From NCBI GenBank assembly GCA_011620345.1, contig WOZJ01000071.1, positions 3,037 through 67,036 on the forward strand: a stretch of DNA of 64,000 nucleotides. The letters run 5' to 3'. Origin of the DNA: Nitrospirota bacterium (GTDB lineage: Bacteria; UBA2233). Shown here piece after piece: positions 1 through 64,000 of this stretch. The notes beneath the pieces were generated by a model, which saw only the letters and a program-made list of their open reading frames with translations, was not told where the DNA came from and ran no database searches. The translations under genes and the position numbers were made by a program. Numbering within the stretch: position 1 is the first letter of the stretch; every line of letters starts with the position of its first letter.

Positions 1-1
1 C

Positions 2-331
2 GGTCCAAAAGGCCCAGGACACCATCTTAAGCCAGGGGTTGCGTTCGTTGCGCTCGCAGCAAAAGCCTTCGTCGTTCCGATTGGGGTGTATGCCAAATCA
101 AAGGTTGTCCTCCGAAACTCCTGGGACAAGGCCTGGATCCCATTGCCTTTCTCGAGCGTGCTCTTGGTCGTTGCCGACCCTATCGACCCTGAAGCATTCG
201 AGGGGCAAGGGAAAGACGCTCTTGAAGCTCTAAGGCGAGCCATCCAATCGCGGCTCGAGGAGGTAGAATTTAAGGCCAAGGCTTTTTGCCATGATGGGCG
301 AAAGCAAGGCCGGACCTTTCAAGGGGTATAA
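2..331 (+). CDS. DUF374 / lysophospholipid acyltransferase-like protein, 5'-truncated by window edge
   Basis: Frame is open from base 2: GPKGPGHHLKPG...VPIG...SWDKAWIPLPFS, matching the DGPxGP...KxG and SWDxxxxPxPF motifs of this family. Confidence 0.75.
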   Translation, partial: GPKGPGHHLKPGVAFVALAAKAFVVPIGVYAKSKVVLRNSWDKAWIPLPFSSVLLVVADPIDPEAFEGQGKDALEALRRAIQSRLEEVEFKAKAFCHDGRKQGRTFQGV

Positions 332-345
332 TTCAAGGGGTATAA
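318..345. repeat. Perfect tandem duplication (TTCAAGGGGTATAA)x2 spanning the stop codon
   Basis: Copies read directly at 318-331 and 332-345. Confidence 0.9.
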
Positions 346-352
346 AAAGTTA

Positions 353-372
353 GACCCATTCCCTTTTGGGTC
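353..372. terminator. Hairpin between convergent genes, possible terminator
   Basis: GACCCA-TTCCCTTT-TGGGTC inverted repeat; no clear poly-T tail. Confidence 0.3.
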
Positions 373-479
373 GCGCAAGCTACCTCCTGGGTCTTTGGTT
401 TTTGTGGCTCATGCGTCTTGGAATGCTCACTGTATGGCTTTGGAAGGCTTTGAAGCTCCTTAAGTAGGCGGATCGAGCC

Positions 480-842
480 CTAGGGTCTCGGAGGGCAGGT
501 ACCCGGAGCAGCGCTCGTCCCTTCGAGCCGAAACGTGAAGTGCTTGCCAAGCCGGGCTTCGAGCGACATACGGTCTGAGCCGTCGTCGTCGGTTATGTCC
601 ACATAGATCGTCTTACCCTCGTAAAGGTGCTTCCAGCCTCTCTCGACAAAGAGCTCTAGGGGCCCTTCGGCAGGGACGAGCGCGTAGCCTACGCTGAAGG
701 CCTTTTCAAAAAGGCTGATCGTGGTCCCCTCGCAGCAGCCTCCCCCGATGACGAATGCAAGCTCTTGGCCGTAGCTTTTCTTAAGGGCATCGAGCACCTC
801 GCTTGCAGGCCCGCTCATCACAATCCGTGTTGGTTGGACCAT
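480..842 (-). CDS. DUF779 family protein
   Basis: GGGCCEGT motif and C-terminal SLEARLGKHF, resembling the DUF779 GGCCDGS...SLExxxGxRF pattern. Confidence 0.7.
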   Translation of the reverse strand: MVQPTRIVMSGPASEVLDALKKSYGQELAFVIGGGCCEGTTISLFEKAFSVGYALVPAEGPLELFVERGWKHLYEGKTIYVDITDDDGSDRMSLEARLGKHFTFRLEGTSAAPGTCPPRP

Positions 843-853
843 TGGAAATACTC

Positions 854-1549
854 CTATTTTTTTTGCCGTTCGAACAGATCCTCAATTTCGACAAACCCAA
901 ACCCGCCTAGATGGGCAAGGACAAATTCGGCCGCACGGAGGCGGTTTGCGGGGTAGGTGTGCAGTACGCCCAGCGTATTGAGGCCGGCACCCCTTGCCGA
1001 GGAAATGCCCTCGCTGGAATCTTCGATAGCCAGGCACTCTTCGGGCGACAGCCGTTGTTGAAAGGTAAGGGCCTTTGCTTGTTCGTAGGCCTTTTGGTAA
1101 CAGGCCGGGTCGGGCTTGCTTTGCTGGGTATCTTCCGTAGCGACAAGAAATTGGAAATCGCTTTTAATCCCGTAGCGCTCCAGGAATGCTTCTATTTCGG
1201 GCCTCAAGGCGCCAGAGACGACCCCTCTTACGATAGGACGTGGGATGGACTCAAGAAAGCGCAGTGTTTCTTCAAAAGGGCGTACCCTTACGGGGGCAAG
1301 TTCGGCGTAACGATCAGCCTTTTTTGCCACCAGGTCCTCGATCAAAGCGTTGCTTGGGCGATCCGCCCTGTTGCACAGCAATGCCTGGAGAGCGCCCTTG
1401 TCGTCAAACCCTAGAAGCCGGTCTTTGTATTCCTGGAAAGATACTCGGATTCCGTAAGGCTCGAGCGCTTCGTTCAGCAGCTCCCAATGGAGCGGCTCGT
1501 CGTCCACAAGAACGCCGTTGAAATCGAAAAATACAGCCTTAAGAGGCAT
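854..1549 (-). CDS. HAD-superfamily phosphatase (beta-phosphoglucomutase-like)
   Basis: FDFNGVLVD motif I, SKPDP, IEDSxxG. Confidence 0.9.
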   Translation of the reverse strand: MPLKAVFFDFNGVLVDDEPLHWELLNEALEPYGIRVSFQEYKDRLLGFDDKGALQALLCNRADRPSNALIEDLVAKKADRYAELAPVRVRPFEETLRFLESIPRPIVRGVVSGALRPEIEAFLERYGIKSDFQFLVATEDTQQSKPDPACYQKAYEQAKALTFQQRLSPEECLAIEDSSEGISSARGAGLNTLGVLHTYPANRLRAAEFVLAHLGGFGFVEIEDLFERQKK

Positions 1550-2333
1550 GACGGAGGATGCTTAGAAGTTCGCTCAAAAAAGGTTCCTTAGAAACCAAGA
1601 GCGTTGGGTACTCGGTCTTCTCGGTCGAGAACCTTAGGTCTTTGCCATCAACCGAGCGCACCTCGAAGCCTGCTTTGGAGGCAAGGAAGCATCCTGCCAG
1701 AATATCCCAGATGTTCTTGCGCTTTAGCGATACAACGGCCTTGCCGCAGCCAGCCGAAAGAAGGCCTAACTTGTAAGCGATAGAACCGATTTGGGCAAAC
1801 GGAAGCAAGCCTTGCCAGGGTACAAACAAGCCCATGCGCGCCTCGGTTCTGGATATCAGGATTGAGTTTTTATCGTAAGAAGAAAGCTGCTTTTTGTCGC
1901 CCTCGAATCGGACCCCCTCTTCGTCATCGAGCGCATAGAAAAGCTCATCCCTCATGAAGTTGTAGACAACACCGAAACGAACCTCGCAGGCCCGTTCATC
2001 AAACAGGGCCACGGACATGCTGAAATGCGGAGTACCCTCAAGAAATTCACGGGTGCCGTCGATCGGGTCAACTACCCACGTGAGCCCGCTTCTCGAGGGG
2101 ATCCTTCGAGCCGGCCTTTCTTCGGAAATCCAGCCGTCCTCTGGAAAATGCCTCGAAATCACGGCAAACAGGCAATCGTCTACGGCCAGGTCCGTGAGCG
2201 TCAACGGGCTGTTTCCTGGCTTGTAGGAAACCCCCGCGCTCGGGTCTTCAACATTGCACACAAGCTGTCGCAATGCCTGCTTTTCTGCTAAAATGATTGC
2301 GGCTCTAGAGATAATACTGGAATCAGGCGGCAT
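1539..2333 (-). CDS. Inositol monophosphatase family / CysQ-like 3'(2'),5'-bisphosphate nucleotidase
   Basis: ISEE, WVVDPIDGTREF, GSIAYKL, WDILAG motifs. Confidence 0.85.
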   Translation of the reverse strand: MPPDSSIISRAAIILAEKQALRQLVCNVEDPSAGVSYKPGNSPLTLTDLAVDDCLFAVISRHFPEDGWISEERPARRIPSRSGLTWVVDPIDGTREFLEGTPHFSMSVALFDERACEVRFGVVYNFMRDELFYALDDEEGVRFEGDKKQLSSYDKNSILISRTEARMGLFVPWQGLLPFAQIGSIAYKLGLLSAGCGKAVVSLKRKNIWDILAGCFLASKAGFEVRSVDGKDLRFSTEKTEYPTLLVSKEPFLSELLSILRHAS

Positions 2334-2342
2334 GGGGTAGAA

Positions 2343-2376
2343 CCTAATATAAGCCCTAATATAAACAAAATATTGT
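2343..2376. promoter_or_regulatory. AT-rich divergent intergenic region with direct repeat CCTAATATAA x2 (12-bp period) and ACAA-N4-TTGT
   Basis: Copies at 2343-2352 and 2355-2364; small palindrome at 2365-2376. Confidence 0.45.
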
Positions 2377-2475
2377 ACGATCTAACTCTTAGGGTATCAA
2401 AAAAGGCTTCAGCAGAAAAGTTTGCAAAAAACGGAGATAATCTTGAAGGCTGAAAACGACAAGGAGGATGCTGGA

Positions 2476-3903
2476 GTGGGCGCTTTCTTGATGATGAGCC
2501 AGGTTGCGCATCTGATAGGTTACACGGGGGTCGCGAAGCTTGCCGGGTTCAAGGGAAGGGAAGGAATTACCCGCATTTCGGAAAGGCGTCTGCGCAGACT
2601 GGTGCGCTACACCATGCAGCACTCCCCCTTCTACGCAAAGCTCTACAAGGGGATTAATCCTGACACCTTCCGACTTCAAGATCTTCCGCCGATCAACAAG
2701 CAAACGCTCATGGAAAACTTCGACGACATCATAACCGAACCAGGGCTCAAGCTAAGGGACATTGAGACCTGGATTAGTGAAGAAAAACCCTTGGATGTGA
2801 CCTTAAACAACCGCTACAAGGTGTTCAAGACCTCCGGGTCCTCGGGCAAAGCGGCCATCATCGTGTACGACATCAAGGAAATTTGGAAATCGACCGCGTA
2901 CGAGATTGCACGGGGTATGGGAGGAAACATCTTCTTTGATTTGCCCAGAGTATTCTCTCGAGGGTTGATCCGTAGGCCTTTAGGGGTCGCCGTGATTGCC
3001 GTCATCGGGCCACACCATGGGACGGCCTCGGGTATGTTTAGCCTTATCCCCTCTTTTTTCTTGCCCTCAAAGGGCTTTAGCGTTAATTCAAGCGATGAAA
3101 AAATCGTAGAAGAGCTCAATCGCTTTGATCCGTTTACCATCGTCGCCTACCCCACCAAGCTTGAAATGCTTGCCCATGCGCAGCTCGAAGGCAAGCTCGA
3201 TATCCACCCCAAATACATCAAGACCATTTCCGAAGTGCTCACCCCTTCCGCCAAGGCTCTGATTGAAAAGGCCTTCGGAGTAGGAGTGCGCGATACCTAC
3301 GCGGCCTCCGAGGCCGCCGTGATGGCAGGCGAATGCCAGCAATCGAATGGGCTGCACATCCACGAGGATGTCTGCCTTGTCGAGCCCGTGGATAAAGACG
3401 GAAATCCGGTTCAAGAAGGCGAGTTAAGCCATAAGGTGTATGTCACGAACCTCTTGAAGTACACCCAGCCGCTCATTCGTTACGAGCTGGAAGACGTCCT
3501 CTCCGTGACGAACGAGCCCTGCCCTTGCGGCATGCAAACGCCAAGGATCGAGGCGGTGTACGGCAGAAACTTCGACATGCTCTGGGTCAAGATGGCGGAT
3601 GGGAGCTTTCGACACCTCCATCCTCAAGGAGTGGACGCCCACATTACCCTCGTTAAAGGCGTTAAGAACTACCAGGTAATTCAAGAAGACTTCAACCGAC
3701 TGAAGGTCTATATCCTGCTCGATCCCGATGCAAACGAGAAGAAAACGCTGGGCGAGGTGAAGAAAAGCCTTCTGCATACGCTTAAAGAAACCGGGGTGGA
3801 GAGTGCCGTTTTGTTGGATATTATGAGCGTTTCCGATATCCTCAGGGATCCTGTATCGCAGAAGATCCGGCGAATCATATCAAAGGTTCAGCCTGCCTTT
3901 TGA
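2476..3903 (+). CDS. Phenylacetate-CoA ligase (PaaK/CapK/F390)-family adenylate-forming enzyme
   Basis: KTSGSSG, YAASEA, QPLIRYELED, GR motifs; GTG at 2476 follows AAGGAGG (ORF track starts at 2422). Confidence 0.85.
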   Translation: MGAFLMMSQVAHLIGYTGVAKLAGFKGREGITRISERRLRRLVRYTMQHSPFYAKLYKGINPDTFRLQDLPPINKQTLMENFDDIITEPGLKLRDIETWISEEKPLDVTLNNRYKVFKTSGSSGKAAIIVYDIKEIWKSTAYEIARGMGGNIFFDLPRVFSRGLIRRPLGVAVIAVIGPHHGTASGMFSLIPSFFLPSKGFSVNSSDEKIVEELNRFDPFTIVAYPTKLEMLAHAQLEGKLDIHPKYIKTISEVLTPSAKALIEKAFGVGVRDTYAASEAAVMAGECQQSNGLHIHEDVCLVEPVDKDGNPVQEGELSHKVYVTNLLKYTQPLIRYELEDVLSVTNEPCPCGMQTPRIEAVYGRNFDMLWVKMADGSFRHLHPQGVDAHITLVKGVKNYQVIQEDFNRLKVYILLDPDANEKKTLGEVKKSLLHTLKETGVESAVLLDIMSVSDILRDPVSQKIRRIISKVQPAF

Positions 3904-3999
3904 CCCGGATGGATGCTAGCCCTGTTGCACGGATTCTGTCTCGTTTGAGAAGTGCTGGGGGTTGGTATAGTATAAAGATTGGCTGATGGCCGGGGGGGG

Positions 4000-4086
4000 T
4001 GGTGCCGAAGGTCGGATTCGAACCGACACGGAGGCTAATCCACTAGATCCTGAATCTAGCGCGTCTGCCAATTCCGCCACTTCGGC
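4000..4086 (-). tRNA. tRNA-Leu(CAG)
   Basis: Reverse complement GCCGAAGTGGCGGAATTGGCAGACGCG-CTAGA-TTCAGGA-TCTAG...GGTTCGAATCC...CTTCGGCACCA; long variable arm, encoded CCA. Confidence 0.97.
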
Positions 4087-4105
4087 ACACTTTCGTTATC
4101 TTCTT

Positions 4106-4114
4106 ATTGTACCA
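4106..4114 (-). promoter_or_regulatory. Putative extended -10 promoter of tRNA-Leu
   Basis: TGgTACAAT on the minus strand ~20 nt upstream of the mature tRNA. Confidence 0.5.
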
Positions 4115-4137
4115 AGAATTGCGTATGCGTATCTAGA

Positions 4138-7100
4138 GTGGGGTTAGGAATGACGCAACAATTTGGGCTGCACGATGCAGGGTTCGAACGGGCGAGCTGT
4201 GGGGTTGGGTTTGTCGTGAATATTCAGGGCAAACGCTCCCACGCGATCGTCGAAGACGGGCTTAGAGTATTGGATAATCTTATGCACCGTGGAGCGACGG
4301 GCGCCGACCCCAACACGGGGGACGGGGCGGGCATCCTGCTTCAAATCCCGGATGGGTTCTTTAGAGAAGTCCTCGATGCAGAAGGCATCGCATTGCCGTC
4401 CTCCAGGGATTACGCCGTAGGCGTCGTGTTCTTGCCGACCCGCACGTCGTCAAGGTTGCTGATCGAGGGGCTCATAGAGCGAATCGCCGAAGAAGAGGGG
4501 CTAGAGGTCTTGGGCTGGCGGGATGTTCCTACGAACAACAAGGCTATCGGCGAACATGCCTTAGACGTCGAGCCAGTCATCAAGCAAGTGTTCTTAAGGC
4601 GCGGCCAGGCTATCCAACCAGGAATGGCCTTCGAGCGTAAGCTCTACGTGGTTCGTAAGCGGCTCGAGTGTACGGTACGCGAGATGGACGCGGGGGACTT
4701 GAGCCGTTTTCATGTTCCTAGCCTATCCTCACGGACGATCGTTTACAAAGGCCTTCTGCTGGCCCCCCAGATTGCCGAGTACTACCCGGATTTGCGCGAT
4801 GGTAGGCTTGAGAGCGCGCTCGCGCTGGTCCATCAGCGCTACTCCACGAACACCTTCCCTACCTGGGACTTGGCCCAGCCTTTTCGCTTCTTGGCGCACA
4901 ACGGCGAAATCAACACGATCCGTGGCAACCGTAATTGGATGCATGCCAGGGAATCCACGCTCAAAAGCCCACTGTTTGGCAATGACATCCAAAAGCTCCT
5001 GCCGATTGTCACTCCTGGGGGGTCGGACTCGGCGAGCTTCGACAATGTCCTTGAGCTACTGGTTATGGCCGGCAGGCCGCTTGCCCACGCCGTCATGATG
5101 ATGATCCCCGAGGCTTGGGACCAAGACCCAAGGATGGATGACCCAAAGAGGGCCTTTTATGAGTTTCACGCGCCCTTGATGGAACCATGGGATGGGCCGG
5201 CAGCTATCGCGTTTTGCGACGGCGAGCTCATCGGTGCAACGCTCGACCGTAACGGCCTTCGACCGGCCAGGTACCTTGTTACGGCCGACGGGCGCGTTGT
5301 TCTGGCCTCCGAAGCAGGCGTGCTCGACATCTCGCCCGACAATGTCACTCTCAAGGGTCGGCTTGCTCCTGGAAAAATGCTCCTGATTGACACAAGCCAG
5401 GGGCGAATTGTGAACGATGAAGAGCTCAAAGCGGAGATTGCGGGCAAGGCCCCCTACAAGGAGCGGATCAAGAAAAAAATAGTGGACCTTGCCGCGATTG
5501 CCCCTAAGGGGGCTTCCAGACCCGAAGAGGAGTGGGACGAGAGGACGCTCATTTCGCACCAGCTTGTGTTCGGCTATACCTTGGAGGACGAAAAAGTCGT
5601 GATGGGCCCGATGGCTCGGACGGGTACGGAGCCCACGGGCTCGATGGGAAACGACACCGCGCTTAGTATCCTTTCGGGCAAGCCAAAGCTGCTGTTCACC
5701 TATTTCAAACAGTTGTTTGCGCAGGTGACAAACCCTGCGATCGACCCCATACGCGAAGAGGTCGTCATGTCTCTTTTTGGGTACCTGGGACGTGCGGGAA
5801 ACCTGCTCGACCCGGAGGCAAGAACAACTAGGGTCCTTAAGCTCAAAACGCCAATTTTGGCACACCAAGATTTTGAAAAAGTACGCTATTTGGACAGCGA
5901 AGGGCTCGCGGCGACGAGCTTGCCGACCCTGTTCGATGTCTCCCGAGGCGGGCAAGGGCTTCAAGAGGCACTCGAAGAACTCTGCGAAACGGCTAAGAAA
6001 CGCATCCGGGACGGCTACAACATTCTTGTCCTTTCGGATCGAGGAGTCAACGCCTCGCTTGCGCCCATCCCAAGTCTTTTGGCTACGGGCGGGTTGCATC
6101 ACGCCCTGGTCCGAAGCGAGCTAAGAACCCAGGTGGGCATCGTCATCGAAAGCGCAGAGCCGAGAGAAGTTGCCCATTTTGCCCTGCTTGTCGGAAGTGG
6201 GGCAAACGCAGTTTACCCATACCTGGCGTTTGAACTCGTCCGAAGGATGGCCAGGGAGGGCAAGCTCGCCGATGTAGGCCTTACAGAAGAACACTCGGAA
6301 AAAAACTACATCAAGGCCTTAAACAAGGGGCTTTTGAAGGTTTATTCCAAGATGGGCATTTCAACGCATGCGAGCTATTGCGGGGCGCAAATTTTCGAAG
6401 CGGTAGGCATTTCAAAGGCCGTGATCGACCGCTACTTTACGGGCACGCCCTCGAGGGTTGAAGGTGCCGATCTTGACATCATCGCCAAAGAGACGGCCGT
6501 GCGTCATGCCATGGCGTTCCCGGAGACCAAACGAACGCTCGCGAACCTAGACGATGGGGGCGATTATGCCTACAGGCGATCGGGTGAATTCCACATGTGG
6601 AACCCGAAGACCATCACCAAGCTCCAAGAGGCCGTAAGGAACGAAGACCGCGTCGCGTTTCGAGAGTTCCTACAATTGGCTGACTTTGCCCAGGACATCC
6701 AAATGGTAACGCTAAGGAGCGTGATGCGGTTCAAGGACGGCCGAACTCGCCTCCCCCTAGAGGAGGTCGAGCCTGCCGAAAGCATTGTGAGGCGCTTCGT
6801 CACCTCCGCTATGTCGTTTGGCTCGATCAGCAAGGAAGCGCATGAATCGCTCGCCATCGCGATGAATCGCCTTGGCTCGCGCTCGAACTCTGGGGAGGGC
6901 GGCGAGGACCCGGAACGCTACAAAATAAGCTCCAACGGAGAAAACCGCTCGAGCGCCGTCAAGCAGGTTGCCTCTGGGAGGTTTGGGGTTACCCCAGAAT
7001 ACTTGGTCAACGCCAAAGAGCTCCAGATCAAGATTGCCCAGGGGGCAAAGCCAGGAGAAGGCGGCCAGCTGCCCGGCTACAAGGTGAACGAAATCATCGC

Positions 7101-8697
7101 AAAGGTTCGGAATACAGTTCCGGGAATTACGCTCATATCCCCCCCGCCCCACCACGACATCTATTCGATCGAAGATTTAAAACAGCTTATCTACGACCTC
7201 CGCAATATCAACCCCAAGGCAACGATCAGCGTAAAGCTCGTCGCCGAGGCTGGCGTGGGTACGGTTGCGGCCGGGGTAGCCAAGGCCAAGGCAGATTTGA
7301 TCCTCATCAGCGGGTTCGAGGGAGGGACGGGCGCTTCGCCCTGGTCTTCGATCAAACATGCAGGAATTCCCTGGGAGATCGGGCTTGCCGAGACGCACCA
7401 GGTGCTCGTGATGAACGACCTGCGCTCGCGCGTTCGGTTGCAGACAGACGGCCAGCTAAAGACGGCCAAGGATGTGGTCGTGGCCGCGTTGTTGGGTGCC
7501 GAGGAGTTCGGGTTTGCCACGCTTCCTTTGATCACGCTCGGGTGCGTGATGATGCGCAAGTGCCACTTGGATACCTGCCCCGTTGGCGTAGCCACGCAGA
7601 ACGCCAAGCTGCGCGAAAAATTCACGGGAAAACCCGAGTACGTGGTGCGCTACTTTTTGTTCCTTGCCGAGGAGGTGAGGGTGCTCATGGCCGGCCTAGG
7701 GTTTCGGACGATGGACGAGATGGTAGGGCGAACGGATGTCCTTGAACCGGACCCAAGCCTGGCCCTTCATTGGAAGGCCAGCGGGATCGATCTCATGAAC
7801 ATCCTCTACAGGCCAATCGTACCCAAGCGAATCTCTATCCGCAAAACCAAGGCTCAGGATACGGAGCTCGAAACCGCCCTTGATCATAAGCTCATCGCAT
7901 TGGCCAGGCATTCGCTCGAGACGAAGAGCCCCGTTGTAATCGATATGCCCGTACGGAACGTCCATAGAACGGTCGGGACGATGCTGGGCGGCGAGGTTGT
8001 CCGGCGCTTTGGGCCCGAAGGCTTGCCAGAGGACACGATTCAGGTCCGTTTTGTGGGTACAGCTGGACAGAGCTTTGGGGCCTTCCTTCCCAAGGGAATG
8101 ACGCTCTTTTTGGAAGGCGATGCCAACGATTACCTAGGCAAGGGGCTTGGCGGGGGACGGATCGTGCTCTTTCCTCCGAAGCAATCGAGCCTTACGGCTG
8201 GCGAGAACATTATCGCGGGCAATGTGCTGCTGTACGGAGCGAGCGCGGGGGAGGTCTTCATTTCCGGCAAGGTCGGCGAACGGTTCGCGATCCGAAACAG
8301 CGGGGCCAGGGCCGTTGTCGAAGGGGTCGGGGATCACGCGTGTGAATACATGACAGGAGGGACTGTCGTCGTGCTCGGGGAAACCGGAAGGAACTTTGCG
8401 GCCGGGATGACAGGGGGGGTTGCCTACGTTTGGAGTCCGGCAGGCCTCGACAGGAGGCTGTTCAACGCGACAGATGTCGACCTAGAAAGGCTTGCGGTTG
8501 CGGATTGCGAGCTGATCGAGCTGCTCGAAAGGCATCGTCTCCATACGGGAAGCCCTCGTGTGGGCTACATTCTGGATAATCTCGATCAAGAACTGCCGCG
8601 CTTCATCAAGCTCGTGCCGCGTGAGTACGCGAAGGTTCTGGAAGGCAGGAAGAGAAAGGCCGCCGACCCGGAGGCTGTTTCGCTTTTGACGAGCTAA
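4138..8697 (+). CDS. gltB: Glutamate synthase large subunit
   Basis: N-terminal CGVGF, HQRYSTNT, NSGEGGED, QGAKPGEGGQLPG, CxxxRKCHxxxCPVG 3Fe-4S motif; start may be ATG 4150. Confidence 0.98.
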   Translation: MGLGMTQQFGLHDAGFERASCGVGFVVNIQGKRSHAIVEDGLRVLDNLMHRGATGADPNTGDGAGILLQIPDGFFREVLDAEGIALPSSRDYAVGVVFLPTRTSSRLLIEGLIERIAEEEGLEVLGWRDVPTNNKAIGEHALDVEPVIKQVFLRRGQAIQPGMAFERKLYVVRKRLECTVREMDAGDLSRFHVPSLSSRTIVYKGLLLAPQIAEYYPDLRDGRLESALALVHQRYSTNTFPTWDLAQPFRFLAHNGEINTIRGNRNWMHARESTLKSPLFGNDIQKLLPIVTPGGSDSASFDNVLELLVMAGRPLAHAVMMMIPEAWDQDPRMDDPKRAFYEFHAPLMEPWDGPAAIAFCDGELIGATLDRNGLRPARYLVTADGRVVLASEAGVLDISPDNVTLKGRLAPGKMLLIDTSQGRIVNDEELKAEIAGKAPYKERIKKKIVDLAAIAPKGASRPEEEWDERTLISHQLVFGYTLEDEKVVMGPMARTGTEPTGSMGNDTALSILSGKPKLLFTYFKQLFAQVTNPAIDPIREEVVMSLFGYLGRAGNLLDPEARTTRVLKLKTPILAHQDFEKVRYLDSEGLAATSLPTLFDVSRGGQGLQEALEELCETAKKRIRDGYNILVLSDRGVNASLAPIPSLLATGGLHHALVRSELRTQVGIVIESAEPREVAHFALLVGSGANAVYPYLAFELVRRMAREGKLADVGLTEEHSEKNYIKALNKGLLKVYSKMGISTHASYCGAQIFEAVGISKAVIDRYFTGTPSRVEGADLDIIAKETAVRHAMAFPETKRTLANLDDGGDYAYRRSGEFHMWNPKTITKLQEAVRNEDRVAFREFLQLADFAQDIQMVTLRSVMRFKDGRTRLPLEEVEPAESIVRRFVTSAMSFGSISKEAHESLAIAMNRLGSRSNSGEGGEDPERYKISSNGENRSSAVKQVASGRFGVTPEYLVNAKELQIKIAQGAKPGEGGQLPGYKVNEIIAKVRNTVPGITLISPPPHHDIYSIEDLKQLIYDLRNINPKATISVKLVAEAGVGTVAAGVAKAKADLILISGFEGGTGASPWSSIKHAGIPWEIGLAETHQVLVMNDLRSRVRLQTDGQLKTAKDVVVAALLGAEEFGFATLPLITLGCVMMRKCHLDTCPVGVATQNAKLREKFTGKPEYVVRYFLFLAEEVRVLMAGLGFRTMDEMVGRTDVLEPDPSLALHWKASGIDLMNILYRPIVPKRISIRKTKAQDTELETALDHKLIALARHSLETKSPVVIDMPVRNVHRTVGTMLGGEVVRRFGPEGLPEDTIQVRFVGTAGQSFGAFLPKGMTLFLEGDANDYLGKGLGGGRIVLFPPKQSSLTAGENIIAGNVLLYGASAGEVFISGKVGERFAIRNSGARAVVEGVGDHACEYMTGGTVVVLGETGRNFAAGMTGGVAYVWSPAGLDRRLFNATDVDLERLAVADCELIELLERHRLHTGSPRVGYILDNLDQELPRFIKLVPREYAKVLEGRKRKAADPEAVSLLTS

Positions 8698-8716
8698 CAG
8701 GGAGTAAAAATAGTCC

Positions 8717-10162
8717 ATGGGAAAACCGACGGGTTTCTTGGAGTATCCGCGCGAAACACCCCCGAAGCGGGCCGTTCAAGAGAGGGTCCAGGATTTCGGG
8801 GAGGTTGAACTGCCCTTTGAGAGGGCGCTTATCGTTCATCAGGCGGCTCGGTGCATGGAGTGCGGTACGCCCTTTTGTCATGATTACACGGGCTGTCCGT
8901 TGGGTAACCTCATTCCAGACTGGAACGATGCGATGTACAGAGGGAGGCTTGAGGATGCCCTGGAGCTATTGCATAAAACAAACAATTTCCCGGAGTTTAC
9001 GGGACGGGTGTGTCCTGCGCCGTGCGAGAGTGCCTGCGTCCTCGGGCTGATCGACGACCCCGTTGCAATTAAGGTAGTCGAGAAGGATATCATCGAGGAG
9101 GCATTCGCCAAGGGATTGGTCGAACCAGTTCCGCCAAGCCGTAGTACGGGAAATTGCATAGCCGTAGTCGGCTCTGGGCCATGCGGGCTTGCCGCCGCCC
9201 AAGAACTTCGCAGGCTGGGGCACGAGGTGACGGTATTCGAGCGCTCCGACAGGATCGGCGGGCTGCTTCGGTACGGCATTCCGGACTTTAAGCTTGACAA
9301 AGGCATTCTGGAAAGGCGCCTTCGGCTTATGCAAGAAGAAGGGGTCGACTTTCGGCCTGGTGTTCACGTAGGGGTTGACATTTCGTTCGAAAGCCTCAAG
9401 CAGGGTTTCGATTCCGTATTGCTTGCAATCGGTGCGCCAAAACCGCGAGACCTCTGCATCGAGGGAAGGGGGCTTCGGGGTGTTTGTTTTGCGATGGAAT
9501 ACCTTACACAGCAAAACAAGCTGCTTGCCGGGGATGCGATCCCCGAAGATGAGCGGATCGACGCCAAGGACAAGGTTGTCGCAATCATCGGGGGAGGCGA
9601 TACGGGGGCGGACTGTCTAGGTACGGCGATTCGTCAGGGCGCAAGGCATATCTATCAGCTTGAAATCCTGCCGGAACCCCCAACAAAGCGTGCCCCTTTT
9701 ACGCCGTGGCCCCACTGGCCTTACATGCTAAGGAAATCAGACGCCCACGAAGAGGGCGGCGAGCGGCTTTGGAACGTCCAAACAAAGAGGCTAGAGGGCA
9801 AGGATGGCCGTGTTCAAAGGCTTCATGCCTCCAGAGTCGAGTGGCTTCAGATCGCGGGCGCCAGACCCCTTATGCGTGAAATCTCGGGGGGGGATTTTCA
9901 CCTTGAAGTCGACCTTGTGATTCTCGCCATGGGGTTTTTGGGGCCGGACGACACGATTCCGGAGCAGGCTAAGCTCCTTAAAACGCCCAAAAACGCCATC
10001 GAGGCCGACGGCAACGGCATGACCTCTCAAGACGGGGTCTTCGTCGCTGGCGATGCTCATCGGGGGGCTTCGCTTGTGGTGTGGGCCATCTGGGAAGGGA
10101 GGCAGGCAGCCAAGGGTTTGAACCGCTACTTGAGGAGACAGGCAAAGGGGCTCAAGGTCTAA
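8717..10162 (+). CDS. gltD: Glutamate synthase small subunit
   Basis: MGKPTGF, RCMECGTPFCH, GRVCPAPCE, GGGDTGADC, SLVVWAI. Confidence 0.97.
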   Translation: MGKPTGFLEYPRETPPKRAVQERVQDFGEVELPFERALIVHQAARCMECGTPFCHDYTGCPLGNLIPDWNDAMYRGRLEDALELLHKTNNFPEFTGRVCPAPCESACVLGLIDDPVAIKVVEKDIIEEAFAKGLVEPVPPSRSTGNCIAVVGSGPCGLAAAQELRRLGHEVTVFERSDRIGGLLRYGIPDFKLDKGILERRLRLMQEEGVDFRPGVHVGVDISFESLKQGFDSVLLAIGAPKPRDLCIEGRGLRGVCFAMEYLTQQNKLLAGDAIPEDERIDAKDKVVAIIGGGDTGADCLGTAIRQGARHIYQLEILPEPPTKRAPFTPWPHWPYMLRKSDAHEEGGERLWNVQTKRLEGKDGRVQRLHASRVEWLQIAGARPLMREISGGDFHLEVDLVILAMGFLGPDDTIPEQAKLLKTPKNAIEADGNGMTSQDGVFVAGDAHRGASLVVWAIWEGRQAAKGLNRYLRRQAKGLKV

Positions 10163-10236
10163 ATATTCAGACGATCCTTCCGGGGTTGCCATGATGTCCA
10201 GAGTATGGCCTCTCAGGTAGAACACAGGGTGGACGC

Positions 10237-12108
10237 GTGGGAGGAAGGGGGTTTTTTGCATTATTTGTAATAACGGCACTCATTGTCCTTTTGGAAGGGT
10301 TTTTTTTGGGGGTGAACGCGGTTGAGGTGGCCGGGTTAGACCTTACAAGGCCATGGAATGTCGGGGCGATCGAGATCGAGGGGAACATTGCCTTTTCGGG
10401 AAAGACGCTCAAGAAGGTATTCCAGACAAAGTCAAAGAACAAATACCTGCCGTTCAAACATCCTCCAGCATTCGACCCGGTAGTGTTTCTTGCCGACCTC
10501 GAACAGCTAAAGCTTTTCTACGAGACCCACGGTTACTATGACGTCCATATCCGCTACGACTTGGCGCCGGAACCGGAAAAAAGACGGGTCAATCCTCTTA
10601 TTGTGCTGGAGGAAGGCTTGCCTGTACGCATCTCCAGGATCTCAATCGACATTGCCGGCCAAAAGCGGCAGGTGTCCCCCGGGCAAGCCAGGGTCCAGGC
10701 GGAAGAACTACGTCCCTTGCTCCAAATCCGCGAAGGGGAACCGTTTGACCAGCAAAAATACAGGGAGACAGAGGCTTCCCTTAGGCGATGGTTCCTAGAG
10801 AAGGGTCATGCCAGAGTTCGTATCGAGCGTAGGGCCGATGTCTATCTTCGTGACAAGTGCGCGATCGTTCAGTACTCGATAGTTCCAGGCCCCGTATGCT
10901 TCTTTGGGCATACGCGTATCCAAGGGCTTAAACGGGTCGAGGAGGAGGTCGTAAGAAAAGAGATAGTATACCACGAAGGAGAAAGGTTCGCCCTTTCGAA
11001 GCTTAGGCGTACCAGGCAAAGGCTCCTCGATCTTCGGTTGTTCCAGATGGTTCGGCTCGAGCCGGATTCAAAGCAAGCAATACCCGAAGAAGCGGTGGAC
11101 CTAGGGCTCAAGGTGATTGAGAGGCCGCCAAGGGATTTACGCTTAAGCCTTGGCTACTCGACGGAAGAAGGGATCAAGACACAGGTCGGTTGGGAGCATG
11201 TGAACTTTTTTGGCGGCGCCAGAAATGCTTCGCTTACCGCCGAATACTCCTCGCTTGTCAGAAAATTTAGTGGGAGGCTTCTTAACCCGCACTTCCCGTT
11301 CTTTCGTTCAAGGGCCATCCTAGAATTCAGCCAGTATGACGACGACGAAGATACGTACATGCTTTATGCAACCCGGATAGCCCCGAGGATTGAACACGAT
11401 TTTCCCTACCACCTTACTGGGGTCCTAGGCTACCGGGCGGAGTACGCAAGGCATACCGATGTCAACCCGCTTACGGAGGCGGCAATCGGCGGGCTAGATA
11501 GGAAAGGGATAATTTCCGGGCCATCCATAGGCATTCGCTTCGATACGACCGACGACCCGCTCGACCCGAAAAAGGGAGGCGTGATTGGGTTGTATCTCGA
11601 CTCTTCTCTTGGTCCGCTGGGAGGAGAGTATACCTACTACCGTATGCTCCTCGAAGGAAGGCACTACCAAGGTATCGGGTTCCGCACGACGCTCGCCACC
11701 AGGCTCAAGGTCGGGCTTGCAGACCCAATCGGCTCGATCGAGCACTACCCTTTGTTCGAGCGCTTCTACGCCGGAGGCCAGTCCAGCGTGCGCGGTTTTG
11801 AGCGCAGAAGACTCGGGCCAATCGGACAGGCCAACGACCCTCTAGGGGGGTTGAGCCTCGTGGAGGGGTCGGTGGAGCTAAGAAGGCCGATTTTCGACGG
11901 CATCTCGGGAGCCACATTCCTCGATTTTGGACAAATTTCGATGAAACGTTTTGACCCTCCGTTTAACGGGCTGAAGCTTGCTGCCGGTATCGGAATGAGC
12001 TACAAATCGCCCATCGGGCCTGTCAGGCTCGACCTTGGCATCCCGTTCGATGCCCCTGATGGCGACCGGGGCTGGCAGGTGTACTTCGGTATTGGCCACA
12101 TGTTTTAG
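10237..12108 (+). CDS. tamA: Omp85-family outer membrane protein (TamA-like, POTRA + beta-barrel)
   Basis: POTRA repeats, RFYAGGQSSVRGF, SPIGPVRLD, C-terminal Phe; adjacent to tamB. Confidence 0.85.
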   Translation: MGGRGFFALFVITALIVLLEGFFLGVNAVEVAGLDLTRPWNVGAIEIEGNIAFSGKTLKKVFQTKSKNKYLPFKHPPAFDPVVFLADLEQLKLFYETHGYYDVHIRYDLAPEPEKRRVNPLIVLEEGLPVRISRISIDIAGQKRQVSPGQARVQAEELRPLLQIREGEPFDQQKYRETEASLRRWFLEKGHARVRIERRADVYLRDKCAIVQYSIVPGPVCFFGHTRIQGLKRVEEEVVRKEIVYHEGERFALSKLRRTRQRLLDLRLFQMVRLEPDSKQAIPEEAVDLGLKVIERPPRDLRLSLGYSTEEGIKTQVGWEHVNFFGGARNASLTAEYSSLVRKFSGRLLNPHFPFFRSRAILEFSQYDDDEDTYMLYATRIAPRIEHDFPYHLTGVLGYRAEYARHTDVNPLTEAAIGGLDRKGIISGPSIGIRFDTTDDPLDPKKGGVIGLYLDSSLGPLGGEYTYYRMLLEGRHYQGIGFRTTLATRLKVGLADPIGSIEHYPLFERFYAGGQSSVRGFERRRLGPIGQANDPLGGLSLVEGSVELRRPIFDGISGATFLDFGQISMKRFDPPFNGLKLAAGIGMSYKSPIGPVRLDLGIPFDAPDGDRGWQVYFGIGHMF

Positions 12109-12110
12109 AT

Positions 12111-15100
12111 ATGATGCGGAAAACCTTTCTTATGCTTCGTTGGGTCGCCTTAGGCGCCTTCGCTCTTTGTCTCCTGGTTGCAGGGGCTGTCGCTTTCTTG
12201 CTGAAAACCGGCTATGGCAATGGGTTAGTTCTGCGGCTTGCCGAGGATGCGTTTAACCGGTCCTTCGAGGGCACGTTGCAAGTCGGAGGAATTGATGTGG
12301 TCGGTCTATCAAAACTCAAGGCCAGCAATGTCGTTCTCTCGCTTCAAGGCCGCAAAATTCTTTCCGTAAGGCGGCTTCAGGTTGACATCTCCCCTATGGC
12401 GTTGGCCGCCAAAAGAGTATGGATTCCCAAGCTCTCCCTTGAAGGGGTCCTGTTTGACCTTGCAAGAAATGAAAAGGGCCAGCCTGCGGTTGCAAGGGCG
12501 TTTCGTTCGCGCAACCCCAAGCCGAAAGGTCCACCGTCGGCATGGAAAGTGCGCATTGCAAGGTTTGAGGTGAGCGATGGGCGTTTTATAGACTCCGCGC
12601 TTTTCATGGACCAAGCCCGCATTATCGGGCATTTTGCGCTTTTCAGGGATACTGTACGCGTGGACGTGTCCGATCTTTCCTCCCGGCTCTTTTTTCAAAA
12701 GAAAGAGCACGCGATTCAAGCCGAGTTGGCCTATTCCTATAAAGAGCGCATCCACACGCTGGCCATACTTCCGTCCAGCGTTGGCTTCGGGCGCTCTTTT
12801 TTGCGTCTTCATGGAAACATCCGGCTGGCTCCAGCGTTCCATATGGAGCTTGGACTGGCCTTCGAGCCCGCGTTTCTTTCCGATTTTAGGCATCTTTTTG
12901 TCTTGCCAGGGGTTTCCCTAGCGCACCCAATCGAAGGAGGGCTTGGCTTTTTTGGCGACCTGCAAACATTTCAGGTGGCCTACGGGCTTGTTTCTAAGAC
13001 AAGCAGGGTCTTTGGCACGCTTAGGGGCGATCTCAAGGAGAAAGAGCCAGAGCTCCTGGCCGATATTAGAGAACTTTCCCTTAGCTCGGAAGAGGTTCGC
13101 CTCCCTAAGGACATTGCCTTTGCCCTGGCTGGCTCAGGATGGCTTAAAGTGCGGGGGCTCTCTGGCCTCCCTAAGGAAGGCCAGGCGGATGTTCATCTGA
13201 CGCGGGCCAGCATTCGAGGGGTCGAGGTTCAAGACATGCACGTTAGGCTGAATCATTCGGACGATACGCTCCGAATCGCTGCTTTGACAAAAGACTCGCG
13301 AGGAAAGGCCAGCCTGGAAGGAAATGTCAACCTTGCGGCTGAAAAGCCATTTTCTGCAAGCTTTTCATTCGACCAAATCAACCCGAGCGCTTGGAAGGCG
13401 GGTCTTCCATCCGGCCGGTTGTTCGGGAAGGGAAACCTAAAAGGCGAGCTTGCCAAGGCCCATGGCCCACGGCTTACCTTTGATTTCGACATCCTTCCAC
13501 AATCTCACATTGAGAGCATGGCGGGAGTCAAGGCGCGTGCCAAGGGCTCATGGGTACCGGACAGGTTACGGTTGGAGTTTGCGAGCGTAATGATCGGCCC
13601 AAACGTGTTCTCGCTCAAAGGAGCCTTAGAGCCGAAAAGCTTGAGCTATGCAGACCTTGCTTTTGAGCTTGACGCCAAGGACTTGAGCGCGCTTTCTAGC
13701 CCTCTTGGCATGTCTATTCAAGGTGCCATGTACTCCAAGGGGACGTTGAAAAAGGAAAAAAAGCGATGGCTCTCGAAAGGGAAGCTTTCTGGCGAAGCCC
13801 TGAGAGTTCGTACCTACGAGATCGGAAGGCTGGATGGGTCATGGGATGGGTTGTTTCAGGAAGGCCAGCCAAAGGGCCGGTTTAGCGCGAGCATCGAAGA
13901 GATGCGGGCAGGAATAGGGTTTCGTACCGTGCGAGTTCTAGTTACGGGCGCGCATACGCTGAATGTATCGTTGGACGCCACGGATACGCGCTTTGGGGGA
14001 ACGTACGGCCTAAAGACAAGGATCACACCCGGGAAGGAGGCCTGGCGTGTAATGCTCGATTCTTTCCAGATCAAGACCCCCAAGGCAAACTGGAGGCTCG
14101 CAAGGCCGACCGAACTGACGGTCTTCTCCGTTGGGGGCTTTTCGGTAGGAAGGCTCGAGCTGACCGACGGAGGGCAGGCTCTATTTCTTGAAGGGGCCGC
14201 TGGTAAGGAAAAGATCAATTTGCGCCTCATGCTGTCCGGTGTCCAACTGGACCCGCTATTTAGCCTCTTGAACCCATCTTTTCAAGGCTTGGCGGCCGAG
14301 GTGAACGGAGGGGTCGAACTCTTGGGCAGCCGGCATGCGCCCGTTATTAGGGCAAAGGCGGCGTTTAAGGACGTTCGGTTGGGTAAGCGGACCTACGGAA
14401 CGCTCAACGTTGGTATGGCTTACGAGAACAACCTTGCAACCCTTAATGCCTCTTGGCCGTCCCAGAAAACGCGCGTGATGGTCTGGCAGCCCGTGGGAGT
14501 CTCGCTCGCCCAAGGGGTTCAGGTACGCCTCCAAAAGGGCCGGCGTTTGGAGGCTCGCTCGGACGGACTCGCGCTTGGTCTTCTCGAACCCTTTGTCGGG
14601 AGTATGCTAAGCTCCATCGCGGGGGTTGCCCAATTTCAGGTGGTTGTCGTTGGGGGAGGTACGGACGAGAAGTCTATAAACGGGTCGTTTGCTGTCCAGG
14701 ATGGTTATGTTCGGATGGAAAAGCTTGGGACCGAGGCTATTTTTGAGGCATTTCAAGTCCATTTTTTGGGAACGCGCGCGCGCGTATCCATCAAGGCCCA
14801 CGATGCCGACGGCGGGCGGATCGCTATAAGCGGCACATTCGGCCTTCAAGGGTTGCAGGCGGAAGGCCTGGATCTGCGTCTATCGGCCAGAACGTTTTCT
14901 CTTGCCAGGGTGCCAAACTACCAGATTAAAGCGGATGCAAGCCTTGCGCTTCAAGGAGCCTTGCGGTCTCCATCGCTTTCCGGTGAGGTTGTCTTTCGAA
15001 AGAGCCTGCTCAACCCGAATCTTGGCCTCCTCTCAAAAAAGGGTATCGCAAAGGACACGACGGTCTATGTCCACGGAAAGGAAGAAAACACCGCGCAAAA

Positions 15101-15875
15101 GACAAAGCGTAGCCGTACAAATTGGTCCAACCCTCTTCGTTCCCTACGTATGGACGTGCGCCTTCGAATTACCGAAGATGTCTTGGTTCGGAGGACGGAC
15201 GTAACGGCCAATCTTAGAGGAAACGTCCAAGTGCGCAAAGAACCAGAAGGCCCCGTAACGCTCGAAGGCAGTATCGAGGTTGCGAGGGGCTGGCTGAACG
15301 TCTACTCAAAGAGGTTTACCATCGAACGCGCCAAGGCTACCTTTACGGAGGCTACGGGCCTGAACCCTCTTTTGGACATAATCAGCGTGTACACGACGAG
15401 CGAGTACACGGTTTACGTCGTTGTTCGAGGTGAGGCCAAAATGCCTCAGGTCGAATTCAAAAGCGTGCCTGAGCTTGACAAAGCAGACATCCTTTCTGTC
15501 CTGCTGTTCGGCAAGCCTCAAAGTGGCCTCGGGTCTACTGAGCAGGCTTCTTTTCAGTCTCAAGCGGCCTCGGCCTCGGGCGGAATGATTGCCAGCACGT
15601 TGCTCTCGGAGCTTCGTGAGGAGCTCGGAGTGAGCGGTTTGGGGTTTCAAATAGAAGAGTTCAGCGTGACGGACAATAACAGAGATAGCGGCAGGATAGG
15701 GCTTGGCCGCTACATCGGACCGAAAACCTACGTCCGATTCTATCATAGCCTGAACCCTCAAGAGGGTGAGGAGGTGGCTGTAGATTATCACCTGACGCCA
15801 AAATTGGGCATAAGCGCCCACACGACCTCTCAAGGGACGAACGGCGTAGATGTCTTTTTGCATACCCAGTATTGA
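12111..15875 (+). CDS. tamB: Translocation/assembly module TamB-like protein
   Basis: N-terminal signal-anchor, long beta-rich body, C-terminal DUF490-like region (NPLLDI...SVPEL...ILSVLLFGK...LGRYI). Confidence 0.85.
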   Translation: MMRKTFLMLRWVALGAFALCLLVAGAVAFLLKTGYGNGLVLRLAEDAFNRSFEGTLQVGGIDVVGLSKLKASNVVLSLQGRKILSVRRLQVDISPMALAAKRVWIPKLSLEGVLFDLARNEKGQPAVARAFRSRNPKPKGPPSAWKVRIARFEVSDGRFIDSALFMDQARIIGHFALFRDTVRVDVSDLSSRLFFQKKEHAIQAELAYSYKERIHTLAILPSSVGFGRSFLRLHGNIRLAPAFHMELGLAFEPAFLSDFRHLFVLPGVSLAHPIEGGLGFFGDLQTFQVAYGLVSKTSRVFGTLRGDLKEKEPELLADIRELSLSSEEVRLPKDIAFALAGSGWLKVRGLSGLPKEGQADVHLTRASIRGVEVQDMHVRLNHSDDTLRIAALTKDSRGKASLEGNVNLAAEKPFSASFSFDQINPSAWKAGLPSGRLFGKGNLKGELAKAHGPRLTFDFDILPQSHIESMAGVKARAKGSWVPDRLRLEFASVMIGPNVFSLKGALEPKSLSYADLAFELDAKDLSALSSPLGMSIQGAMYSKGTLKKEKKRWLSKGKLSGEALRVRTYEIGRLDGSWDGLFQEGQPKGRFSASIEEMRAGIGFRTVRVLVTGAHTLNVSLDATDTRFGGTYGLKTRITPGKEAWRVMLDSFQIKTPKANWRLARPTELTVFSVGGFSVGRLELTDGGQALFLEGAAGKEKINLRLMLSGVQLDPLFSLLNPSFQGLAAEVNGGVELLGSRHAPVIRAKAAFKDVRLGKRTYGTLNVGMAYENNLATLNASWPSQKTRVMVWQPVGVSLAQGVQVRLQKGRRLEARSDGLALGLLEPFVGSMLSSIAGVAQFQVVVVGGGTDEKSINGSFAVQDGYVRMEKLGTEAIFEAFQVHFLGTRARVSIKAHDADGGRIAISGTFGLQGLQAEGLDLRLSARTFSLARVPNYQIKADASLALQGALRSPSLSGEVVFRKSLLNPNLGLLSKKGIAKDTTVYVHGKEENTAQKTKRSRTNWSNPLRSLRMDVRLRITEDVLVRRTDVTANLRGNVQVRKEPEGPVTLEGSIEVARGWLNVYSKRFTIERAKATFTEATGLNPLLDIISVYTTSEYTVYVVVRGEAKMPQVEFKSVPELDKADILSVLLFGKPQSGLGSTEQASFQSQAASASGGMIASTLLSELREELGVSGLGFQIEEFSVTDNNRDSGRIGLGRYIGPKTYVRFYHSLNPQEGEEVAVDYHLTPKLGISAHTTSQGTNGVDVFLHTQY

Positions 15876-17278
15876 ATTCAGGGGGACATACCGTGCCACA
15901 TTGGCTACGTTTTTCATCCTACGATAAAACGCTCATCCAAATTGCCCTCGGTGCGCTCGGCCTTTTCTTGGTCGCGAGTATCGCCTACTTTTTCATCCGA
16001 CTTGTGCTCAAAAGGCTCGTCAAAAAAATACCCGGCTTGGTGGATGACCGTATTTTGGCCCTTTCGGACCGCTTTCTATTGCCATTGGTCGTGCTTTTGC
16101 TGACCTACGGGTCTTTTGTGTTGCTTCCCTTTACAAATGCATACTATAAAATAGCCTCTCAAGCGCTCTTTGTCGTTATTGTCTTTTTTGGTGCATGGTT
16201 TCTTTTCCAGGTCTACGGGTTTCTTCTTGGACGTGTCGTACAAAAAAGAGCCTGGCTTGAGCCTGTGTGGGGAAGCCTTCAGTTTTTTGGGGACGTCATG
16301 ATCGGCATATCCGCTGCCTGGCTCATTATCACCAAAACCGTTCCTGAACGGGGGAGGTTTGGAAGGGCGCTTCATCATTTGATCGAACTGCTTTTAATGA
16401 GAGGGGGCCGCGTTCTCCTCGTCCTGGCGCTTCTGTTTGTCGCCGTACAGTTTCTTAGGATGGCGTGCAATCGGATGCACGTCCTCTTGGAAGGGTTCGC
16501 CCCTACGATCGAGCGTCAGAAGCGTGCCCAAACGCTAAGTAACATAGTTTATGCCGTCGGGTTCGCGCTGGTGTTGGTCATCGGCATTCTTCTGGTTTTG
16601 CGCGAGCTGGGGCTCGACATAGCCCCATTCCTGGCTACTGCGGGGATCGGCGGCCTGGCCGTTGGCTTTGGCGCGCAAAGCCTCGTAAAAGACGTCATCA
16701 GCGGGTTCTTTTTTTTGCTTGAGGACCAAGTTCGCGTGGGTGACGTCGTGAATATCGCGGGTAAGGGCGGCTACGTGGAGTCCGTGGGCCTTAGGATCAT
16801 AAAGTTACGCGATTTCGACGGGAGCCTCCATATTGTTCCGAACGGCTCTATTTCTACCGTAACGAACATGACGAAAGACTTTTCCTACTATCTGATGGCT
16901 GTACCCGTTGCCTACAAGGAAGACGTGGATGAAGTGATGGAAGTCTTAAGGGCGGTGGGTAAAGAGCTTCGGCAAGATTCGGCCTTTGCAATGGACATTC
17001 TAGACGACCTGGAGGTTGTCGGTGTGGACAAATTCGGGGATTCCGCCGTGGAAATCCTTGTTCGCATCAAAACAATCCCTATCCGTCAGTGGGTCGTTGG
17101 AAGGGAGCTTAGGAGGCGCATCAAGAAAGCCTTCGACGCGCGCAATATCGAAATACCCTTCCCCCATATGACGCTCTATATCGGCGAGCCCAAGGATAGA
17201 TCTCCGCAGCCTTTGTATGTTCATTGCGTCAACGAAAGGAATGGGGGGAGCGCTTCCGAAAAAGAGGCTTCAGACTAA
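15872..17278 (+). CDS. Small-conductance mechanosensitive channel (MscS family, extra N-terminal TM helices)
   Basis: GLAVGFGAQSLVKDVISG, EDQVRVGD, IEIPFP. Confidence 0.92.
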   Translation: MNSGGHTVPHWLRFSSYDKTLIQIALGALGLFLVASIAYFFIRLVLKRLVKKIPGLVDDRILALSDRFLLPLVVLLLTYGSFVLLPFTNAYYKIASQALFVVIVFFGAWFLFQVYGFLLGRVVQKRAWLEPVWGSLQFFGDVMIGISAAWLIITKTVPERGRFGRALHHLIELLLMRGGRVLLVLALLFVAVQFLRMACNRMHVLLEGFAPTIERQKRAQTLSNIVYAVGFALVLVIGILLVLRELGLDIAPFLATAGIGGLAVGFGAQSLVKDVISGFFFLLEDQVRVGDVVNIAGKGGYVESVGLRIIKLRDFDGSLHIVPNGSISTVTNMTKDFSYYLMAVPVAYKEDVDEVMEVLRAVGKELRQDSAFAMDILDDLEVVGVDKFGDSAVEILVRIKTIPIRQWVVGRELRRRIKKAFDARNIEIPFPHMTLYIGEPKDRSPQPLYVHCVNERNGGSASEKEASD

Positions 17279-18821
17279 CGAGTACGTAGGCCGCGATCAG
17301 CAAAACCCAGCCCTCTCCAAAACGGGCATAGAGTGTTATCCCGCTTTTCCCGACAGGGATGGACACCTCCGACGTCCAGGCTTTGAACAGCCCGGAGGCG
17401 TGTCGAATCTCTCCAGACGGCAGGATAAGCGCAGAGATCCCGGTATTCGTCACCCGAACGAGCGGCAGACGAAGGCTTGTAGCCAAATAGGAGGCGATCC
17501 GAAGGTGCTGGTAGGGGGCGGATGTTTTGCCGAACCACGCATCGTTACTTAAGTTGAACAGCACATTGGCCCCTTGACTAACCATTTTTCTGGCGATTTC
17601 CGGGAAAATGGCCTCGTAGCACACGAGCGTCCCGATCGTGTGCCTGCCGGCCCTTAAGGGATGAACCGTGCGACCAGGGGTAAAGTTGCCGACCTCGCCT
17701 ACGAGCCTGCCGATGATGGGCACAGGGGCGTACTCGCCAAACGGGACGAGGTGCACCTTGTCGTAGAAATCCATGAGCCTTCCAGTCCGATCCAGAGCGA
17801 TTACCCGGTTTCGGTAGCGCCACTCGCCCGAAGGCTCGTCCAAGGCGGCGTCAATCGTACCCGTGATAAGCGGCGAAGGAAGGGGGAAGAGGCGTTCCAA
17901 AAAGTACCGGCGCGCAACGAAATCCGGCGTGAAGAAGAAAGACAGGGCCGTCTCTGGCCATACCACCAAATCTGGCGGTTCATGCGTCTTTTGTAGCGCG
18001 GCATGCGTAAGGTTTACGTAGGTGTCGATGACAGAGAATTTTTTAGACTCGTCAAACTTGGAATCTTGGGGGATGTTGCCTTGCACTAGCAGCGCCCGGA
18101 GCGTTGTCTTGGGGGCCGCCTCCTTGGCGAAAGAGAGCTTTTTGACGATCCCGAAACCGAAAGCGAGCGCCAGGCAGGCGATGCCCGTCCAAACCGCCTT
18201 CAATACTCGTGCGGACCTTTTACTCTCATGGAAAGCCCGCCATGCAGTGGCGCCTAGCAGCGCCAATAAAAAGCTTCCCAGCAATGGCCCTCCAAGCTCG
18301 CTGACCTGCGCAAGCGTGGAGGCTGGGTCTAGGGCGTGGCCTAACAGGAGCCAGGGAAAACCTCCAAGGAACCTCGATCGGACGAGTTCGAGCACAACCC
18401 ATACGCTTGCAAGCCAAAAGGCAGAAGGGGTTTTTTTGAACCGTAGGGCGTACAGGTGGGCAAAGAGCGAAAAAAGGCCGAAAAACGCTCCTAGGTAGGC
18501 ATAGAGCGGGATGACGATCATGGCGCTTAACCACCAGCCAAATTGCCCGTATACGCTTACGGTGTACACCAGCCAGTGCATAAGCAGCACCTCTGAAACC
18601 ACGCCGAGGCTCAATCCCCAGAGGAAAGCACGCTTTGGGGTCGGTGCCAACCTCGAGATCTCCAGCAGGCAAAAAACTCCAAGGAGCGCCGATGCAGAAA
18701 GCCCGTACGGAGGAAAGGCCAACCAAAACGCGACGCATCCCGAAGCGAACGGAAGCCAAGGCAGCGCTATTTTTTGACTGTCCTCAGAAGCAAGGATGGG
18801 CTTGAGCATGCCTTCCATCAA
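17229..18821 (-). CDS. lnt: Apolipoprotein N-acyltransferase
   Basis: GGFPW, QGNIPQ, WPET, YDKVHLVPFGEY, VCYEAIF (E-K-C triad), NDAWFG. Confidence 0.96.
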   Translation of the reverse strand: MMEGMLKPILASEDSQKIALPWLPFASGCVAFWLAFPPYGLSASALLGVFCLLEISRLAPTPKRAFLWGLSLGVVSEVLLMHWLVYTVSVYGQFGWWLSAMIVIPLYAYLGAFFGLFSLFAHLYALRFKKTPSAFWLASVWVVLELVRSRFLGGFPWLLLGHALDPASTLAQVSELGGPLLGSFLLALLGATAWRAFHESKRSARVLKAVWTGIACLALAFGFGIVKKLSFAKEAAPKTTLRALLVQGNIPQDSKFDESKKFSVIDTYVNLTHAALQKTHEPPDLVVWPETALSFFFTPDFVARRYFLERLFPLPSPLITGTIDAALDEPSGEWRYRNRVIALDRTGRLMDFYDKVHLVPFGEYAPVPIIGRLVGEVGNFTPGRTVHPLRAGRHTIGTLVCYEAIFPEIARKMVSQGANVLFNLSNDAWFGKTSAPYQHLRIASYLATSLRLPLVRVTNTGISALILPSGEIRHASGLFKAWTSEVSIPVGKSGITLYARFGEGWVLLIAAYVLVSLKPLFRKRSPHSFR

Positions 18822-19660
18822 GAACTCTGGGTAGGGGATACAGGTTCAATCCGGACCTTTACCGCCTTTCTTGGGTCAGCCTCGAGAACCAGAAAGCGGT
18901 ATCCGGAGAGCTCGATCTTTTCCCCAGGCTTCGGGATTCTTCCTAGGTTGTGCACCAAAAGACCGTTAAGCGTTTCGACATCCTGAGGTTTTTCAAGGAC
19001 TACCCCCGTCTCTTCCATCAGCTCTTCAAGCGAGATCCTTGCCAGCACTTCGAACCCTCCCTTAGGGAGGCTGACATAGTCTTTCTCTTCTTCCTCCTCT
19101 TGGGAAATAAGGAGGTCTCCAAAGAGCTCTTCCATGAGGTCGTGCACGGTTACGATCCCCACGGTAGAGCCAAACTCGTCCACCACGACGGCCAGCGTTG
19201 TCCTTTTTTCCTGGAAGGATTTCAGAAGCCCAAAAATGCGCTTTACCTCTGGGACGAGCAGGACAGGCCTTGCGATGCTTTCTACCGGCTCGTCCTGAGG
19301 AATGTTTAGGCCGTAGCGCTTTAGAATATCCTTTAGAAAGGCAACGCCCGCAATCTCGTCGAGCGTTTCACGATACACGGGCAGCTTCGAGTACCCGCTG
19401 TCGATGCTCCGATCGATAAACTCAACAAGCGAAGCGTGCCTTGGAACGGCGACAATCCTGTCCCTTGGGACCATGATTTCCCGAACCTCCCTCTGCTCGA
19501 ACTCTCCTAGACGAATCGCCACCTCGCGGATTTCGCCATGGTCCAGCAGTGCGAGGATTCTTGGGTCGATGTCTCCTTCTTGGCCTACGTCAAACCCGTT
19601 GCTTGCCTCGTGGCTTGGTTTTTGTCCCTTAAGACGCAAAAGACTGCTTACGATACGCAT
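18818..19660 (-). CDS. corC: CBS-domain CorC/HlyC family protein
   Basis: VREIMVPR, VVDEFG, C-terminal CorC_HlyC domain; conserved position between ybeY and lnt. Confidence 0.85.
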   Translation of the reverse strand: MRIVSSLLRLKGQKPSHEASNGFDVGQEGDIDPRILALLDHGEIREVAIRLGEFEQREVREIMVPRDRIVAVPRHASLVEFIDRSIDSGYSKLPVYRETLDEIAGVAFLKDILKRYGLNIPQDEPVESIARPVLLVPEVKRIFGLLKSFQEKRTTLAVVVDEFGSTVGIVTVHDLMEELFGDLLISQEEEEEKDYVSLPKGGFEVLARISLEELMEETGVVLEKPQDVETLNGLLVHNLGRIPKPGEKIELSGYRFLVLEADPRKAVKVRIEPVSPTQSS

Positions 19661-20172
19661 GGGTCGAAAATGCCTTCCAAAAGTTCCCAGTTTAGATGCG
19701 GGTGGGTAGTTGCTAGCACAAGACGCTCGAGCGTACGCATCGTCATCTCTGCCGAAGCGCCTCGCGTGTGGTCATAACCGGCCAAGTGGAGGAGTCCGTG
19801 GACCCAGAGTCTCAAGACGACAGATTCGTAGGGAAGGTTTTTTTCCTTGGCACGCCGTAGGGCCCATTCTCCATTGAGGACGACATCGCCCATGTTGCGG
19901 TCCTCCAGCCCGTAACCAAAGCTCAGGACATTAGTTGCGGTATCTTTCTTCCGGTAGCGCGCATTGAGGGTTTGAGAGGTTTGATTGCCCACAAGCGCCA
20001 GGGCAATGCCGTACCCCTCAAAGCCCAAGGCGCTTAAGTGCCGCCTCATCGTAGCCTTGAATGGCCGGATATTCAGGTTTCGAGAAAGGGCCGGGCTTTC
20101 TGGTATTAGCGCGACGTTGACCCTCGGGTTTTGCAACCTGTTGACGGACAAGCTCATAGCGGACACGCCCAT
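19648..20172 (-). CDS. ybeY: rRNA maturation endoribonuclease YbeY (true start probably downstream of 20172)
   Basis: LNARYR..D..TNVLSF, HGLLHLAGYDH. Confidence 0.93.
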   Translation of the reverse strand: MGVSAMSLSVNRLQNPRVNVALIPESPALSRNLNIRPFKATMRRHLSALGFEGYGIALALVGNQTSQTLNARYRKKDTATNVLSFGYGLEDRNMGDVVLNGEWALRRAKEKNLPYESVVLRLWVHGLLHLAGYDHTRGASAEMTMRTLERLVLATTHPHLNWELLEGIFDPCVS

Positions 20173-22390
20173 GGTAGATGCTTATAAGGGTTTCAATCAA
20201 GCTCCTAGCGATCGCATGCAAGTCTTTGAGCGTCATGTCGCAACCGTCTAGCTGACCGTCCAAAAATTTGGTCCGGATTGTTCGCTGGACAAGCCCTTGT
20301 ATCCTGGCGACAGAGAACTCGGGCAGCGTCCTCGCGCTTGCCTCGAGAGAATCGGCGAGCATCAAGACGCCCGCCTCCTTGGAGCGCGGCTTTGGGCCAG
20401 GGTAGCGGAAGTCCGGCTCTTGGACGTTCGGGTCGAGGAGGACGGCCTTATCGAAGAAGAACTTGATCAACGTGGTGCCGTGGTGTTCCGGGATCATTCG
20501 GGTCACCGCTTCCGGAAGCTTATGGGCCCTGGCCAACTCGATTCCCTCTTTGACATGCGCCTTTATGATCAACGCGCTCAATGTAGGGGATAGGCCATCG
20601 TGGCAGTTGGGCTCTCCTGGCCTTAGGTTTTCGACATAATACTGAGGCCTTCTCATCTTGCCGATGTCGTGAAAATACGCTCCGACACGGACAAGCAGCG
20701 CGTTGGCTCCGATCTGTTTGGCCGCACGGTCTGCCAGCACGCTCATCGTCAAAGAATGACTGTACGTTCCCGGGGCGAGCATGGCCAGCTTTTTAAGCAG
20801 AGGGTGCTCCATCGAGGAAAGCTCGAGCAACGAAAGCGTGGTTGCGTAACCAAACGCATACTCGATCAGCGGAAGAAGGCCCAATGACAAGATTGTAGTT
20901 AGCCAGTTGCCCACGTTGGCTGCAAGTATGCCAAGGAGGAATTTCTGGAAAGAGACAGTCCCGGGCGAGGGGAACCCCTCAATCAGGGCAACCAACACGA
21001 CGATGGCCATACCCATGAAAGATGTCTGTCTGCCAAGCTTGAGAAAACCCGTCCTGCTCTCCAGTCGTGAAAACCAGATAAGGAGCGTGCATCCCATCAG
21101 AAAGGCATAAAGAGAGGCATACGCCGCAGGGGGGAGGAACCAGCCAATCAAAAGACTGTAGAGCGTAAGGAAAATAAACGATTCCTTTGGGCCGAAGATG
21201 GAGCGAACGAGCATTGGGGCCAAGGTAACGGGCAAGCAAGCGATTGCCAAGAATTGGTCAAACCCGTTCTTGGGAGAAACCTCGAGCACTTTGAGAATGC
21301 CCGCTCTTGAGAGAGTAAGGAGCCCAAGGGTAACGACGAGTAGAAAACCATAGTAGAGAAGGTTCTTTGGCTTAAGCCCTTCTGCTACATCAACGACCGG
21401 GGCCACTCTAATGGCATAGAGGAGTGCGAGGAACATTAGCAGCGAAGTACCAATGAAGTAAGAGAGGGCAAACCCCGTTGAGGCCTGGGCGTTTTTCTTG
21501 AGCTTTTCGAGCTGTTCGGGGTAGATAACCTCGTCTTGATGAACGATGACCTCTCCCTTGCGGACCGTTCGAAGGACGGGAGGGGTCTTTTCGTACGTCA
21601 CCTTTTTCCTAAGGAGCGTGCTTTCCTGGTCAAAATAGACGTTTGGCAGAAGAAGTTCGGAGATATATCCAGCAAGCCCTTCTTTCCCGGGCAGGTCGTT
21701 GGGCAGCGTTTTGACAAGGCGATCGTATAGCGATTGTCTGGCTTCGCTGCGCCCGATGAAGCGCTCTGGGGCAATCTCGATCTCTTTGCCGTTCCTTAGA
21801 CGTACGACGTAAGGCCGGCTTGGGTTGGTTTCGGCCATGGGGCCGGCAGGCTCCTCCCGGACAAAGCTCGAGGCGTAGACGTTGGCCACCTCGAGGGCGA
21901 GCCGTTCTTGCAGGTCTTCAGAAACTCCTTCTTTGCTTAAAAAGGTAAGTGCCTCTTTTGGAGGCCTAAGCCCCGTGTGCTCAAAGAGCGCTTGTTCGCA
22001 TTCGAGCGGAGCATTCCTTTTAAACGCTTTTGTACACGTTTTGAGTGCCAGCCCAAGGTTTCGAACGATAAGGTCCGGAATTTCTTCGGCCAAGAAATAA
22101 ACGGGCGGAACCTCGAGGGCCGCGCGCTCCTTGGCCTGAAAGGTCGCTGCAGGGTCGACGACTTTGAAGTCTTTTTTAGCGTGAACCGGGTAACGTGCGA
22201 CATCCCCGACGTTGAAGTTTTCCTTTTTGTGCAACAACTCAGGACTTATCGCAAACGTTAGTAGTCCACTTATTCCAAGCAAGATTGTCACTAGAACAAC
22301 TTTTTTTCGGTTGTCCACCGACACAAACAGGCCTGCCCAGAGCCGTGAAAGACTAAGCCTCCTTAGGCCAAACGGGCTATTTTCTGCCAT
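20018..22390 (-). CDS. 7TM-HD membrane phosphohydrolase (PgpH-like)
   Basis: 7TM-HD extracellular region, 7 TM helices, APGTYSHS, FHDIGK, EHHGT, MLADSLEA; ATG 22390 overlaps the phoH end. Confidence 0.92.
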   Translation of the reverse strand: MAENSPFGLRRLSLSRLWAGLFVSVDNRKKVVLVTILLGISGLLTFAISPELLHKKENFNVGDVARYPVHAKKDFKVVDPAATFQAKERAALEVPPVYFLAEEIPDLIVRNLGLALKTCTKAFKRNAPLECEQALFEHTGLRPPKEALTFLSKEGVSEDLQERLALEVANVYASSFVREEPAGPMAETNPSRPYVVRLRNGKEIEIAPERFIGRSEARQSLYDRLVKTLPNDLPGKEGLAGYISELLLPNVYFDQESTLLRKKVTYEKTPPVLRTVRKGEVIVHQDEVIYPEQLEKLKKNAQASTGFALSYFIGTSLLMFLALLYAIRVAPVVDVAEGLKPKNLLYYGFLLVVTLGLLTLSRAGILKVLEVSPKNGFDQFLAIACLPVTLAPMLVRSIFGPKESFIFLTLYSLLIGWFLPPAAYASLYAFLMGCTLLIWFSRLESRTGFLKLGRQTSFMGMAIVVLVALIEGFPSPGTVSFQKFLLGILAANVGNWLTTILSLGLLPLIEYAFGYATTLSLLELSSMEHPLLKKLAMLAPGTYSHSLTMSVLADRAAKQIGANALLVRVGAYFHDIGKMRRPQYYVENLRPGEPNCHDGLSPTLSALIIKAHVKEGIELARAHKLPEAVTRMIPEHHGTTLIKFFFDKAVLLDPNVQEPDFRYPGPKPRSKEAGVLMLADSLEASARTLPEFSVARIQGLVQRTIRTKFLDGQLDGCDMTLKDLHAIARSLIETLISIYHGRVRYELVRQQVAKPEGQRRANTRKPGPFSKPEYPAIQGYDEAALKRLGL

Positions 22391-23372
22391 TGCCCTCCTC
22401 GTAGGCTTGCAACACGGCCTGAACAAGAGGGTGACGCACGACATCCGCCGAAGTAAGGGATACTAAAGAAATGCTTGGAATACCCTTTAAGATGCGTATC
22501 GCTTCGATTAACCCGGAAGGCATTCCTTGAGGAATATCGACCTGTGTGACGTCTCCCGTTACGACAACCTTTGAGCCAAACCCCATACGGGTCAGGAACA
22601 TCTTCATCTGTTCCGAGGAGGTATTCTGCGCCTCGTCCAAGATGATGAACGCATCGTTGAGCGTGCGGCCGCGCATATAAGCCAAAGGGGCGATTTCAAT
22701 AACGCCTTTGGCCAAGAACTGTTTGGTGCGCTCCTGCCCCAAGAAATCGTGCAGGCTATCGTAGAGGGGGCGCATGTAGGGGTCAACCTTTTCAACCAGC
22801 GTGCCGGGGAGGAACCCTAGCTTTTCTCCTGCCTCCACGGCGGGACGAACGAGGACGATTCGCTTCTGGATCTGGTTCACCAAAGAAACGACGGCCATGG
22901 CAATGGCCAAGTAGGTCTTCCCCGTCCCGGCCGGCCCGATACAGAAAACCATGTCGCAGCCTTGGATAGCCCTTAAGTAGTGCTCCTGGTTGGGTGTTTT
23001 GGCCTTAACCCAGGTTGTCCAGATTTCTTTCGGTTTTACGGTAGGATCGATTCCGGGCCCTTGAGCTTGCACCTTCCTATGGCCTTCGGCCTCTTCGATC
23101 GTCCTTTCTATCTCCTCGAACGTAATCGCGGTTTTCCTTCTAATTTTTTCTGAGAGTCGATGGACCAAGCCTTCCGCCTTCTCCAGCTTCGACTCTTCGC
23201 CAAGGAGGTAAAGCGTGGTTCCTCGGTAGGAAAAGCGCACACCAAAATAGCGTTCCAGGAAGCGTAAGTGATGGCTTGCACCTCCGGCCAATGTCAAAAG
23301 CGATTCCTGATCCTCAAACTCAATTTTTCTTAGGGCTGTGCTGATTGCCTCGCCCCGATACCCCTGCGGCAT
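22377..23372 (-). CDS. phoH: PhoH-family ATPase (YbeZ)
   Basis: GPAGTGKT, RPAVEAGEKLGFLPG, MRGRT, DEAQN, VVRHPLV. Confidence 0.96.
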   Translation of the reverse strand: MPQGYRGEAISTALRKIEFEDQESLLTLAGGASHHLRFLERYFGVRFSYRGTTLYLLGEESKLEKAEGLVHRLSEKIRRKTAITFEEIERTIEEAEGHRKVQAQGPGIDPTVKPKEIWTTWVKAKTPNQEHYLRAIQGCDMVFCIGPAGTGKTYLAIAMAVVSLVNQIQKRIVLVRPAVEAGEKLGFLPGTLVEKVDPYMRPLYDSLHDFLGQERTKQFLAKGVIEIAPLAYMRGRTLNDAFIILDEAQNTSSEQMKMFLTRMGFGSKVVVTGDVTQVDIPQGMPSGLIEAIRILKGIPSISLVSLTSADVVRHPLVQAVLQAYEEGNGRK

Positions 23373-23587
23373 ACCTCTAATGGCCGGCCCTCCTAGGTCT
23401 TTTAAGGTTTTGAGGTCTCACGGTACGATTCGCCTGAAAGTCGAAAGGCGGACAAGACGGTGCGGGGTGATGAAAACGTGAACGCGTGCAGTTCGGTTGG
23501 AATCCTTCTCTATATTTGACATCCATCCCTTCAAGCACACAAGCACTCAGCAGTATGGCCCTATTTTGGGATGATACAAGCCGCACT

Positions 23588-23663
23588 TGGGGTGAGTGGA
23601 GGGGATTGAACCCTCGGCCACAGGGGCCACAACCCTGTGCTCTGCCACTGAGCTACACTCACC
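23588..23663 (-). tRNA. tRNA-His(GTG)
   Basis: Reverse complement GGTGAGTGTAGCTCAGTGGCAGAGCA-CAGGG-TTGTGGC-CCCTG...GGTTCAATCC...CACTCACCCCA; G-1:C73 pair, encoded CCA. Confidence 0.97.
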
Positions 23664-23776
23664 ATGTATGCGTACAAACCAGCAATCTTGTGGCTTTTGA
23701 CATCAGGATAGCACGGTTTCGTAAAGAAATGAAGCTCTACAGGGGAGCACGCATGGTTTTATGGGCCTCTTCCTCG

Positions 23777-23785
23777 TGTTATAAT
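23777..23785 (+). promoter_or_regulatory. Extended -10 promoter for the nifU-like/ATP-grasp operon
   Basis: TGtTATAAT ~40 nt upstream of ATG 23824, followed by AGGAGA RBS. Confidence 0.6.
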
Positions 23786-23823
23786 GTTTGTCACGCACTC
23801 CGCAAAAATAGGAGAACATAGAT

Positions 23824-24057
23824 ATGGAAGAAGCCATGACAGAAAGGGTAATGGGCGTACTTGGGCGTATTCGGCCCATGCTCAACATGGATGGCGGCGA
23901 CGTTGAGCTCGTCGAGGTCCGAAACCAAGAAGTTTATCTAAGGCTAAAGGGGGCTTGCGACGGGTGCCCGAGTGCATTCTTCACGCTACGGATGGGAATC
24001 GAACGAGCCCTTCGTTCGGAAATTCCAGAGATTCAACGGGTTATCGCTCTCCCTTGA
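23824..24057 (+). CDS. NifU C-terminal (Nfu) domain Fe-S carrier
   Basis: IRPxLxxDGGDVELV, GACDGCPS (CxxC), TLRMGIE. Confidence 0.92.
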   Translation: MEEAMTERVMGVLGRIRPMLNMDGGDVELVEVRNQEVYLRLKGACDGCPSAFFTLRMGIERALRSEIPEIQRVIALP

Positions 24058-24059
24058 AG

Positions 24060-25406
24060 ATGGAGCCCATTTTCTCCAACGAACGCTTGAATGACCTCGC
24101 TTCTTCTTCTTTTTTTTTGGCGTTGTCCGTTGAAGATGTGACCTTTGCTTTTGACGGGCCGAACGGCCTGCACGAAAGGGTGTTTCCTTTTGATCCAATT
24201 CCTCGCTTAATTCCGCAAAATGAGTTTGATCGCCTGGAGGAAGGCATCAAGCAGCGGGTTGTTGCGATGAACATGTTTTTGCAAGATATTTACCATGAAG
24301 GAAAAATATTTAAGGATAAGGTGTTTTCGGAATCGTTTTTTCTCTCCTCTTCGGGGTATATGGTCGAAGCCAGGGGTATTACTCCGCCCAAGGGGGTGTT
24401 TCTCCACCTGTCGGGCATTGACCTCGTTCGGGCGGCCGATACATGGTTCGTGCTCGAGGACAACCTAAGGATTCCTTCCGGTGTATCCTATGCACTTAAG
24501 GCCCGTGAGTTGTACGAAACCTGCATTCCCGATGTTCTGGCGGAACGGGGGACAAAAGAGACGCTGACCTTCTTGCAACACCTAGGTAAGGCTTTTTCGT
24601 CCGTGAACGCCGACGGGGAGGGAGTTATTCTCTCCCCGGGTAGACACAATGCGGCCTTCTTCGAGCACGGCTACTTGGCGGAATCGCTCGGGATGACCCT
24701 TGCGTTTGGGGAAGATTTGCTCGTCTATGGAGAAGATCTTTTCCTTAGGGGGTGTTTTGGGAAAAGGCATAAGGTTGGGTTTGTCTATAAAAGGCTCAAC
24801 GACGAATATCTTGACCCTGTCATGTTCAACCCTGCCTCGGTGATAGGCGTCCCCAACATCTACCCAATTTACAAAAAAGGGAGGGTGGGGATTGGGAACG
24901 CGCTTGGGACCGGGGTGGCGGACGACAAGGGGGTTTTTTATTACACCCCCCAAATCATCCGCTACTACTTAGGGCAAGACCCTATTCTTCCTTTGCCTCC
25001 CACCTACCTTCCGGAAGACCCGAAGGATGCAGCGTTCGTCCTTGAGAACATGGGCAGGCTCGTGATCAAAGAGGTCAACTCGGCAGGAGGATTTGGTGTC
25101 CGCTTCGGCCCTAGGCTTACAAAAGCAGAGCTAGCGGAGTTAAAAGTGCGCATTGTCGCTTCCCCAAGGGGCTTTATTGCCCAGGAGCTTCTCGATTTTG
25201 AAGAACTTGACGTCCGCCTTCAAGATGGAACGTACGAGAAACGGCGGGCCGACTTGCGGATGTATGCCGCTATGGGCGAGGACGTCTCCGTGCTCCAAGG
25301 CGGCTTGAGCCGATTTAGCGGCCAACGGGGATCTTACCTGGTAAATTCATGCCAAGGGGGAGGCTACAAGGATACATGGGTATACCAACCCGCACAGACT
25401 GCTTAA
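24060..25406 (+). CDS. Circularly permuted type 2 ATP-grasp protein
   Basis: FPFDPIPR, GIDLVR, VLEDNLRIPSGVSY, FEHGYLA, GTGVADDK, VNSCQGGGYKDTWV. Confidence 0.93.
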   Translation: MEPIFSNERLNDLASSSFFLALSVEDVTFAFDGPNGLHERVFPFDPIPRLIPQNEFDRLEEGIKQRVVAMNMFLQDIYHEGKIFKDKVFSESFFLSSSGYMVEARGITPPKGVFLHLSGIDLVRAADTWFVLEDNLRIPSGVSYALKARELYETCIPDVLAERGTKETLTFLQHLGKAFSSVNADGEGVILSPGRHNAAFFEHGYLAESLGMTLAFGEDLLVYGEDLFLRGCFGKRHKVGFVYKRLNDEYLDPVMFNPASVIGVPNIYPIYKKGRVGIGNALGTGVADDKGVFYYTPQIIRYYLGQDPILPLPPTYLPEDPKDAAFVLENMGRLVIKEVNSAGGFGVRFGPRLTKAELAELKVRIVASPRGFIAQELLDFEELDVRLQDGTYEKRRADLRMYAAMGEDVSVLQGGLSRFSGQRGSYLVNSCQGGGYKDTWVYQPAQTA

Positions 25407-26008
25407 ACCTTTTTTGGTTAGGTAGATATACAACCCGTACGCTCGGGACGCTCACGCTCGGGCTGGAGGTGCTTCGGTGCTTGGCGAGGGGGTTCCCTTG
25501 GCCGAAGGCATACGAAGGGCTGCTTGGTAGGCTCCCTTTGGCTCAAGAAGCCCTCCCTTGGTTCCTCGATACGGTTGTACGCCAAGAAGAACCTCCGGGT
25601 GTAGGGTTTGCCCTTAAGATGGCCAGGGAGGATGCCATCTGCCTGCGGGGTCTTTTGGGTACAAAGGCCGTCACGCTCGTGAACCTTGCCGGCCAAGAAG
25701 CCATGGCAATCCAAGAGTCGAACGTGCTGCAGGCCCCCCAAAGAATACTGGCTTTTGGAAATGCCTTGCTTGTTCATACCAAAGAGAGGCTCGGAGCGGA
25801 ATGGGCCTGGATGTTTGAGCTTGGAGGATTCGTAGAAGCTCTCGATTTGCGCTTAAGCGTTCTGGATATGGAAGGAGCCCTGCATGCTGCCTCGCGGCTT
25901 AACGGCCTTTTCCAGGAAAACGGGCTTGCGATTGCGCCGTTGGAACAGCTAACGTTGCCCTCTTTAGAGGAGAAGGTTCATGCCTTTGAGCGCATGCTAT
26001 CTGTTTAA
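25376..26008 (+). CDS. Alpha-E domain (DUF403-like) protein, short and divergent
   Basis: LFWLGRYTTR and LGGFVEALD correspond to the two W..RY.ER / LG..ER repeats; sits between ATP-grasp and transglutaminase. Confidence 0.75.
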   Translation: MGIPTRTDCLNLFWLGRYTTRTLGTLTLGLEVLRCLARGFPWPKAYEGLLGRLPLAQEALPWFLDTVVRQEEPPGVGFALKMAREDAICLRGLLGTKAVTLVNLAGQEAMAIQESNVLQAPQRILAFGNALLVHTKERLGAEWAWMFELGGFVEALDLRLSVLDMEGALHAASRLNGLFQENGLAIAPLEQLTLPSLEEKVHAFERMLSV

Positions 26009-26804
26009 GTCGACCACGCGGCTTACGATTGCAGCCCCTGCAAGAGAGCACCACTTCCTTCTGCGTATCCTTCCCAAATCCATGCCTTGCATGATTTTGT
26101 CAGAATGGGAACTTTCAATCGAGGCTGCGGACTATGTTTCGGCCTTTGAGGATGCCTTTGGCAATCGGGTTTTTTATGGGGCCGTTCTAGGCGAGCATGC
26201 TCAGCTTGTTGCCAGTGTTTGGGGGAAGGTTTTGCAGAGGAATGAGTACTGGGACGACGACGTCCAAGGACTAGGACTGTTTTGTCTTCCCTCGCCGATG
26301 GTCGGCCCAAGCGAAGCCTTGGATGGGCTTGTAGCCGCAATGACGCCCGCATTCCGCAAGCTTCAAACTCGAGAAGGAATGCTTTTCTTGAACGATGCCG
26401 TCTTTCGCCAGCTTGTCTACGAAAAATGCGTAACAAACTCCGAAACGGACGCGGGCGAGGCGCTTTCTAGGGGCAAGGGGGTCTGTCAGGATTTCGCGCA
26501 CATCTTGATCGGCCTTCTCCGCGGGCTTGGAGTGCCAGCGCGATACGTGACAGGATACATAGAGGGCGAGGGCGATAGCCACGCCTGGGTCGAGGCGTTC
26601 CACGAAGGCCGATGGTATGGCTTAGACCCGACGCACAACACGTTCGTTAGGGAAGGGTACATTAAAGTGGCTCACGGGCGAGACGCCAAGGACACGCGGA
26701 TGAATTCGGGAGTCTTCAAGGGCAAGTTTTCTCAATACGTCGAAGTTAATGTGCGCGTAGAGATGCTGGAAACGGACGATGCTCGAGACCTGGTTCACGC
26801 TTAA
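25980..26804 (+). CDS. Bacterial transglutaminase-like protein
   Basis: DAFGN, GVCQDFAH, ARYVTGY, SHAWVE, GLDPT (C-H-D triad), GRD. Confidence 0.93.
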   Translation: MPLSACYLFKSTTRLTIAAPAREHHFLLRILPKSMPCMILSEWELSIEAADYVSAFEDAFGNRVFYGAVLGEHAQLVASVWGKVLQRNEYWDDDVQGLGLFCLPSPMVGPSEALDGLVAAMTPAFRKLQTREGMLFLNDAVFRQLVYEKCVTNSETDAGEALSRGKGVCQDFAHILIGLLRGLGVPARYVTGYIEGEGDSHAWVEAFHEGRWYGLDPTHNTFVREGYIKVAHGRDAKDTRMNSGVFKGKFSQYVEVNVRVEMLETDDARDLVHA

Positions 26805-27726
26805 CCTGCCAACCCGCGAAACGGTTGCCCTTCAAAGGCAGCGCTTTTTTCCCGAGGGTACGGAGGGGTCTTTTAAGCACCTAAAAAGGCTTTCGGTTCT
26901 ATCCGGAATTCACGGAGATGAGCTGGAAGGGCTCTACATCTGCTACCGCCTCGCCTCCTTCCTTAAGGAAAACCCTCAGGCGATCCGGGGGGTCATCGAC
27001 ATCTATCCAAGCTTGAACCCTTTGGGGGTGAGCATGACCCGGCGGTTCGTCCCGTTCTTCGAGATGGATTTGAACCGCGTGTTTCCAGGGGATTCGTTTG
27101 GGAGCCTGCCCGAAAAGATGGCGCATGCGGCAGTCCATGCGGTAAGCGGCTCGAATATTGCTGTTGATTTGCATGCAAGCAACATTTTTTTAAAGGAAAT
27201 CCCTCAAGTTCGGATCGACGAGGGAAACACATCAAAGCTTTTACCCTTAGCCAAGCTTTTGAACGTAGACTTTGTTTGGGTATACCCTTCTGTTACCGTG
27301 CTCCGCTCAACATTGGCCCATACGCTCAACGCCATAGGCGTACGCACGCTCGTGGTCGAGATGGGGGTCGGGCTTCGGGTAACTCCCGTTTTCGGAGATC
27401 AGCTCGTTTCAGGTCTTCTCCATTTGATGGCCCATGAAGGGTTCCTTTCGCTCGATTCTCCGCCCGAAGTGCGCGAGCCCATTGTTTCTATAAACGAGCA
27501 AGTTTACTTTATAAATGCCGGCTGTTCCGGCCTGTTTATTCCCGGAGCAGACCATGGGGGAAGGATAGGAAAAGAAGAGGTGATCGGGCAAATCGTATCC
27601 CCCTTTACGGGAGAGGGGCTGGAGACGCTAAGGAGCCCGGCAGATGGCCTTTTGTTCACACTTCGGGCCTATCCGATCGTGTTCGAGGGCTCGTTGGTCG
27701 CCAGGGTCTGCGCACTGGAGGGCTAA
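26779..27726 (+). CDS. M14-family metallopeptidase (succinylglutamate desuccinylase/aspartoacylase-like), active-site residues intact
   Basis: GIHGDELEG, DLNRVFPG, DLH, VVEMG; C-terminal biotinyl-like hairpin. Confidence 0.9.
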   Translation: MLETWFTLNLPTRETVALQRQRFFPEGTEGSFKHLKRLSVLSGIHGDELEGLYICYRLASFLKENPQAIRGVIDIYPSLNPLGVSMTRRFVPFFEMDLNRVFPGDSFGSLPEKMAHAAVHAVSGSNIAVDLHASNIFLKEIPQVRIDEGNTSKLLPLAKLLNVDFVWVYPSVTVLRSTLAHTLNAIGVRTLVVEMGVGLRVTPVFGDQLVSGLLHLMAHEGFLSLDSPPEVREPIVSINEQVYFINAGCSGLFIPGADHGGRIGKEEVIGQIVSPFTGEGLETLRSPADGLLFTLRAYPIVFEGSLVARVCALEG

Positions 27727-28652
27727 TGGTACGAGAAATCTTGGTTCAAATGACTTCGCCGGCCGGCTATCCGATTCACGTCGTCGGGTTTCGGTTTGGG
27801 GAGGGTAGGCCAAAGGTGGCTATCGTGGGCGGCCTTAGGGGCGACGAGGTCCATCAAAGCTACGTGGTCGCACGGCTATGCGCCTTCTTGAGGCGGGAGG
27901 CCGAAAGGAACCCCGGCGTTATTCAAGGGGAAATTCTCCTCGTTCCGCTAGTCAACACCTTCGGGTTCAACGTGGGGTATCGCTTCTGGCCCCCGGATGC
28001 AACCGATATTGACAAAATGTTCCCTGGTTTTCGCTTCGGAGAGACCACACAGATTCTTGCCTATTCACTGTTTGAAAAGCTCAAGGATGCCGACTTCGGC
28101 GTGCACGTCACAAGCCTTGATCCCCATCAAGAGCACATGGCCCTCACGACGATGTACGGGTCTGGCTTGGGGAATATCGAGGCGGGGTCGTATTTTGGAA
28201 CCCATTTCTTGTACGTGAAGGATCCGAAACCCTTCGATACAGGATCTCTTTTGTACAACTGGCAAGTCTGGGACGTTCGTGCCCTTGGCTTGGTCGGGGG
28301 CAAGCCTTCAGAAATCCAACAAGACCTTGCCCTCGAACAAACAACGGCCATTCTTCGGTTTCTTTCCAAGGTTGGAGTCTTGAAGTTAAGGGTCCCGGAG
28401 CGCTTCAGCCCCGTTTTGCTCGAAGAGGCAGATTTGCTGCTTGTCCGGAACAGGCACTCTGGGCTTTTTTTGCCCCTCAAGGCTCCAGGGTGCGGAGTGT
28501 TCGAAGGGGAGACGTTAGGCTGGGTCCGGGATACGCTTACCGGTGAACCGCTCGAAGAGCTCCAAAGCCCATCCCTAGGAACCGTATTCTTTCGGTATGC
28601 CCGTCCCGCAATTTTTGAAGAGGAGGTGGCTTTCGGGGTTGCAACCCGCTGA
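27726..28652 (+). CDS. M14-family paralogue with degenerate active site
   Basis: GLRGDE (H to R), DIDKMFPG (NR lost), no DLH, no catalytic E; same overall layout as the upstream gene. Confidence 0.8.
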   Translation: MVREILVQMTSPAGYPIHVVGFRFGEGRPKVAIVGGLRGDEVHQSYVVARLCAFLRREAERNPGVIQGEILLVPLVNTFGFNVGYRFWPPDATDIDKMFPGFRFGETTQILAYSLFEKLKDADFGVHVTSLDPHQEHMALTTMYGSGLGNIEAGSYFGTHFLYVKDPKPFDTGSLLYNWQVWDVRALGLVGGKPSEIQQDLALEQTTAILRFLSKVGVLKLRVPERFSPVLLEEADLLLVRNRHSGLFLPLKAPGCGVFEGETLGWVRDTLTGEPLEELQSPSLGTVFFRYARPAIFEEEVAFGVATR

Positions 28653-28716
28653 GTGCGAAAGCCTTTTTTCGTAATGTCTTCAAGAGTCCAAAAAGCTCTT
28701 AATGCCCGCCTAGCCG

Positions 28717-29691
28717 TTAAACTTTGGCTTGGCAGGCTACAAAATGGCCCGGTGAAGCCTCGTGAAGCTCTGGGATGCAGCTTTTGCATGCCTCGAGCGA
28801 TTCTTCGCAAAGCGGCAAGTAGGCGCACTCTGGATGGGTTTTTTTGGCATCGCCCTCCGATTCGGCAGGGGAGGGCGTTGTCCTGGAAGCGTCCCAAAAC
28901 TCCGGGGACAACGTAAGCAAGGCTCGGGTGTAGGGGTGCAGAGGTTCCTTAAAGAGGGCCTTTGCCGGTGCAAGCTCGACGAGACGGCCTTTGTAGAGAA
29001 CGCCCACCCTGTCGCTTAAAACACGGACCACCGCTAAGTCATGGCTTATAAAAAGATACGTCAACCCAAGCTCCCTTTTGAGCCTAAGCAGCAGGTTTAG
29101 GATTTGGGCTTGAATCGAGACATCCAAGCTGGATGTCGGTTCGTCCAAAACGAGGAATTTGGGAGAAGGGCCGAGCGCCCTGGCAAGACACACCCGTTGC
29201 AATTGTCCTCCTGAGAGCTCGTGAGGGAATAGCTTTGCATGGGAAGGCTGAAGCCCTACATGCTCGAGGAGTTCATCGACGCGCTCGTTCTTGGCCCTTG
29301 TGCCGGCAATGCCCCCTAGCGCAACCCCTTCTTCAATGGCGGCACCAACGCGCATCCGTGGGTTGAGCGCCGCTTTCGGGTCTTGAAAGACGACCTGGGC
29401 CTTTTTTCTGAAGTCAAGCAATGCTCTCCCTCGCAAGGAAAACACGTCCCGCCCCTCAAAGTACACCTTGCCTCCTGTGGGTGAGGCAAGCCTAAGAATT
29501 ATTCTTCCTAACGTGGACTTGCCAGAGCCGGATTCGCCCACAAGCCCGAATGTCTCTCCTTGGTAGAGCGCGAGCGAAACGCTTGAAAGGGCTTCGAAAT
29601 AAGGACTTCCTTGCGGGTAGAAACGCTTGGAGAGGTCATCGAGGACGACAAGTTGCGGGAGGTGCTCCTTCGGCCGCGTGGCTCCTTTCAT
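28717..29691 (-). CDS. oppF: Oligopeptide ABC transporter ATP-binding subunit
   Basis: GESGSGKST, FQDP, LSGGQLQR, DEPTSSLDVSIQAQ, HPYT, C-terminal Cys motif. Confidence 0.92.
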   Translation of the reverse strand: MKGATRPKEHLPQLVVLDDLSKRFYPQGSPYFEALSSVSLALYQGETFGLVGESGSGKSTLGRIILRLASPTGGKVYFEGRDVFSLRGRALLDFRKKAQVVFQDPKAALNPRMRVGAAIEEGVALGGIAGTRAKNERVDELLEHVGLQPSHAKLFPHELSGGQLQRVCLARALGPSPKFLVLDEPTSSLDVSIQAQILNLLLRLKRELGLTYLFISHDLAVVRVLSDRVGVLYKGRLVELAPAKALFKEPLHPYTRALLTLSPEFWDASRTTPSPAESEGDAKKTHPECAYLPLCEESLEACKSCIPELHEASPGHFVACQAKV

Positions 29692-29890
29692 CGCTTCCTC
29701 CCTAGTATGAACGTTCGAACCTTGAACGTAGCCTACTCCAGAGGTGCTGGACGATCAAGGCATGGTTGCACATAGGGCAAACAAGCTAACCAAGGCCACT
29801 TCGTGAAACCCTCATCGGCCGGCGCAACTTTCGCCTTTTCCGCCCCCTTTTGTGCCAGGCGGTGACGGGGGCATAACGCTTCTTGGCGGC

Positions 29891-30556
29891 TCAACGGTAG
29901 CGTTGGAAGCTCCATACTATCTTTCCGATGACGATGGGTCCCTCTTGGGAGGCGCCAAACAAAGGGAACGCGAAGGATGGGTAGCGCTCGTTGTCGCTTT
30001 GAAGCAGGAGCGTCCCCCCCTCCAGTAGGATGCAGCGCTTGATTACCGCGCCTTTCATCGGGAGCCAGAAGGCGAACAGCCGCTCGTGCTCCAGAAAGCC
30101 GCGCTTTGTGTCGATCCCGACGACGCTACCGTCCACGAGCGTCGGCTCCATCGAAGCGCCCCTGACGGCCATGGCGTAAATTCCGTCCTTTACGAGGCTT
30201 ACGGGTACGACGATTTCGCCCACAACGTCCGTGTGCGGGTCTATCGGCCCGCCTGCCGCGAGCGCCCCGTATACGGGTAGGCCGAGGTGTTCTTCGGCCG
30301 TTTTCGAGGCAAGCGCGGGCTCGAGGGCAAAGGAGCCCTTGAAGCTCGCCTGACCCTCCTGTTCAAGCCATGCCATGATGGCTGCAACAGAGGAGAAGCG
30401 TACGTCCCGCCCGTTTAAGAATGCCCGCAGAGTCCTTGGGTCTACATCGAGCCTTCTGGCAAGCTCCCCCAACCCCCGCCCCCCGGCCCTTTCGCAAAGC
30501 TTCCGGATGCGTTCCCTTAAGCCCCTAAGGTAGGCTTCTTTGTCATGCATGTTCAT
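29891..30556 (-). CDS. CI/LexA-like autocleavable repressor (XRE HTH + S24 peptidase)
   Basis: HTH LGELARRLDVDPRTL; Ala-Gly site in LAAGGP; GASM (Ser) and IKR (Lys); ATG 30556 after AAGGAGG. Confidence 0.88.
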   Translation of the reverse strand: MNMHDKEAYLRGLRERIRKLCERAGGRGLGELARRLDVDPRTLRAFLNGRDVRFSSVAAIMAWLEQEGQASFKGSFALEPALASKTAEEHLGLPVYGALAAGGPIDPHTDVVGEIVVPVSLVKDGIYAMAVRGASMEPTLVDGSVVGIDTKRGFLEHERLFAFWLPMKGAVIKRCILLEGGTLLLQSDNERYPSFAFPLFGASQEGPIVIGKIVWSFQRYR

Positions 30557-30580
30557 TGTCCCTCCTTGGTCAAGAAACCA

Positions 30581-30686
30581 TACCTTCCGGAATGGTACGT
30601 TTGATGCTTGACTTGGCAACATCATGTAGACTATATTTAGTCATATTTTCTATTATAGCAGCATAAAATGGAACTTACGGCAACAT
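30581..30686. promoter_or_regulatory. Divergent promoter/operator region between the repressor and the PolB2 cassette
   Basis: TTGACT (30608)-N18-TATATT (30632); palindrome GACTA-N4-TAGTC at 30629-30642; TACC-TTCCGGAA-T-GGTA at 30581-30597; AT-rich. Confidence 0.5.
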
Positions 30687-31166
30687 ATGGATGCATTAGA
30701 GCATCTTCATGCTAAGAATCCGCTTGAACTTGCGCATAAGCTCGCACTCTATGCGGCTCTCAAGGGGCTGCGGGTGGCCATCTTGGATGCCGGGGACTGT
30801 TTTCGGCCGCATTTATTCCCTAGATTGCCCCGCGTTTCCCGGCGGACCAAGGAGGAGGCAAACAGGCGGCTCTATGTCTGCCGGATCTTTACCCCGGAAC
30901 AGCTCAAGGCCGCTCTAACGTCTCTTAGCGCGCTCGGGCCTGAGCTTGCACTTGTTCTCGGGCCCGGGCGTTTGCTTATGGACGCTCCAAAGCGCCTTGA
31001 TGTTTTCGCCTTTCCTGTCGTCATCGTAGAAAAGAATACCCTCATCCTCAACCGTGCTTCCAGGGAGGCTTTCTATGGGAAGGAACGTTTTACCCCCGAG
31101 CCTTCTGATCGCCAGGGAAGAGGCGCTCTTAAAAGACTTCCTGCGCGCTCTCCGCAAGGAAGATAG
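30687..31166 (+). CDS. Truncated, inactive RadA/RecA-like protein (PolB2-associated)
   Basis: RVAILDAGDCFRP...RLYVCRIFTPEQL resembles the RadA viDxxNxF...IxvxRxFTxxQL core; no Walker A. Confidence 0.7.
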   Translation: MDALEHLHAKNPLELAHKLALYAALKGLRVAILDAGDCFRPHLFPRLPRVSRRTKEEANRRLYVCRIFTPEQLKAALTSLSALGPELALVLGPGRLLMDAPKRLDVFAFPVVIVEKNTLILNRASREAFYGKERFTPEPSDRQGRGALKRLPARSPQGR

Positions 31167-31332
31167 GCTCGTGCTCAAACGGCTCTTGGCCGGAGTGCGC
31201 GCGCATAGTCAAGCAATCGGCCTTTCTGATGTCGAGCCTTTTGAGGCCATCCTCCTTGCCATGCTCCTCGAGATCCAAAAAGAGGTCGAGGCCCTCAAGG
31301 AGGCTTTGGAGGGGGCAAAGAAGCACCCATGA
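31075..31332 (+). CDS. Small alpha-helical PolB2-associated protein (arCOG07300-like)
   Basis: MGRNVLPPS...FLRALRKEDR...PFEAILLAMLLE pattern; ATGA-coupled to polB2. Confidence 0.75.
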   Translation: MGRNVLPPSLLIAREEALLKDFLRALRKEDRLVLKRLLAGVRAHSQAIGLSDVEPFEAILLAMLLEIQKEVEALKEALEGAKKHP

Positions 31333-33518
31333 AGTCAGGGTTTCTACTGGATGCCCACGAAACCCCAAAGGGGATAGGTTTGTGGTTGGCGTTGGACGAT
31401 GGAAGCCGTCCGCGTTTAGAGCGCGCCTTTAGCCCTGGCTTTGCACTTGAAAACGAGGGGAGGAAGACAAGGCGCGCAGTGGCGATCCTCCAAGGGCGCT
31501 TCGGTAAGGATATTCGGGTGGTTGAGGGCAAGGGGAACGACCTTCTTAAGGGGGAGGTGCCCCTTTTTGAAATTAAGGCCAAAGACCCATGGACGTTCGA
31601 GCGCCTCAAAGCCCAAGCCCTCCGCTCGGACCTCTTTGAGGGGCTTTGTGTTTACGGGGTTGATACCCCCGCCGTCTCGCAGTTTTTTTTGAAGACGGGG
31701 ATGTTTCCGTTCTGCAGGTTCGCTTTCAAAGACGGAGAGTTAAGGGTTTGCGACGAGCCCTTGGCGCTCGATTACCCCTTTCCGTCCCTTAGGGTCTTGG
31801 AGGTTTCCTTGGAACCCGAAGGGCTTGACCCAATGCACGCAAGAAGGGCGTTTGCGCTGTGCCTTCGGCCCTTGGGAGAAGAAGAGGGCCTCGTGCTAGA
31901 GGCCTGCGACAAAGAGGGCATCGAAAGCTCCTTAAGGCGCTTCGACCCCGACGTGATCCTCGCCCCGTTTGGCGACGGTTACACGCTCAAGCGCCTCCTT
32001 GCGCTGGGTGTCCGCACGCTTTCCAGAGAAGGGTTTCACGCCCGTCTTGGCGAAGACCAAACCATCGCCTCGTACGGAAAGGTCTATGCAAGGAAGGGGC
32101 CCGTGCTCCTAAGCGGGCGTCTCCACATTGACCCCCGCAACTCGTTTTTCTACCCGGAAGTCGGGCTGGCTGGACTCATCGAACTCTCCAGGGCCTGCGC
32201 CATCCCTTTGCAAGAGCTTGCCAGGACAACCCCCGGCAGGGCCATTACCCGGCTCGAGGCCCGCTTGGCTGGCCAGCTCGGGTTTCTTGTCCCGTTTCAA
32301 AAGGGCGTCCCGGAGGGCTTTAAAACGCTCGAGACGTTCCTTAGGCTCGATAAAGGGGGCTTGAGCTTCAGGCCGCTCGTGGGGTTTTTTGAGAACGTGG
32401 CCGAGTACGATTTTGCCTCGATGTACCCGAGCATCATCGTGAACTTCAACCTCTCGTACGAGACGCTCAACTGCGGGCATCCTTCTTGTCAAACGCGGCT
32501 TCCGGTCTCAGGGTACGGCGTTTGCTCGAAGCGCACCGGGATCGTGCCCTTTACCTTGAAGCGCCTGATCGAAAGGCGGGAAACGCTCAAAGCGAGGGCG
32601 GCTTTGGAGAGCGATCCCCGCCAAAGACAAGCGCTCGAGCAAAGGCAAAAGGCCCTTAAATGGCTGCTTGTCGTGAGCTTTGGGTATCTTGGCTACAGGA
32701 ACGCAAAATTCGGCAGGATCGAGGCGCACGAGGCGACGACGGCCATAGGGCGGGAGCTTTTGCTTTTTGCCAAAGAAATCGCCGAAGCAAGGGGGTTCAA
32801 GCTTCTCCACGCGCTGACGGATGCGCTCTGGGTTCAAAAAGAGGGCGCCCAAGAGCGTGCATACGTGGAGCTCGAGCACGAAATCATACGGAGGGTCAAC
32901 GCCGCATTCAAGCCGGTGTTGCCAGACGGGGTTCCATGGAAGGTCCGGCTTGAAGGGGTATACGCTTGGGTTCGTTTTCTTGCCTCCAAGGCCTACGGGG
33001 TTGGCGTTGGGAACCGCTACGTGGGCGTGTTTCAGGATAGAACGATCAAAGCAAGGGGAATCCTCCTTAGGCGTTCGGATACTCCACCGCTTATCAGGGA
33101 GTTCCAGGAGCAAGCGCTCCAACTCCTTGCCGGGGTTTCTAGCATCGAAGGTCTCCGTCGGCAATATTCGACGCTTCAAGGGCTTACCAAGGCCTACGAG
33201 GCCCGCCTCGAAGAGGGGAAGGTCAGGCCGGAAGCGCTCGCTGTCCGCCTTCGGCTCGCAAGGAACCCCTTGGACTACCAAAAGCGTTCTTTTTTGGCTG
33301 AGGCCGCCCAAAGCCTTTTGGCCGAAGGTCTCGGGGTGTCATTGGGCGAGACGGTGCGTTTTGTCCGGGTTCAGGACAAAGCGCTGAGGGCGAACCCCCT
33401 TTGGCTTTACCATGACAACCCCAAGCCGATCGATACGGCCTACTATGCAGGGCTCCTTCAAGAGGCGCTGGAAGAGCTTCTCCCTCAATCGCTCCTTAAA
33501 GAAAAAGCGCTTCCTTGA
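31329..33518 (+). CDS. polB2: Family B DNA polymerase, PolB2 (Dpo2-like) subgroup, lacking proofreading motifs
   Basis: Motif A YDFASMYPSII; motif B KWLLVVSFGYLGYRNAKFGRIEAHE; motif C HALTDALWV instead of YGDTDS; KARGILLRRSD. Confidence 0.9.
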   Translation: MKSGFLLDAHETPKGIGLWLALDDGSRPRLERAFSPGFALENEGRKTRRAVAILQGRFGKDIRVVEGKGNDLLKGEVPLFEIKAKDPWTFERLKAQALRSDLFEGLCVYGVDTPAVSQFFLKTGMFPFCRFAFKDGELRVCDEPLALDYPFPSLRVLEVSLEPEGLDPMHARRAFALCLRPLGEEEGLVLEACDKEGIESSLRRFDPDVILAPFGDGYTLKRLLALGVRTLSREGFHARLGEDQTIASYGKVYARKGPVLLSGRLHIDPRNSFFYPEVGLAGLIELSRACAIPLQELARTTPGRAITRLEARLAGQLGFLVPFQKGVPEGFKTLETFLRLDKGGLSFRPLVGFFENVAEYDFASMYPSIIVNFNLSYETLNCGHPSCQTRLPVSGYGVCSKRTGIVPFTLKRLIERRETLKARAALESDPRQRQALEQRQKALKWLLVVSFGYLGYRNAKFGRIEAHEATTAIGRELLLFAKEIAEARGFKLLHALTDALWVQKEGAQERAYVELEHEIIRRVNAAFKPVLPDGVPWKVRLEGVYAWVRFLASKAYGVGVGNRYVGVFQDRTIKARGILLRRSDTPPLIREFQEQALQLLAGVSSIEGLRRQYSTLQGLTKAYEARLEEGKVRPEALAVRLRLARNPLDYQKRSFLAEAAQSLLAEGLGVSLGETVRFVRVQDKALRANPLWLYHDNPKPIDTAYYAGLLQEALEELLPQSLLKEKALP

Positions 33519-35370
33519 CCGCGAAACAACGGGCTCTATGGCCGTCTTGGAGCGTGACCCATGGGGCCGGCTCGTCCTTGCAGTAAGGCCTTGCAACGGG
33601 ACAGCGAGGGGTGAACGCGCAGCCTTTGGGGAGCGTATACGGGTCGGGGGGGCTTCCTGGAAGCGCAAGGAGGGCAGTATCCGGGTCGTCCGCGTCGGGT
33701 TTTGGGATCGAATCGAGCAGCCCTTTTGTGTAGGGATGCTGGGGGTCTTGGAACAAGCGCGTCGATGGGCCCTCTTCGACAATCTCGCCCGCATACAGCA
33801 CAGAGACTCTGTCAGCCCAGCCCTTGGCAAGCGCGAAGTTGTGCGTGATGAACAAGATGCCTAGCCCGCGCGTTGTCTTGAGCTTGGTAAGGAGCGCGAG
33901 GATCCTAGCTTGCGTGGCAACATCGAGCGCCGTCGTGGGTTCGTCGGCGATCAAGAGGCTTGGCGAGAGCGCGAGCATGACGGCGAACACGACCCTTTGT
34001 CGCATGCCCCCCGAGAGCTCGTGAGGGTAAGCGAAAAAGCAGCGCCTCTGATTTTGGATGCCAACTTCCTTAAAAAGATGGAGCGCTTCCTCCTTGGCCG
34101 CAGCCCAAGAAAGCATCCTGGCGGCAACAAGCGCCTCTGCCACCTGTTTTCCGGCCTGCATCGTCGGGTTGAGCGACCCTAAAGGGTTCTGGAAAACCAT
34201 GGCCAGCTTAGGCTTGCCCAGCTGATCGAGGGGCCCAAGCCTTGGCAGTCGGAGCTCTTGGCCCATGAACAGGCACTTGCCAGAAACCAGCGAGCCTTTC
34301 TTTGGCAGGAGTCCCATAATGGACCTTCCTAGCGTTGACTTGCCAGAGCCCGACTCTCCCACGAGCGCGAGCATTTCGCCGGATTGAAGCGTAAGGCTAA
34401 CCTCTCTGATCGCAGGAAGCTCTCCCCTTGGCGTAAGGAACCTAACACAGGCTCGCTCGAGCGTTAGAAGCGGCGCTCCGACAGTTTTCTCTGGAGGGAG
34501 CGCGGGAATTTCGGCGCTACCCTTGACCAACGGCCTTGGTGCTGGCTCTCCCCTTTTTGGGTCCAGCAGGTCCCTTAGGGTATCGCCCAAGGTGTTGAAG
34601 GCAAGGAGCGTCGAACAGAGAATGGTCGCAGGGATGAAGAGCTGCCAGGGGTAGTACCAAGATTCCCGCGCTCCCTCCGTGATCAGCGTGCCCAGGCTGG
34701 CCCTAGGCAGTGGCACGCCAAGGCCGATGAAGGCAAGGAACGCCTCCAAGAATACGGCCTGGGGGATGGTGAGCGTCAAGGCCACCAGTACGGGACTCAT
34801 AACGTTGGGAAGGATGTGCCACAGGAGAATCCGGAACGGCCCCTGGCCCATAGCGGTCGCGGCAAGGACGAAGTCCTCTTCTTTTGCCCTCAAAACCTCG
34901 CCCCGCACGAGCCTGGCCATCGGGATCCAGCCCGTAAGCGTCATTCCAACTATGAGCGAGAAAACCCCAGGACCTAGGATTACTGCAAGCAAAAGGACCA
35001 CCATAATATAGGGGATGCTGTAGAGAACCTCTACCGCACGCATGAAAGTCGTGTCCAATTTCCCCCCGATGTATCCCGCGAGCCCGCCCAGCATCAGGCC
35101 AAGCCCCAAATCGATCAGCGCGGCCGCAAACCCGACGAACAAAGAGATCCTAGCTCCACCCCATGCCCTTATAAACAGGTCCCTTCCGAGCGCGTCCGTT
35201 CCGAACGGGTGGGCCAAGCCGGGAGGGAGGTTGGTTTGGGCAAGGTCGATCTCGTAGGGCGAAAAGGGGCTGAGCCAAGGCCCTAGCATGGCAAGCGTTA
35301 GAATGCCAATCAAAAAAAGAAGGCTTGCAAGGAGCAAGGGGCTGGCTTTCAGCGTTCGAGAGCCGGCCAT
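33496..35370 (-). CDS. oppCD: Fused oligopeptide ABC permease OppC + ATPase OppD
   Basis: HPFGTDALGRD and EAA-like loop, then GESGSGKST, LSGGMRQR, DEPTTALD, HPYT, C-terminal Cys cluster in one frame. Confidence 0.9.
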   Translation of the reverse strand: MAGSRTLKASPLLLASLLFLIGILTLAMLGPWLSPFSPYEIDLAQTNLPPGLAHPFGTDALGRDLFIRAWGGARISLFVGFAAALIDLGLGLMLGGLAGYIGGKLDTTFMRAVEVLYSIPYIMVVLLLAVILGPGVFSLIVGMTLTGWIPMARLVRGEVLRAKEEDFVLAATAMGQGPFRILLWHILPNVMSPVLVALTLTIPQAVFLEAFLAFIGLGVPLPRASLGTLITEGARESWYYPWQLFIPATILCSTLLAFNTLGDTLRDLLDPKRGEPAPRPLVKGSAEIPALPPEKTVGAPLLTLERACVRFLTPRGELPAIREVSLTLQSGEMLALVGESGSGKSTLGRSIMGLLPKKGSLVSGKCLFMGQELRLPRLGPLDQLGKPKLAMVFQNPLGSLNPTMQAGKQVAEALVAARMLSWAAAKEEALHLFKEVGIQNQRRCFFAYPHELSGGMRQRVVFAVMLALSPSLLIADEPTTALDVATQARILALLTKLKTTRGLGILFITHNFALAKGWADRVSVLYAGEIVEEGPSTRLFQDPQHPYTKGLLDSIPKPDADDPDTALLALPGSPPDPYTLPKGCAFTPRCPVARPYCKDEPAPWVTLQDGHRARCFAVKEALFL

Positions 35371-36342
35371 TCAGCGCTCCTTTGCTCCGAAGGTGCGGAT
35401 CCTTGGGTCTAAAAGGCCGTAGGCGATGTCGACCAAGAACATCGCGACGATCAGGAGCGCTGCGTAGAATACAGTCGTTCCCATGACGAGCGTGTAATCT
35501 CTGTCGTAGATGCTCTGGACGTAATATTTCCCTAGGCCCGGCACGTTGAAGATCGTCTCGATCACGAACGAACCGGTCGTGATGTTCACCACCATCGGCC
35601 CTAGGTAGGTTACGACGCTCAAGGCGGCGTTCCGAAGGATGTGATGCACCAGGAGTCTGGTATGCGCAAGCCCTTTGATCCTGGCCGTCTGGATGTAGTC
35701 TTGCCTTAGCACGTCCAAGATGCTCGCACGAAGGAGGCGAGCAATCGTCGCGGCAGGAAGGATGCTTAGCGTTAAGGCTGGCAAGAATCTTGCTGTTCCT
35801 CCCTCCCAGCCTGCGACGGGGAAAAGGCCAAGCCGAAATGCGAAAACGTACTGAAAAAGCAAAGCCAAAATGAACGATGGCACCGAAACGCCAAGGGCGG
35901 CCAAAAAGGTCGCGGATCGATCGATCTTTCCTTCATGGTACAGTCCAGCAAGCGCGCCCAAGAGCGTGCCCCAAAAAAGGGCCAGGAGCAAAGCCCAAAG
36001 CCCAAGCTCTGCCGATACAGGGAAGCCTTGAGCGATGATGTCGTTTACCGAACGGCCGAGCTGGACGTAAGAAACGCCGAAGTCGAGCCTTGAGAGGTTG
36101 CCCAGGTACCGAAAGTACTGCTTATAGAGCGGCTTATCGAGCCCATACTTGCGGTAGAGGTTCTCCCTGACCTGGGGGGTGACCTTGGGGTCCGCGAACG
36201 GGTCCCCTGGAATCAGACGCATGCCAAGGAACGTGAACGTTGCGACGACCCAAAGCGTGGTGAGCATCATGATGACACGTCCGAACAGGCGCCAAAGAGG
36301 GCCTTTGCCTTGCAGCCTCACTCCGCTTTGTGCAGGCCTCAT
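35371..36342 (-). CDS. oppB: Oligopeptide ABC permease
   Basis: IPGDP, YGLDKP, DFGVS, DYIQTARIKGL, ETIFNVPGLG, DPRIR; ATG 36342 is ATGA-coupled to the oppA stop. Confidence 0.93.
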   Translation of the reverse strand: MRPAQSGVRLQGKGPLWRLFGRVIMMLTTLWVVATFTFLGMRLIPGDPFADPKVTPQVRENLYRKYGLDKPLYKQYFRYLGNLSRLDFGVSYVQLGRSVNDIIAQGFPVSAELGLWALLLALFWGTLLGALAGLYHEGKIDRSATFLAALGVSVPSFILALLFQYVFAFRLGLFPVAGWEGGTARFLPALTLSILPAATIARLLRASILDVLRQDYIQTARIKGLAHTRLLVHHILRNAALSVVTYLGPMVVNITTGSFVIETIFNVPGLGKYYVQSIYDRDYTLVMGTTVFYAALLIVAMFLVDIAYGLLDPRIRTFGAKER

Positions 36343-37964
36343 GGTTGGAGGCTTGCCCATTTGAGAGGCCCGTCGGCTCCGCACGCCAAGAACACGACAC
36401 CCTTGAGATAGGGCGGCACGAGCGCGTAGGAGAGCCTGTAGAACACGGGAACAACCGGGCTTTCTTGCATTAGCAATTTTTCTGCGTGGACAAAGAGCGT
36501 CATGCGCTCGGCTTGATCTGAGCTCCGGCGCGCTTTTTCGATGAGCGCATCGTAGGCGGGATTCGAAAAGCCCGGGTCGTTGAACGGCGAGCCTGTCGTG
36601 AACAGGTCGAGAAACGTCATTGGATCGTCGTAATCTGCCCCCCAAAGCACGTTGGCCGCATCGTAATCCTTCGTTGCCACGCGCGCCAAACGGGTTTGAT
36701 AGGTGACGGGATCGAGGCTGACCTTGACCCCTAAGTGTTTTTGCCAGAAGAACTGGAGCACCTGCCCAAGCCTTCTTGCTTGAGGGGTATCGTCGATTAA
36801 AAGAGAGAACGTGAGCTCCTTTTGCCCTGATTCTTTGAGCCCTTCTTGGAACAGCGCCTTTGCTTCCTCGATACTTCTATCCTCGAACCAAACGCTCGTT
36901 TTGTACGGCCTGCTGGTCAATGGGTCGTAAAACACCCTGAAGCGTTCCCCAAAATGCGCTCGAAACGAGCGTCCTGGCCCGTCTCCCGAGATCGTCGGCG
37001 GGACAAACCCGTAGGCCGGGAGCGATTGCCGGTCAACGTTGGCACAGTAAGCCTGCCTGTCCAGAACAAGGCTCAACGCCTTGCGTATCTTTGGGTTTTG
37101 AAAGGCCTTGAGGTCTGGACGGTGCAAATTGAATACGATGTAGTCGGTAACGGCCTCAGGCCTGGGCTTGAGCCAAGGGTTTCCTGCGTAGCGGGGCAAA
37201 TGGACGGTAGGAACCTGGTAGATCAGGCTCAACGCACCCGTGTCGTACATCTGGACGAGCGTGTTCGGATCCTTGACGACGACGAACTCAGCCCCCTTTA
37301 AAAGCACGGCTTCTTTGTCCCAGTATCGCAGGTTTTTTTCCAACACGACCTTCGAGCCCTTCTTCCAGGCTGCGACGACAAAGGGCCCGTTGAACACGGT
37401 TCGCTCTGGGCTCGTCCCGTAGCTTTGGCCTAACGCTTCGAGCAAGTCCTGTCTAAGCGGCAAATATGCGGGGAAGGCCGTAAGCCAAAGAAAATAGGGC
37501 GTAGGCCGCTTTAGTAGGATCCTGAGTGTTCGCTCGCCTAGAACATCGACACGCTCCACCGTGTCGGTGACGATATAGGCGTACTGGGCGGCCGTTTTAG
37601 GGTCCATCACACGCCCTAAGGCGAAGGCGAAATCTTTCGCCATGACTGGAACGCCGTCGCTCCAAAGGGCATTTCTTAAAAAAAACGTGTAGGAGCGCTT
37701 GTCTTTCGAGACTTCGATCTTACTTGCAATCCCTGGAACGATCCGGCCGCCCGGCCCGACCCTGGTTAGCCCTTCGTAGATGTTCGTAAGCACCCGGAAC
37801 GTAACGGAATCCGTGGATAGCCCAGGGTCGAGGATGCGAATGTCGTCCCCTATCTCCGAAATGAGGACGCCTGGCCTGGGGGCTTCTGGTTGCGGTCCTC
37901 CATGACACCCAAAAAAAGGGGCCGAAAGAAGCAACCAGAACCAAGCCTTGGCACCAAAACGCAT
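36339..37964 (-). CDS. oppA: Oligopeptide ABC substrate-binding lipoprotein
   Basis: Lipobox-like FFGC, LDP, YEGL, WSDG, NGPF, WGADYDDPMTFL; ATG 37964 after AGGAAGG. Confidence 0.92.
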   Translation of the reverse strand: MRFGAKAWFWLLLSAPFFGCHGGPQPEAPRPGVLISEIGDDIRILDPGLSTDSVTFRVLTNIYEGLTRVGPGGRIVPGIASKIEVSKDKRSYTFFLRNALWSDGVPVMAKDFAFALGRVMDPKTAAQYAYIVTDTVERVDVLGERTLRILLKRPTPYFLWLTAFPAYLPLRQDLLEALGQSYGTSPERTVFNGPFVVAAWKKGSKVVLEKNLRYWDKEAVLLKGAEFVVVKDPNTLVQMYDTGALSLIYQVPTVHLPRYAGNPWLKPRPEAVTDYIVFNLHRPDLKAFQNPKIRKALSLVLDRQAYCANVDRQSLPAYGFVPPTISGDGPGRSFRAHFGERFRVFYDPLTSRPYKTSVWFEDRSIEEAKALFQEGLKESGQKELTFSLLIDDTPQARRLGQVLQFFWQKHLGVKVSLDPVTYQTRLARVATKDYDAANVLWGADYDDPMTFLDLFTTGSPFNDPGFSNPAYDALIEKARRSSDQAERMTLFVHAEKLLMQESPVVPVFYRLSYALVPPYLKGVVFLACGADGPLKWASLQP

Positions 37965-38082
37965 CGCTTGCCTTCCTAAAAGGAGGTATGTAACAATAGG
38001 CAACGAATATAACCAGCACAAGGGATGAAGCGCTTTGAGAACAGCACCCATTCCGACTAGAAATACCTTGATCCATGGGATA

Positions 38083-39537
38083 ATGTACCCTGTCGTCCTC
38101 CTGTGCGCAATCGTCTTGGTTCAAGCCCAAGCTTCTGCCCGCTCGTTTTACGAGCAAGGCTATCGCATGGCGAAGACGCTCTCTCCGGCGTATTCCACGC
38201 TCGCTTCCCAGCTCAAGGAGGAGGCGGAACCGGATGCATGGAGCAGGGCGATTGCAATGGCCCGGCGCCACGAAGCGACGCTTGCCCGTTACTTCCCAGA
38301 GCAGCTCGAAAGGCTAAGGGGCATGTCCACGGCTATCGGCACAAATCCAACGGAGACGATCGCCCTTTCGATGTTCTTGAACCGCGGACAGCAGTGTGCC
38401 CAGGGGGCGAGCGCCCCTCCGGCCACGAAAGACGGCCAGGTGTACTTGACATGGAACTTCGAGACGCTCACGGCAGCAAGGCCTTTATTCATCCTGCCTC
38501 TCTTTTCGATCGTCGAAAACCAAGAAGGCTATAAGTTTTGCTTTCTTGGCTTGCCGTATTTCTTCGGTGTTCCCTTGATGAACGAGAAGGGCCTTTCGCT
38601 GTCGGCCGCCTCGATGACGATAAACGAGGACGGGGAGGGCCTTACGCCCTTCGAGCTGGCCGTTTTGGTAATGGAAAGGGCCGCAAACGTGGATGAGGCC
38701 GTGGAGATTTCCAAAGCGATGCCCCGATACTCGACCTCTGACATCTACTGGGGCAACTGGATGAACTGGAGCTTCACCCTGGCCGATGCCCAGGAGAACG
38801 TGGCGACTATCGAGATGACAACCACGCTTTTCGAGGAGGTTCGCCCGAAAAACAAGATCGTTGCGCGTGCCAACCACTACGACTACCTGCCAGACGAGAT
38901 GACAACCTGTTATCCCCTGGCCCCGCAGTATTCCAAAGGCGAGGCCTCGGCCTGCTTCGGCTCAAGGATGCGGGCCTCGAGGATGTGGAGGCTTTTGGAG
39001 GACAACTACGGGAACATCGACTTGGAACTGGTCAAGACATTCCCCGCGGACACTAAAGGCGGGGAGCCGTTCATGGGCAGGCCCTCGGGCACATGGTGGA
39101 CGATCGAGCGGCACAGCCACACGTTGCCACGCGACCAGTCCGTCTGGAACGACGTCCCCTACAACCCCCAGGTCGATATAGATTACGTCATCGAGCAGTT
39201 CAACCTCGTCTACGAGCCCAAGCGGCGAGTGCTTTGGTGGTCTTCTGGCCATGCCTCCAGGGGGTACTTCACCCCGATATTTCTTGCCCCATGGTTTGGC
39301 GTGGAGGGCCCAACGATCGAGACCTACCAAGGACCCCAGAAGAACTACGCAAGGGTGCTGAACAGCTGGGTGAAGGTTTCAGACGAGTTTTTTGGGCTTG
39401 CGGAAGTTGTGCTTGGGCTTGGGGCCAGGACAGCCCAGCTTTTCGGGTATACGGCCGGCATTGAACCTAACGAGGGCTCGGTTGCATTGGGTGCCTTTAG
39501 GCCCTATGGAACCGAAACGCCAAGTGTTGCAGAATAA
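38083..39537 (+). CDS. Secreted C45-family (AAT / Ntn-hydrolase) autoproteolytic acyltransferase/amidase, paralogue 1
   Basis: Signal peptide; YEQG..ERLRGM pro-segment; QQCAQ...ATKDGQVYLTWNFE; MNEKGL; ARANHY; SRMRxxR. Confidence 0.8.
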   Translation: MYPVVLLCAIVLVQAQASARSFYEQGYRMAKTLSPAYSTLASQLKEEAEPDAWSRAIAMARRHEATLARYFPEQLERLRGMSTAIGTNPTETIALSMFLNRGQQCAQGASAPPATKDGQVYLTWNFETLTAARPLFILPLFSIVENQEGYKFCFLGLPYFFGVPLMNEKGLSLSAASMTINEDGEGLTPFELAVLVMERAANVDEAVEISKAMPRYSTSDIYWGNWMNWSFTLADAQENVATIEMTTTLFEEVRPKNKIVARANHYDYLPDEMTTCYPLAPQYSKGEASACFGSRMRASRMWRLLEDNYGNIDLELVKTFPADTKGGEPFMGRPSGTWWTIERHSHTLPRDQSVWNDVPYNPQVDIDYVIEQFNLVYEPKRRVLWWSSGHASRGYFTPIFLAPWFGVEGPTIETYQGPQKNYARVLNSWVKVSDEFFGLAEVVLGLGARTAQLFGYTAGIEPNEGSVALGAFRPYGTETPSVAE

Positions 39538-39550
39538 AAAAAGGGGGAGC

Positions 39551-40987
39551 ATGTACAGTATGCGGTTAATTTGCCGATACGGATGTTTTGCGGTGGGTCT
39601 GATTCTTGCCCTGGCGCACACAGGAAACGCCACCCCTTTCTTTGAAGAGGGTGTCACGCTAGGAAGGAGCTTCAAAGAGGCTTACCGTTCGTTCGCTGAA
39701 GATGCCAAGGCGTCGGGCTTAAACGAGCAGGCCTCGGCGCTTAGCCAGGGGCATATTCAAGACCTTGCCAGCTACTACCCGGAATACCTAGAAAGGCTTG
39801 AGGGTATTTCGGAGTCCTCCGGGGTTCCGACCGAAGATCTCGTAAAGGCCAGTTTCGTCTTGGCGTTAGGTCCAAAGTGTGCCCAGTCGGGTGCCGCCCC
39901 GCCCGCCACGAACGACGGCCAGGTGTATCTTTCCTGGAACTTCGAGTCCGCGCTTTTGGCCAGGCCGATCTTTTCGATTCCATTCTTTAGCGTGCTCGAG
40001 CCAAAAAACGGCTACAAGACGTTCTTTTGGGGCATTCCTTACCTGATCGGCGTCGCGATCATGAACGAAAAGGGGCTATCGCTCGCCGCCTCTGCCATGA
40101 ACTACGACGACGACGGGACGGGGCTTACCTCGTTCGAGCTTGCCAGCATGGCGATGGAGCGCTGCGCCACGATTCCCGAAGTGACCGAACTTTTGGGCTC
40201 GGTACCTCGGTTTTCCACCTCCGACCCAACATTCGGGGCGTCGATCAACTGGACGTTTTCGATGGCGGACGAGCAGGGTAACGTGGCCATGATAGAGTTC
40301 ACTCACAGCTATTTAAAGTGGGACTACGGCGAAAATGGGATTGTCGGGAGAGCCAACACCTACCAGCTCCTGCCTTTAGAGAAGACGACCTGCATATCAA
40401 CGTCGAAGTACTTCACGCCAGACATGGCGCTCGCTTGCTGGGGGGCGGATATGCGGGCCCTTAGGATGTGGGAATTGGTACGCACAAACTACGGCAACAT
40501 TGACCTGGAAGCGATGAAGCGTTTCACTGCGGACACAAACGGGGGAACGGATTTCCTTGGCAGGCCCGCCGGCTCTTGGTGGACGCCGGAGCGTCATGGC
40601 CAGACCTTGCCCGAGGACCTTGCCCGTTTCCAGGGCACGCCCTACATACCGATCATTATGGACTTCGGCTACGTGATTACCCATACGGTGTTCATCTACG
40701 AGCCCAAAAGAAAGATTATCTGGTGGACGCCAGGACATACCTCGAGAATCGGGCATATCCCCCTCTTCGCAGGTGAGCTGATGGGGGTCCAGGGAGCCGC
40801 CAGGATCGAGGATTACCAAGGACCGGCCCGCAACGCGGCTAGGGTCGTCCACTCTTTTTCCGGTGTGGCCCAAGCGTTGGGCGGCTCGATCGGGTTGATT
40901 GCAGGGCAGTTCTTCCAGGCAATCAACGGCAGGGATGTTTCGCCCGGCTATCCTGGCCTTTACTCGACCCAATTGGGGAGCCAGTAA
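39551..40987 (+). CDS. Secreted C45-family (AAT / Ntn-hydrolase) protein, paralogue 2
   Basis: Signal peptide; PKCAQ...ATNDGQVYLSWNFE; MNEKGL; colinear with the upstream paralogue; ATG 39551 after GGGGGAG. Confidence 0.8.
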   Translation: MYSMRLICRYGCFAVGLILALAHTGNATPFFEEGVTLGRSFKEAYRSFAEDAKASGLNEQASALSQGHIQDLASYYPEYLERLEGISESSGVPTEDLVKASFVLALGPKCAQSGAAPPATNDGQVYLSWNFESALLARPIFSIPFFSVLEPKNGYKTFFWGIPYLIGVAIMNEKGLSLAASAMNYDDDGTGLTSFELASMAMERCATIPEVTELLGSVPRFSTSDPTFGASINWTFSMADEQGNVAMIEFTHSYLKWDYGENGIVGRANTYQLLPLEKTTCISTSKYFTPDMALACWGADMRALRMWELVRTNYGNIDLEAMKRFTADTNGGTDFLGRPAGSWWTPERHGQTLPEDLARFQGTPYIPIIMDFGYVITHTVFIYEPKRKIIWWTPGHTSRIGHIPLFAGELMGVQGAARIEDYQGPARNAARVVHSFSGVAQALGGSIGLIAGQFFQAINGRDVSPGYPGLYSTQLGSQ

Positions 40988-40991
40988 CGGG

Positions 40992-41522
40992 TTGGAATAT
41001 CTAAGGCCCGCACGGTACGCGGACCTTGAGCTTTTGGCGCGCACCGGACGCGAAGACCCGGTGCGCGCCTTTTTCCTTGATTTTCGGGGCGATCTGGACC
41101 CTGCCCCTTTTTCGCGCCTCCGCGGAGCGTTTAGGGAAGAGCTTTTAAAGGGCAGCTCAAGCAGGCTGCTGGTTGTTCGAGCCGCATCTTCTCCGCTCCC
41201 AGAGGCCTTCGTGTTGGTTAGCTTTTTTGAGGGAATCGAAGGGGACTGCTTTCTAAAGGCCTTGCCTTGCATGGAGAACCTCGAAACCAAAGCCCTGCTA
41301 GACGGGCTAAAAGAGCTTTTAAATTATATTTTTCTATCAAGAAACCGCCACCGGGCCATGGCTCAATTCCTGGGCTGCGAAGAGCCCTTGCTTGGGCTGT
41401 TTGAGAAGCTAGGCTTTATTCAAGAGGGCAGAAGGCGCGAGGAGGTGTACGCCCGAGGGCGATTTTACGACGTCATCCCTCTTAGCATGACACAAAGCCG
41501 CTTTCTTGCTCAAAATTCATGA
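40992..41522 (+). CDS. RimJ/RimL-like GNAT-fold protein, divergent
   Basis: N-terminal YLRPARYADL; C-terminal FEKLGFIQEGRRREEVYARGRFYDV; TTG start just after the upstream stop. Confidence 0.7.
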   Translation: MEYLRPARYADLELLARTGREDPVRAFFLDFRGDLDPAPFSRLRGAFREELLKGSSSRLLVVRAASSPLPEAFVLVSFFEGIEGDCFLKALPCMENLETKALLDGLKELLNYIFLSRNRHRAMAQFLGCEEPLLGLFEKLGFIQEGRRREEVYARGRFYDVIPLSMTQSRFLAQNS

Positions 41523-42091
41523 GAACCGGAAAATTCGTCCTACTTCGAAAGCCAGAAGAGGATGACCTCGATTTCCTTCTGGCCGTCTTCCAGGATCCAG
41601 ACTATCGCCGCTTTATCGGAGGCGACCCCTTGGAGAGAGAAAAGCGGCTCAAGGACCAAATCCTCCGTGCGGCCCAGGGGCTTTTTTCTTACGATGCAAA
41701 CCTTTATGCGATCGTTTGCCGACTGAAAGACGGCCGCAGGGTTGGCTGCATATTTTTCAACAAGGTCTCCTGGCGAAACCGTAACGCGACGCTAGACGTG
41801 TTCTTTCTAAAGGAAGAACGCGCCACGATGGCCGTCATGGACGCCTACGTGGCGGCCATCGAATACGCATTTTTGGACTTGGGCCTCCATAAGGTGATCG
41901 GCTACGTCTACGCGTTCAACGAAAGGCTCGTCAAGATCCACAAAAAGCTGGGGATTCAGATCGAGCAGCGGCTGATCGAGCACGTCTACCGGGACGGGCG
42001 CTACCACGATGTCCTGGCCTTCGGGATGCTCGAGCCGGAGTTTCGTGAGCTTACGAAAAAGCCCTTCTACAAGTTCCTGCGCGGCGGATAA
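41519..42091 (+). CDS. RimJ/SpeG/PseH-like GNAT-fold protein
   Basis: VLLRKPEEDDL, SWRNRNA, YAFLDLGLHKV, FNER, HKKLG, DGRYHDV. Confidence 0.85.
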   Translation: MRTGKFVLLRKPEEDDLDFLLAVFQDPDYRRFIGGDPLEREKRLKDQILRAAQGLFSYDANLYAIVCRLKDGRRVGCIFFNKVSWRNRNATLDVFFLKEERATMAVMDAYVAAIEYAFLDLGLHKVIGYVYAFNERLVKIHKKLGIQIEQRLIEHVYRDGRYHDVLAFGMLEPEFRELTKKPFYKFLRGG

Positions 42092-43680
42092 TGGCCTACG
42101 AGGACCTCTACGTGTTTACGGTTGAGGAAGAACCCTTCGCGTTTCATACGAAAACGGCCTTCCTCGTGCAGCTGGACGCTCCGACGGCGAGGTTTTTAAA
42201 CCTTCGAGGTGACGCGAGTGCCTTCTTAGAAGAATTCCCCGGGCAGGTCTTGAACGAGTGCATGGGGGCACTCTCCGGTCTATACGAAGACGACCTTCTC
42301 CCAAAAGAGCTGGAGATTGAAGAGCGCAAGAGCCCTAAAAACCCCCGTTGGGTGCTGGATCTAGCGTCCATCCAAGACCCGCTCTTCGTGCTCGGTGCCA
42401 CCTTGAAGGCGACTGCCGCCTTAAGCCCAAGCCAAAGCGCCCCGCTTGTTGTTGGAATGAGCGCAAAAGAGAGGATCGCCTCTTATCCATCTAAGACCCC
42501 TGGCGTAGTTTTTGGTGTCCATGAGACAGAAGGAGTGTTTCGGTTTCCCTCGGGTTCAAACCCGATGGATGCCGTATTGTGTCTGGAAACATTCGAGCCT
42601 GCACTTATCCAGAGACTGTTTCGCGAGGGTACTGGTAGAGTCTGGTTGGATTGGGGGGGATGGATTCCAAGCCCCCCAAAAGGGCTCTTTGATGCCCTCG
42701 TTTCCCTTATGGGCTCTGTCTGGGAAGAAAACCCCAAAGCCATACTCGAGCCTTTATCCTCTTGGATCCGAGCCATGTACGAGGCCGTCCCCCCAGTTCA
42801 CCCCCCCTGGATAGGGGTCTTGCTGCCAGGCCAGGATAAATCCTTGAGCCTCAAGGCCTCGCCTCGCGCCCCCGAATCGACGTTTGTCAGTCTGCAAGAT
42901 GTCTTAGCCCTCTTAGGAGAGTCGGATACCTGCAAGCCCGTATGCAGGGCCTGCCCGATCCTAAAGCTTTGCCAAGGGGGGCATTGGGCGCCACGGCTGA
43001 AGAATGCGCAAGCCGGGTATCAAATCTCCCCTCCCGATCCAAAAGAGTGCGCCATTGCCTTCGATGTGTTCCGCGCCGCCGTCGCCCTGTACGACCGGCT
43101 AGAACGCGAAGGGCTTTTGGAAATCCAGGCAGGAGACGCGCCAACCAAGAAGATGGAACGTTTCGCCTGGGGGACGCACGCTCTAAGTGCTCGCTTAATC
43201 ACAGAAGAATCCTTCACCGAAGTGAGTCCTTTCCTTAAAAAAGCCTTTGACGACGGGATTTTCCTGGTTGAGCGATTTTTAGACCCCTCATGGAGAGAGG
43301 TTCAAAGGCTCCTTCAAGAAGATGAACCGAGGCGCAGGCTCGTTGTGCTAAGGAGCGGCGAGGGGGAGCCTTGCGGGTTTTTATGGGTTGCGGCGCTTGA
43401 GCAGGATTATAGGGCCGATGCATCGCTATGGCTCTCTGAGCACGCCTACGGGGTGCTTACGCCTTCTGTCCTAAAGGACTTCCTACGGGCGTTACTCAGG
43501 GACCTTGGCATAAGAAAGCTTAGCTTGTACGCCTTGACGGGGCATGCTAGGCTTGAAAGGTTGCTCGAGAACGCCGGAGCGGTACATGAAGGGGTGCTCC
43601 GTGAAGCCGCGTTTCTCGAAGGCGGCTTCCGGGACGTTGCCGTTTACGCATGCCTCGAGAAAAAACTTGTAACAAAGTAG
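42091..43680 (+). CDS. Fusion: RRE-like N-terminus + degenerate radical-SAM core + SPASM remnant + C-terminal GNAT
   Basis: N-terminus resembles QhpD/CteB RRE; no CxxxCxxC; CRACPILKLCQGGH-x21-C; C-terminal LGIRKL...GAVHEGVLRE...GGFRDV. Confidence 0.65.
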   Translation: MAYEDLYVFTVEEEPFAFHTKTAFLVQLDAPTARFLNLRGDASAFLEEFPGQVLNECMGALSGLYEDDLLPKELEIEERKSPKNPRWVLDLASIQDPLFVLGATLKATAALSPSQSAPLVVGMSAKERIASYPSKTPGVVFGVHETEGVFRFPSGSNPMDAVLCLETFEPALIQRLFREGTGRVWLDWGGWIPSPPKGLFDALVSLMGSVWEENPKAILEPLSSWIRAMYEAVPPVHPPWIGVLLPGQDKSLSLKASPRAPESTFVSLQDVLALLGESDTCKPVCRACPILKLCQGGHWAPRLKNAQAGYQISPPDPKECAIAFDVFRAAVALYDRLEREGLLEIQAGDAPTKKMERFAWGTHALSARLITEESFTEVSPFLKKAFDDGIFLVERFLDPSWREVQRLLQEDEPRRRLVVLRSGEGEPCGFLWVAALEQDYRADASLWLSEHAYGVLTPSVLKDFLRALLRDLGIRKLSLYALTGHARLERLLENAGAVHEGVLREAAFLEGGFRDVAVYACLEKKLVTK

Positions 43681-44108
43681 CGTGTACAGTGCATTACAGG
43701 AAAGAAGAGCTTAAGTTTGCCGATAACGAGCAGCGGGTCGTCGCGGTTCATGAGCATCTCGTGGGCCTTGTGACGCAAGCGAGAAAAGCCCTGGAAAACA
43801 AAGAGCCACAAAGGCTCAAGAAGCTCCTCGATGCCGCGATGGATGCAGTGGCGACTCTCGACATGCACCTGGATTTCCGGTCAAATCCGGCGTTTGCTGC
43901 TGCGATCCGTCGCTGGTACGCGTTTTGGACGCTTTGCATGATGGATGCACGCCAGGCGGAGGGCGAAAGCACAGCGGCCACCTTGCAAGAGCTCGAAGAT
44001 TCTCTGAAGGAGTTCGTTCTCTCGCTTCGTGACGGCATGGTGCTTCGCAACGCTCCCGTCCCAGAGCAAAAAGGCTCGCAAAAAGGCGGTGTGTCGTTTA
44101 ACGCCTAG
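43650..44108 (+). CDS. fliS: FliS-like flagellin chaperone, orphan and divergent
   Basis: Four-helix pattern ARKALE...AMDAVATLDMHLDF...AAAIRRWYAF matches FliS A.dIi.eL...Ld....A.nL..LY.y; start may be GTG 43689. Confidence 0.6.
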   Translation: MPREKTCNKVACTVHYRKEELKFADNEQRVVAVHEHLVGLVTQARKALENKEPQRLKKLLDAAMDAVATLDMHLDFRSNPAFAAAIRRWYAFWTLCMMDARQAEGESTAATLQELEDSLKEFVLSLRDGMVLRNAPVPEQKGSQKGGVSFNA

Positions 44109-45400
44109 AAGACGTTCGAGGGTTTTTCCTCTTCAAGGATTCCGTATGGCTTTTCGAGAAAGGCTTCGCCTTTGGGTGTCCTCTTGAGGACCAACGCGGG
44201 GTTTTCTTCGTGGAGCAGGGTTTCTATGTTCTGAATTCGGATGAGCCCGTAATCGTTCAGGTACTCCACGTGGGCCCCGACCTCTTCGAGGGCGAGAAGG
44301 TGGTTGTACCCTTCGGAGTGCATCGGGTAGACGCTGCGAGTTACATCTACAACGGTGCGGGGTTCGCTGAAAAGCCGAAGAATTTCCAAAAGCCTCTCTT
44401 GATGGTGGTGCAGAAGTTCCGTACCCCTCTTTGAAACGTCCTGGATTTCGCCTTCATGTCCTCCTAAGCCGAGCCTGACGCCTTCCAGACTGCCGATACG
44501 TTTAAGCGCGCCGATATAGTGCCCAAGCCCGCAGAACGGGGCGATGTGTTCTGGGCTTTGATGGGGCGTGATGGTCGGCAGAATATGATCGCCCGTAAAC
44601 AGGATGTCGTCGTACAACAAGCAGACCTCACCCGGGCAGTGTCCCGGGGTATGGATCACGCGCATGCCTTTTAGGGTGTCCCCGTCCCGTAAGGCGCTTT
44701 GTGGTTCGAAATCTTTAAAAAAGGCCTTCCCAAATCGGTACATCTCTTCCATTTGTAAGGCCCTTTCGCTCGAAACTCCGGCCCTTCGAAGGAAAACGCC
44801 CAGGTCTTTCGATAGCAGGACGGTTCGTTCCTCGAACTGTGCGAGCGATTTGAAGTCCAGCTCGTGGATATGGACGCGCGCTTTCGAGCGTTCAACCAAC
44901 CCATGGAGCCCGCCAAAATGGTCAATATGGCCGTGGGTAAGGACGATATCCGTGATATCTTCGATGCAAAAGGTTTGTCCGAAGCACTCCGGGAGAAGCA
45001 GCTCGGCCCTCTTTAAGTCTCTTAGGGCGGTTTCTGTCGTCGTGGCCGCGTCGATCAGGACGTTGCCCGAAGCCTGCGGCAAGAAATAAAGGTTGTTGAT
45101 GTGCCCAGGAAAGGTTTCTGCTACAATCCTGTACACGGGCCGGCCCGAGGCCGTTTTGTAGCGCTTCAGTCCTGCGATGCCGTAATGATCCACGTACGCG
45201 CTTAAAGACGCACCCGAAGACCTCGCTGCCTGTAGCTCTTGAAGGCGTTCCTCGAAAGCCCCTTGGCACTCCAAAGTGGCATCGATGCGGGCATGGACCC
45301 TTCCAAGAAGGTCTTCGGATTTTTCCGGTGCGGCCTGCGTTGCAAACAGGGCCTCTTCGGCCTTCCAAAGTGCCTTAAGTATAGATACAATCCCTGACAT
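44105..45400 (-). CDS. Metallo-beta-lactamase-fold hydrolase with N-terminal extension
   Basis: THGHIDHFGG, HTPGHCPG, TGDHIL, GHE. Confidence 0.9.
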   Translation of the reverse strand: MSGIVSILKALWKAEEALFATQAAPEKSEDLLGRVHARIDATLECQGAFEERLQELQAARSSGASLSAYVDHYGIAGLKRYKTASGRPVYRIVAETFPGHINNLYFLPQASGNVLIDAATTTETALRDLKRAELLLPECFGQTFCIEDITDIVLTHGHIDHFGGLHGLVERSKARVHIHELDFKSLAQFEERTVLLSKDLGVFLRRAGVSSERALQMEEMYRFGKAFFKDFEPQSALRDGDTLKGMRVIHTPGHCPGEVCLLYDDILFTGDHILPTITPHQSPEHIAPFCGLGHYIGALKRIGSLEGVRLGLGGHEGEIQDVSKRGTELLHHHQERLLEILRLFSEPRTVVDVTRSVYPMHSEGYNHLLALEEVGAHVEYLNDYGLIRIQNIETLLHEENPALVLKRTPKGEAFLEKPYGILEEEKPSNVF

Positions 45401-45474
45401 AGCGACTCCTTCGAAGCGGGCAGTTTTCTTTCTTCAAGTATGAACGGCATCGAAAGCCAAAGCAAAGGGCCTTG

Positions 45475-45483
45475 TGCTAGAAT
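45475..45483 (+). promoter_or_regulatory. Putative extended -10 promoter of the topA operon
   Basis: TGcTAGAAT ~50 nt upstream of topA. Confidence 0.45.
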
Positions 45484-45531
45484 ACCCAAAGGAAGCTCTG
45501 CCAATTCTTAAGGAATAAACGGGTTGATACA

Positions 45532-47820
45532 GTGACAAAGCCAATGGGACCGAAGACGTACGATTACATGATTGTTGTGGAATCCCCTACGAAGGTGCAA
45601 ACGCTCAAGCGCTACTTGGGCCCGAGCGTTCCCGTCGAAGCTTCCAAGGGGCACGTTAAGGACCTCCCAAAGAGTCGGCTCGGGGTTGACCTTCAAAAGG
45701 ATTTTGAGCCCGAGTACGTGACGATCGAAGGGAAGCTCCAAGTCCTTAAGCGTCTCGTCGATGCTGCCGCGAACGTAAAGACAGTTTACCTCGCTTCCGA
45801 CCCTGACAGGGAAGGCGAGGCAATCGCCTTTCATGTTGCCGAAGAGCTTCAGAAAATATTGCCGCAAGATGCGCTCAAGCGGGTACTTTTCTACGAGCTT
45901 ACCCAGAAAGGGGTCCAAGAAGGGCTAAAACGGCCGACGGCGCTGAACCTTAACCTCTACAACGCGCACAAAGCAAGAAGGGTACTCGATAGACTCGTAG
46001 GCTACAAGATCTCCCCGCTCCTTTGGAAAAAGGTAAGGTACGGGCTTAGCGCCGGCAGAGTTCAGAGCGTTGCCTTAAGGCTCGTCCTCGAGCGGGAGCG
46101 GGCTATTAGGGCATTTGTCCCCAAAACATGGTTTACGCTGCTCGCCAAGCTCGCCTATCAAGGGGTACCCTTCGATGCCGAGCTCGCCCTTTATGCAGGC
46201 AAGAAGGCTCTCTTTGAGGACGAGCAAACGGCAAGAGGGGCACTAAGGGCCCTTCAAAGCGTCCCTTTGATCGTCTCGGATATCGCTAAGTCTGAACGCA
46301 AGCGTGCCCCAAAGCCTCCGTTCAAGACGAGCACGCTCCAGCAAACGGCGGCATCGGTCCTAGGGTTTAGCCCCAAAGAAACAATGCTCTTGGCCCAAAG
46401 ACTCTATGAAGGCGTAGAGATCGCCGGGTTTGGCCACGCGGGCCTCATCACCTACATGCGAACGGACTCGCTTCGGCTCTCTCCCGACATGTGCCATAAG
46501 GCGAAGGCGTTCGTAAAGGACCGCTTTGGCGAGCCGTTTGCCTCCAAGACGTTGCGCCGGTACGAAAATAAGGCCCGCGCGCAAGACGCCCACGAAGCCA
46601 TCCGGCCGACAGACCTGGCCCTTACTCCCGAGACCCTAGAAGGCAAGCTCGATAGACGCTTGCATCGGCTTTATAGGCTGATTTTTTGGAGGTTCGTTGC
46701 CTCTCAGATGACCGACGCGCGTTTTGAACACATAAGCGTTACGCTCAAGGCTTGGGCGGCCGACGGGACCGAGGCGATCTTTCGGGCCAAGGGCGAAACG
46801 CTGCTCCATTCCGGGTTTCTTGCGGCGCTCGAGATGAGCGAACCAAAAGAGTCGCTCGAAGGGACCTTGCCAGAGCTCCAGAAAGATGCTTCCTTGAGCC
46901 CAGAAAACCTCGCGCTCAAGGAGCACACGACCAAGCCTCCTGCGCGGTTTACGGAAGCCACGCTTATCAAAGAGCTCGAAGACCTTGGGATCGGCAGGCC
47001 TTCTACATACGCTACGATCGTCTCGACCGTTCAGGAGCGCCGCTACGTCCAAAAAGAGAACGGCCAGCTTCTTCCTACTCCGCTTGGGATCACGGTCAAC
47101 GACCTTCTCGTGGCCCATTTCCCAAGCCTTCTCGATACAGGCTTCACGGCCAAGCTTGAGAACGACTTAGACGCGATCGAGGCCAACCAGATGAAATGGC
47201 AGGGCTTGATCGCAGACTTCTACTCGTCTTTTGCCAAGGAACTCGAAAAGGCCAACGAAGACATGCCGAGCATTAAGGCCATGCGCCAAGAGACGGGCGT
47301 TTCCTGCCCGGAGTGCCAGGCACTGACAGAGGTGCGCTTTGGAAAGCACGGCTATTTCCTCTCTTGCTCGCGTTACCCGGAGTGTACCTTCTCAAAGCCT
47401 TGCATACTCGAGCCGGACGGGAGTATAACCATAGCTGAGAACGGAGAAGTACAAGAAACCGGCCGCTTTTGCCCCAAATGCAAGTCTCCCATGGTCATTA
47501 AAAAAGGCCGTTACGGTGCCTTTATGGCCTGTTCCAACTATCCTGCCTGCAAGGAAACAAGCCCTGTTACGCTTGGCATTCCTTGCCCAAAGGAAGGCTG
47601 CGACGGGGAGCTTGCCGAGCGCCGCTCGAAGCGGGGCAGCACCTTTTACGGGTGTACCAACTACCCAAAGTGCACGTTTGTCCTCTCAAAAGAGCCCGTA
47701 CAGGCCTGTTGCACGGCATGCGGTTTTCAGGTGATGGTTCGCGTCAAGGATCGCAAAGGGGAGACCAAGTCTCTCCAGTGCCCCAACTGCAAAACGTTCG
47801 TGGAGCTTACAACGGCATGA
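45532..47820 (+). CDS. topA: DNA topoisomerase I
   Basis: IVVESPTK, DPDREGE, SAGRVQS, ITYMRTD, GIGRPSTY, C4 zinc ribbons. Confidence 0.98.
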   Translation: MTKPMGPKTYDYMIVVESPTKVQTLKRYLGPSVPVEASKGHVKDLPKSRLGVDLQKDFEPEYVTIEGKLQVLKRLVDAAANVKTVYLASDPDREGEAIAFHVAEELQKILPQDALKRVLFYELTQKGVQEGLKRPTALNLNLYNAHKARRVLDRLVGYKISPLLWKKVRYGLSAGRVQSVALRLVLERERAIRAFVPKTWFTLLAKLAYQGVPFDAELALYAGKKALFEDEQTARGALRALQSVPLIVSDIAKSERKRAPKPPFKTSTLQQTAASVLGFSPKETMLLAQRLYEGVEIAGFGHAGLITYMRTDSLRLSPDMCHKAKAFVKDRFGEPFASKTLRRYENKARAQDAHEAIRPTDLALTPETLEGKLDRRLHRLYRLIFWRFVASQMTDARFEHISVTLKAWAADGTEAIFRAKGETLLHSGFLAALEMSEPKESLEGTLPELQKDASLSPENLALKEHTTKPPARFTEATLIKELEDLGIGRPSTYATIVSTVQERRYVQKENGQLLPTPLGITVNDLLVAHFPSLLDTGFTAKLENDLDAIEANQMKWQGLIADFYSSFAKELEKANEDMPSIKAMRQETGVSCPECQALTEVRFGKHGYFLSCSRYPECTFSKPCILEPDGSITIAENGEVQETGRFCPKCKSPMVIKKGRYGAFMACSNYPACKETSPVTLGIPCPKEGCDGELAERRSKRGSTFYGCTNYPKCTFVLSKEPVQACCTACGFQVMVRVKDRKGETKSLQCPNCKTFVELTTA

Positions 47821-49604
47821 ATCGAAGCTGGACACTCATTTTGGCGAACGGTGCGCTCTTGGCGGCGGTGTTGTTCGGGTTTTTGGAGAAGGGGCGAATC
47901 TCCGGTTCGCCCGCGCTTGCTAAGGCCGGCCTTTTTGGGGTTACGGACAGCTTCGTCCAGCTTGGCCGGTACGGAAGGTGGATGACCGGGGGCAGGGAGA
48001 TATTGGAAATCGACCTCCCCCTTCGAATGGCCTATCAAAAGGACCCTTTGAGCCGCTTGATCGGAAAGCCTACCCGGACGTTCGATGAGTATATGCGCCT
48101 AATCGAAGAGGCTTCAAGGGACAACGTCGTCTCGGGGATTCTGCTCGTGATCTCCGAAACGGCGCTTGATTTTGCCGAGATTGAAGATTTGCGCTCGGCC
48201 CTCCTTAGGTTCAAGGCCCAGGGAAAGTCCGTATACGTCTACTTCGAGAACGGTGGAAACAAGGAATACCTCCTTTCTGCGGCCTCCGACCACATTATGG
48301 GCGCGAAGACGGCAGGGCTTTTCTTGGTAGGACTGAAGACGAGAACGGTATACCTAAAAGACCTGCTGGACAAGCTCGGTATCCGGATGTGGGTTGTCAA
48401 GGAAGGCGAATACAAAACATTTGGCGACATGTTCACCCGTTCGAGTATGTCCGAATCGGACAAGGAACAGCTCGGCGCGCTGATAGACGACCTGTACGAA
48501 AAACTCGTTGCAACGATCTCAAAAGAAAGACGCCTGGATCGTCAATCCCTCGAGCAGGCCATCCAAAGGGCCCCGTTAACCTCTTCGGAGGCCAAAGCCT
48601 TGGGACTGTTCGACTCGATCGGCTACAGAGATGACCTTAAGCGTATCGTGAAAGACCAGGAGCCCCATAGGGTTCGTTTTGTGGACTTCAAGGATTACAG
48701 GGTGCGAAAGCTCTTTCCAGTCGGCAACCCCTTCAAGCGGCGTATCGCCCTTCTTAATTTGTCCGGGATGATTCTGCCGGGTGAAAGTCAGGACATGCCC
48801 ATGTTGAGGACGAGGGCGATTCTCGAGCGGCCCACGCTTGAGCTGCTCGAGGAGATCGAAAAAGACCGTTCGATCGGGGCCCTTTTGGTTCGAATCGATT
48901 CTCCCGGAGGGCTGGAGTCGCCTACCGATCAAATCTGGCGAAAAATCCGCAAGCTCGGAGAGAAAAAGCCCGTTATCGTCCAGGCCGGCGGCGTTTGTGC
49001 CTCCGGAGGCTACTACATCGCCTCAGGGGGCAACAAGGTGATTGCCCATCCCTACTCGGTCGTAGGCTCGATCGGCGTGCTGGCTCTTAAGCCGGATGCC
49101 AGCGTGCTTGCCGACAAGCTCGGTCTCCGCTCCGAGACGATTCAGCGCGGAGACCATGCGGACGTATTCTCCCCGTGGAAGGGGTGGAGCCCGGAAGAGC
49201 TCGAGCGTCTCAAGGTAAACATCCGCCACGACTACGAAATGTTTCTCGAGGCCGTGGCTGTTTCCAGAGGAAGGCCAAAAGAGGAGATTGCCAAGCTTGC
49301 GCAAGGACGAATCTACTCCGGGGAGGCCGCGTTGAAGCTCGGGCTCATCGATCGTTTAGGGGGGTTCTTTGAAGCCTTGGACGAAGCAAAGGAGGCCATT
49401 GGGCTAAAGCCTCAGGATGCGGCAGAAATTGTCGTGTTTCCGAAAGAAAAGGGGCTTTTCGAAGCGCTGGCCCAAGGGCCGTTTGCCTACAAAGATCCCT
49501 ACCTTCGCTTGCTTGAGCCTGTTGGATGTGTAAGCAAGATGCTGGACATACTCGGAAAGCAGCACTCTGCCGTACTCTGGCCCGTGTTGTTCCAGATGGA
49601 GTAG
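47817..49604 (+). CDS. sppA: Signal peptide peptidase SppA (67K type)
   Basis: N-terminal TM, GEYK (Lys), RIDSPGG, CASGGYY (Ser), GSIGV; ATGA-coupled to topA. Confidence 0.92.
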   Translation: MNRSWTLILANGALLAAVLFGFLEKGRISGSPALAKAGLFGVTDSFVQLGRYGRWMTGGREILEIDLPLRMAYQKDPLSRLIGKPTRTFDEYMRLIEEASRDNVVSGILLVISETALDFAEIEDLRSALLRFKAQGKSVYVYFENGGNKEYLLSAASDHIMGAKTAGLFLVGLKTRTVYLKDLLDKLGIRMWVVKEGEYKTFGDMFTRSSMSESDKEQLGALIDDLYEKLVATISKERRLDRQSLEQAIQRAPLTSSEAKALGLFDSIGYRDDLKRIVKDQEPHRVRFVDFKDYRVRKLFPVGNPFKRRIALLNLSGMILPGESQDMPMLRTRAILERPTLELLEEIEKDRSIGALLVRIDSPGGLESPTDQIWRKIRKLGEKKPVIVQAGGVCASGGYYIASGGNKVIAHPYSVVGSIGVLALKPDASVLADKLGLRSETIQRGDHADVFSPWKGWSPEELERLKVNIRHDYEMFLEAVAVSRGRPKEEIAKLAQGRIYSGEAALKLGLIDRLGGFFEALDEAKEAIGLKPQDAAEIVVFPKEKGLFEALAQGPFAYKDPYLRLLEPVGCVSKMLDILGKQHSAVLWPVLFQME

Positions 49605-49610
49605 GCGGCC

Positions 49611-50999
49611 ATGGAGCGATGGATCGATTTGAGCGATATTCCAGAAAGGGCACGACGGCTACCTGTAAAGGTGATCGGGGGCGGGTTGGCTGGGGTTGAG
49701 GCTGCCTACGCGCTGGCCAAAGAAGGGGTTCCCGTCGAGTTGATCGAGATGAAACCAAGGCGCTTCTCGCCTGCCCACCGCCTGGTCCACCTAGCCGAGC
49801 TCGTGTGCTCGAACTCGTTCAAGAGCATGGACCCCTTAAAGGCTTCTGGGCTCCTCAAGAAAGAGCTTGGCCTTCTGGGCTCGGTCGTGCTGGAAGCCGC
49901 AAGGAAGACGCGCGTCCCGGCAGGGGAGGCCCTTGCTGTCGACAGGGATGCGTTCGCCGAGCGCGTTACACGCATCCTGTCTGCCCATCCGCTGATTAAG
50001 ATTGTCCGGAAAGAAGCCATTGCCATCCCGCGCACGGGCATCGTGGTTGTCGCCGTAGGTCCATTGCCATCGGGCCGGTTTGAGCGTGCAATCGAGCACC
50101 TGCTCGGCGACAAAGGGCTATACTTTTACGACGCGGTTTCCCCTGTCGTCGAGAGCGAAAGCATTGATTTTTCGAAAGTGTTTCGTGCCTCCCGCTACGA
50201 AGAGGGAGAAGGCGATTACATCAACTGTCCGATGAGCAGGGAGCAGTACTTGGCGTTCGTGCAAGCGCTCAAGGGAGCCCAGAAGGTTCCCTTGAGGCCG
50301 CTAGATGAACCCAAGTTTTTCCAGGGATGTCAGCCTGTAGACCTCATTGCAGAGCAGGGCGAGCATGCGCTGGCGTTCGCCCAGATGTCTCCCGTGGGGT
50401 TTCGGCAGTTCAAGGGCGCTTCGAACAGGCCGTTCGCCGTGATTCAGCTAAGACAGGACGACCTGGTAGGGTGCCACTACGCGATTGTCGGGTTTCAGAG
50501 TAGGCTCAAGATGCAAGAACAGGACAGGGTGTTCCGGATGATTCCAGGGCTCGAGAATGCCCGTTTCGTCCGGTACGGAACGTTCCACAGGAACACGTAC
50601 ATCAACACCCCAAAGTATTTAAGCCGTTTTTTGAGCTTAAAGCACTGCCCGCGTATTTTTTTTGCTGGTCAGGTTTGCGGGGTCGAGGGCTACCTCGAGT
50701 CGGCCGCGATGGGCCTCGTGGCCGGCCTGTTTGCCGCGAGGATGTGGAAAACACAGCCAATCCGGGAGCTTCCAAAAGGAAGCATGATCGCAGGGCTTCT
50801 CGGATACATCACCTTCGAAGGGCATAAAGAGTTCAAGCCTATGAATGCAAACTTTGGCCTGCTTGAAGCAGAGAACCCTCCCGGGCGCGACAGAAAGGCC
50901 AAACGGGCGTGGCTTATGGAACGTTCAAGCTCAGGGCTGGATGCTTGGATGCGCGAAATGGGAATAGGGCTTCAGGAGGGGTTCTCATCGCTCAAATAG
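49611..50999 (+). CDS. trmFO: Folate-dependent tRNA (m5U54) methyltransferase TrmFO/Gid
   Basis: GGGLAG, AELVCSNS, FYDA, HRNTY, GVEGYLES, PMNANFG. Confidence 0.96.
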   Translation: MERWIDLSDIPERARRLPVKVIGGGLAGVEAAYALAKEGVPVELIEMKPRRFSPAHRLVHLAELVCSNSFKSMDPLKASGLLKKELGLLGSVVLEAARKTRVPAGEALAVDRDAFAERVTRILSAHPLIKIVRKEAIAIPRTGIVVVAVGPLPSGRFERAIEHLLGDKGLYFYDAVSPVVESESIDFSKVFRASRYEEGEGDYINCPMSREQYLAFVQALKGAQKVPLRPLDEPKFFQGCQPVDLIAEQGEHALAFAQMSPVGFRQFKGASNRPFAVIQLRQDDLVGCHYAIVGFQSRLKMQEQDRVFRMIPGLENARFVRYGTFHRNTYINTPKYLSRFLSLKHCPRIFFAGQVCGVEGYLESAAMGLVAGLFAARMWKTQPIRELPKGSMIAGLLGYITFEGHKEFKPMNANFGLLEAENPPGRDRKAKRAWLMERSSSGLDAWMREMGIGLQEGFSSLK

Positions 51000-51943
51000 G
51001 CCAAGACAACCCAACGCTGGGGGAGGTGCGATCGCTTCTTGGGGCCTTCGAGCGCTTTCTCAAGATTTCACGGGCGCTTTCTGGAGCCTCTGTGGCGGCC
51101 TATGTCCGGGATGTCCGTCTTTTTCTCCTTAGGGAAGCAAAGGACGATGAGGCGAATTTTACGCTGCCACTTGCGGCTAAGGTGCTGGAAGGGTGGCTAT
51201 TTCGTTACTTAAGGCACCTCTCCTTTCGACTCAAGCGTACGAGCATCGAGCGCAAGAAGTGCTCCTTCAAGGCGTTTGTCCGCTTCTTGGAGAGTTCGGG
51301 CAACCTCGATGGAGCGCTCAAACCGGTGCTTGCCGGAGGAAAGGCCGAATCCAGGCTTCCTTCGTACATGAGCGCCAAGAGCGTGGAGGAATTGCTGGAG
51401 CATCTCTGGAGGCGCTCGGACCCTAAAGACATAAGGGATGCCGCCTTTTTGGAAGTTCTCTACGGACTTGGGCTTCGGATTTCGGAAGCGCTGAACCTTA
51501 CGCTCCAGGACATCGACATGGACCGCAAACTGGTCCGTGTTACCGGTAAAGGGAGAAAAGTGCGCTATACGCCCTGTACAGAGCGCACCCTTGAGGCTAT
51601 AATTGCATATTTACCGGTACGCGTACGCTGGGCCAAGCCTGGGGAAAGAGAGTGGCTTTTTGTCGGGCCCGCTGGAAAGCGGCTTTCTGTCCGAAACATG
51701 CAGGCTCGGGTCGCAAAACTTGGGGTTGAAGCGCTCGGCAGGAACGACCTCCATCCCCACATGTTTCGGCATGCGCTAGCCACCCATTTGCTAGAGGGGG
51801 GAATGGATATCCGTCTCGTTAAGGAAATGCTAGGCCACGCGAGCCTTTCTACGACCCAGCGTTATACGAGGGTGACGCTCGAGCATTTGTTCGAGACGTA
51901 CCAAAAGGCTCATCCAAGGGCCTCATCCAAGGGCAAAGAATAA
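50909..51943 (+). CDS. xerC: Tyrosine recombinase XerC (start probably further downstream)
   Basis: [25 protein letters not shown]; trmFO-xerC-hslVU synteny. Confidence 0.92.
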
Positions 51944-51945
51944 AA

Positions 51946-52485
51946 ATGGCCCATTTTGAAGGAACGACCATCCTCGCCGTAAGGCGAGAAAACGAGGTCG
52001 CCATGGCCGGAGACGGGCAGGTGAGCCTCTCTGGAACGATCGTCAAAGCTGGGGCCAAAAAGGTCAGGCGTCTCTACCAGGATAAAGTTCTTGCCGGGTT
52101 TGCCGGCTCGACGGCCGATGCGTTCACGCTCTTCGAGCGCTTTGAGGCCAAGCTCGAGGCGTACCGGGGCAACCTGATGCGCGCCTCCGTCGAGCTCGCC
52201 AAAGATTGGAGGACGGACCGCATCCTTAGGCGGCTTGAGGCCATGCTGCTCGTGGCCGACAGGGAGCATATCCTGCTGCTCACGGGAGGGGGCGACGTGC
52301 TCGAACCGGACGAGCCAGCGATGGCGATAGGCTCCGGGGGTGATTATGCCAGGGCTGCGGCGCTTGCGCTAAGCTTGCACACCGGCCTAAAGGCGGCCGA
52401 AATTGCAAAGGTTGCACTCGAGATCGCAGGGAAAATTTGCGTGTACACGAACGATACCTTGACCATAGAGGTGCTCGAAGGATGA
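51946..52485 (+). CDS. hslV: ATP-dependent protease peptidase subunit
   Basis: GTTI N-terminal Thr, [18 protein letters not shown]. Confidence 0.97.
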
Positions 52486-53864
52486 ACCAACCGGCCGAGC
52501 CCCTTGCCAAGCACCCTACCCCGAGAGAGGTCGTGCGCATGCTCGATACCTACATCGTGGGTCAGGACAAGGCTAAACGGGCCGTTGCGATCGCCCTAAG
52601 GAACCGCTACCGGCGCATGTTCGTCGAGCCGGAGCTAAAAGACGAGATCGCACCCAAGAACATCTTGATGATCGGGCCGACGGGAGTGGGGAAGACAGAA
52701 ATTTCCAGACGGCTTGCAAAGCTCATGAACGCCCCTTTCCTCAAGGTCGAGGCCTCCAAGTTCACAGAGGTAGGTTATGTCGGCCGGGATGTAGACTCAA
52801 TCATCCGAGATTTGGCCCGCGTTGCCGTGAACCAAGGAAGGGAAGAAGAGCGTCAAAAGGTCCTTGAACGCGCAAGGCACCTGGCCGAGGAGCGCGTCCT
52901 TGATTTGCTTGTAGGCCCATTGCGGCCAGCCCAAAAGGCCGGCAGGGAAGAGGCAGAGAGGTTTGCCACACCGGAAGAGCCCCAATCCTCTACACGTGAG
53001 CGGTTTCGTCAGCTCTTGCGCGATGGCAAGCTGTCTCAACGCTTCGTCGAGATGGAGCTTAAGGAGGCCGCGGGGCCGATGGTCGAGATCTTTGCAGCCC
53101 AGGGGCTAGAAGAGCTCGATACCAATTTGAGAGACATGCTCTCCCAGCTCATGCCCAAAAAGTCCAAGCGGAAGAAGGTCCTCGTTCCAGAAGCGCTAGA
53201 GATGCTGACCGAGGAGGAGGCCGAGCGGCTGATAGACATGCAGAAAGTCCAGAAAACGGCGATCGATCTGATGGAGAATTCCGGGATCGTGTTTATCGAC
53301 GAAATCGACAAGATAGCCGGCAGGGAAGGTGTCGGCGGGCCGGACGTATCACGCGAAGGGGTCCAACGCGACCTCCTTCCTTTGGTCGAGGGTACGAGCG
53401 TTTCGACGAAATACGGAGTCATTCATACCGATCATATCCTATTCATCGCGGCCGGAGCGTTCCATACTTCCAAGCCGTCCGATTTAATCCCAGAATTCCA
53501 GGGGCGTTTCCCCATTCGGGTCGAGCTCGAAGCGCTCACACAGGCGGATTTTGTCCGAATCCTGAGCGAAACCCGGAACGCCCTGGTCCGGCAGTACCAA
53601 GCGCTCTTGGCGACGGAAGGGGTTACGCTGATCTTCGAGCCTTCCGCTATCGAGGAGATCGCCAAGATCGCCTCGGAGATCAACGAGAATACGGAAAACA
53701 TCGGCGCAAGGCGCCTACACACGGTCATGGAGAAGCTCCTTGAAGAAGTGTCGTTCGCCGCGCCAGAAATGGCGGGCGTCGAGGTCAAGATCGACAATCA
53801 ATATGTCATCTCCAAGCTGGCCGACATCGTCAAAGACAGGGATTTGACCCGGTACATCCTCTAA
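52482..53864 (+). CDS. hslU: ATP-dependent protease ATPase subunit
   Basis: [40 protein letters not shown]-terminal YIL. Confidence 0.98.
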
Positions 53865-53889
53865 GCCCGTGGGCACCGAAGGAGAGCGC

Positions 53890-54756
53890 ATGGAAACCGA
53901 AGCGTCGAGCAAGGTCAAGGTCCTTTTGGAGGCATTGCCCTACTTAAGGCAGTTCTACGGCAAAACGATCGTCGTGAAGATTGGGGGGACGGCCTTTAAA
54001 GACCCGGAGCTGCTCAAGTCTATCGCGCTGGATATCGTCTTCGTCGAATTCTTGGGCATTCGGACCGTCATCGTCCACGGCGGCGGCCCCCAGATTGGCT
54101 CGTTGCTTCAAAGGCTCGGGCTCGAAAGCCGCTTTTTCCGCGGGCTTCGCATTACCGATGCCAGCGCGCTCGAGGTCGTCGAAATGGTGCTCCTTAAAAC
54201 AGGCAAGGAAATCGTCACGCTGATCGAGCTTTTGGGTGGAAAGGCTATTGGGCTTTCCGGCAGGGATGCCGGGCTTTTTTTAGCGAAGCAGATGGGCCCT
54301 GTCCAGGCAGACGGGGAAGAGGTCGATCTTGGGTTCGTGGGTGAAATCGTCGTGACCAACCCGAGCGTTGTGAGCCTACTTTTAAAAGAACGGCTGATCC
54401 CCGTCATCAGCCCGATCGGGATAGACAACGAAGGAACACCACTCAACCTGAACGCGGATACGGTCGCCTCTAGGCTTGCAGGCAGTCTGCATGCGGAAAA
54501 GCTCATTCTTATGACGGACGTGGAAGGGCTGCTGGACGAAAACGGAATGCTGATTTCTTCTCTCAAAAGCACCAAGGCCAAGGGTTTGATCGAATCGGGC
54601 ACCGTCAAGCAGGGGATGATCCCGAAACTAAGCTGCTGCACCGACGCGCTCGATCAGGGCGTACGGAAGACCCATATCATCAACGGGAAGATCAAGAATG
54701 CCCTTCTTTTGGAGTTGTTCACGGAGTCGGGCATCGGGACGGAGATCAAGTTTTGA
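53890..54756 (+). CDS. argB: Acetylglutamate kinase
   Basis: EALPY, VKIGG, VHGGGPQI, NLNAD, GMIPK. Confidence 0.96.
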   Translation: METEASSKVKVLLEALPYLRQFYGKTIVVKIGGTAFKDPELLKSIALDIVFVEFLGIRTVIVHGGGPQIGSLLQRLGLESRFFRGLRITDASALEVVEMVLLKTGKEIVTLIELLGGKAIGLSGRDAGLFLAKQMGPVQADGEEVDLGFVGEIVVTNPSVVSLLLKERLIPVISPIGIDNEGTPLNLNADTVASRLAGSLHAEKLILMTDVEGLLDENGMLISSLKSTKAKGLIESGTVKQGMIPKLSCCTDALDQGVRKTHIINGKIKNALLLELFTESGIGTEIKF

Positions 54757-55928
54757 TGGAGAACCTAGACGGGCTGGAGTTGATCATTCCCGTGTACTCC
54801 AAAAGACCGCTCGTTGTCTCAAGGGCGAAGGGCTGCTGGGTTTACGACCAAAATGGAAAGGCCTACCTTGACTTCGTCTCCGGGATAGGCGTCAACGCGC
54901 TAGGTCATACCCCTGAGTGCGTGCTAGAGGCGCTCGCAGACCAGATGCATCGTTACCTGCACGTTTCCAACCTCTACATCGATCCTTTGCAAGCCGAGCT
55001 CGCCAGGCTACTCCAGGGTTTTGGGTTCTCCTCTCAGGTTTTCTTCGCAAACTCTGGCACCGAAGCGAACGAGGCGGCCATCAAGCTGGCCCGGGCCTAC
55101 CGCAAGGACACGAACAAAGGGCTTTGTATCGTTGCGATGGAAAATGGGTTCCACGGAAGGACCTTGGGCGCGCTTAGCGCAACGGGGCAGTCAAAGCTCA
55201 AAACGCCCTTCGAGCCGCTGCTCGAAGGGTTCGCGTTCGTCCCGTTCGGCGATTCCGTGGCGCTTGAAGAGGCGCTCGAGGGGCCTACGCTAGCCGTACT
55301 TCTCGAGGTGATCCAGGCCGAGGGAGGGGTGAATACGGCGAGCGACGAGTATTTCGCAGAAGTTTCCAGGCTTGCTGAGCGCTCTGGAGCGCTTCTTATC
55401 GTGGACGAAGTTCAAACAGGACTCGGCAGGACGGGAAAGGCCTATGCTTTTCAGCATGTGGGGCTAAAACCCGACATCGTTACACTAGGAAAGGCTCTTG
55501 GCGGCGGCCTTCCGCTTGCATGCATGCTGGCAAGGCCGGAAATTGCCAAAAGTTTCAAGCTCTCAAGCCATGGCTCGACGTTCGGCGGGAACCCTCTTGC
55601 CGTCCGGGCGGGTATCGAGGTGATCAAGACCCTCCAATCTGGCGGTTTCCTTGCAGCAGTGGAACACAAAGGGGCGCTGCTTTCCAAAGGCCTAAGGGCG
55701 TTACAGGGCGAGTTTCCCTCGATCCAGGACGTCCGCGGGAAGGGGCTTTTGTGGGGCGTAGAGCTCCAAGCCGGGGCAAAGTGCGTGCTTGATGCCGCGT
55801 TCGATCTTGGCCTTCTTCTGCATTCGGCGGGCGAGTCGGTTGTCCGCTTCATCCCACCGTTGAGTGTCAGCCCTCAAGAGATCGAGACGGCGCTTGCACG
55901 TTTCAAGGAGGCATTAAAACAATGCTGA
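54753..55928 (+). CDS. argD: Acetylornithine aminotransferase
   Basis: NSGTEANE, FHGRT, DEVQTG, GKALGGG, HGSTFGGNP. Confidence 0.94.
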   Translation: MMENLDGLELIIPVYSKRPLVVSRAKGCWVYDQNGKAYLDFVSGIGVNALGHTPECVLEALADQMHRYLHVSNLYIDPLQAELARLLQGFGFSSQVFFANSGTEANEAAIKLARAYRKDTNKGLCIVAMENGFHGRTLGALSATGQSKLKTPFEPLLEGFAFVPFGDSVALEEALEGPTLAVLLEVIQAEGGVNTASDEYFAEVSRLAERSGALLIVDEVQTGLGRTGKAYAFQHVGLKPDIVTLGKALGGGLPLACMLARPEIAKSFKLSSHGSTFGGNPLAVRAGIEVIKTLQSGGFLAAVEHKGALLSKGLRALQGEFPSIQDVRGKGLLWGVELQAGAKCVLDAAFDLGLLLHSAGESVVRFIPPLSVSPQEIETALARFKEALKQC

Positions 55929-56854
55929 TGCGGACCAAAAGGGATTATTTGACCTTAAGGGGCCTATCGAGACAGGAGCTGGATATGCTCCTAGACAGAA
56001 GCCTGCGCTTTAAAGAATTGAGAAGGCGCGTGAGGCGAGACGACGTTCTTGCCGGGAAGGCCATTGCGATGGTGTTCGAAAAGCCAAGCCTAAGGACTCG
56101 GGTGAGCTTCGAGATCGCCGTTCAGGAGCTAGGCGGGATCGTGAGTTTTTTAGAAGAAGGGCAGGTCCAGCCGGGCAAGCGGGAGGCGTTTCTCGACATG
56201 GCCAGGACGCTCGAGCGCTACGCGGACGGGCTCGTTCTCAGGACGTTTTCGCACGCCATCCAAGAAAGGGTTGCCCAGGCTGTGCAAATTCCTGTAATCA
56301 ACGCGCTTTCCGAGAGTTCGCACCCTTGCCAGGGGCTTGCAGACCTCTTGACGATCAAAGAGGCCCTCGGAGCCCTGGATGGCGTGAAGCTTGCCTTTTT
56401 GGGGGATGGCAACAACGTCGCCAAAACGCTCATGGAGGCCTGCTGCCGGTACAGGATCGACTTTCGGCTTGCCTCGCCCAAGGCGTTCTTTCCGGACAGC
56501 GAATTTCTGGAGAGCCTAAAGCCGGAGATGGCCGGAACGATGGTTCTGACAGAATCACTCGAGGAGGCGCTCGAAGGCGCAGACATTGTCTATACGGATG
56601 TTTGGGTAAGCATGGGTAAAGAGCCAGAAAAAGAGTTGAGGAGGCGAATCTTCTTAAAATACCAGCTCAACCTCAAGACGCTTCGGTTGGCCAAGCCGAA
56701 TGCGAAGGTGATGCACTGCTTGCCCGCCGTCAGGGGGGAGGAAATCACGTCGGAAGTCCTCGATTCCCCCTTCTCGATCGTCTTTGACCAAGCCGAGAAC
56801 CGCCTGCATACGACGAAGGCGCTGCTCGAATTTTTTGTCGCGAACCGACCCTAA
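55922..56854 (+). CDS. argF: Ornithine carbamoyltransferase
   Basis: SLRTR, HPCQ, DVWVSMG, HCLP, QAENR. Confidence 0.96.
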
Positions 56855-56865
56855 AAGGAGAAACT

Positions 56866-58080
56866 ATGGGAAGCGAACGCCAAAAGGTCGTGCTGGCCTA
56901 CTCGGGTGGGCTGGATACTTCGGTTATCCTCAAATGGCTCATTGAAGAAAAAGGGCTTGAGGTAATCGCATTCGTGGCCGACGTCGGCCAAGAGGAGGAC
57001 CTGGAGGCCATCCAAAAAAAAGCGTATGCCACCGGGGCTTCCAAGGTGTACGTTGCCGATGTAAAAGAAGAGTTCGCCCAGAACTTTGCCTTCCCGATCC
57101 TTCGGGCCAACGCTGTCTACGAGGGGGGATATTTCCTCGGCACCTCGATCGCCAGGCCCTTGATTGCCAAGGAACAGCTTGTGGTTGCGCATAAGGAGGG
57201 GGCGACGTACGTCTCCCATGGAGCGACGGGCAAGGGCAACGACCAGGTCCGTTTCGAGCTCACCTACTACGCGCTCGACCCGAGGATCAAGGTGATTGCG
57301 CCGTGGAGGGAGTGGGATCTGACTTCTCGCACGCGCTTGCTCGAGTACGCCAAGACCTACAACATCCCAATTTCGCTCACGGCGGGAAAGGCCTATTCGA
57401 TCGATAAAAACCTCTTGCATGTCAGCTACGAGGCGGGCGAGCTGGAGGACCCCTGGCAGGAGCCGAACGAGGCGATGTTCTCGCTTACCGTTTCTTTAGA
57501 GCAAGCGCCGGAACTGCCCGCAAGCGTGATCATTGCCTTCGAGGGGGGGAACCCCGTGGCCGTCGACGGCAAACGGCTTAGCCCTTACAACCTGATCCAG
57601 ACGCTCAACAGGCTTGGCGGGGCGCATGGCGTGGGCCGTGCCGACATGGTCGAGAACCGTTTCATAGGCATGAAGAGCCGAGGGGTGTACGAATCCCCCG
57701 GGATGGCCCTCCTGCATGCGGCCAAAAGGGCGCTCGAAGGGCTGACGATGGACCGGGAAGTCATGCACCTAAGGGATGGCCTGATTCCCAAGTATGCCGA
57801 GCTCGTCTACAACGGGTTTTGGTTTGCCCCGGAGAGGGAGGCGTTACAGGCGTTTTTTGACCATACCCAAAAGGACGTGACCGGAGAAGTACGGCTTAAG
57901 CTTTTCAAAGGCGGAGTCCATGTCGTAGGCAGACGCTCCGAAAAGGCCCTTTACGACCCTAAAATCGCCACCTTCGAGGGCGTCGAGGGGTTTGAGCCAA
58001 AAGACTCCGAGGGCTTTATCCGCATCCATGCGCTTCGCTTGAAAATCCGCGCCCTTCGAATGGGGATACCTGAGGCATGA
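56866..58080 (+). CDS. argG: Argininosuccinate synthase
   Basis: [27 protein letters not shown]. Confidence 0.98.
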
Positions 58081-59462
58081 AGAAGCCCTGGGGTGCTCGG
58101 TTTACAGAACCGCTCGACCAAGACGTGCTTGCGTTTACAAGCTCGATTCCGATCGACACGGCCTTGTACCGGCAGGACATCTTTGGGAGCATTGCACACG
58201 TTCGAATGCTTGCAAAAGTCGGGCTGATTACCCAAGAGGAACGTGCCGAGCTCGTGCAAGCGCTGGAGGCCATCCTTCAAGACATCGATGCGGGTGTTTT
58301 TGGGTTTGGCCCCGAGCAAGAAGACGTTCACATGGCGATCGAAGAAGAGCTGACACGCCGGTTGGGGGAGCTCGCTCATAAGCTCCATACGGCCAGATCC
58401 AGGAATGACCAGGTTGTCCTGGATTTGGCGTTGTTCCTGAAAGAGGCAATCCAAAGGGTGCTCAGCGCGCTTAAGGGCTACCGCGTCCAGCTCTTAACGC
58501 TTGCATCCTTGCACACCGAAACCCCGATACCCGCGTTTACGCACATGAGGCCGGCGCAGAACGTTTCGCTCGCACACTACCTGCTTGCGTTCTATGAGCT
58601 GGCTAAAAAAGACCAGGCGCGTTTCCAGCGGGCGAGCGAGGGGCTAGCGGTATGCCCGATCGGCTCCGGTGCGCTGGGCGGATCAGACCTGCCCATCGAT
58701 AGATTTTACGAAGCGACCCTCCTTGGGTTTGACATGCCGACGCCAAACAGCCTCGAGAGCGTTTCGACCCGAGATGTGCTTTTGGATTTCTTGTACGCCG
58801 TGGCGACAGGATTCGTCAGCCTAAGCCGGCTTGCGGAAGATTTTATTCTTTTTTCGTCCCCCGCATACGGCTTTTTTGCCTTCCCAGACCGCTATTGTAC
58901 GGGCTCCTCGCTCATGCCCCACAAAAAGAACCCCGACGTGCTCGAACTCATCCGCGGGAGGGCCTCGCTTGCCGTCTCGAGCCTTTCTGGCCTGCTCACC
59001 CTTTTCAAGGGCCTGCCCATGGGCTACAACCGGGACATGCAAGAAGACAAAAGGCATCTTTTCGCCTCCTATCCGGTCTACGAAGAAAGCCTTCGGATGA
59101 CGACCGCCCTGATCGGCGGGATGGAAGTCAACCTCGAGCGTTTGGAGGCAATGGCCTCAGACCCTTGCCTTGGATGTGTCGATTTGGTCGAATTCCTCGT
59201 GAAAAAGGGCATGGCCTTCAGGAAAGCCTACGAGCTCGTGGGCGGGATCGTCAAAGCGTGCGAGGCCTCCGGCAAGAGCTTGGCAAACCTTACGCTGGAC
59301 GAGCTTAGGCAATTTAGCGGGCTTTTTGACGAGTCGGCGCTTACGCTCTTTTCTCCCATGGCCCAGCTGCGGGCACGCCAAAGCTACGGCTCGCCATCTC
59401 CAAGGGCCGTCCGTCATCAAATTGAAACTGCAGCGTGCAATGAGGGCATCCGGCTCGCTTAG
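58077..59462 (+). CDS. argH: Argininosuccinate lyase
   Basis: [34 protein letters not shown]. Confidence 0.97.
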
Positions 59463-60480
59463 CGCCGGACTTGCCGCGCTTTGGCTTGTCCTGGCCGTTT
59501 TTCAAGGCTGTGGCAAGAAGGGCCCCGTTGTGGCCCCTCAAAAGGCGAAGGTTGTCTTGAAAGACGTCAGGCTTGAGGTTCGAGAGGCCAAGGTGCAGAT
59601 AACGTTTCGCCCGCCTATGGGGCTTATCTACCTCTCTAGCGGGGGGACGATCGTGGCCTATGAGCTCGTAAGACAGGAGGCACGGGCCGAAGAAGCGCTC
59701 GCAAGAGCCAGATGGCAGCCCGTAGTGCGACGTGGCGCCCTGGAAGGCACTGGGGTCTTGCCAGAGTATACCTTCCTAGACGAAGCGCTCCGTCCTTTTT
59801 GGGCGTACCGCTACAAGGTCAGGGCTTACAATGAAGAGGGCTTCAGCGAGTTTGAAAGTCCCGCGCTGGAGTTGACCTACCTGCCACCTCCGCCGCCCCC
59901 AAAGATCCAGCGCATGGAGGCGGGCGATGGCCTGATCGAGGTTGTGCTTTCTTACCCTGAGGGCGTGAGCGAACGCGCGCGCTACCACCTATACCTCTTC
60001 GAGGCGGGCAAGCCCGCTCCAAAATCGCCCACCGCCATTCTTTCTGGGCCCGGACTCTCCTACACGTTCAGAGGGCTCAAGAACAAAACCCCCTATACAC
60101 TGATCGCCCGGTCCGCCCTGCTGTCCGGAAGCGTCTGGATCGAAGGAAAGAGTTCGGAGGCCGCCATGGCCACGCCCAAAGACGTTGTTCCGCCCTCTCC
60201 CCCATCGAGCCTTCAGGCCGTTCTCACTCAAAACGGGGTTCAACTCTTCTGGGACTCCTCAAAAGAACCGGATGTTTCCGGGTATAGGGTATACCGAAGC
60301 GAAGGCAAGGGAGAATTCGCGCCTTTGAACGAAACGCCGCTTCCTGCGGTAAGTTATCTGGATACCGGCGTCGTTTTTGGCTCAAGGTATCGCTATCGCA
60401 TCGTGGCCTTGGACGAGGCGGGAAACGCCTCCGAGCCTAGTGGCACGGTCTCCGTCGTCTTTACAAAACCCCAGAGGTAA
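59440..60480 (+). CDS. Fibronectin type III domain lipoprotein
   Basis: Lipobox QGCGKKGP, FN3 patterns (YRYKV, LKNKTPY, GYRVYR, YLDT, YRIVALD...GNAS). Confidence 0.85.
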   Translation: MRASGSLSAGLAALWLVLAVFQGCGKKGPVVAPQKAKVVLKDVRLEVREAKVQITFRPPMGLIYLSSGGTIVAYELVRQEARAEEALARARWQPVVRRGALEGTGVLPEYTFLDEALRPFWAYRYKVRAYNEEGFSEFESPALELTYLPPPPPPKIQRMEAGDGLIEVVLSYPEGVSERARYHLYLFEAGKPAPKSPTAILSGPGLSYTFRGLKNKTPYTLIARSALLSGSVWIEGKSSEAAMATPKDVVPPSPPSSLQAVLTQNGVQLFWDSSKEPDVSGYRVYRSEGKGEFAPLNETPLPAVSYLDTGVVFGSRYRYRIVALDEAGNASEPSGTVSVVFTKPQR

Positions 60481-60484
60481 GCCA

Positions 60485-61783
60485 ATGAACTACTTTCGAT
60501 ACTCAGGCGACACGCTCGCTTGCGAGGATGTCGGCATCGAACAGCTGGCACAAAAGTACGGAACCCCCCTGTACGTCTATTCGTTGGGGACGATCAAAAG
60601 GCATTACCGCGTATTTGACAGGGCATTTGAGGGCATAGACCACCTTGTATGCTACGCAATCAAGGCAAACCCTACGCTTGCCTTGGTCTATCTTCTGGCC
60701 AAGATGGGTGCAGGCGCGGACATCGTCTCCAAAGGCGAGCTGTTCCTCGCCCTCAAGGCGGGAATTCCGGCGGAGCGCATCGTGTTCTCGGGCGTCGGGA
60801 AAACGCCGGAGGAGATCAAGGACGCCCTCGAGGTCGGGATATTGATGTTCAACGTCGAGTCGCTCTCGGAATTAGAGGTAATCGCCGACGTTGCAGGACG
60901 CTTGGGAAAAAAGGCCCCCGTAAGCTTTCGCGTAAACCCGGACGTGGACCCAAAGACCCACCCTTACGTGGCCACGGGGCTTAAAACGAGCAAGTTCGGT
61001 ATTCCGATGGGCTCAGCCCTCGAGGCCTACAAACGGGCGATGGAGCTGCCAAGCCTCGAAATCGTCGGGATCGATTGCCATATCGGTTCGCAGCTCATCA
61101 ATCTGGGGCCGATCAAGGAGGCGATGTTGCGCCTCAAGGCGCTCTTGAACGAGCTTAAGGCGCTTGGCGCGAAGCTGCGCTACCTGGATGTAGGCGGCGG
61201 GCTTGGGATCCGCTATGACCAAGAAGAACCCCCAGAGCCATCCACCTACGCGGAAACGATCCAGGCGGCGCTAAGAGGGATCGAGAGCGAGGAGTCGGCA
61301 AAGCAAACGCTCATTCTGGAGCCAGGCAGGGTCATCGTTGGAAACGCCGGGGTTCTCGTCACCCGCGTGCTATACACAAAGTCGCAGGAAGGCAAGCGCT
61401 TCGTTGTCGTGGATGCTGGCATGAACGACCTGATCCGCCCGGCATTGTACGGCTCGTTCCAGCGGATCGAAAAAGTGAAAAAAACCGGCGCGCCCGTGCA
61501 AAAGGCCGACATCGTCGGGCCGGTGTGTGAATCTGGTGATTTTTTTGCCAAAGACAGAGAAATCGAAGGCGTCAAAGAGGGTGATTTGCTCGCCATTTTC
61601 GGGGCCGGAGCCTATGGCATCGCGATGGCTTCCAATTACAACATGAGGCCCAAACCTGCCCAGGTTGGGGTTCTTGGGAAAGGCGAGGCGCTTTTATCCA
61701 AAAGGCAGACCCTCGAAGAGCTTATCCAAGATGAGGTTGTCCCGATGGCGCTCTTGGAAGAAAAGGAGGGCGTTCAGCCGTGA
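60485..61783 (+). CDS. lysA: Diaminopimelate decarboxylase
   Basis: YAIKAN, HIGSQ, DVGGG, EPGR, GPVCESGD, GAYG. Confidence 0.97.
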   Translation: MNYFRYSGDTLACEDVGIEQLAQKYGTPLYVYSLGTIKRHYRVFDRAFEGIDHLVCYAIKANPTLALVYLLAKMGAGADIVSKGELFLALKAGIPAERIVFSGVGKTPEEIKDALEVGILMFNVESLSELEVIADVAGRLGKKAPVSFRVNPDVDPKTHPYVATGLKTSKFGIPMGSALEAYKRAMELPSLEIVGIDCHIGSQLINLGPIKEAMLRLKALLNELKALGAKLRYLDVGGGLGIRYDQEEPPEPSTYAETIQAALRGIESEESAKQTLILEPGRVIVGNAGVLVTRVLYTKSQEGKRFVVVDAGMNDLIRPALYGSFQRIEKVKKTGAPVQKADIVGPVCESGDFFAKDREIEGVKEGDLLAIFGAGAYGIAMASNYNMRPKPAQVGVLGKGEALLSKRQTLEELIQDEVVPMALLEEKEGVQP

Positions 61784-62649
61784 TCGTTCCGTTCGTCAAG
61801 ATGCACGGGGCGGGGAATGACTTCGTAGTCATAGATGTGGTTCGCGACGAATCGTTAAGAGTGCTCGACTGGGGTCGGCTTTCCAGCACGCTGCTCGACC
61901 GGCGATTCGGGATCGGAGCCGATCAGTTGCTTGTCCTCGAGCCGCCCGCCCTCAAAGACGCCGCCGTAAAGATGCGTATCTTCAACCCAGACGGCTCAGA
62001 GGTGGAAATGTGTGGCAACGGCATCCGCTGTGCGGCGCTTTACTGCAAGCGGTTTTTGGGCGTTCAGGGGGAGCGGTTCGGCGTGGAGACGCTCTCGGGC
62101 ATCGTCGTTCCCAGCATCGAAGGGGATGAGGTTGCCGTCGACATGGGGCTGCCCATCCTGGAGGCCGAGCGTGTCCCAACAATCGCAAAGGGGCGTGTGG
62201 CAGGGATGCCTTTAGAGGTCTCAGGTCGGCAGTTTCTCATCCATGCCGTTTCCATGGGCAATCCCCACTGCGTCATCGAAGTGGCGGACGATGAAGGGCT
62301 TATGATGGCAGAGACTTTTGGCCCGAAGATCGAAAGGCACCCCTTTTTCCCTAATCGAACGAACGTGGAGTTCGTACGCGTTTTACGCCCAGACCTGGCG
62401 AAAGTGCGCGTCTGGGAGCGTGGGGCCGGGCTTACGCTCGCGTGCGGGTCCGGGGCGTGTGCCGTGGCCGTCGCGCTTCGGCTTGCCGGAAGGCTCGCTC
62501 CAGAGGTGGCTCTAGAGCTGCCCGGCGGCACGCTGTTTGTCCGCTACCAAGGGCTTGGGGAGCACGTGTTCCTCAAGGGCCCGGCGGTGTTCGTGTTCGA
62601 GGGAAGGTATCCCTTAACCCCTAGCGCAGGAGAAGAGCGATATGTTTGA
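61780..62649 (+). CDS. dapF: Diaminopimelate epimerase
   Basis: KMHGAGNDF, MCGNGIRC, MGNPH, ERGAGLTLACGSG. Confidence 0.97.
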   Translation: MIVPFVKMHGAGNDFVVIDVVRDESLRVLDWGRLSSTLLDRRFGIGADQLLVLEPPALKDAAVKMRIFNPDGSEVEMCGNGIRCAALYCKRFLGVQGERFGVETLSGIVVPSIEGDEVAVDMGLPILEAERVPTIAKGRVAGMPLEVSGRQFLIHAVSMGNPHCVIEVADDEGLMMAETFGPKIERHPFFPNRTNVEFVRVLRPDLAKVRVWERGAGLTLACGSGACAVAVALRLAGRLAPEVALELPGGTLFVRYQGLGEHVFLKGPAVFVFEGRYPLTPSAGEERYV

Positions 62650-63514
62650 AGGAACGATGGTGGCCCTCGTCACCCCCTTTCGCAACGGCAGCCTCGACAT
62701 CGCGCGTTTGAGGGCCTTGACGGCCAAGATGGTCGATGCCGGAGTCGATACGATCGTCCCAACGGGAACGACAGGAGAGTCGGCCACGCTAAACCACGAA
62801 GAGCACCTAGCCGTCATACGCCACGTAATCGAAGAAGCGAAAGGCAAGGCCAAGGTACTCGCCGGCACGGGCTCGAATGCCACCCACGAGGCCATTGCGC
62901 TGACCCGCGCGGCCAAGGAGGCGGGCGCCGATGGGGCACTTTTGATCTCACCGTACTACAACAAGCCCACGCAAGAGGGCCTTTACCAGCACTTCGCCCT
63001 AGTGGCCAAAGAGGTGTCGCTCCCGATCGTGCTGTACAACATCCCGGGCAGGACGGCCGTCAAGATCGAAACGGAGACGCTTGCCAGGTTATCGAAGATC
63101 CCGAACATCGTGGGCGTGAAGGATTCTACGGGCAGCCTCGAGACCGTCATGGATTCCATAAACGCATGCAGGGCAGGTTTTGAGGTTTACTCCGGCGAGG
63201 ATGGGCTTAACGTCCCCATCCTGGCCGTAGGCGGCCATGGCGTTGTCTCTGTTTTGGGCAACCTCATGCCCAAAGAACTGGTTCGCATGGTTCGCCTCGC
63301 GCTTTCGGGAAACATCGCCGAAGCGGCCGCCCTTCAAAGACAATACCTGCCGCTAATCCATGCCCTGTTCTTTGAGACGAACCCCATTCCCATCAAGGCC
63401 GCTCTCGCGCTTGTGGGCGAAATCGAAGAAGAGTACAGGCTTCCTTTAGTGCCAATGTCCGAACAAAATAAGCGTCGGCTGAAAGAAGAAATGGAGAGGG
63501 CCGGTCTTTTATGA
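62642..63514 (+). CDS. dapA: 4-hydroxy-tetrahydrodipicolinate synthase
   Basis: GTTGES, PYYNKP, YNIPGRT, GVKD, NPIPIK. Confidence 0.97.
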   Translation: MFEGTMVALVTPFRNGSLDIARLRALTAKMVDAGVDTIVPTGTTGESATLNHEEHLAVIRHVIEEAKGKAKVLAGTGSNATHEAIALTRAAKEAGADGALLISPYYNKPTQEGLYQHFALVAKEVSLPIVLYNIPGRTAVKIETETLARLSKIPNIVGVKDSTGSLETVMDSINACRAGFEVYSGEDGLNVPILAVGGHGVVSVLGNLMPKELVRMVRLALSGNIAEAAALQRQYLPLIHALFFETNPIPIKAALALVGEIEEEYRLPLVPMSEQNKRRLKEEMERAGLL

Positions 63515-64000
63515 GCGTCCCGTTAAAGCTTACGCTGTTCGGGGCAAACGGCCGTATGGGCAAGGAGCTCAGGGCTCTTATTAAGGAAGACCCGGGGCTT
63601 GCGTACGCATGCGGGATCGACCGGCAAGAGACGATCGAACAAGGCATGCCTCCTCAAGAAGAAAAGACCCTTCCCCTGTCTGAGGGCCTTCGAGAACCTA
63701 CCGATGTCGTGATCGATTTTAGCCAGCCCAGCGCCTTCATGGAACTTTTGGGCGCTCTCAGATCCAGGCCCATAGCGCTGGTTTCCGGGACGACGGGCCT
63801 TCTTGAGGGGCATCGCCAAGAGATCCGCGGGCTTTCAAGGAGCGTTCCCGTAGTTTGGGCATCCAACTTTTCAAAGCTTGGCAACCTCATGGTTTTTCTC
63901 GCCGGGGAAATCGCGAGGATCGCGGATGCCGAAGACTTGGAAATCTTGGAGGCTCACCACAAAGGGAAAAAAGACGCCCCCTCCGGTACCGCCCTGTCTT
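63511..64000 (+). CDS. dapB: 4-hydroxy-tetrahydrodipicolinate reductase, 3'-truncated by window edge
   Basis: Manual translation: MSVPLKLTLFGANGRMG...VIDFS...SGTTG...SNFS...EAHHKGKKDAPSGTA. Confidence 0.93.
   Translation, partial: MSVPLKLTLFGANGRMGKELRALIKEDPGLAYACGIDRQETIEQGMPPQEEKTLPLSEGLREPTDVVIDFSQPSAFMELLGALRSRPIALVSGTTGLLEGHRQEIRGLSRSVPVVWASNFSKLGNLMVFLAGEIARIADAEDLEILEAHHKGKKDAPSGTALS

Follow-up and report, generated by a model that had tools for sequence, protein, structure and literature searches.

The window, a stretch of 64,000 nt, contains an array of six closely packed open reading frames, all on the forward strand:

38035..39537 (start TTG 38035 or ATG 38083), + strand: g1, secreted C45-family Ntn hydrolase/acyltransferase proenzyme (NCBIfam NF040521)
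39551..40987, + strand: g2, another secreted C45 paralog (43% identity to g1)
40992..41522, + strand: g3, divergent GNAT, counterpart of GNAT-A in a wider cassette (hhalign to profile A6)
41519..42091, + strand: g4, RimJ/SpeG-like GNAT, counterpart of GNAT-B (Pfam Acetyltransf_3)
42091..43680, + strand: g5, 529-aa fusion of an RRE, a dead radical-SAM core, a SPASM remnant and a GNAT (profiles, AF2 model)
43689..44108, + strand: g6, FliS, a flagellin chaperone of 139 aa when read from GTG 43689 (Pfam FliS)

A preliminary description of this DNA had reported six co-oriented genes with gaps of no more than 13 nt or overlapping, and both the coordinates and the junctions were confirmed when read from the DNA. 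The g1 stop (TAA 39535-39537) is separated by 13 nt from the g2 ATG at 39551, ahead of which lies a strong AAAGGGGGAG ribosome site; 4 nt separate the g2 stop (40987) from the g3 TTG (40992); g3 and g4 share an ATGA at 41519-41522, and g4 and g5 a TAATG at 42089-42093. One detail changes, in that the described overlap of g5 and g6 (43650-43680) is probably an artefact of ORF extension, judging from aligned FliS homologues (alignment A4), eight of nine of which start at the residue equal to GTG 43689. With this start the FliS is 139 aa long and begins 8 nt past the g5 stop, so that the packing stays tight. The g1 protein may start at TTG 38035 instead of ATG 38083, giving 500 aa, like homologues P0155-P0157 (g1 homologues are 498-500 aa); a signal peptide is predicted from either start. 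Comparison with a sister species indicates purifying selection on all six genes (dN/dS of 0.08, 0.10, 0.11, 0.14, 0.24, and 0.24 for g1 to g6, respectively). Promoter and terminator sites in the array were no more numerous than in shuffled sequence, and the scan thus speaks neither for nor against transcription as one unit. Most likely the array forms an operon of composite content.

The domain calls of the preliminary description were upheld for all six genes by family models and by profile and fold comparisons, the latter two being required for the assignments of g3 and g5. The g1 product scores 99.5 bits against the NCBIfam C45_proenzyme model NF040521 (cut-off 85) and 9.1e-09 against Pfam AAT, and g2 falls slightly below the NF040521 cut-off at 82.3 bits. 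Both carry predicted signal peptides, and the nucleophile Cys is invariant in 10 of 10 aligned C45 family members (alignment A9, which includes g2). The subfamily to which they belong occurs only within this lineage (2 of 401 genomes, 13 database proteins), and a sequence search for relatives with solved structures found none. A third C45 paralog in the genome sits beside rhodanese and LolA-like genes, with no GNATs there. Directly adjoining g1 is a divergently transcribed Opp-type peptide importer.

Although g3 has no match in Pfam, hhalign places its residues 4-170 on the GNAT-A profile A6 (probability 96.9%, E 1.4e-10) and, more weakly, residues 83-171 on the GNAT-B profile (just 90%), and phmmer aligns it with SpeG at 2.3e-05. 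The g4 product matches Pfam Acetyltransf_3 (PF13302) at 1.7e-15 (58.3 bits, cut-off 25.4) and is 28-35% identical over near full length to the GNATs of 10 loci that carry the fusion (E 4e-18 to 7e-36), with 17 invariant columns in the GNAT-B alignment (A5). The canonical acyl-CoA pyrophosphate loop of GNATs reads Q/R-x-x-G-x-G/A, a pattern that g4 does not follow: it has R-A-T-M-A-V at the position of Q-G-Y-G-Y-A in SpeG, and R-x-x-hydrophobic-x-[AG] is the GNAT-B consensus in all 10 sequences. In the alignments the loop region of the g5 GNAT also has no Gly pair. Because the canonical loop is missing, the acyl donor of these GNATs, and even their catalysis, is uncertain. No GNAT match reached an NCBIfam equivalog cut-off.

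For g5, the proposed architecture of RRE, pseudo-radical-SAM core, SPASM, and GNAT was borne out by alignments and by comparison of an AF2 model (pLDDT 74.4) with CteB and GNAT structures. Its parts are as follows:

42091..42288, + strand: residues 1-66, RRE-like domain of three strands, then three helices (model, pLDDT 78-94)
42340..42786, + strand: residues ~84-232, shortened radical-SAM-like core without CX3CX2C (23-member alignment)
42787..43110, + strand: residues ~233-340, SPASM remnant in which four Cys are invariant, C285, C288, C294, and C320 (alignment, SPASM-model matches in relatives)
43153..43677, + strand: residues 355-529, C-terminal GNAT domain (PDB profiles, Foldseek, fold comparison)

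The model aligns with CteB (5wgg_A) at Z 12.4 and rmsd 5.0 over 297 residues (span 4-338); the RRE-like domain lies inside this span, as an N-terminal, PqqD-like RRE, and its residues F24, D29, L61, and L64 are unchanged across all 23 family members. Residues 354-529 of the model match GNAT structures with Z up to 14.8 (VIA), and for the same C-terminus a PDB profile search returned SpeG (3.5e-07) as well as RimL and RimJ, and Foldseek a match at 2.9e-09. At E <= 0.01, g5 has no match to NCBIfam or Pfam radical-SAM or SPASM models, TIGR03974 and NF047865 included. Its homologues include a family of proteins ~620 aa long (hmmsearch 2e-9 to 8e-5; hhalign of alignment A1 against A2, 99.2%, E 9e-20, with residues 1-171 outside the alignment), whose members show similarity to the ScfB/PapB/QhpD radical-SAM/SPASM models and have a GNAT at the C-terminus. 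In two relatives, P0015 and P0048, the match to ScfB/PapB models begins at residue ~100, and they score 2.4e-51 and 1.3e-29 against TIGR03974, far under cut-offs. Compared with this wider fusion family g5 is ~90 aa shorter and 16-20% identical, and its reduced form is, like the C45 subfamily, limited to this lineage. CX3CX2C is found at the core position in none of the 23 aligned members; inside the SPASM remnant, via the non-conserved C281, it occurs in four (g5 and its closest kin). The cysteines C285, C288, C294, and C320 are kept in all 23, so that in place of the full seven-Cys SPASM there remain a CX2CX5C and one Cys 26 residues later; at the site of the next SPASM Cys g5 has His, and P0015, P0048, and L023 retain Cys. 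By the structure of anSME, the four retained cysteines may be the second auxiliary cluster site.

The last gene, g6, passes the Pfam FliS cut-off (37.8 bits, cut-off 26.7), scores 18.8 against TIGR00208, under its cut-off of 53.75, and encodes a conserved extra C-terminal tail of ~20 aa (alignment A4). A whole-genome search returned it as the sole FliS (1 match), and it must therefore serve ordinary flagellin, for which the genome has Flagellin_N matches on contigs C7 and C26; Maf-type flagellin glycosyltransferases (PF01973) had 0 matches in the genome. In three relatives one contig carries both the fusion and FliS (fusion 43-45% identical, FliS 53-56%; contigs 9238, 44225, and 2146 long). 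The 44225 contig also has a C45 that is 83% identical, so this relative is fairly close and the common gene order may be simple inheritance.

A wider cassette emerged from 13 fusion loci, in nine of which, with 5 kb or more of flanking sequence upstream, gene order was scored. All nine have the same order: peptides, GNAT-A, GNAT-B, CPBP, ABC ATPase, ABC-2 permease, and fusion. Each contains one to five small peptides with an MKH leader, and together they hold 34 small ORFs, all on the strand of the fusion, that start M[KRN][HR]-hydrophobic-x-x-hydrophobic-[STN], mostly MKH. The genes g3-g4-g5 correspond to GNAT-A, GNAT-B, and fusion with the order kept, and the GNAT trio singled out in the preliminary description proves to be a conserved module, with g4-like GNATs accompanying the fusion in 10 distant loci and g3 matching GNAT-A. 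No C45 or FliS occurs in the distant cassette loci, and blastp of g1, g2, and g6 against every ORF of fusion-family loci L009-L110 gave 0 matches. CPBP protease and ABC-2 exporter are absent from the window, and no MKH-leader peptide was found in the window or the 1.8-Mb genome (best HMM E-value 1.9, without a start codon); two ORFs in the genome fit the M[KRN][HR] leader pattern, unconvincingly. A literature search found no description of this system. The g3-g4-g5 module probably supplies the core enzymes of a rare and undescribed RiPP-like system for peptide modification, built around a radical-SAM enzyme without its radical chemistry; g1, g2, and FliS look like its neighbours, co-transcribed by prediction, and not proven partners in its chemistry.

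A candidate for the other half of the cassette lies on contig C24 of the same genome (G000), where three small ORFs are followed by a CPBP gene (Pfam 7e-14), an ABC ATPase with 42% identity to one of the cassette ATPases (3e-79), and an ABC-2 permease 38% identical to a cassette permease (5e-44), the last three genes abutting or overlapping. The small ORFs (47-52 aa) have ribosome sites and share a KK[GA]G motif, and upstream of them is a promoter-like TTGACA-17-TAGGAT; the sister species has the whole arrangement too, ribosome sites and promoter-like sequence included, and the first ORF differs there by indels that keep the frame. They are Gly/Pro/Lys-rich, unlike the helical peptides of distant cassettes, and while they furnish candidates for the distant precursor peptide considered in the preliminary description, they do not have the MKH leader. 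The permease has equally good matches in genomes without the fusion (34 of 401, best 2.6e-40), and at four of four loci of such transporters in fusion-free genomes CPBP and GNATs are absent. Trees do not settle the orthology of the C24 genes with those of the cassette. The set, similar in gene order to that part of the cassette, suggests a cassette split between the g3-g5 locus and contig C24.

We consider it fairly probable that g3-g4-g5 is a three-GNAT peptide-acylation module whose cassette is split with the C24 set, the C45 pair and FliS being neighbours. The g5 protein would have descended from a SCIFF/ranthipeptide-type radical-SAM maturase (ScfB/CteB-like), retaining the RRE and the four-Cys site, losing the radical-SAM cluster motif, and gaining a C-terminal GNAT. 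Its RRE would hold a small ribosomal peptide by the leader while the GNATs of all three proteins acylate the peptide's amines, either lysine side chains or the N-terminus; the CPBP membrane protease would then cut off the leader and the ABC-2 transporter export the product. Peptide, protease, and exporter are here probably encoded by the C24 set.

A rival reading, developed from the preliminary description, takes all six genes as one acylation-deacylation system acting on flagellin held by FliS, or on FliS itself, with the GNAT trio acylating before export and the secreted C45 pair removing or transferring the acyl group. We judge this quite improbable. The junctions, all of 13 nt or less or overlapping, the conserved tail on FliS, the presence of flagellin in a genome with 0 matches to PF01973, and the lack of a precursor peptide at the locus speak for it, as do the three relatives with 43-45% identical fusions, in which FliS and the fusion lie together on three contigs, one of them also having a C45. 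The sole FliS of a genome, however, needs no special cause for its presence, the third C45 paralog stands with rhodanese and LolA-like genes, away from GNATs, and the order on the contig with the 83% identical C45 may be simply inherited. That fusion homologues never occur with C45 or FliS, the observation that was to count against a six-gene unit, holds for the distant homologues (blastp of g1, g2, and g6 was empty for L009-L110) but not for the close ones. Given the close packing and the fusion-FliS linkage in diverged relatives, the C45 and FliS neighbours may matter after all. It is conceivable, if very unlikely, that a RiPP maturase module of a deep-branching lineage, cut from its own peptides, protease, and exporter, was rewired with the sole FliS and two C45s, and acylates flagellin or the FliS tail before type-III export while the C45s edit the acyl groups; if true, this would be a RiPP-derived system modifying a secreted protein.

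Two other explanations leave flagellin aside. In the periplasm, PvdQ strips the pyoverdine precursor of its acyl chain after export, and by analogy the trio could acylate the C24 peptides, CPBP and ABC-2 export them, and the C45 pair deacylate or trim them in the periplasm, with FliS not involved. The C45 genes lie immediately upstream of the trio (gaps of 4-13 nt), both products have a signal peptide and the invariant nucleophile Cys, and their subfamily and the reduced fusion are limited alike to this lineage; we still regard this pathway as unlikely, since C45 occurs in 0 of nine full cassettes, the third paralog has an unrelated context, and the adjoining Opp-type importer points equally well to an unrelated role in peptide or amide scavenging. 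Highly improbable, in our estimation, is that the trio is a non-catalytic remnant (scaffold, chaperone, or regulator) left after loss of peptides, protease, and exporter. The missing acyl-CoA loop of g4 and Gly pair of the g5 GNAT, the vanished radical-SAM motif, the ~90 aa by which g5 is shorter, and the failure to find a cognate leader peptide in the genome would fit such decay, but dN/dS is 0.11-0.24 for g3, g4, and g5, the odd loop and 17 invariant columns in all 10 GNAT-B sequences mark a family trait, and all 23 members keep the four Cys and the RRE residues.

Among known systems, g6 resembles the FliS flagellin export chaperone in its Pfam score and in being single-copy in a flagellin-bearing genome, and differs in its encoding apart from flagellin genes, downstream of a peptide-maturase gene, in its TIGR00208 score, and in its extra tail. 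The g1/g2 family shares with C45 enzymes (acyl-CoA:6-aminopenicillanic-acid acyltransferase-like Ntn proenzymes) the NF040521 and PF03417 matches and the invariant nucleophile Cys, whereas a Sec signal peptide, together with ~140 additional residues at the C-terminus, sets the subfamily apart. With RimJ/RimL/SpeG-type GNATs, and with GNATs that act on peptides, such as MccE and the lasso-peptide acetyltransferase 9IY3, the g5 C-terminal domain has its fold in common (Z 13-14.8); the non-canonical acyl-CoA loop and the placing of three GNAT domains around one RRE scaffold are different from these enzymes. In selidamides, GNAT maturases lipidate ribosomal peptides, and here too the target of a GNAT maturase would be lysine-type side chains on a peptide with a leader; selidamide systems are not known to include a dead radical-SAM scaffold or a CPBP/ABC-2 pair. 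CteB/ScfB (SCIFF/ranthipeptide maturases; PDB 5WGG, TIGR03974) present the same succession of RRE, barrel-like core, and Cys-rich SPASM region as g5, and in CteB the RRE binds the leader in the form of a beta strand (PMC8326336). Unlike these enzymes, the g5 family has no CX3CX2C at the core, keeps four SPASM Cys, has a shortened core and an added GNAT, and is associated with peptides that have no Cys-rich core. As for the wider dead-radical-SAM/three-GNAT cassette, g3, g4, and g5 match its GNAT-A, GNAT-B, and fusion in order; the peptides, CPBP, and ABC genes lie outside the g3-g5 locus, with a look-alike set on contig C24, and C45 genes and fliS flank the module.

Read directly from the DNA, six ORFs in the same direction on the plus strand occupy window 38035-44108, and both the ORFs and their junctions bear out the co-oriented array put forward in the preliminary description. 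These encode two secreted C45 Ntn hydrolases (g1 and g2), two GNATs (g3 and g4), a fusion protein (g5), and FliS (g6). The stop codon of g1 (39537) is followed by the ATG of g2 (39551), with a strong ribosome site ahead of it; g2 stops at 40987, just before the TTG of g3 (40992); g3 and g4 have an ATGA in common, and g4 and g5 a TAATG. The overlap of g5 and g6 at 43650-43680 reported earlier is probably an artefact of ORF extension, given that eight of nine aligned FliS homologues start at the residue equal to GTG 43689, a start that leaves an 8-nt gap between the two genes. The start of g1 may be TTG 38035, in line with homologues of 498-500 aa. Scanning the region for promoters and terminators yielded sites no more numerous than in shuffled sequence.

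The flanks of the array are unrelated genes. Upstream lies a divergent Opp-type peptide ABC importer (window 33496-38051, minus strand, directly divergent from g1), comprising a family-5 solute-binding lipoprotein, a permease and a fused permease-ATPase; its binding-protein ORF probably starts at 37964 rather than 38051, leaving ∼70-120 bp for both promoters. Downstream, an MBL-fold hydrolase gene (window 44105-45400, minus strand) converges on fliS, with a 4-nt overlap of the stop codons and nothing terminator-like between the two genes, and is followed by topA, sppA, trmFO, hslVU and arginine genes. Elsewhere in the window, a plus-strand run at 23955-28652 (a circularly permuted ATP-grasp, a 219-aa ORF of no assigned family, a transglutaminase-like gene and two genes of the AstE/AspA-like, succinylglutamate desuccinylase/aspartoacylase type) resembles an operon for a peptide or amide ligase. 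At 29891-33518, a minus-strand gene for a LexA-like S24 peptidase, with a 159-aa ORF and the gene of a family-B DNA polymerase diverging from it, may be a damage-inducible polymerase unit.

The source genome (G000; 1.8 Mb, 96.8% complete) comes from a phylum for which the searched collection has just two species genomes. Its closest named relative, the sister MAG "Nitrospirae bacterium UBA2233," is syntenic over the whole region and so provides no independent evidence on gene order. Between these two species, dN/dS was 0.08 for g1, 0.10 for g2, 0.11 for g3, 0.14 for g4, and 0.24 for both g5 and g6 (neighbors: oppA 0.12, MBL 0.21, topA 0.08), indicating that all six genes are maintained.

Relatives of g5 are rare, with only six in 5.8 billion clustered proteins. 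One homologue, the 541-aa P0008 from a low-GC organism, is 29% identical. An exhaustive profile search of 1.84 billion representatives returned four matches below 1e-10 and, beyond those, proteins of ∼620 aa (P0009, P0014, P0015, P0048, and P0094) that fit ScfB/PapB/QhpD-type radical-SAM/SPASM peptide-maturase models and have a GNAT as their C-terminus. Profile-profile comparison of the g5 group with this ∼620-aa group gave 99.2% (E 9e-20) over g5 residues 172-527. The first metagenome scan with the g5 alignment found no relatives, and a scan of genome contigs found nothing but the syntenic sister genome. The AF2 model of g5 reached a pLDDT of 44 from 6 sequences and 74 from a 23-sequence alignment. 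Residues 4-338 of the model aligned with the SCIFF maturase CteB (5wgg_A; Z 12.4, 297 residues aligned), and residues 354-529 with RimL, RimJ, PseH and peptide-acting GNATs (Z up to 14.8). The CteB match came from an exhaustive VIA-align search, Foldseek against the PDB giving GNAT matches only. At the radical-SAM core position, none of the 23 aligned family members has a CX3CX2C motif; all 23 keep C285, C288, C294, and C320, which, by analogy with the anSME structure, would coordinate the second auxiliary cluster. A CX3CX2C inside the SPASM remnant, formed via the non-conserved C281 in 4/23 (g5 of the window and the sequences nearest to it), we read as fortuitous. Profile, model and cysteine evidence thus confirm the RRE/pseudo-radical-SAM/SPASM/GNAT architecture first proposed for g5.

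Thirteen loci with a 620-aa-type fusion were recovered from another metagenome scan together with 401 sampled genomes, three of which have a full-length fusion match. Upstream flank of 5 kb or more was available at nine of these loci, among which L016 and L026 are closely related. In every one of the nine, the genes follow a single order on one strand: small peptide genes, GNAT-A, GNAT-B, a CPBP/Rce1-like protease, an ABC ATPase, an ABC-2 permease, and the fusion. Across them are 34 small ORFs with an MKH-type leader, every one on the strand of the fusion; this leader may resemble that of SCIFF. Across the whole of G000, the same leader pattern picks out two ORFs, neither of them convincing, and HMM and regular-expression searches for MKH-leader peptides found no credible one. 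The GNATs of the array have counterparts in this wider cassette. No Pfam match was found for g3, which matched SpeG (2.3e-05) and, over residues 4-170, the GNAT-A profile (96.9%, E 1.4e-10), its match to GNAT-B being confined to residues 83-171. By Pfam, g4 is a clear Acetyltransf_3 GNAT (1.7e-15), and along almost its entire length it shares 28-35% identity with the GNAT-B proteins of ten loci. The canonical acyl-CoA loop is missing from these GNATs, a family-wide trait that makes an unusual acyl donor possible.

A CPBP gene search and blastp of the cassette components in G000 both led to contig C24, where the following features are found:

C24:4197-7266 (L121, not part of the window), a promoter-like site, three ORFs, CPBP, ABC ATPase and ABC-2 permease
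C24:4271-4414, 4446-4604 and 4635-4793, the three small ORFs (47-52 aa), with ribosome sites

The promoter-like site, TTGACA-17-TAGGAT, lies upstream of the three ORFs, each of which has a KK[GA]G motif. The CPBP gene abuts that of the ABC ATPase, which overlaps the ABC-2 permease gene, and all three were confirmed by Pfam; the ATPase is 42% identical to a cassette ATPase (3e-79) and the permease 38% to a cassette permease (5e-44). The sister species retains the whole stretch, its first ORF differing by in-frame indels. With the reservations that follow, the C24 set resembles the second half of a cassette that has been split. The C24 permease also matches transporters in 34 of the 401 genomes, many without a fusion, and in four of four such loci CPBP and GNATs are absent. 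Trees of the ATPase and permease placed the C24 genes neither with nor apart from cassette-linked transporters. The small ORFs of C24 do not resemble the helical cassette peptides, and 0/32 sequences (29 cassette peptides and the three C24 ORFs) matched any NCBIfam peptide family at E ≤ 1.

Alongside the observed homology, architecture, co-occurrence and selection, we infer a substrate, a donor, a chemistry and the C24 link. In the reading that we consider reasonably likely, g3-g5 would act together as a peptide-acylation module in which the RRE of g5 would hold the peptide leader, the three GNAT domains would acylate amines of the peptide, and CPBP and ABC-2 gene products, in G000 most likely those of C24, would remove the leader and export the product. 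It is very unlikely that the trio is instead a non-catalytic remnant; the acyl-CoA loop is missing throughout the family, and dN/dS values of 0.11-0.24 rule out g3-g5 as decaying pseudogenes. The C45 pair raises an integrated pathway in which it would process exported acyl-peptides in the periplasm. Both g1 and g2 carry N-terminal signal peptides and match Pfam AAT as well as NF040521 (99.5 and 82.3 bits, respectively; cut-off 85), and the nucleophile Cys is invariant in 10/10 aligned C45 relatives; phmmer of g1 against the PDB gave nothing significant. The subfamily to which g1 belongs is very small, with 13 proteins and, of the 401 genomes, G000 and G001 as its only carriers. Its third secreted paralog, which shares 42-44% identity with g1 (C25:37577-40355, equal to L117 7577-10355, minus strand), stands in a run without GNATs, with a rhodanese gene and a LolA-like gene for lipoprotein sorting after it. 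We regard such a pathway as doubtful.

The preliminary description had suggested a six-gene acylation-deacylation system, possibly acting on flagellin held by FliS, which we judge unlikely. A flagellin is encoded in G000, and g6 is its sole FliS match (Pfam, 37.8 bits vs. 26.7); as the only copy, it is ruled out as a specialized FliS paralog. FliS homologues from a word-indexed search were all of this lineage. Past the Pfam match, FliS has a conserved C-terminal tail of ∼20 aa (the last ∼60 nt of 43689-44108) with K141, G142, G147, S149, and A152 invariant in the FliS alignment. No Maf-type (PF01973) gene was found in G000, and a predicted g5-FliS complex scored 0.01 (mark 0.32), which weighs neither for nor against. 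The main flagellin gene lies on a very short contig, C7 (L007, 3.1 kb), its 3′ end and thus the protein C-terminus running off the contig; the assembly break may stem from repeats or several flagellin copies. Shared contigs, deduced from protein clusters whose longest contigs have identical size, link fusions to FliS in relatives: P0006 (43%) and FliS P0180 (53%) on one 9,238-bp contig; the fragment P0007 and FliS P0179 (56%) on one of 2,146 bp, so that these two genes must be adjacent; and P0182 (45%), FliS P0178 (56%), and C45 P0156 (83%) on one of 44,225 bp. The linkage thus persists while g5 diverges to 45%, but a C45 at 83% identity means that these relatives are not very distant, and the linkage could be inheritance. 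The earlier interpretation is partly supported. GNATs do accompany the distant fusions, whereas C45 and FliS are in none of those loci; in blastp comparisons, no ORF of the fusion-family loci matched g1, g2, g6, OppA or the MBL protein. The domain call on g5 stands, and the six genes do not, as a unit, make up a conserved system.

The g3-g5 module is a reduced and probably split variant of an undescribed RiPP-like system; a literature search at title and abstract level found no description of a dead-radical-SAM/GNAT cassette. The three small ORFs on C24 are testable candidate substrates, and the conserved position beside the sole fliS poses the question of whether a RiPP maturase was recruited to a secreted protein. 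For CteB, excerpts of the published account (PMC8326336) describe a leader bound as a beta strand by the N-terminal RRE and a SPASM domain carrying two [4Fe-4S] clusters. The locus described here adds a reduced, probably split form to an uncharacterized class of peptide-modifying systems in which a radical-SAM maturase would have become a peptide-holding scaffold for GNAT chemistry, suggesting that RRE-bearing enzymes can switch chemistry yet retain substrate recognition.

Follow-up and report, generated by a model that had tools for sequence, protein, structure and literature searches.

The window, the whole stretch of 64,000 nucleotides that was analyzed, carries a 529-aa open reading frame (the target gene) next to two GNAT-like genes and a FliS-family gene. 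The features are as follows, in window coordinates.

38035..40987, plus strand: two secreted C45 Ntn-hydrolase paralogues, directly upstream, context only (NF040521, 99.3 and 81.8 bits)
40899..41522, plus strand: GNAT-A, a divergent GNAT-like gene with its true start probably downstream of 40899 (RimJ model, E 9.7e-4, aa 129-203)
41519..42091, plus strand: GNAT-B, a stand-alone paralogue of 190 aa (PF13302, E 1.7e-15, 58.3 bits, passing the cut-off)
42091..43680, plus strand: the whole target ORF, a probable degenerate radical-SAM/SPASM maturase scaffold with a GNAT domain (open frame, 529 aa)
42091..42315, plus strand: RRE-like, putatively peptide-docking domain, aa 1-75, three strands and then helices (AlphaFold model)
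42316..42810, plus strand: putative remnant of a shortened radical-SAM partial TIM barrel, aa 76-240 (model, CteB/TigE alignment)
42349..42378, plus strand: strand beta1 and a Cys-free loop of 6 residues, aa 87-96, WVLDLASIQD (sequence, model)
42811..43125, plus strand: putative SPASM remnant, aa 241-345, with a beta-hairpin (243-246, 252-255) and helices (aligned with the SPASM region of a sister family)
42943..43050, plus strand: C285, C288, C294, and C320, the Aux II-type ligand set, and H298 (sequence, 126-sequence alignment)
43186..43677, plus strand: GNAT-C, a RimJ/RimL/SpeG-type GNAT-fold domain, aa 366-529 (PDB match, profile, fold)
43650..44108, plus strand: FliS-family protein, directly downstream, of uncertain membership in the system (PF02561, 37.8 bits against 26.7)

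GNAT-B overlaps with GNAT-A at its start and with the target gene at its end, and the FliS gene overlaps the target stop by 31 bases if its first ATG is used. Both C45 paralogues have signal-peptide-like N-termini. Promoter and terminator scans gave results at chance level. In the distant locus L008, a C45 gene likewise precedes GNAT-A, the counterpart of which is 184 aa long.

The target frame was open, and its residues 7-64 read as quoted in an earlier note on this DNA, which had taken the protein for a radical-SAM relative that lost its catalytic cluster motif, retained one set of SPASM ligands, and became fused to a GNAT. Scans with Pfam and NCBIfam revealed no radical-SAM, SPASM, or RRE match in the window protein and only weak GNAT matches: PF04055 was absent in the Pfam scan, TIGR04085 (SPASM) matched neither the window protein nor its relatives P0005 and P0006, and the window protein did not match the equivalog models of the SCIFF maturase (TIGR03974) and QhpD (TIGR03906). 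A phmmer search of the PDB with the window protein returned GNATs only (1nsl, E 7.7e-4). Six relatives of the window family were identified by a word-index search and four by an exhaustive search, which returned fused forms only; the GNAT-B query found four, and a related-locus search found one genome locus and one 6-kb metagenome locus. All homologues found had an open frame, the identities within the window family ranged from 98% down to approximately 30%, and 52 columns were invariant among its 8 sequences. The earlier note did not recall a fusion of this kind; at least 197 public proteins carry the same architecture, and the named ones among them are called "SPASM domain-containing protein". 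A full-text search of the literature found no description of the scaffold-GNAT fusion or of the gene cassette described below.

To interpret the protein, we examined its Cys residues in an alignment of 126 sequences (8 from the window family and 118 from a sister family in Hydrogenedentota). As the earlier note had read it, the position expected for CxxxCxxC is occupied by WVLDLASIQD (aa 87-96, 42349-42378), and none of the 126 sequences carried CxxxCxxC in the beta1-loop region. In the AlphaFold model, strand 87-90 is followed by the Cys-free loop of 6 residues and then by helix 97-111. The SAM-binding GGE stretch of CteB, "FFGGEP", aligned with "FVESEG" in the sister protein; the corresponding region of the window protein gave no confident residue-by-residue alignment. 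According to an excerpt of PMC6231123, the seven-Cys SPASM motif CX9-15GX4C-gap-CX2CX5CX3C-gap-C binds Aux I and Aux II, and Aux I of anSME uses Cys330. The full set was not found in the window protein; two upstream Cys and the Cys of CX3C are missing, and only CX2CX5C...C is kept. The motif C285-x2-C288-x5-C294-x3-H298-x21-C320 lies exactly at 42943-43050, and hhalign placed it in register with the SPASM motif of the sister family. All four Cys were present in 8/8 members of the window family, and the Aux II-type set was invariant in 126/126 sequences of both families combined. Judged from these alignments, the four-Cys pattern exceeds chance. Matches of MutY and EndoIII to aa 279-321 (E 0.0045 and weaker) were rejected as a common CxxCx5C spacing rather than homology.

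The Aux I ligands showed the opposite pattern. All three Aux I Cys positions of CteB are non-Cys in the window protein, in agreement with the proposed loss of the upstream ligands. One of the three, the "GGC" position, is occupied by H298, but its reading as a His that takes the place of Cys is weakened, because the residue is not a conserved replacement ligand: the window family has H in 6, Y in 1, and F in 1 of its 8 members, and the commonest residues at the equivalent position of the 118 Hydrogenedentota sequences are T (40), S (17), N (16), A (12), C (12), and R (9). The loss is thus patterned and selected rather than a product of decay, as had been claimed, because no homologue keeps the canonical motif at beta1, the Aux II-type Cys are present in 126/126 sequences, and two phylum-level lineages have conserved the protein. 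We infer that the site most likely holds a structural [4Fe-4S] cluster like Aux II; four Cys are equally suited to zinc, and the present results do not distinguish between the two.

Two alternative explanations can be weighed against these patterns. An extra Cys, C281, creates a literal CxxxCxxC string at aa 281-288, so the protein could still be a radical-SAM enzyme with non-canonical ligands of the catalytic cluster, such as C281-x3-C285-x2-C288. The string occurs in only 4/126 sequences, C281 is unconserved, and the string is located within the SPASM remnant rather than after beta1; together with the Cys-free beta1 loop, the replaced GGE region of the sister protein, and the lack of a PF04055 match, these findings render an active radical-SAM enzyme highly improbable. 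The missing HMM matches to the parent families and a length approximately 110 residues shorter than that of the sister family would fit a decaying pseudogene or a functionless relic of a maturase. Such decay of the window ORF is contradicted by the open frame in all homologues found, the 52 invariant columns, the four Cys in 126/126 sequences, an RRE that is 51-76% identical among relatives, and conserved synteny, and a pseudogene is almost certainly not the explanation.

The origin of the protein was traced through the sister family. Comparison of the two families with hhalign produced a match of 337 columns covering aa 172-525 (probability 97.7, E 2.1e-12), whereas the N-terminal parts alone (180 vs 275 residues) aligned weakly (E 0.019, probability 2.4). 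The sister protein L004 (643 aa) aligned with CteB (5wgg) over residues 7-437 vs 6-445 at E 5.4e-23; this alignment shows other residues in place of the cluster loop, of the GGE region, and of each Cys in "CGSG", "YPC", and "GGC", and CxxCx5C...C is retained. The sister protein also matched the QhpD, SCIFF, nif11, and PapB maturase models at E 1e-15 to 1e-23, all far under their cut-offs (SCIFF TIGR03974, 80.9 against 425; QhpD TIGR03906, 70.9 against 453), and its match to TIGR04085 reached 34.9 bits against a cut-off of 27. An Atlas feature search with P0003, which is 88% identical to the window protein, placed Hydrogenedentota clusters at the top (0.97 and 0.95). The third Atlas match was a Bacillota cluster with radical-SAM and Acetyltransf_1 domains (0.80), which is a lead only.

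A first AlphaFold run on a 7-sequence alignment was too poor for use (pLDDT 47.1). The model used here reached a pLDDT of 76.7 and a pTM of 0.64, with 118 of the 126 alignment rows coming from the sister family. The model matched maturases with a partial TIM barrel and SPASM, as had been predicted: residues 4-338 of the model aligned with residues 2-450 of the CteB chain 5wgg_A (Z 13.9, rmsd 4.8, 303 residues), and TigE 8vpo_A aligned over 311 residues at Z 12.5. Strand and helix elements alternate over aa 76-240 (pLDDT 55-93), in accordance with a partial (beta/alpha)6 TIM barrel that is shortened in a model built mostly on sister-family sequences. In the Foldseek search of the PDB, the matches listed were filled with GNATs and bore on the C-terminal part only. 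The link to CteB is indirect because the window protein matches no parent-family HMM and the link rests on the intermediate family and the sister-dominated model. On the basis of these alignments and this model, the best explanation is that the window protein is a catalytically dead descendant of a radical-SAM/SPASM peptide maturase of the CteB/SCIFF type. It would share with these ranthipeptide (sactipeptide-like) maturases the module order of an N-terminal RRE, a partial TIM barrel, and SPASM, as well as the Aux II Cys set. In contrast to CteB, it has neither CxxxCxxC nor the Aux I ligands, probably lacks the GGE region, has a barrel shorter by approximately 110 residues, and carries a fused C-terminal GNAT, and no Cys-rich precursor of the SCIFF type is adjacent.

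The N-terminus resembles the RRE of CteB and QhpD, as the earlier note had suggested. The model has strands at 6-11, 14-19, and 25-27 and helices at 30-37, 42-46, and 51-78, with a pLDDT of 83-97 over aa 1-70, and the region is included in the structural alignment with CteB from residue 4. It is also the best conserved part of the protein, with identities of 76%, 73%, and 51% to P0005, P0006, and P0007, compared with 20-42% in the other domains and 15-30% in the short linker. The leader of CteA docks as a strand on the RRE of CteB, according to an excerpt of PMC6231123, and the leader of the sister system is predicted to do likewise. In the complex prediction for the sister family, the leader of the adjacent small MKH peptide was placed on the RRE with an ipSAE of 0.77 (runs 0.63, 0.77, and 0.77), whereas the best of 3 controls reached 0.00. 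At least 66% of the contacts agreed between runs, the pLDDT of the partner was at least 50, and the predicted interface comprised peptide residues 1-12 and strand 25-31 with helix 61-77 of the sister protein. The ipSAE mark was reached by 116/157 solved complexes and 2/215 mismatched pairs, counts that hold only roughly because the present predictions used their own alignments. Because a similar complex, CteB-CteA, has been solved, the pass may reflect likeness to it. The sister-protein residues predicted to contact the leader correspond in the alignment to residues 23-29 and 53-70 of the window protein. A role as a substrate-binding scaffold is thus supported only indirectly, by the conservation of the RRE and the docking predicted for the sister family. 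The window protein probably keeps small peptides in place while they are modified, as part of a pathway not yet described.

The C-terminal GNAT domain was weak by single-sequence HMM (PF13302, 14.5 bits against 25.4) and clear by profile and fold. The window-family profile matched SpeG at E 3.4e-9, the Foldseek match to a GNAT was at E 4e-9, and aa 352-526 of the model matched 2fck_A (Z 14.4), 1s7f_A (Z 14.2), and 1nsl_A (Z 13.8); the match to a RimL-type GNAT covered model aa 352-523 at Z 14.2. The pyrophosphate of CoA is bound by GNAT motif A, Q/R-x-x-G-x-G/A. This motif could not be recognized in GNAT-C, where an alignment by eye placed "QGKGFA" of SpeG opposite non-glycine residues. By the same kind of reading, the SpeG loop lies opposite "RATMAV" in GNAT-B, no glycine-rich loop was seen in GNAT-A, and the position of the general-acid Tyr of SpeG is occupied by Leu in GNAT-C and His in GNAT-B. 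Because neither the CoA motif nor the Tyr is kept in this by-eye reading, acyl transfer may not occur or may use another donor, and because the fused GNAT has no recognizable CoA loop, we only infer that substrate is delivered to an active GNAT.

These losses would be expected if the whole module were non-enzymatic, with dead GNATs as well, and worked as a chaperone, an escort, or an immunity factor by binding the peptides, or holding them in an inactive state, up to their export. That the binding domain rather than the GNAT is best conserved also favors this explanation. However, three GNAT modules are maintained in both lineages at 23-40% identity with invariant positions, which is hard to explain unless they have their own function, and the sister-family consensus retains, by eye, an R-K-G-F stretch compatible with part of the SpeG loop. 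A degenerate motif is moreover no proof of loss because the pyrophosphate loop binds through backbone amides. A wholly non-enzymatic module is therefore rather unlikely.

We further compared the gene neighborhood with that of the sister family. The sister scaffold-GNAT protein was present in 75/81 genomes of Hydrogenedentota, including 66/68 of high quality, and all 13 loci examined contained a cassette of GNAT-A, GNAT-B, CPBP, ABC ATPase, ABC-2 permease, and scaffold-GNAT genes, with tandem MKH-leader ORFs upstream in 12 of them. In the window locus, too, GNAT-A and GNAT-B precede a scaffold-GNAT gene whose product has the four invariant Cys. GNAT-B was 32% identical to the second GNAT of the cassette (E 2e-31), and tblastn with GNAT-B matched the GNAT-B position in 13/13 loci, so by sequence the two are orthologous. 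The same search with GNAT-A matched the first GNAT of 3/13 loci (E 3e-10, 1e-9, and 3e-6). The encoded sister protein of approximately 640 aa has the same architecture, including the linker and the GNAT. The window protein, in contrast, is only approximately 20% identical to it, is approximately 110 residues shorter with large deletions, and lacks the invariant CxCxxC on RRE strand beta3.

The window locus lacks the CPBP protease, the ABC ATPase, and the ABC-2 permease. These three genes were found in cassette order on another contig of the same genome, C24, as orthologues of the Hydrogenedentota genes; the C24 ATPase was the reciprocal best match of the cassette ATPase in 3/3 genomes (E 1e-69 to 1e-73), with the next-best match at 3e-43 or weaker. 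Upstream of CPBP on C24 are three small ORFs that are kept in a sister genome with in-frame indels. They show the best synonymous/non-synonymous ratio in the proposed frames, from 7-11 differing codons each in a comparison with that single sister genome, and are rich in Gly, Pro, and Ala, unlike the helical peptides of Hydrogenedentota. No MKH-leader peptides of the Hydrogenedentota kind were found: a six-frame regex scan of the window genome for MKH[ILVM]xx[ILVM][ST] produced one match judged to be chance, and the leader and proximal-peptide HMMs gave best E values of 0.098 and 2.6 in that genome. The intergenic region of C24 had no match in Rfam. The window represents a second, reduced, and split lineage of the scaffold-GNAT system.

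The C45 hydrolases and FliS distinguish the window locus from the Hydrogenedentota cassette. Instead of a small exported peptide, the substrate in this lineage could be a nucleotide sugar or a protein of the flagellum, as in flagellin modification, with FliS as the flagellin chaperone and GNAT-B as a PseH-like sugar N-acetyltransferase. The sole FliS match of the genome is the gene directly downstream, FliS occupies the same position in L008, the best NCBIfam match of GNAT-B is PseH (E 1.1e-9, far under the cut-off), and flagellin-family genes are present in the window genome. By contrast, FliS is found in 0/13 Hydrogenedentota cassettes, where flagellin genes are far off (approximately 200 kb in G056), the RRE is a fold for binding peptide leaders, and no sugar-pathway genes are nearby. 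Because an MBL gene and topA are also syntenic in L008, the adjacency of FliS may be lineage synteny only. A flagellar or sugar substrate is accordingly very unlikely.

We consider it reasonably likely that the protein is a dead maturase that keeps an RRE, a shrunken barrel, half a SPASM domain, and the four-Cys site, and that with its GNAT it presents peptides to GNATs before export through CPBP and ABC-2 components. On this view, both the cluster loop of radical-SAM enzymes and the Aux I ligands disappeared from a maturase ancestor; the N-terminal RRE would dock the leader of a small peptide, and the four-Cys site would hold the shrunken barrel and the half SPASM domain together. The scaffold and the two upstream GNAT paralogues would then bind ribosomal peptides and position them for N-acylation or a similar GNAT-fold reaction, after which the CPBP membrane protease and the ABC-2 exporter would process and export the products. 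In the window genome, this last step would be encoded on the other contig, behind the three small ORFs. The near-universal occurrence of the cassette in its phylum counts against this proposal, as secondary-metabolite pathways are seldom so widespread.

One main route to modified peptides runs through the radical-SAM/SPASM maturases. If one of them discarded its radical chemistry and kept leader docking and one auxiliary-cluster site, it would show how enzyme scaffolds are reused as adaptors, and it would offer a natural single-cluster SPASM protein for the study of Aux II alone. The pathway itself, with three GNAT modules, CPBP, ABC-2, and small peptides, occurs almost throughout one uncultured phylum and again in a second deep lineage. 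A bolder and quite improbable extension is that this is an ancient, new ribosomal-peptide pathway in which the maturase became a leader-docking hub for the three GNAT modules, modification and export are gated by redox state or oxygen through an Aux II-type cluster, and the window lineage was split and retargeted to the exporter-adjacent Gly/Pro-rich peptides.

Two known systems combine some of these elements. In Elp3, a radical-SAM domain is naturally fused to a C-terminal GNAT/KAT domain, according to an excerpt of PMC12323606. The enzyme acts on tRNA (U34) with an active Fe-S/SAM site and has neither RRE nor SPASM, whereas the window protein has no PF04055 match, an N-terminal part that matches CteB with its RRE and SPASM, and a GNAT of the RimJ/SpeG type. 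Elp3 was absent among the fold-search matches listed, though some resemblance may exist. The iterative lasso-peptide acetyltransferase 9iy3, an example of the RRE-fused or RRE-dependent GNATs that tailor RiPPs, is a GNAT acting on ribosomal peptides, and its chain 9iy3_A matched GNAT-C at Z 13.3 over 161 residues; it is a stand-alone enzyme with bound CoA, whereas the window GNAT is fused and lacks the usual CoA loop motif.

The sequence features that the earlier note had described for the gene listed below were confirmed, and its reading of the product as a pseudo-radical-SAM protein shaped by patterned loss and fused to a GNAT was supported.

42091-43680, + strand: open frame of 529 aa encoding the window protein (translation)

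The quoted N-terminal sequence was found at residues 7-64 of the product, and WVLDLASIQD, which stands in place of CxxxCxxC, occupies residues 87-96. The Cys/His motif at 42943-43050 was exact (C285-x2-C288-x5-C294-x3-H298-x21-C320). Single-sequence scans with radical-SAM, SPASM, and RiPP recognition element (RRE) family models returned no match to the window protein; PF13302 (GNAT) matched aa 400-497 at 14.5 bits, under its cut-off of 25.4, and the RimL model matched at E 0.009. A phmmer search against PDB sequences matched GNATs only, at aa 424-524.

Public data hold very few members of the window family. A word-index search identified six relatives with 98-43% identity, and an exhaustive phmmer search of aa 1-380 against 1.84 billion representatives yielded four fused forms of 526-541 aa and one 402-aa fragment. 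Among 41 genomes, the gene was present in the window's own and in the single relative from the same genus; the same search returned a weak match (E 6.8e-4) of aa 283-522 to a 643-aa ORF of the unrelated genome G037. For the protein encoded by this ORF, at least 197 homologues about 640 aa long were found; those that bear a name are labelled 'SPASM domain-containing protein' of Candidatus Hydrogenedentes.

We compared the G037 protein, as the reference of this sister family, with CteB, a SCIFF-type radical-SAM/SPASM maturase. Its residues 7-437 aligned with residues 6-445 of CteB (5wgg) at a phmmer E of 5.4e-23, it passed the SPASM domain model (34.9 bits; cut-off 27), and it matched the SCIFF, QhpD, nif11, and PapB maturase models at E 1e-15 to 1e-23, all far under their cut-offs. 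The G037 protein is unmistakably related to CteB. In the phmmer alignment, the CteB cluster loop HDCNLRCKYC lies opposite a Cys-free stretch and FFGGEP opposite FVESEG. The Cys of CGSG, YPC, and GGC in CteB lie opposite P, S, and N, and the CxxCx5C set together with the next Cys is retained. In anSME, Cys330 is the final Cys of CX2CX5CX3C, which leaves the first three Cys and the distal one to bind Aux II. The seven-Cys SPASM motif used here follows the account in PMC6231123, which gives Cys255, 261, 276, and 330 as the Aux I ligands of anSME and describes CteB as composed of RRE, radical-SAM, and SPASM modules with a fully ligated Aux II.

A profile-profile comparison of the window family (n = 8) with 30 sister sequences gave a probability of 97.7 and an E of 2.1e-12 over 337 columns, with window aa 172-525 paired with sister residues 265-643 and the Cys motifs, linker, and GNAT in register. 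The N-terminal parts alone were co-linear (1-64 and 3-72) but weak (E 0.019, probability 2.4). In an Atlas feature search with P0003, a relative 88% identical to the window protein, Hydrogenedentota clusters ranked first, at 0.97 and 0.95. The third match, a lead only (score 0.80), was a Bacillota cluster of 465-aa proteins with Radical_SAM, Fer4_12, and Acetyltransf_1, which may be an active radical-SAM/GNAT fusion.

The conservation of the cysteines accords with the earlier proposal that losses in this protein are patterned. C285, C288, C294, and C320 are invariant in the eight-member window-family alignment, and they make up four of only nine invariant columns among the 126 sequences of the window and sister families aligned jointly. 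A CxxxCxxC near beta1 occurs in none of these 126 sequences. The position of H298 holds H in six, Y in one, and F in one of the eight window-family members, and C57 is kept in all seven window-family sequences covering it. The RRE-like aa 1-75 are 76%, 73%, and 51% identical to the relatives P0005, P0006, and P0007, whereas identity drops to 20-42% in the barrel remnant, SPASM remnant, and GNAT and to 15-30% in the short linker. A decaying relic would show the reverse of this pattern, in which the RRE-like part is the best conserved; on sequence grounds, the high conservation of that part points to a conserved binding partner.

Two observations concern the SPASM remnant. A literal CxxxCxxC at aa 281-288 (window 42931-42954), present in four of the 126 sequences (the window protein and the three homologues nearest to it), arises from the non-conserved C281 and could mislead motif-based annotation. 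In addition, owing to a shared CxxCx5C spacing, the window-family profile at aa 279-321 (window 42925-43053) gave weak matches (E 0.0045 to 0.78) to the [4Fe-4S] cluster loop of MutY and endonuclease III.

An AlphaFold model of the window protein reached a pLDDT of 47 from seven sequences and of 76.7 (pTM 0.64) from the 126-row alignment; it leans on the sister-family alignment and is thus not independent of the sequence argument. The N-terminal 60 residues were modelled at pLDDT 86-97. Only six residues separate a strand at 87-90 from a helix at 97-111, which means that the cluster loop has been deleted. Foldseek matched the model to GNATs only. In a Foldseek-independent search, CteB (5wgg_A) ranked third, with Z 13.9 and rmsd 4.8 over 303 residues (model 4-338, chain 2-450). 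TigE, a cyclopropyl synthase, matched over 311 residues at Z 12.5, and aa 352-527 matched RimL- and RimJ-type GNATs at Z 13-14.4.

The window protein most resembles the RRE-plus-scaffold part of CteB-type maturases. It lacks the features that define the radical-SAM, SPASM (seven Cys), and SCIFF-maturase families and is therefore not assigned to any of them. Elp3 is a known radical-SAM/GNAT fusion as presented in PMC12323606; it differs in having an active cluster and neither an RRE nor a SPASM domain. Full-text literature searches yielded no account of a GNAT fused to a maturase that is dead or SPASM-only. We hold the architecture as read here with high confidence.

The genes adjoining the window gene are as follows.

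40899-41522: GNAT-A, divergent
41519-42091: GNAT-B (PF13302, E 1.7e-15)
43650-44108: FliS-like gene, directly 3' of the target gene

The stops and starts of the two GNAT genes and the window gene overlap. A window-protein homologue, 29-37% identical, was found on the 6-kb metagenome contig L008, which shares with the window the order C45, GNAT-A, GNAT-B, target, FliS-like, MBL (opposite strand), and topA, although this may be lineage synteny only because topA is also syntenic. The FliS-like gene is the sole FliS match of the genome, whose flagellin-family genes lie elsewhere (contigs C7 and C26). Its position beside the target in a flagellin-encoding genome lends something to flagellin modification as the role of the system; yet flagellins are encoded in five of five Hydrogenedentota genomes far from the equivalent genes, and we retain this explanation as a minor rival. 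Farther upstream, GNAT-A and a divergent ABC importer for oligopeptides on the minus strand (33496-38051) flank two paralogous C45-family Ntn hydrolases (38035-39537 and 39392-40987). The N-termini of these hydrolases resemble signal peptides, and extracytoplasmic deacylation or processing of peptides is a possible role for them. Window 29891-33518 contains genes for a family-B DNA polymerase (31329-33518) and, close by on the minus strand, a LexA-like S24 peptidase (29891-30625).

In G037, GNAT-A and GNAT-B are followed by genes for a CPBP (Rce1-like) membrane protease, an ABC ATPase, and an ABC-2 permease, and the scaffold-GNAT fusion comes last. The fusion protein was present in 75 of 81 sampled Hydrogenedentota genomes (66 of 68 of high quality; 46 of 50 genera). 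Twelve further loci were picked non-randomly for long contigs and similarity spread, and all 13 loci, G037 included, carried the six cassette genes in identical order. Upstream of GNAT-A, 12 of the 13 carried between one and five small ORFs (38-64 aa), and L040 carried none.

L005:15007-15656, with equivalent upstream regions in L032-L043: Hydrogenedentota array of ORFs with a conserved leader starting M-K-H

These ORFs (30 by regex) share the start MKH[ILVM]xx[ILVM][ST] and have variable, mostly helical bodies. A conserved proximal peptide type occurs in 11 of 13 loci, and NCBIfam models gave no match to the MKH peptides.

For a complex prediction, aa 1-460 of the G037 protein, with an alignment of 30 rows, were paired with the proximal peptide of that locus, with one of 9 rows. 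The ipSAE was 0.77 (runs 0.63, 0.77, and 0.77), and the best of three controls scored 0.00. Scores this high were obtained for 116 of 157 solved complexes and for 2 of 215 mismatched pairs, counts that are rough because of the custom alignments. The runs shared at least 66% of contacts with a partner pLDDT of at least 50, placing peptide residues 1-12 against RRE strand 25-31 and helix 61-77. The prediction supports peptide binding in the sister family without proving it; a similar complex, CteB-CteA, has a solved structure, and the pass may reflect that likeness. In the joint alignment, the interface falls on aa 23-29 (AFLVQLD) and 53-70 of the window protein. The seven-sequence window-family alignment, which leaves out P0007 (L25 to C, L28 to V), shows no variation at residues 23-29 or at E56, C57, A60, L61, and L64. 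The RRE strand predicted to touch the leader bears an invariant CxCxxC (C25, C27, C30) in the Hydrogenedentota family that is absent from the window family; a metal site common to these Cys and leader His3 is conceivable in Hydrogenedentota.

A tblastn search of the window's genome with the cassette proteins located the export half consecutively on another contig, C24, outside the window.

C24 4271-7266 (L044 1272-4267): three tandem small ORFs and the export genes
C24 4815-5453: CPBP protease (tblastn)
C24 5454-6449: ABC ATPase (tblastn)
C24 6442-7266: ABC-2 permease (tblastn)

Among more than 25 ABC ATPase matches in this genome, the C24 ATPase scored best (E 5e-68; next 3e-41), and the reverse search placed the cassette ATPase first in three of three Hydrogenedentota genomes (E 1e-69 to 1e-73; next 3e-43 or weaker). 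By these searches, the three C24 genes are the reciprocal-best orthologues of the cassette export half. The window represents a second, deep lineage besides Hydrogenedentota, in which the protein is smaller, the cassette is split, and the candidate peptides differ.

The three small ORFs (47, 52, and 52 aa, with a GGAGG site on the middle one) lie in the 858-base gap 5' of the CPBP gene, at C24 4271-4414, 4446-4604, and 4635-4793. All are retained in the same-genus genome, the first with a 9-base and a 3-base indel, both in frame; the second and third had synonymous to non-synonymous codon changes of 5:6 and 4:3, ratios that beat the other frames. They are Gly/Pro/Ala-rich, unlike the Hydrogenedentota MKH peptides, and a genome-wide search of the window's genome found no MKH-type ORF. 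Judged by where they lie, these ORFs are the leading substrate candidates; that they are substrates of the window system is a tentative proposal that we consider less probable than not. When a 1,601-base C24 query (about 3899-5499), running from well 5' of the small ORFs to the start of the ABC ATPase gene, was searched against the same-genus relative, its first 135 bases matched contig C54 (L045/L046) about 10.7 kb from the remainder, which suggests an insertion or rearrangement upstream of the small ORFs.

The fold and family of the GNAT domains are clear, and window GNAT-B is 32% identical to cassette GNAT-B (E 2e-31). In HMMER alignments inspected by eye, the SpeG CoA loop QGKGFA faces residues other than glycine in the fused domain and RATMAV in GNAT-B, and the SpeG Tyr of LYEECGF lies opposite Leu and His, respectively. 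Given the degenerate loop and replaced Tyr, catalysis by the fused GNAT and GNAT-B is something that we infer, and a fully non-enzymatic escort role of the module is the main rival. Peptide docking with acyl transfer remains our preferred mechanism for the window protein, and we judge it somewhat better than evenly probable.
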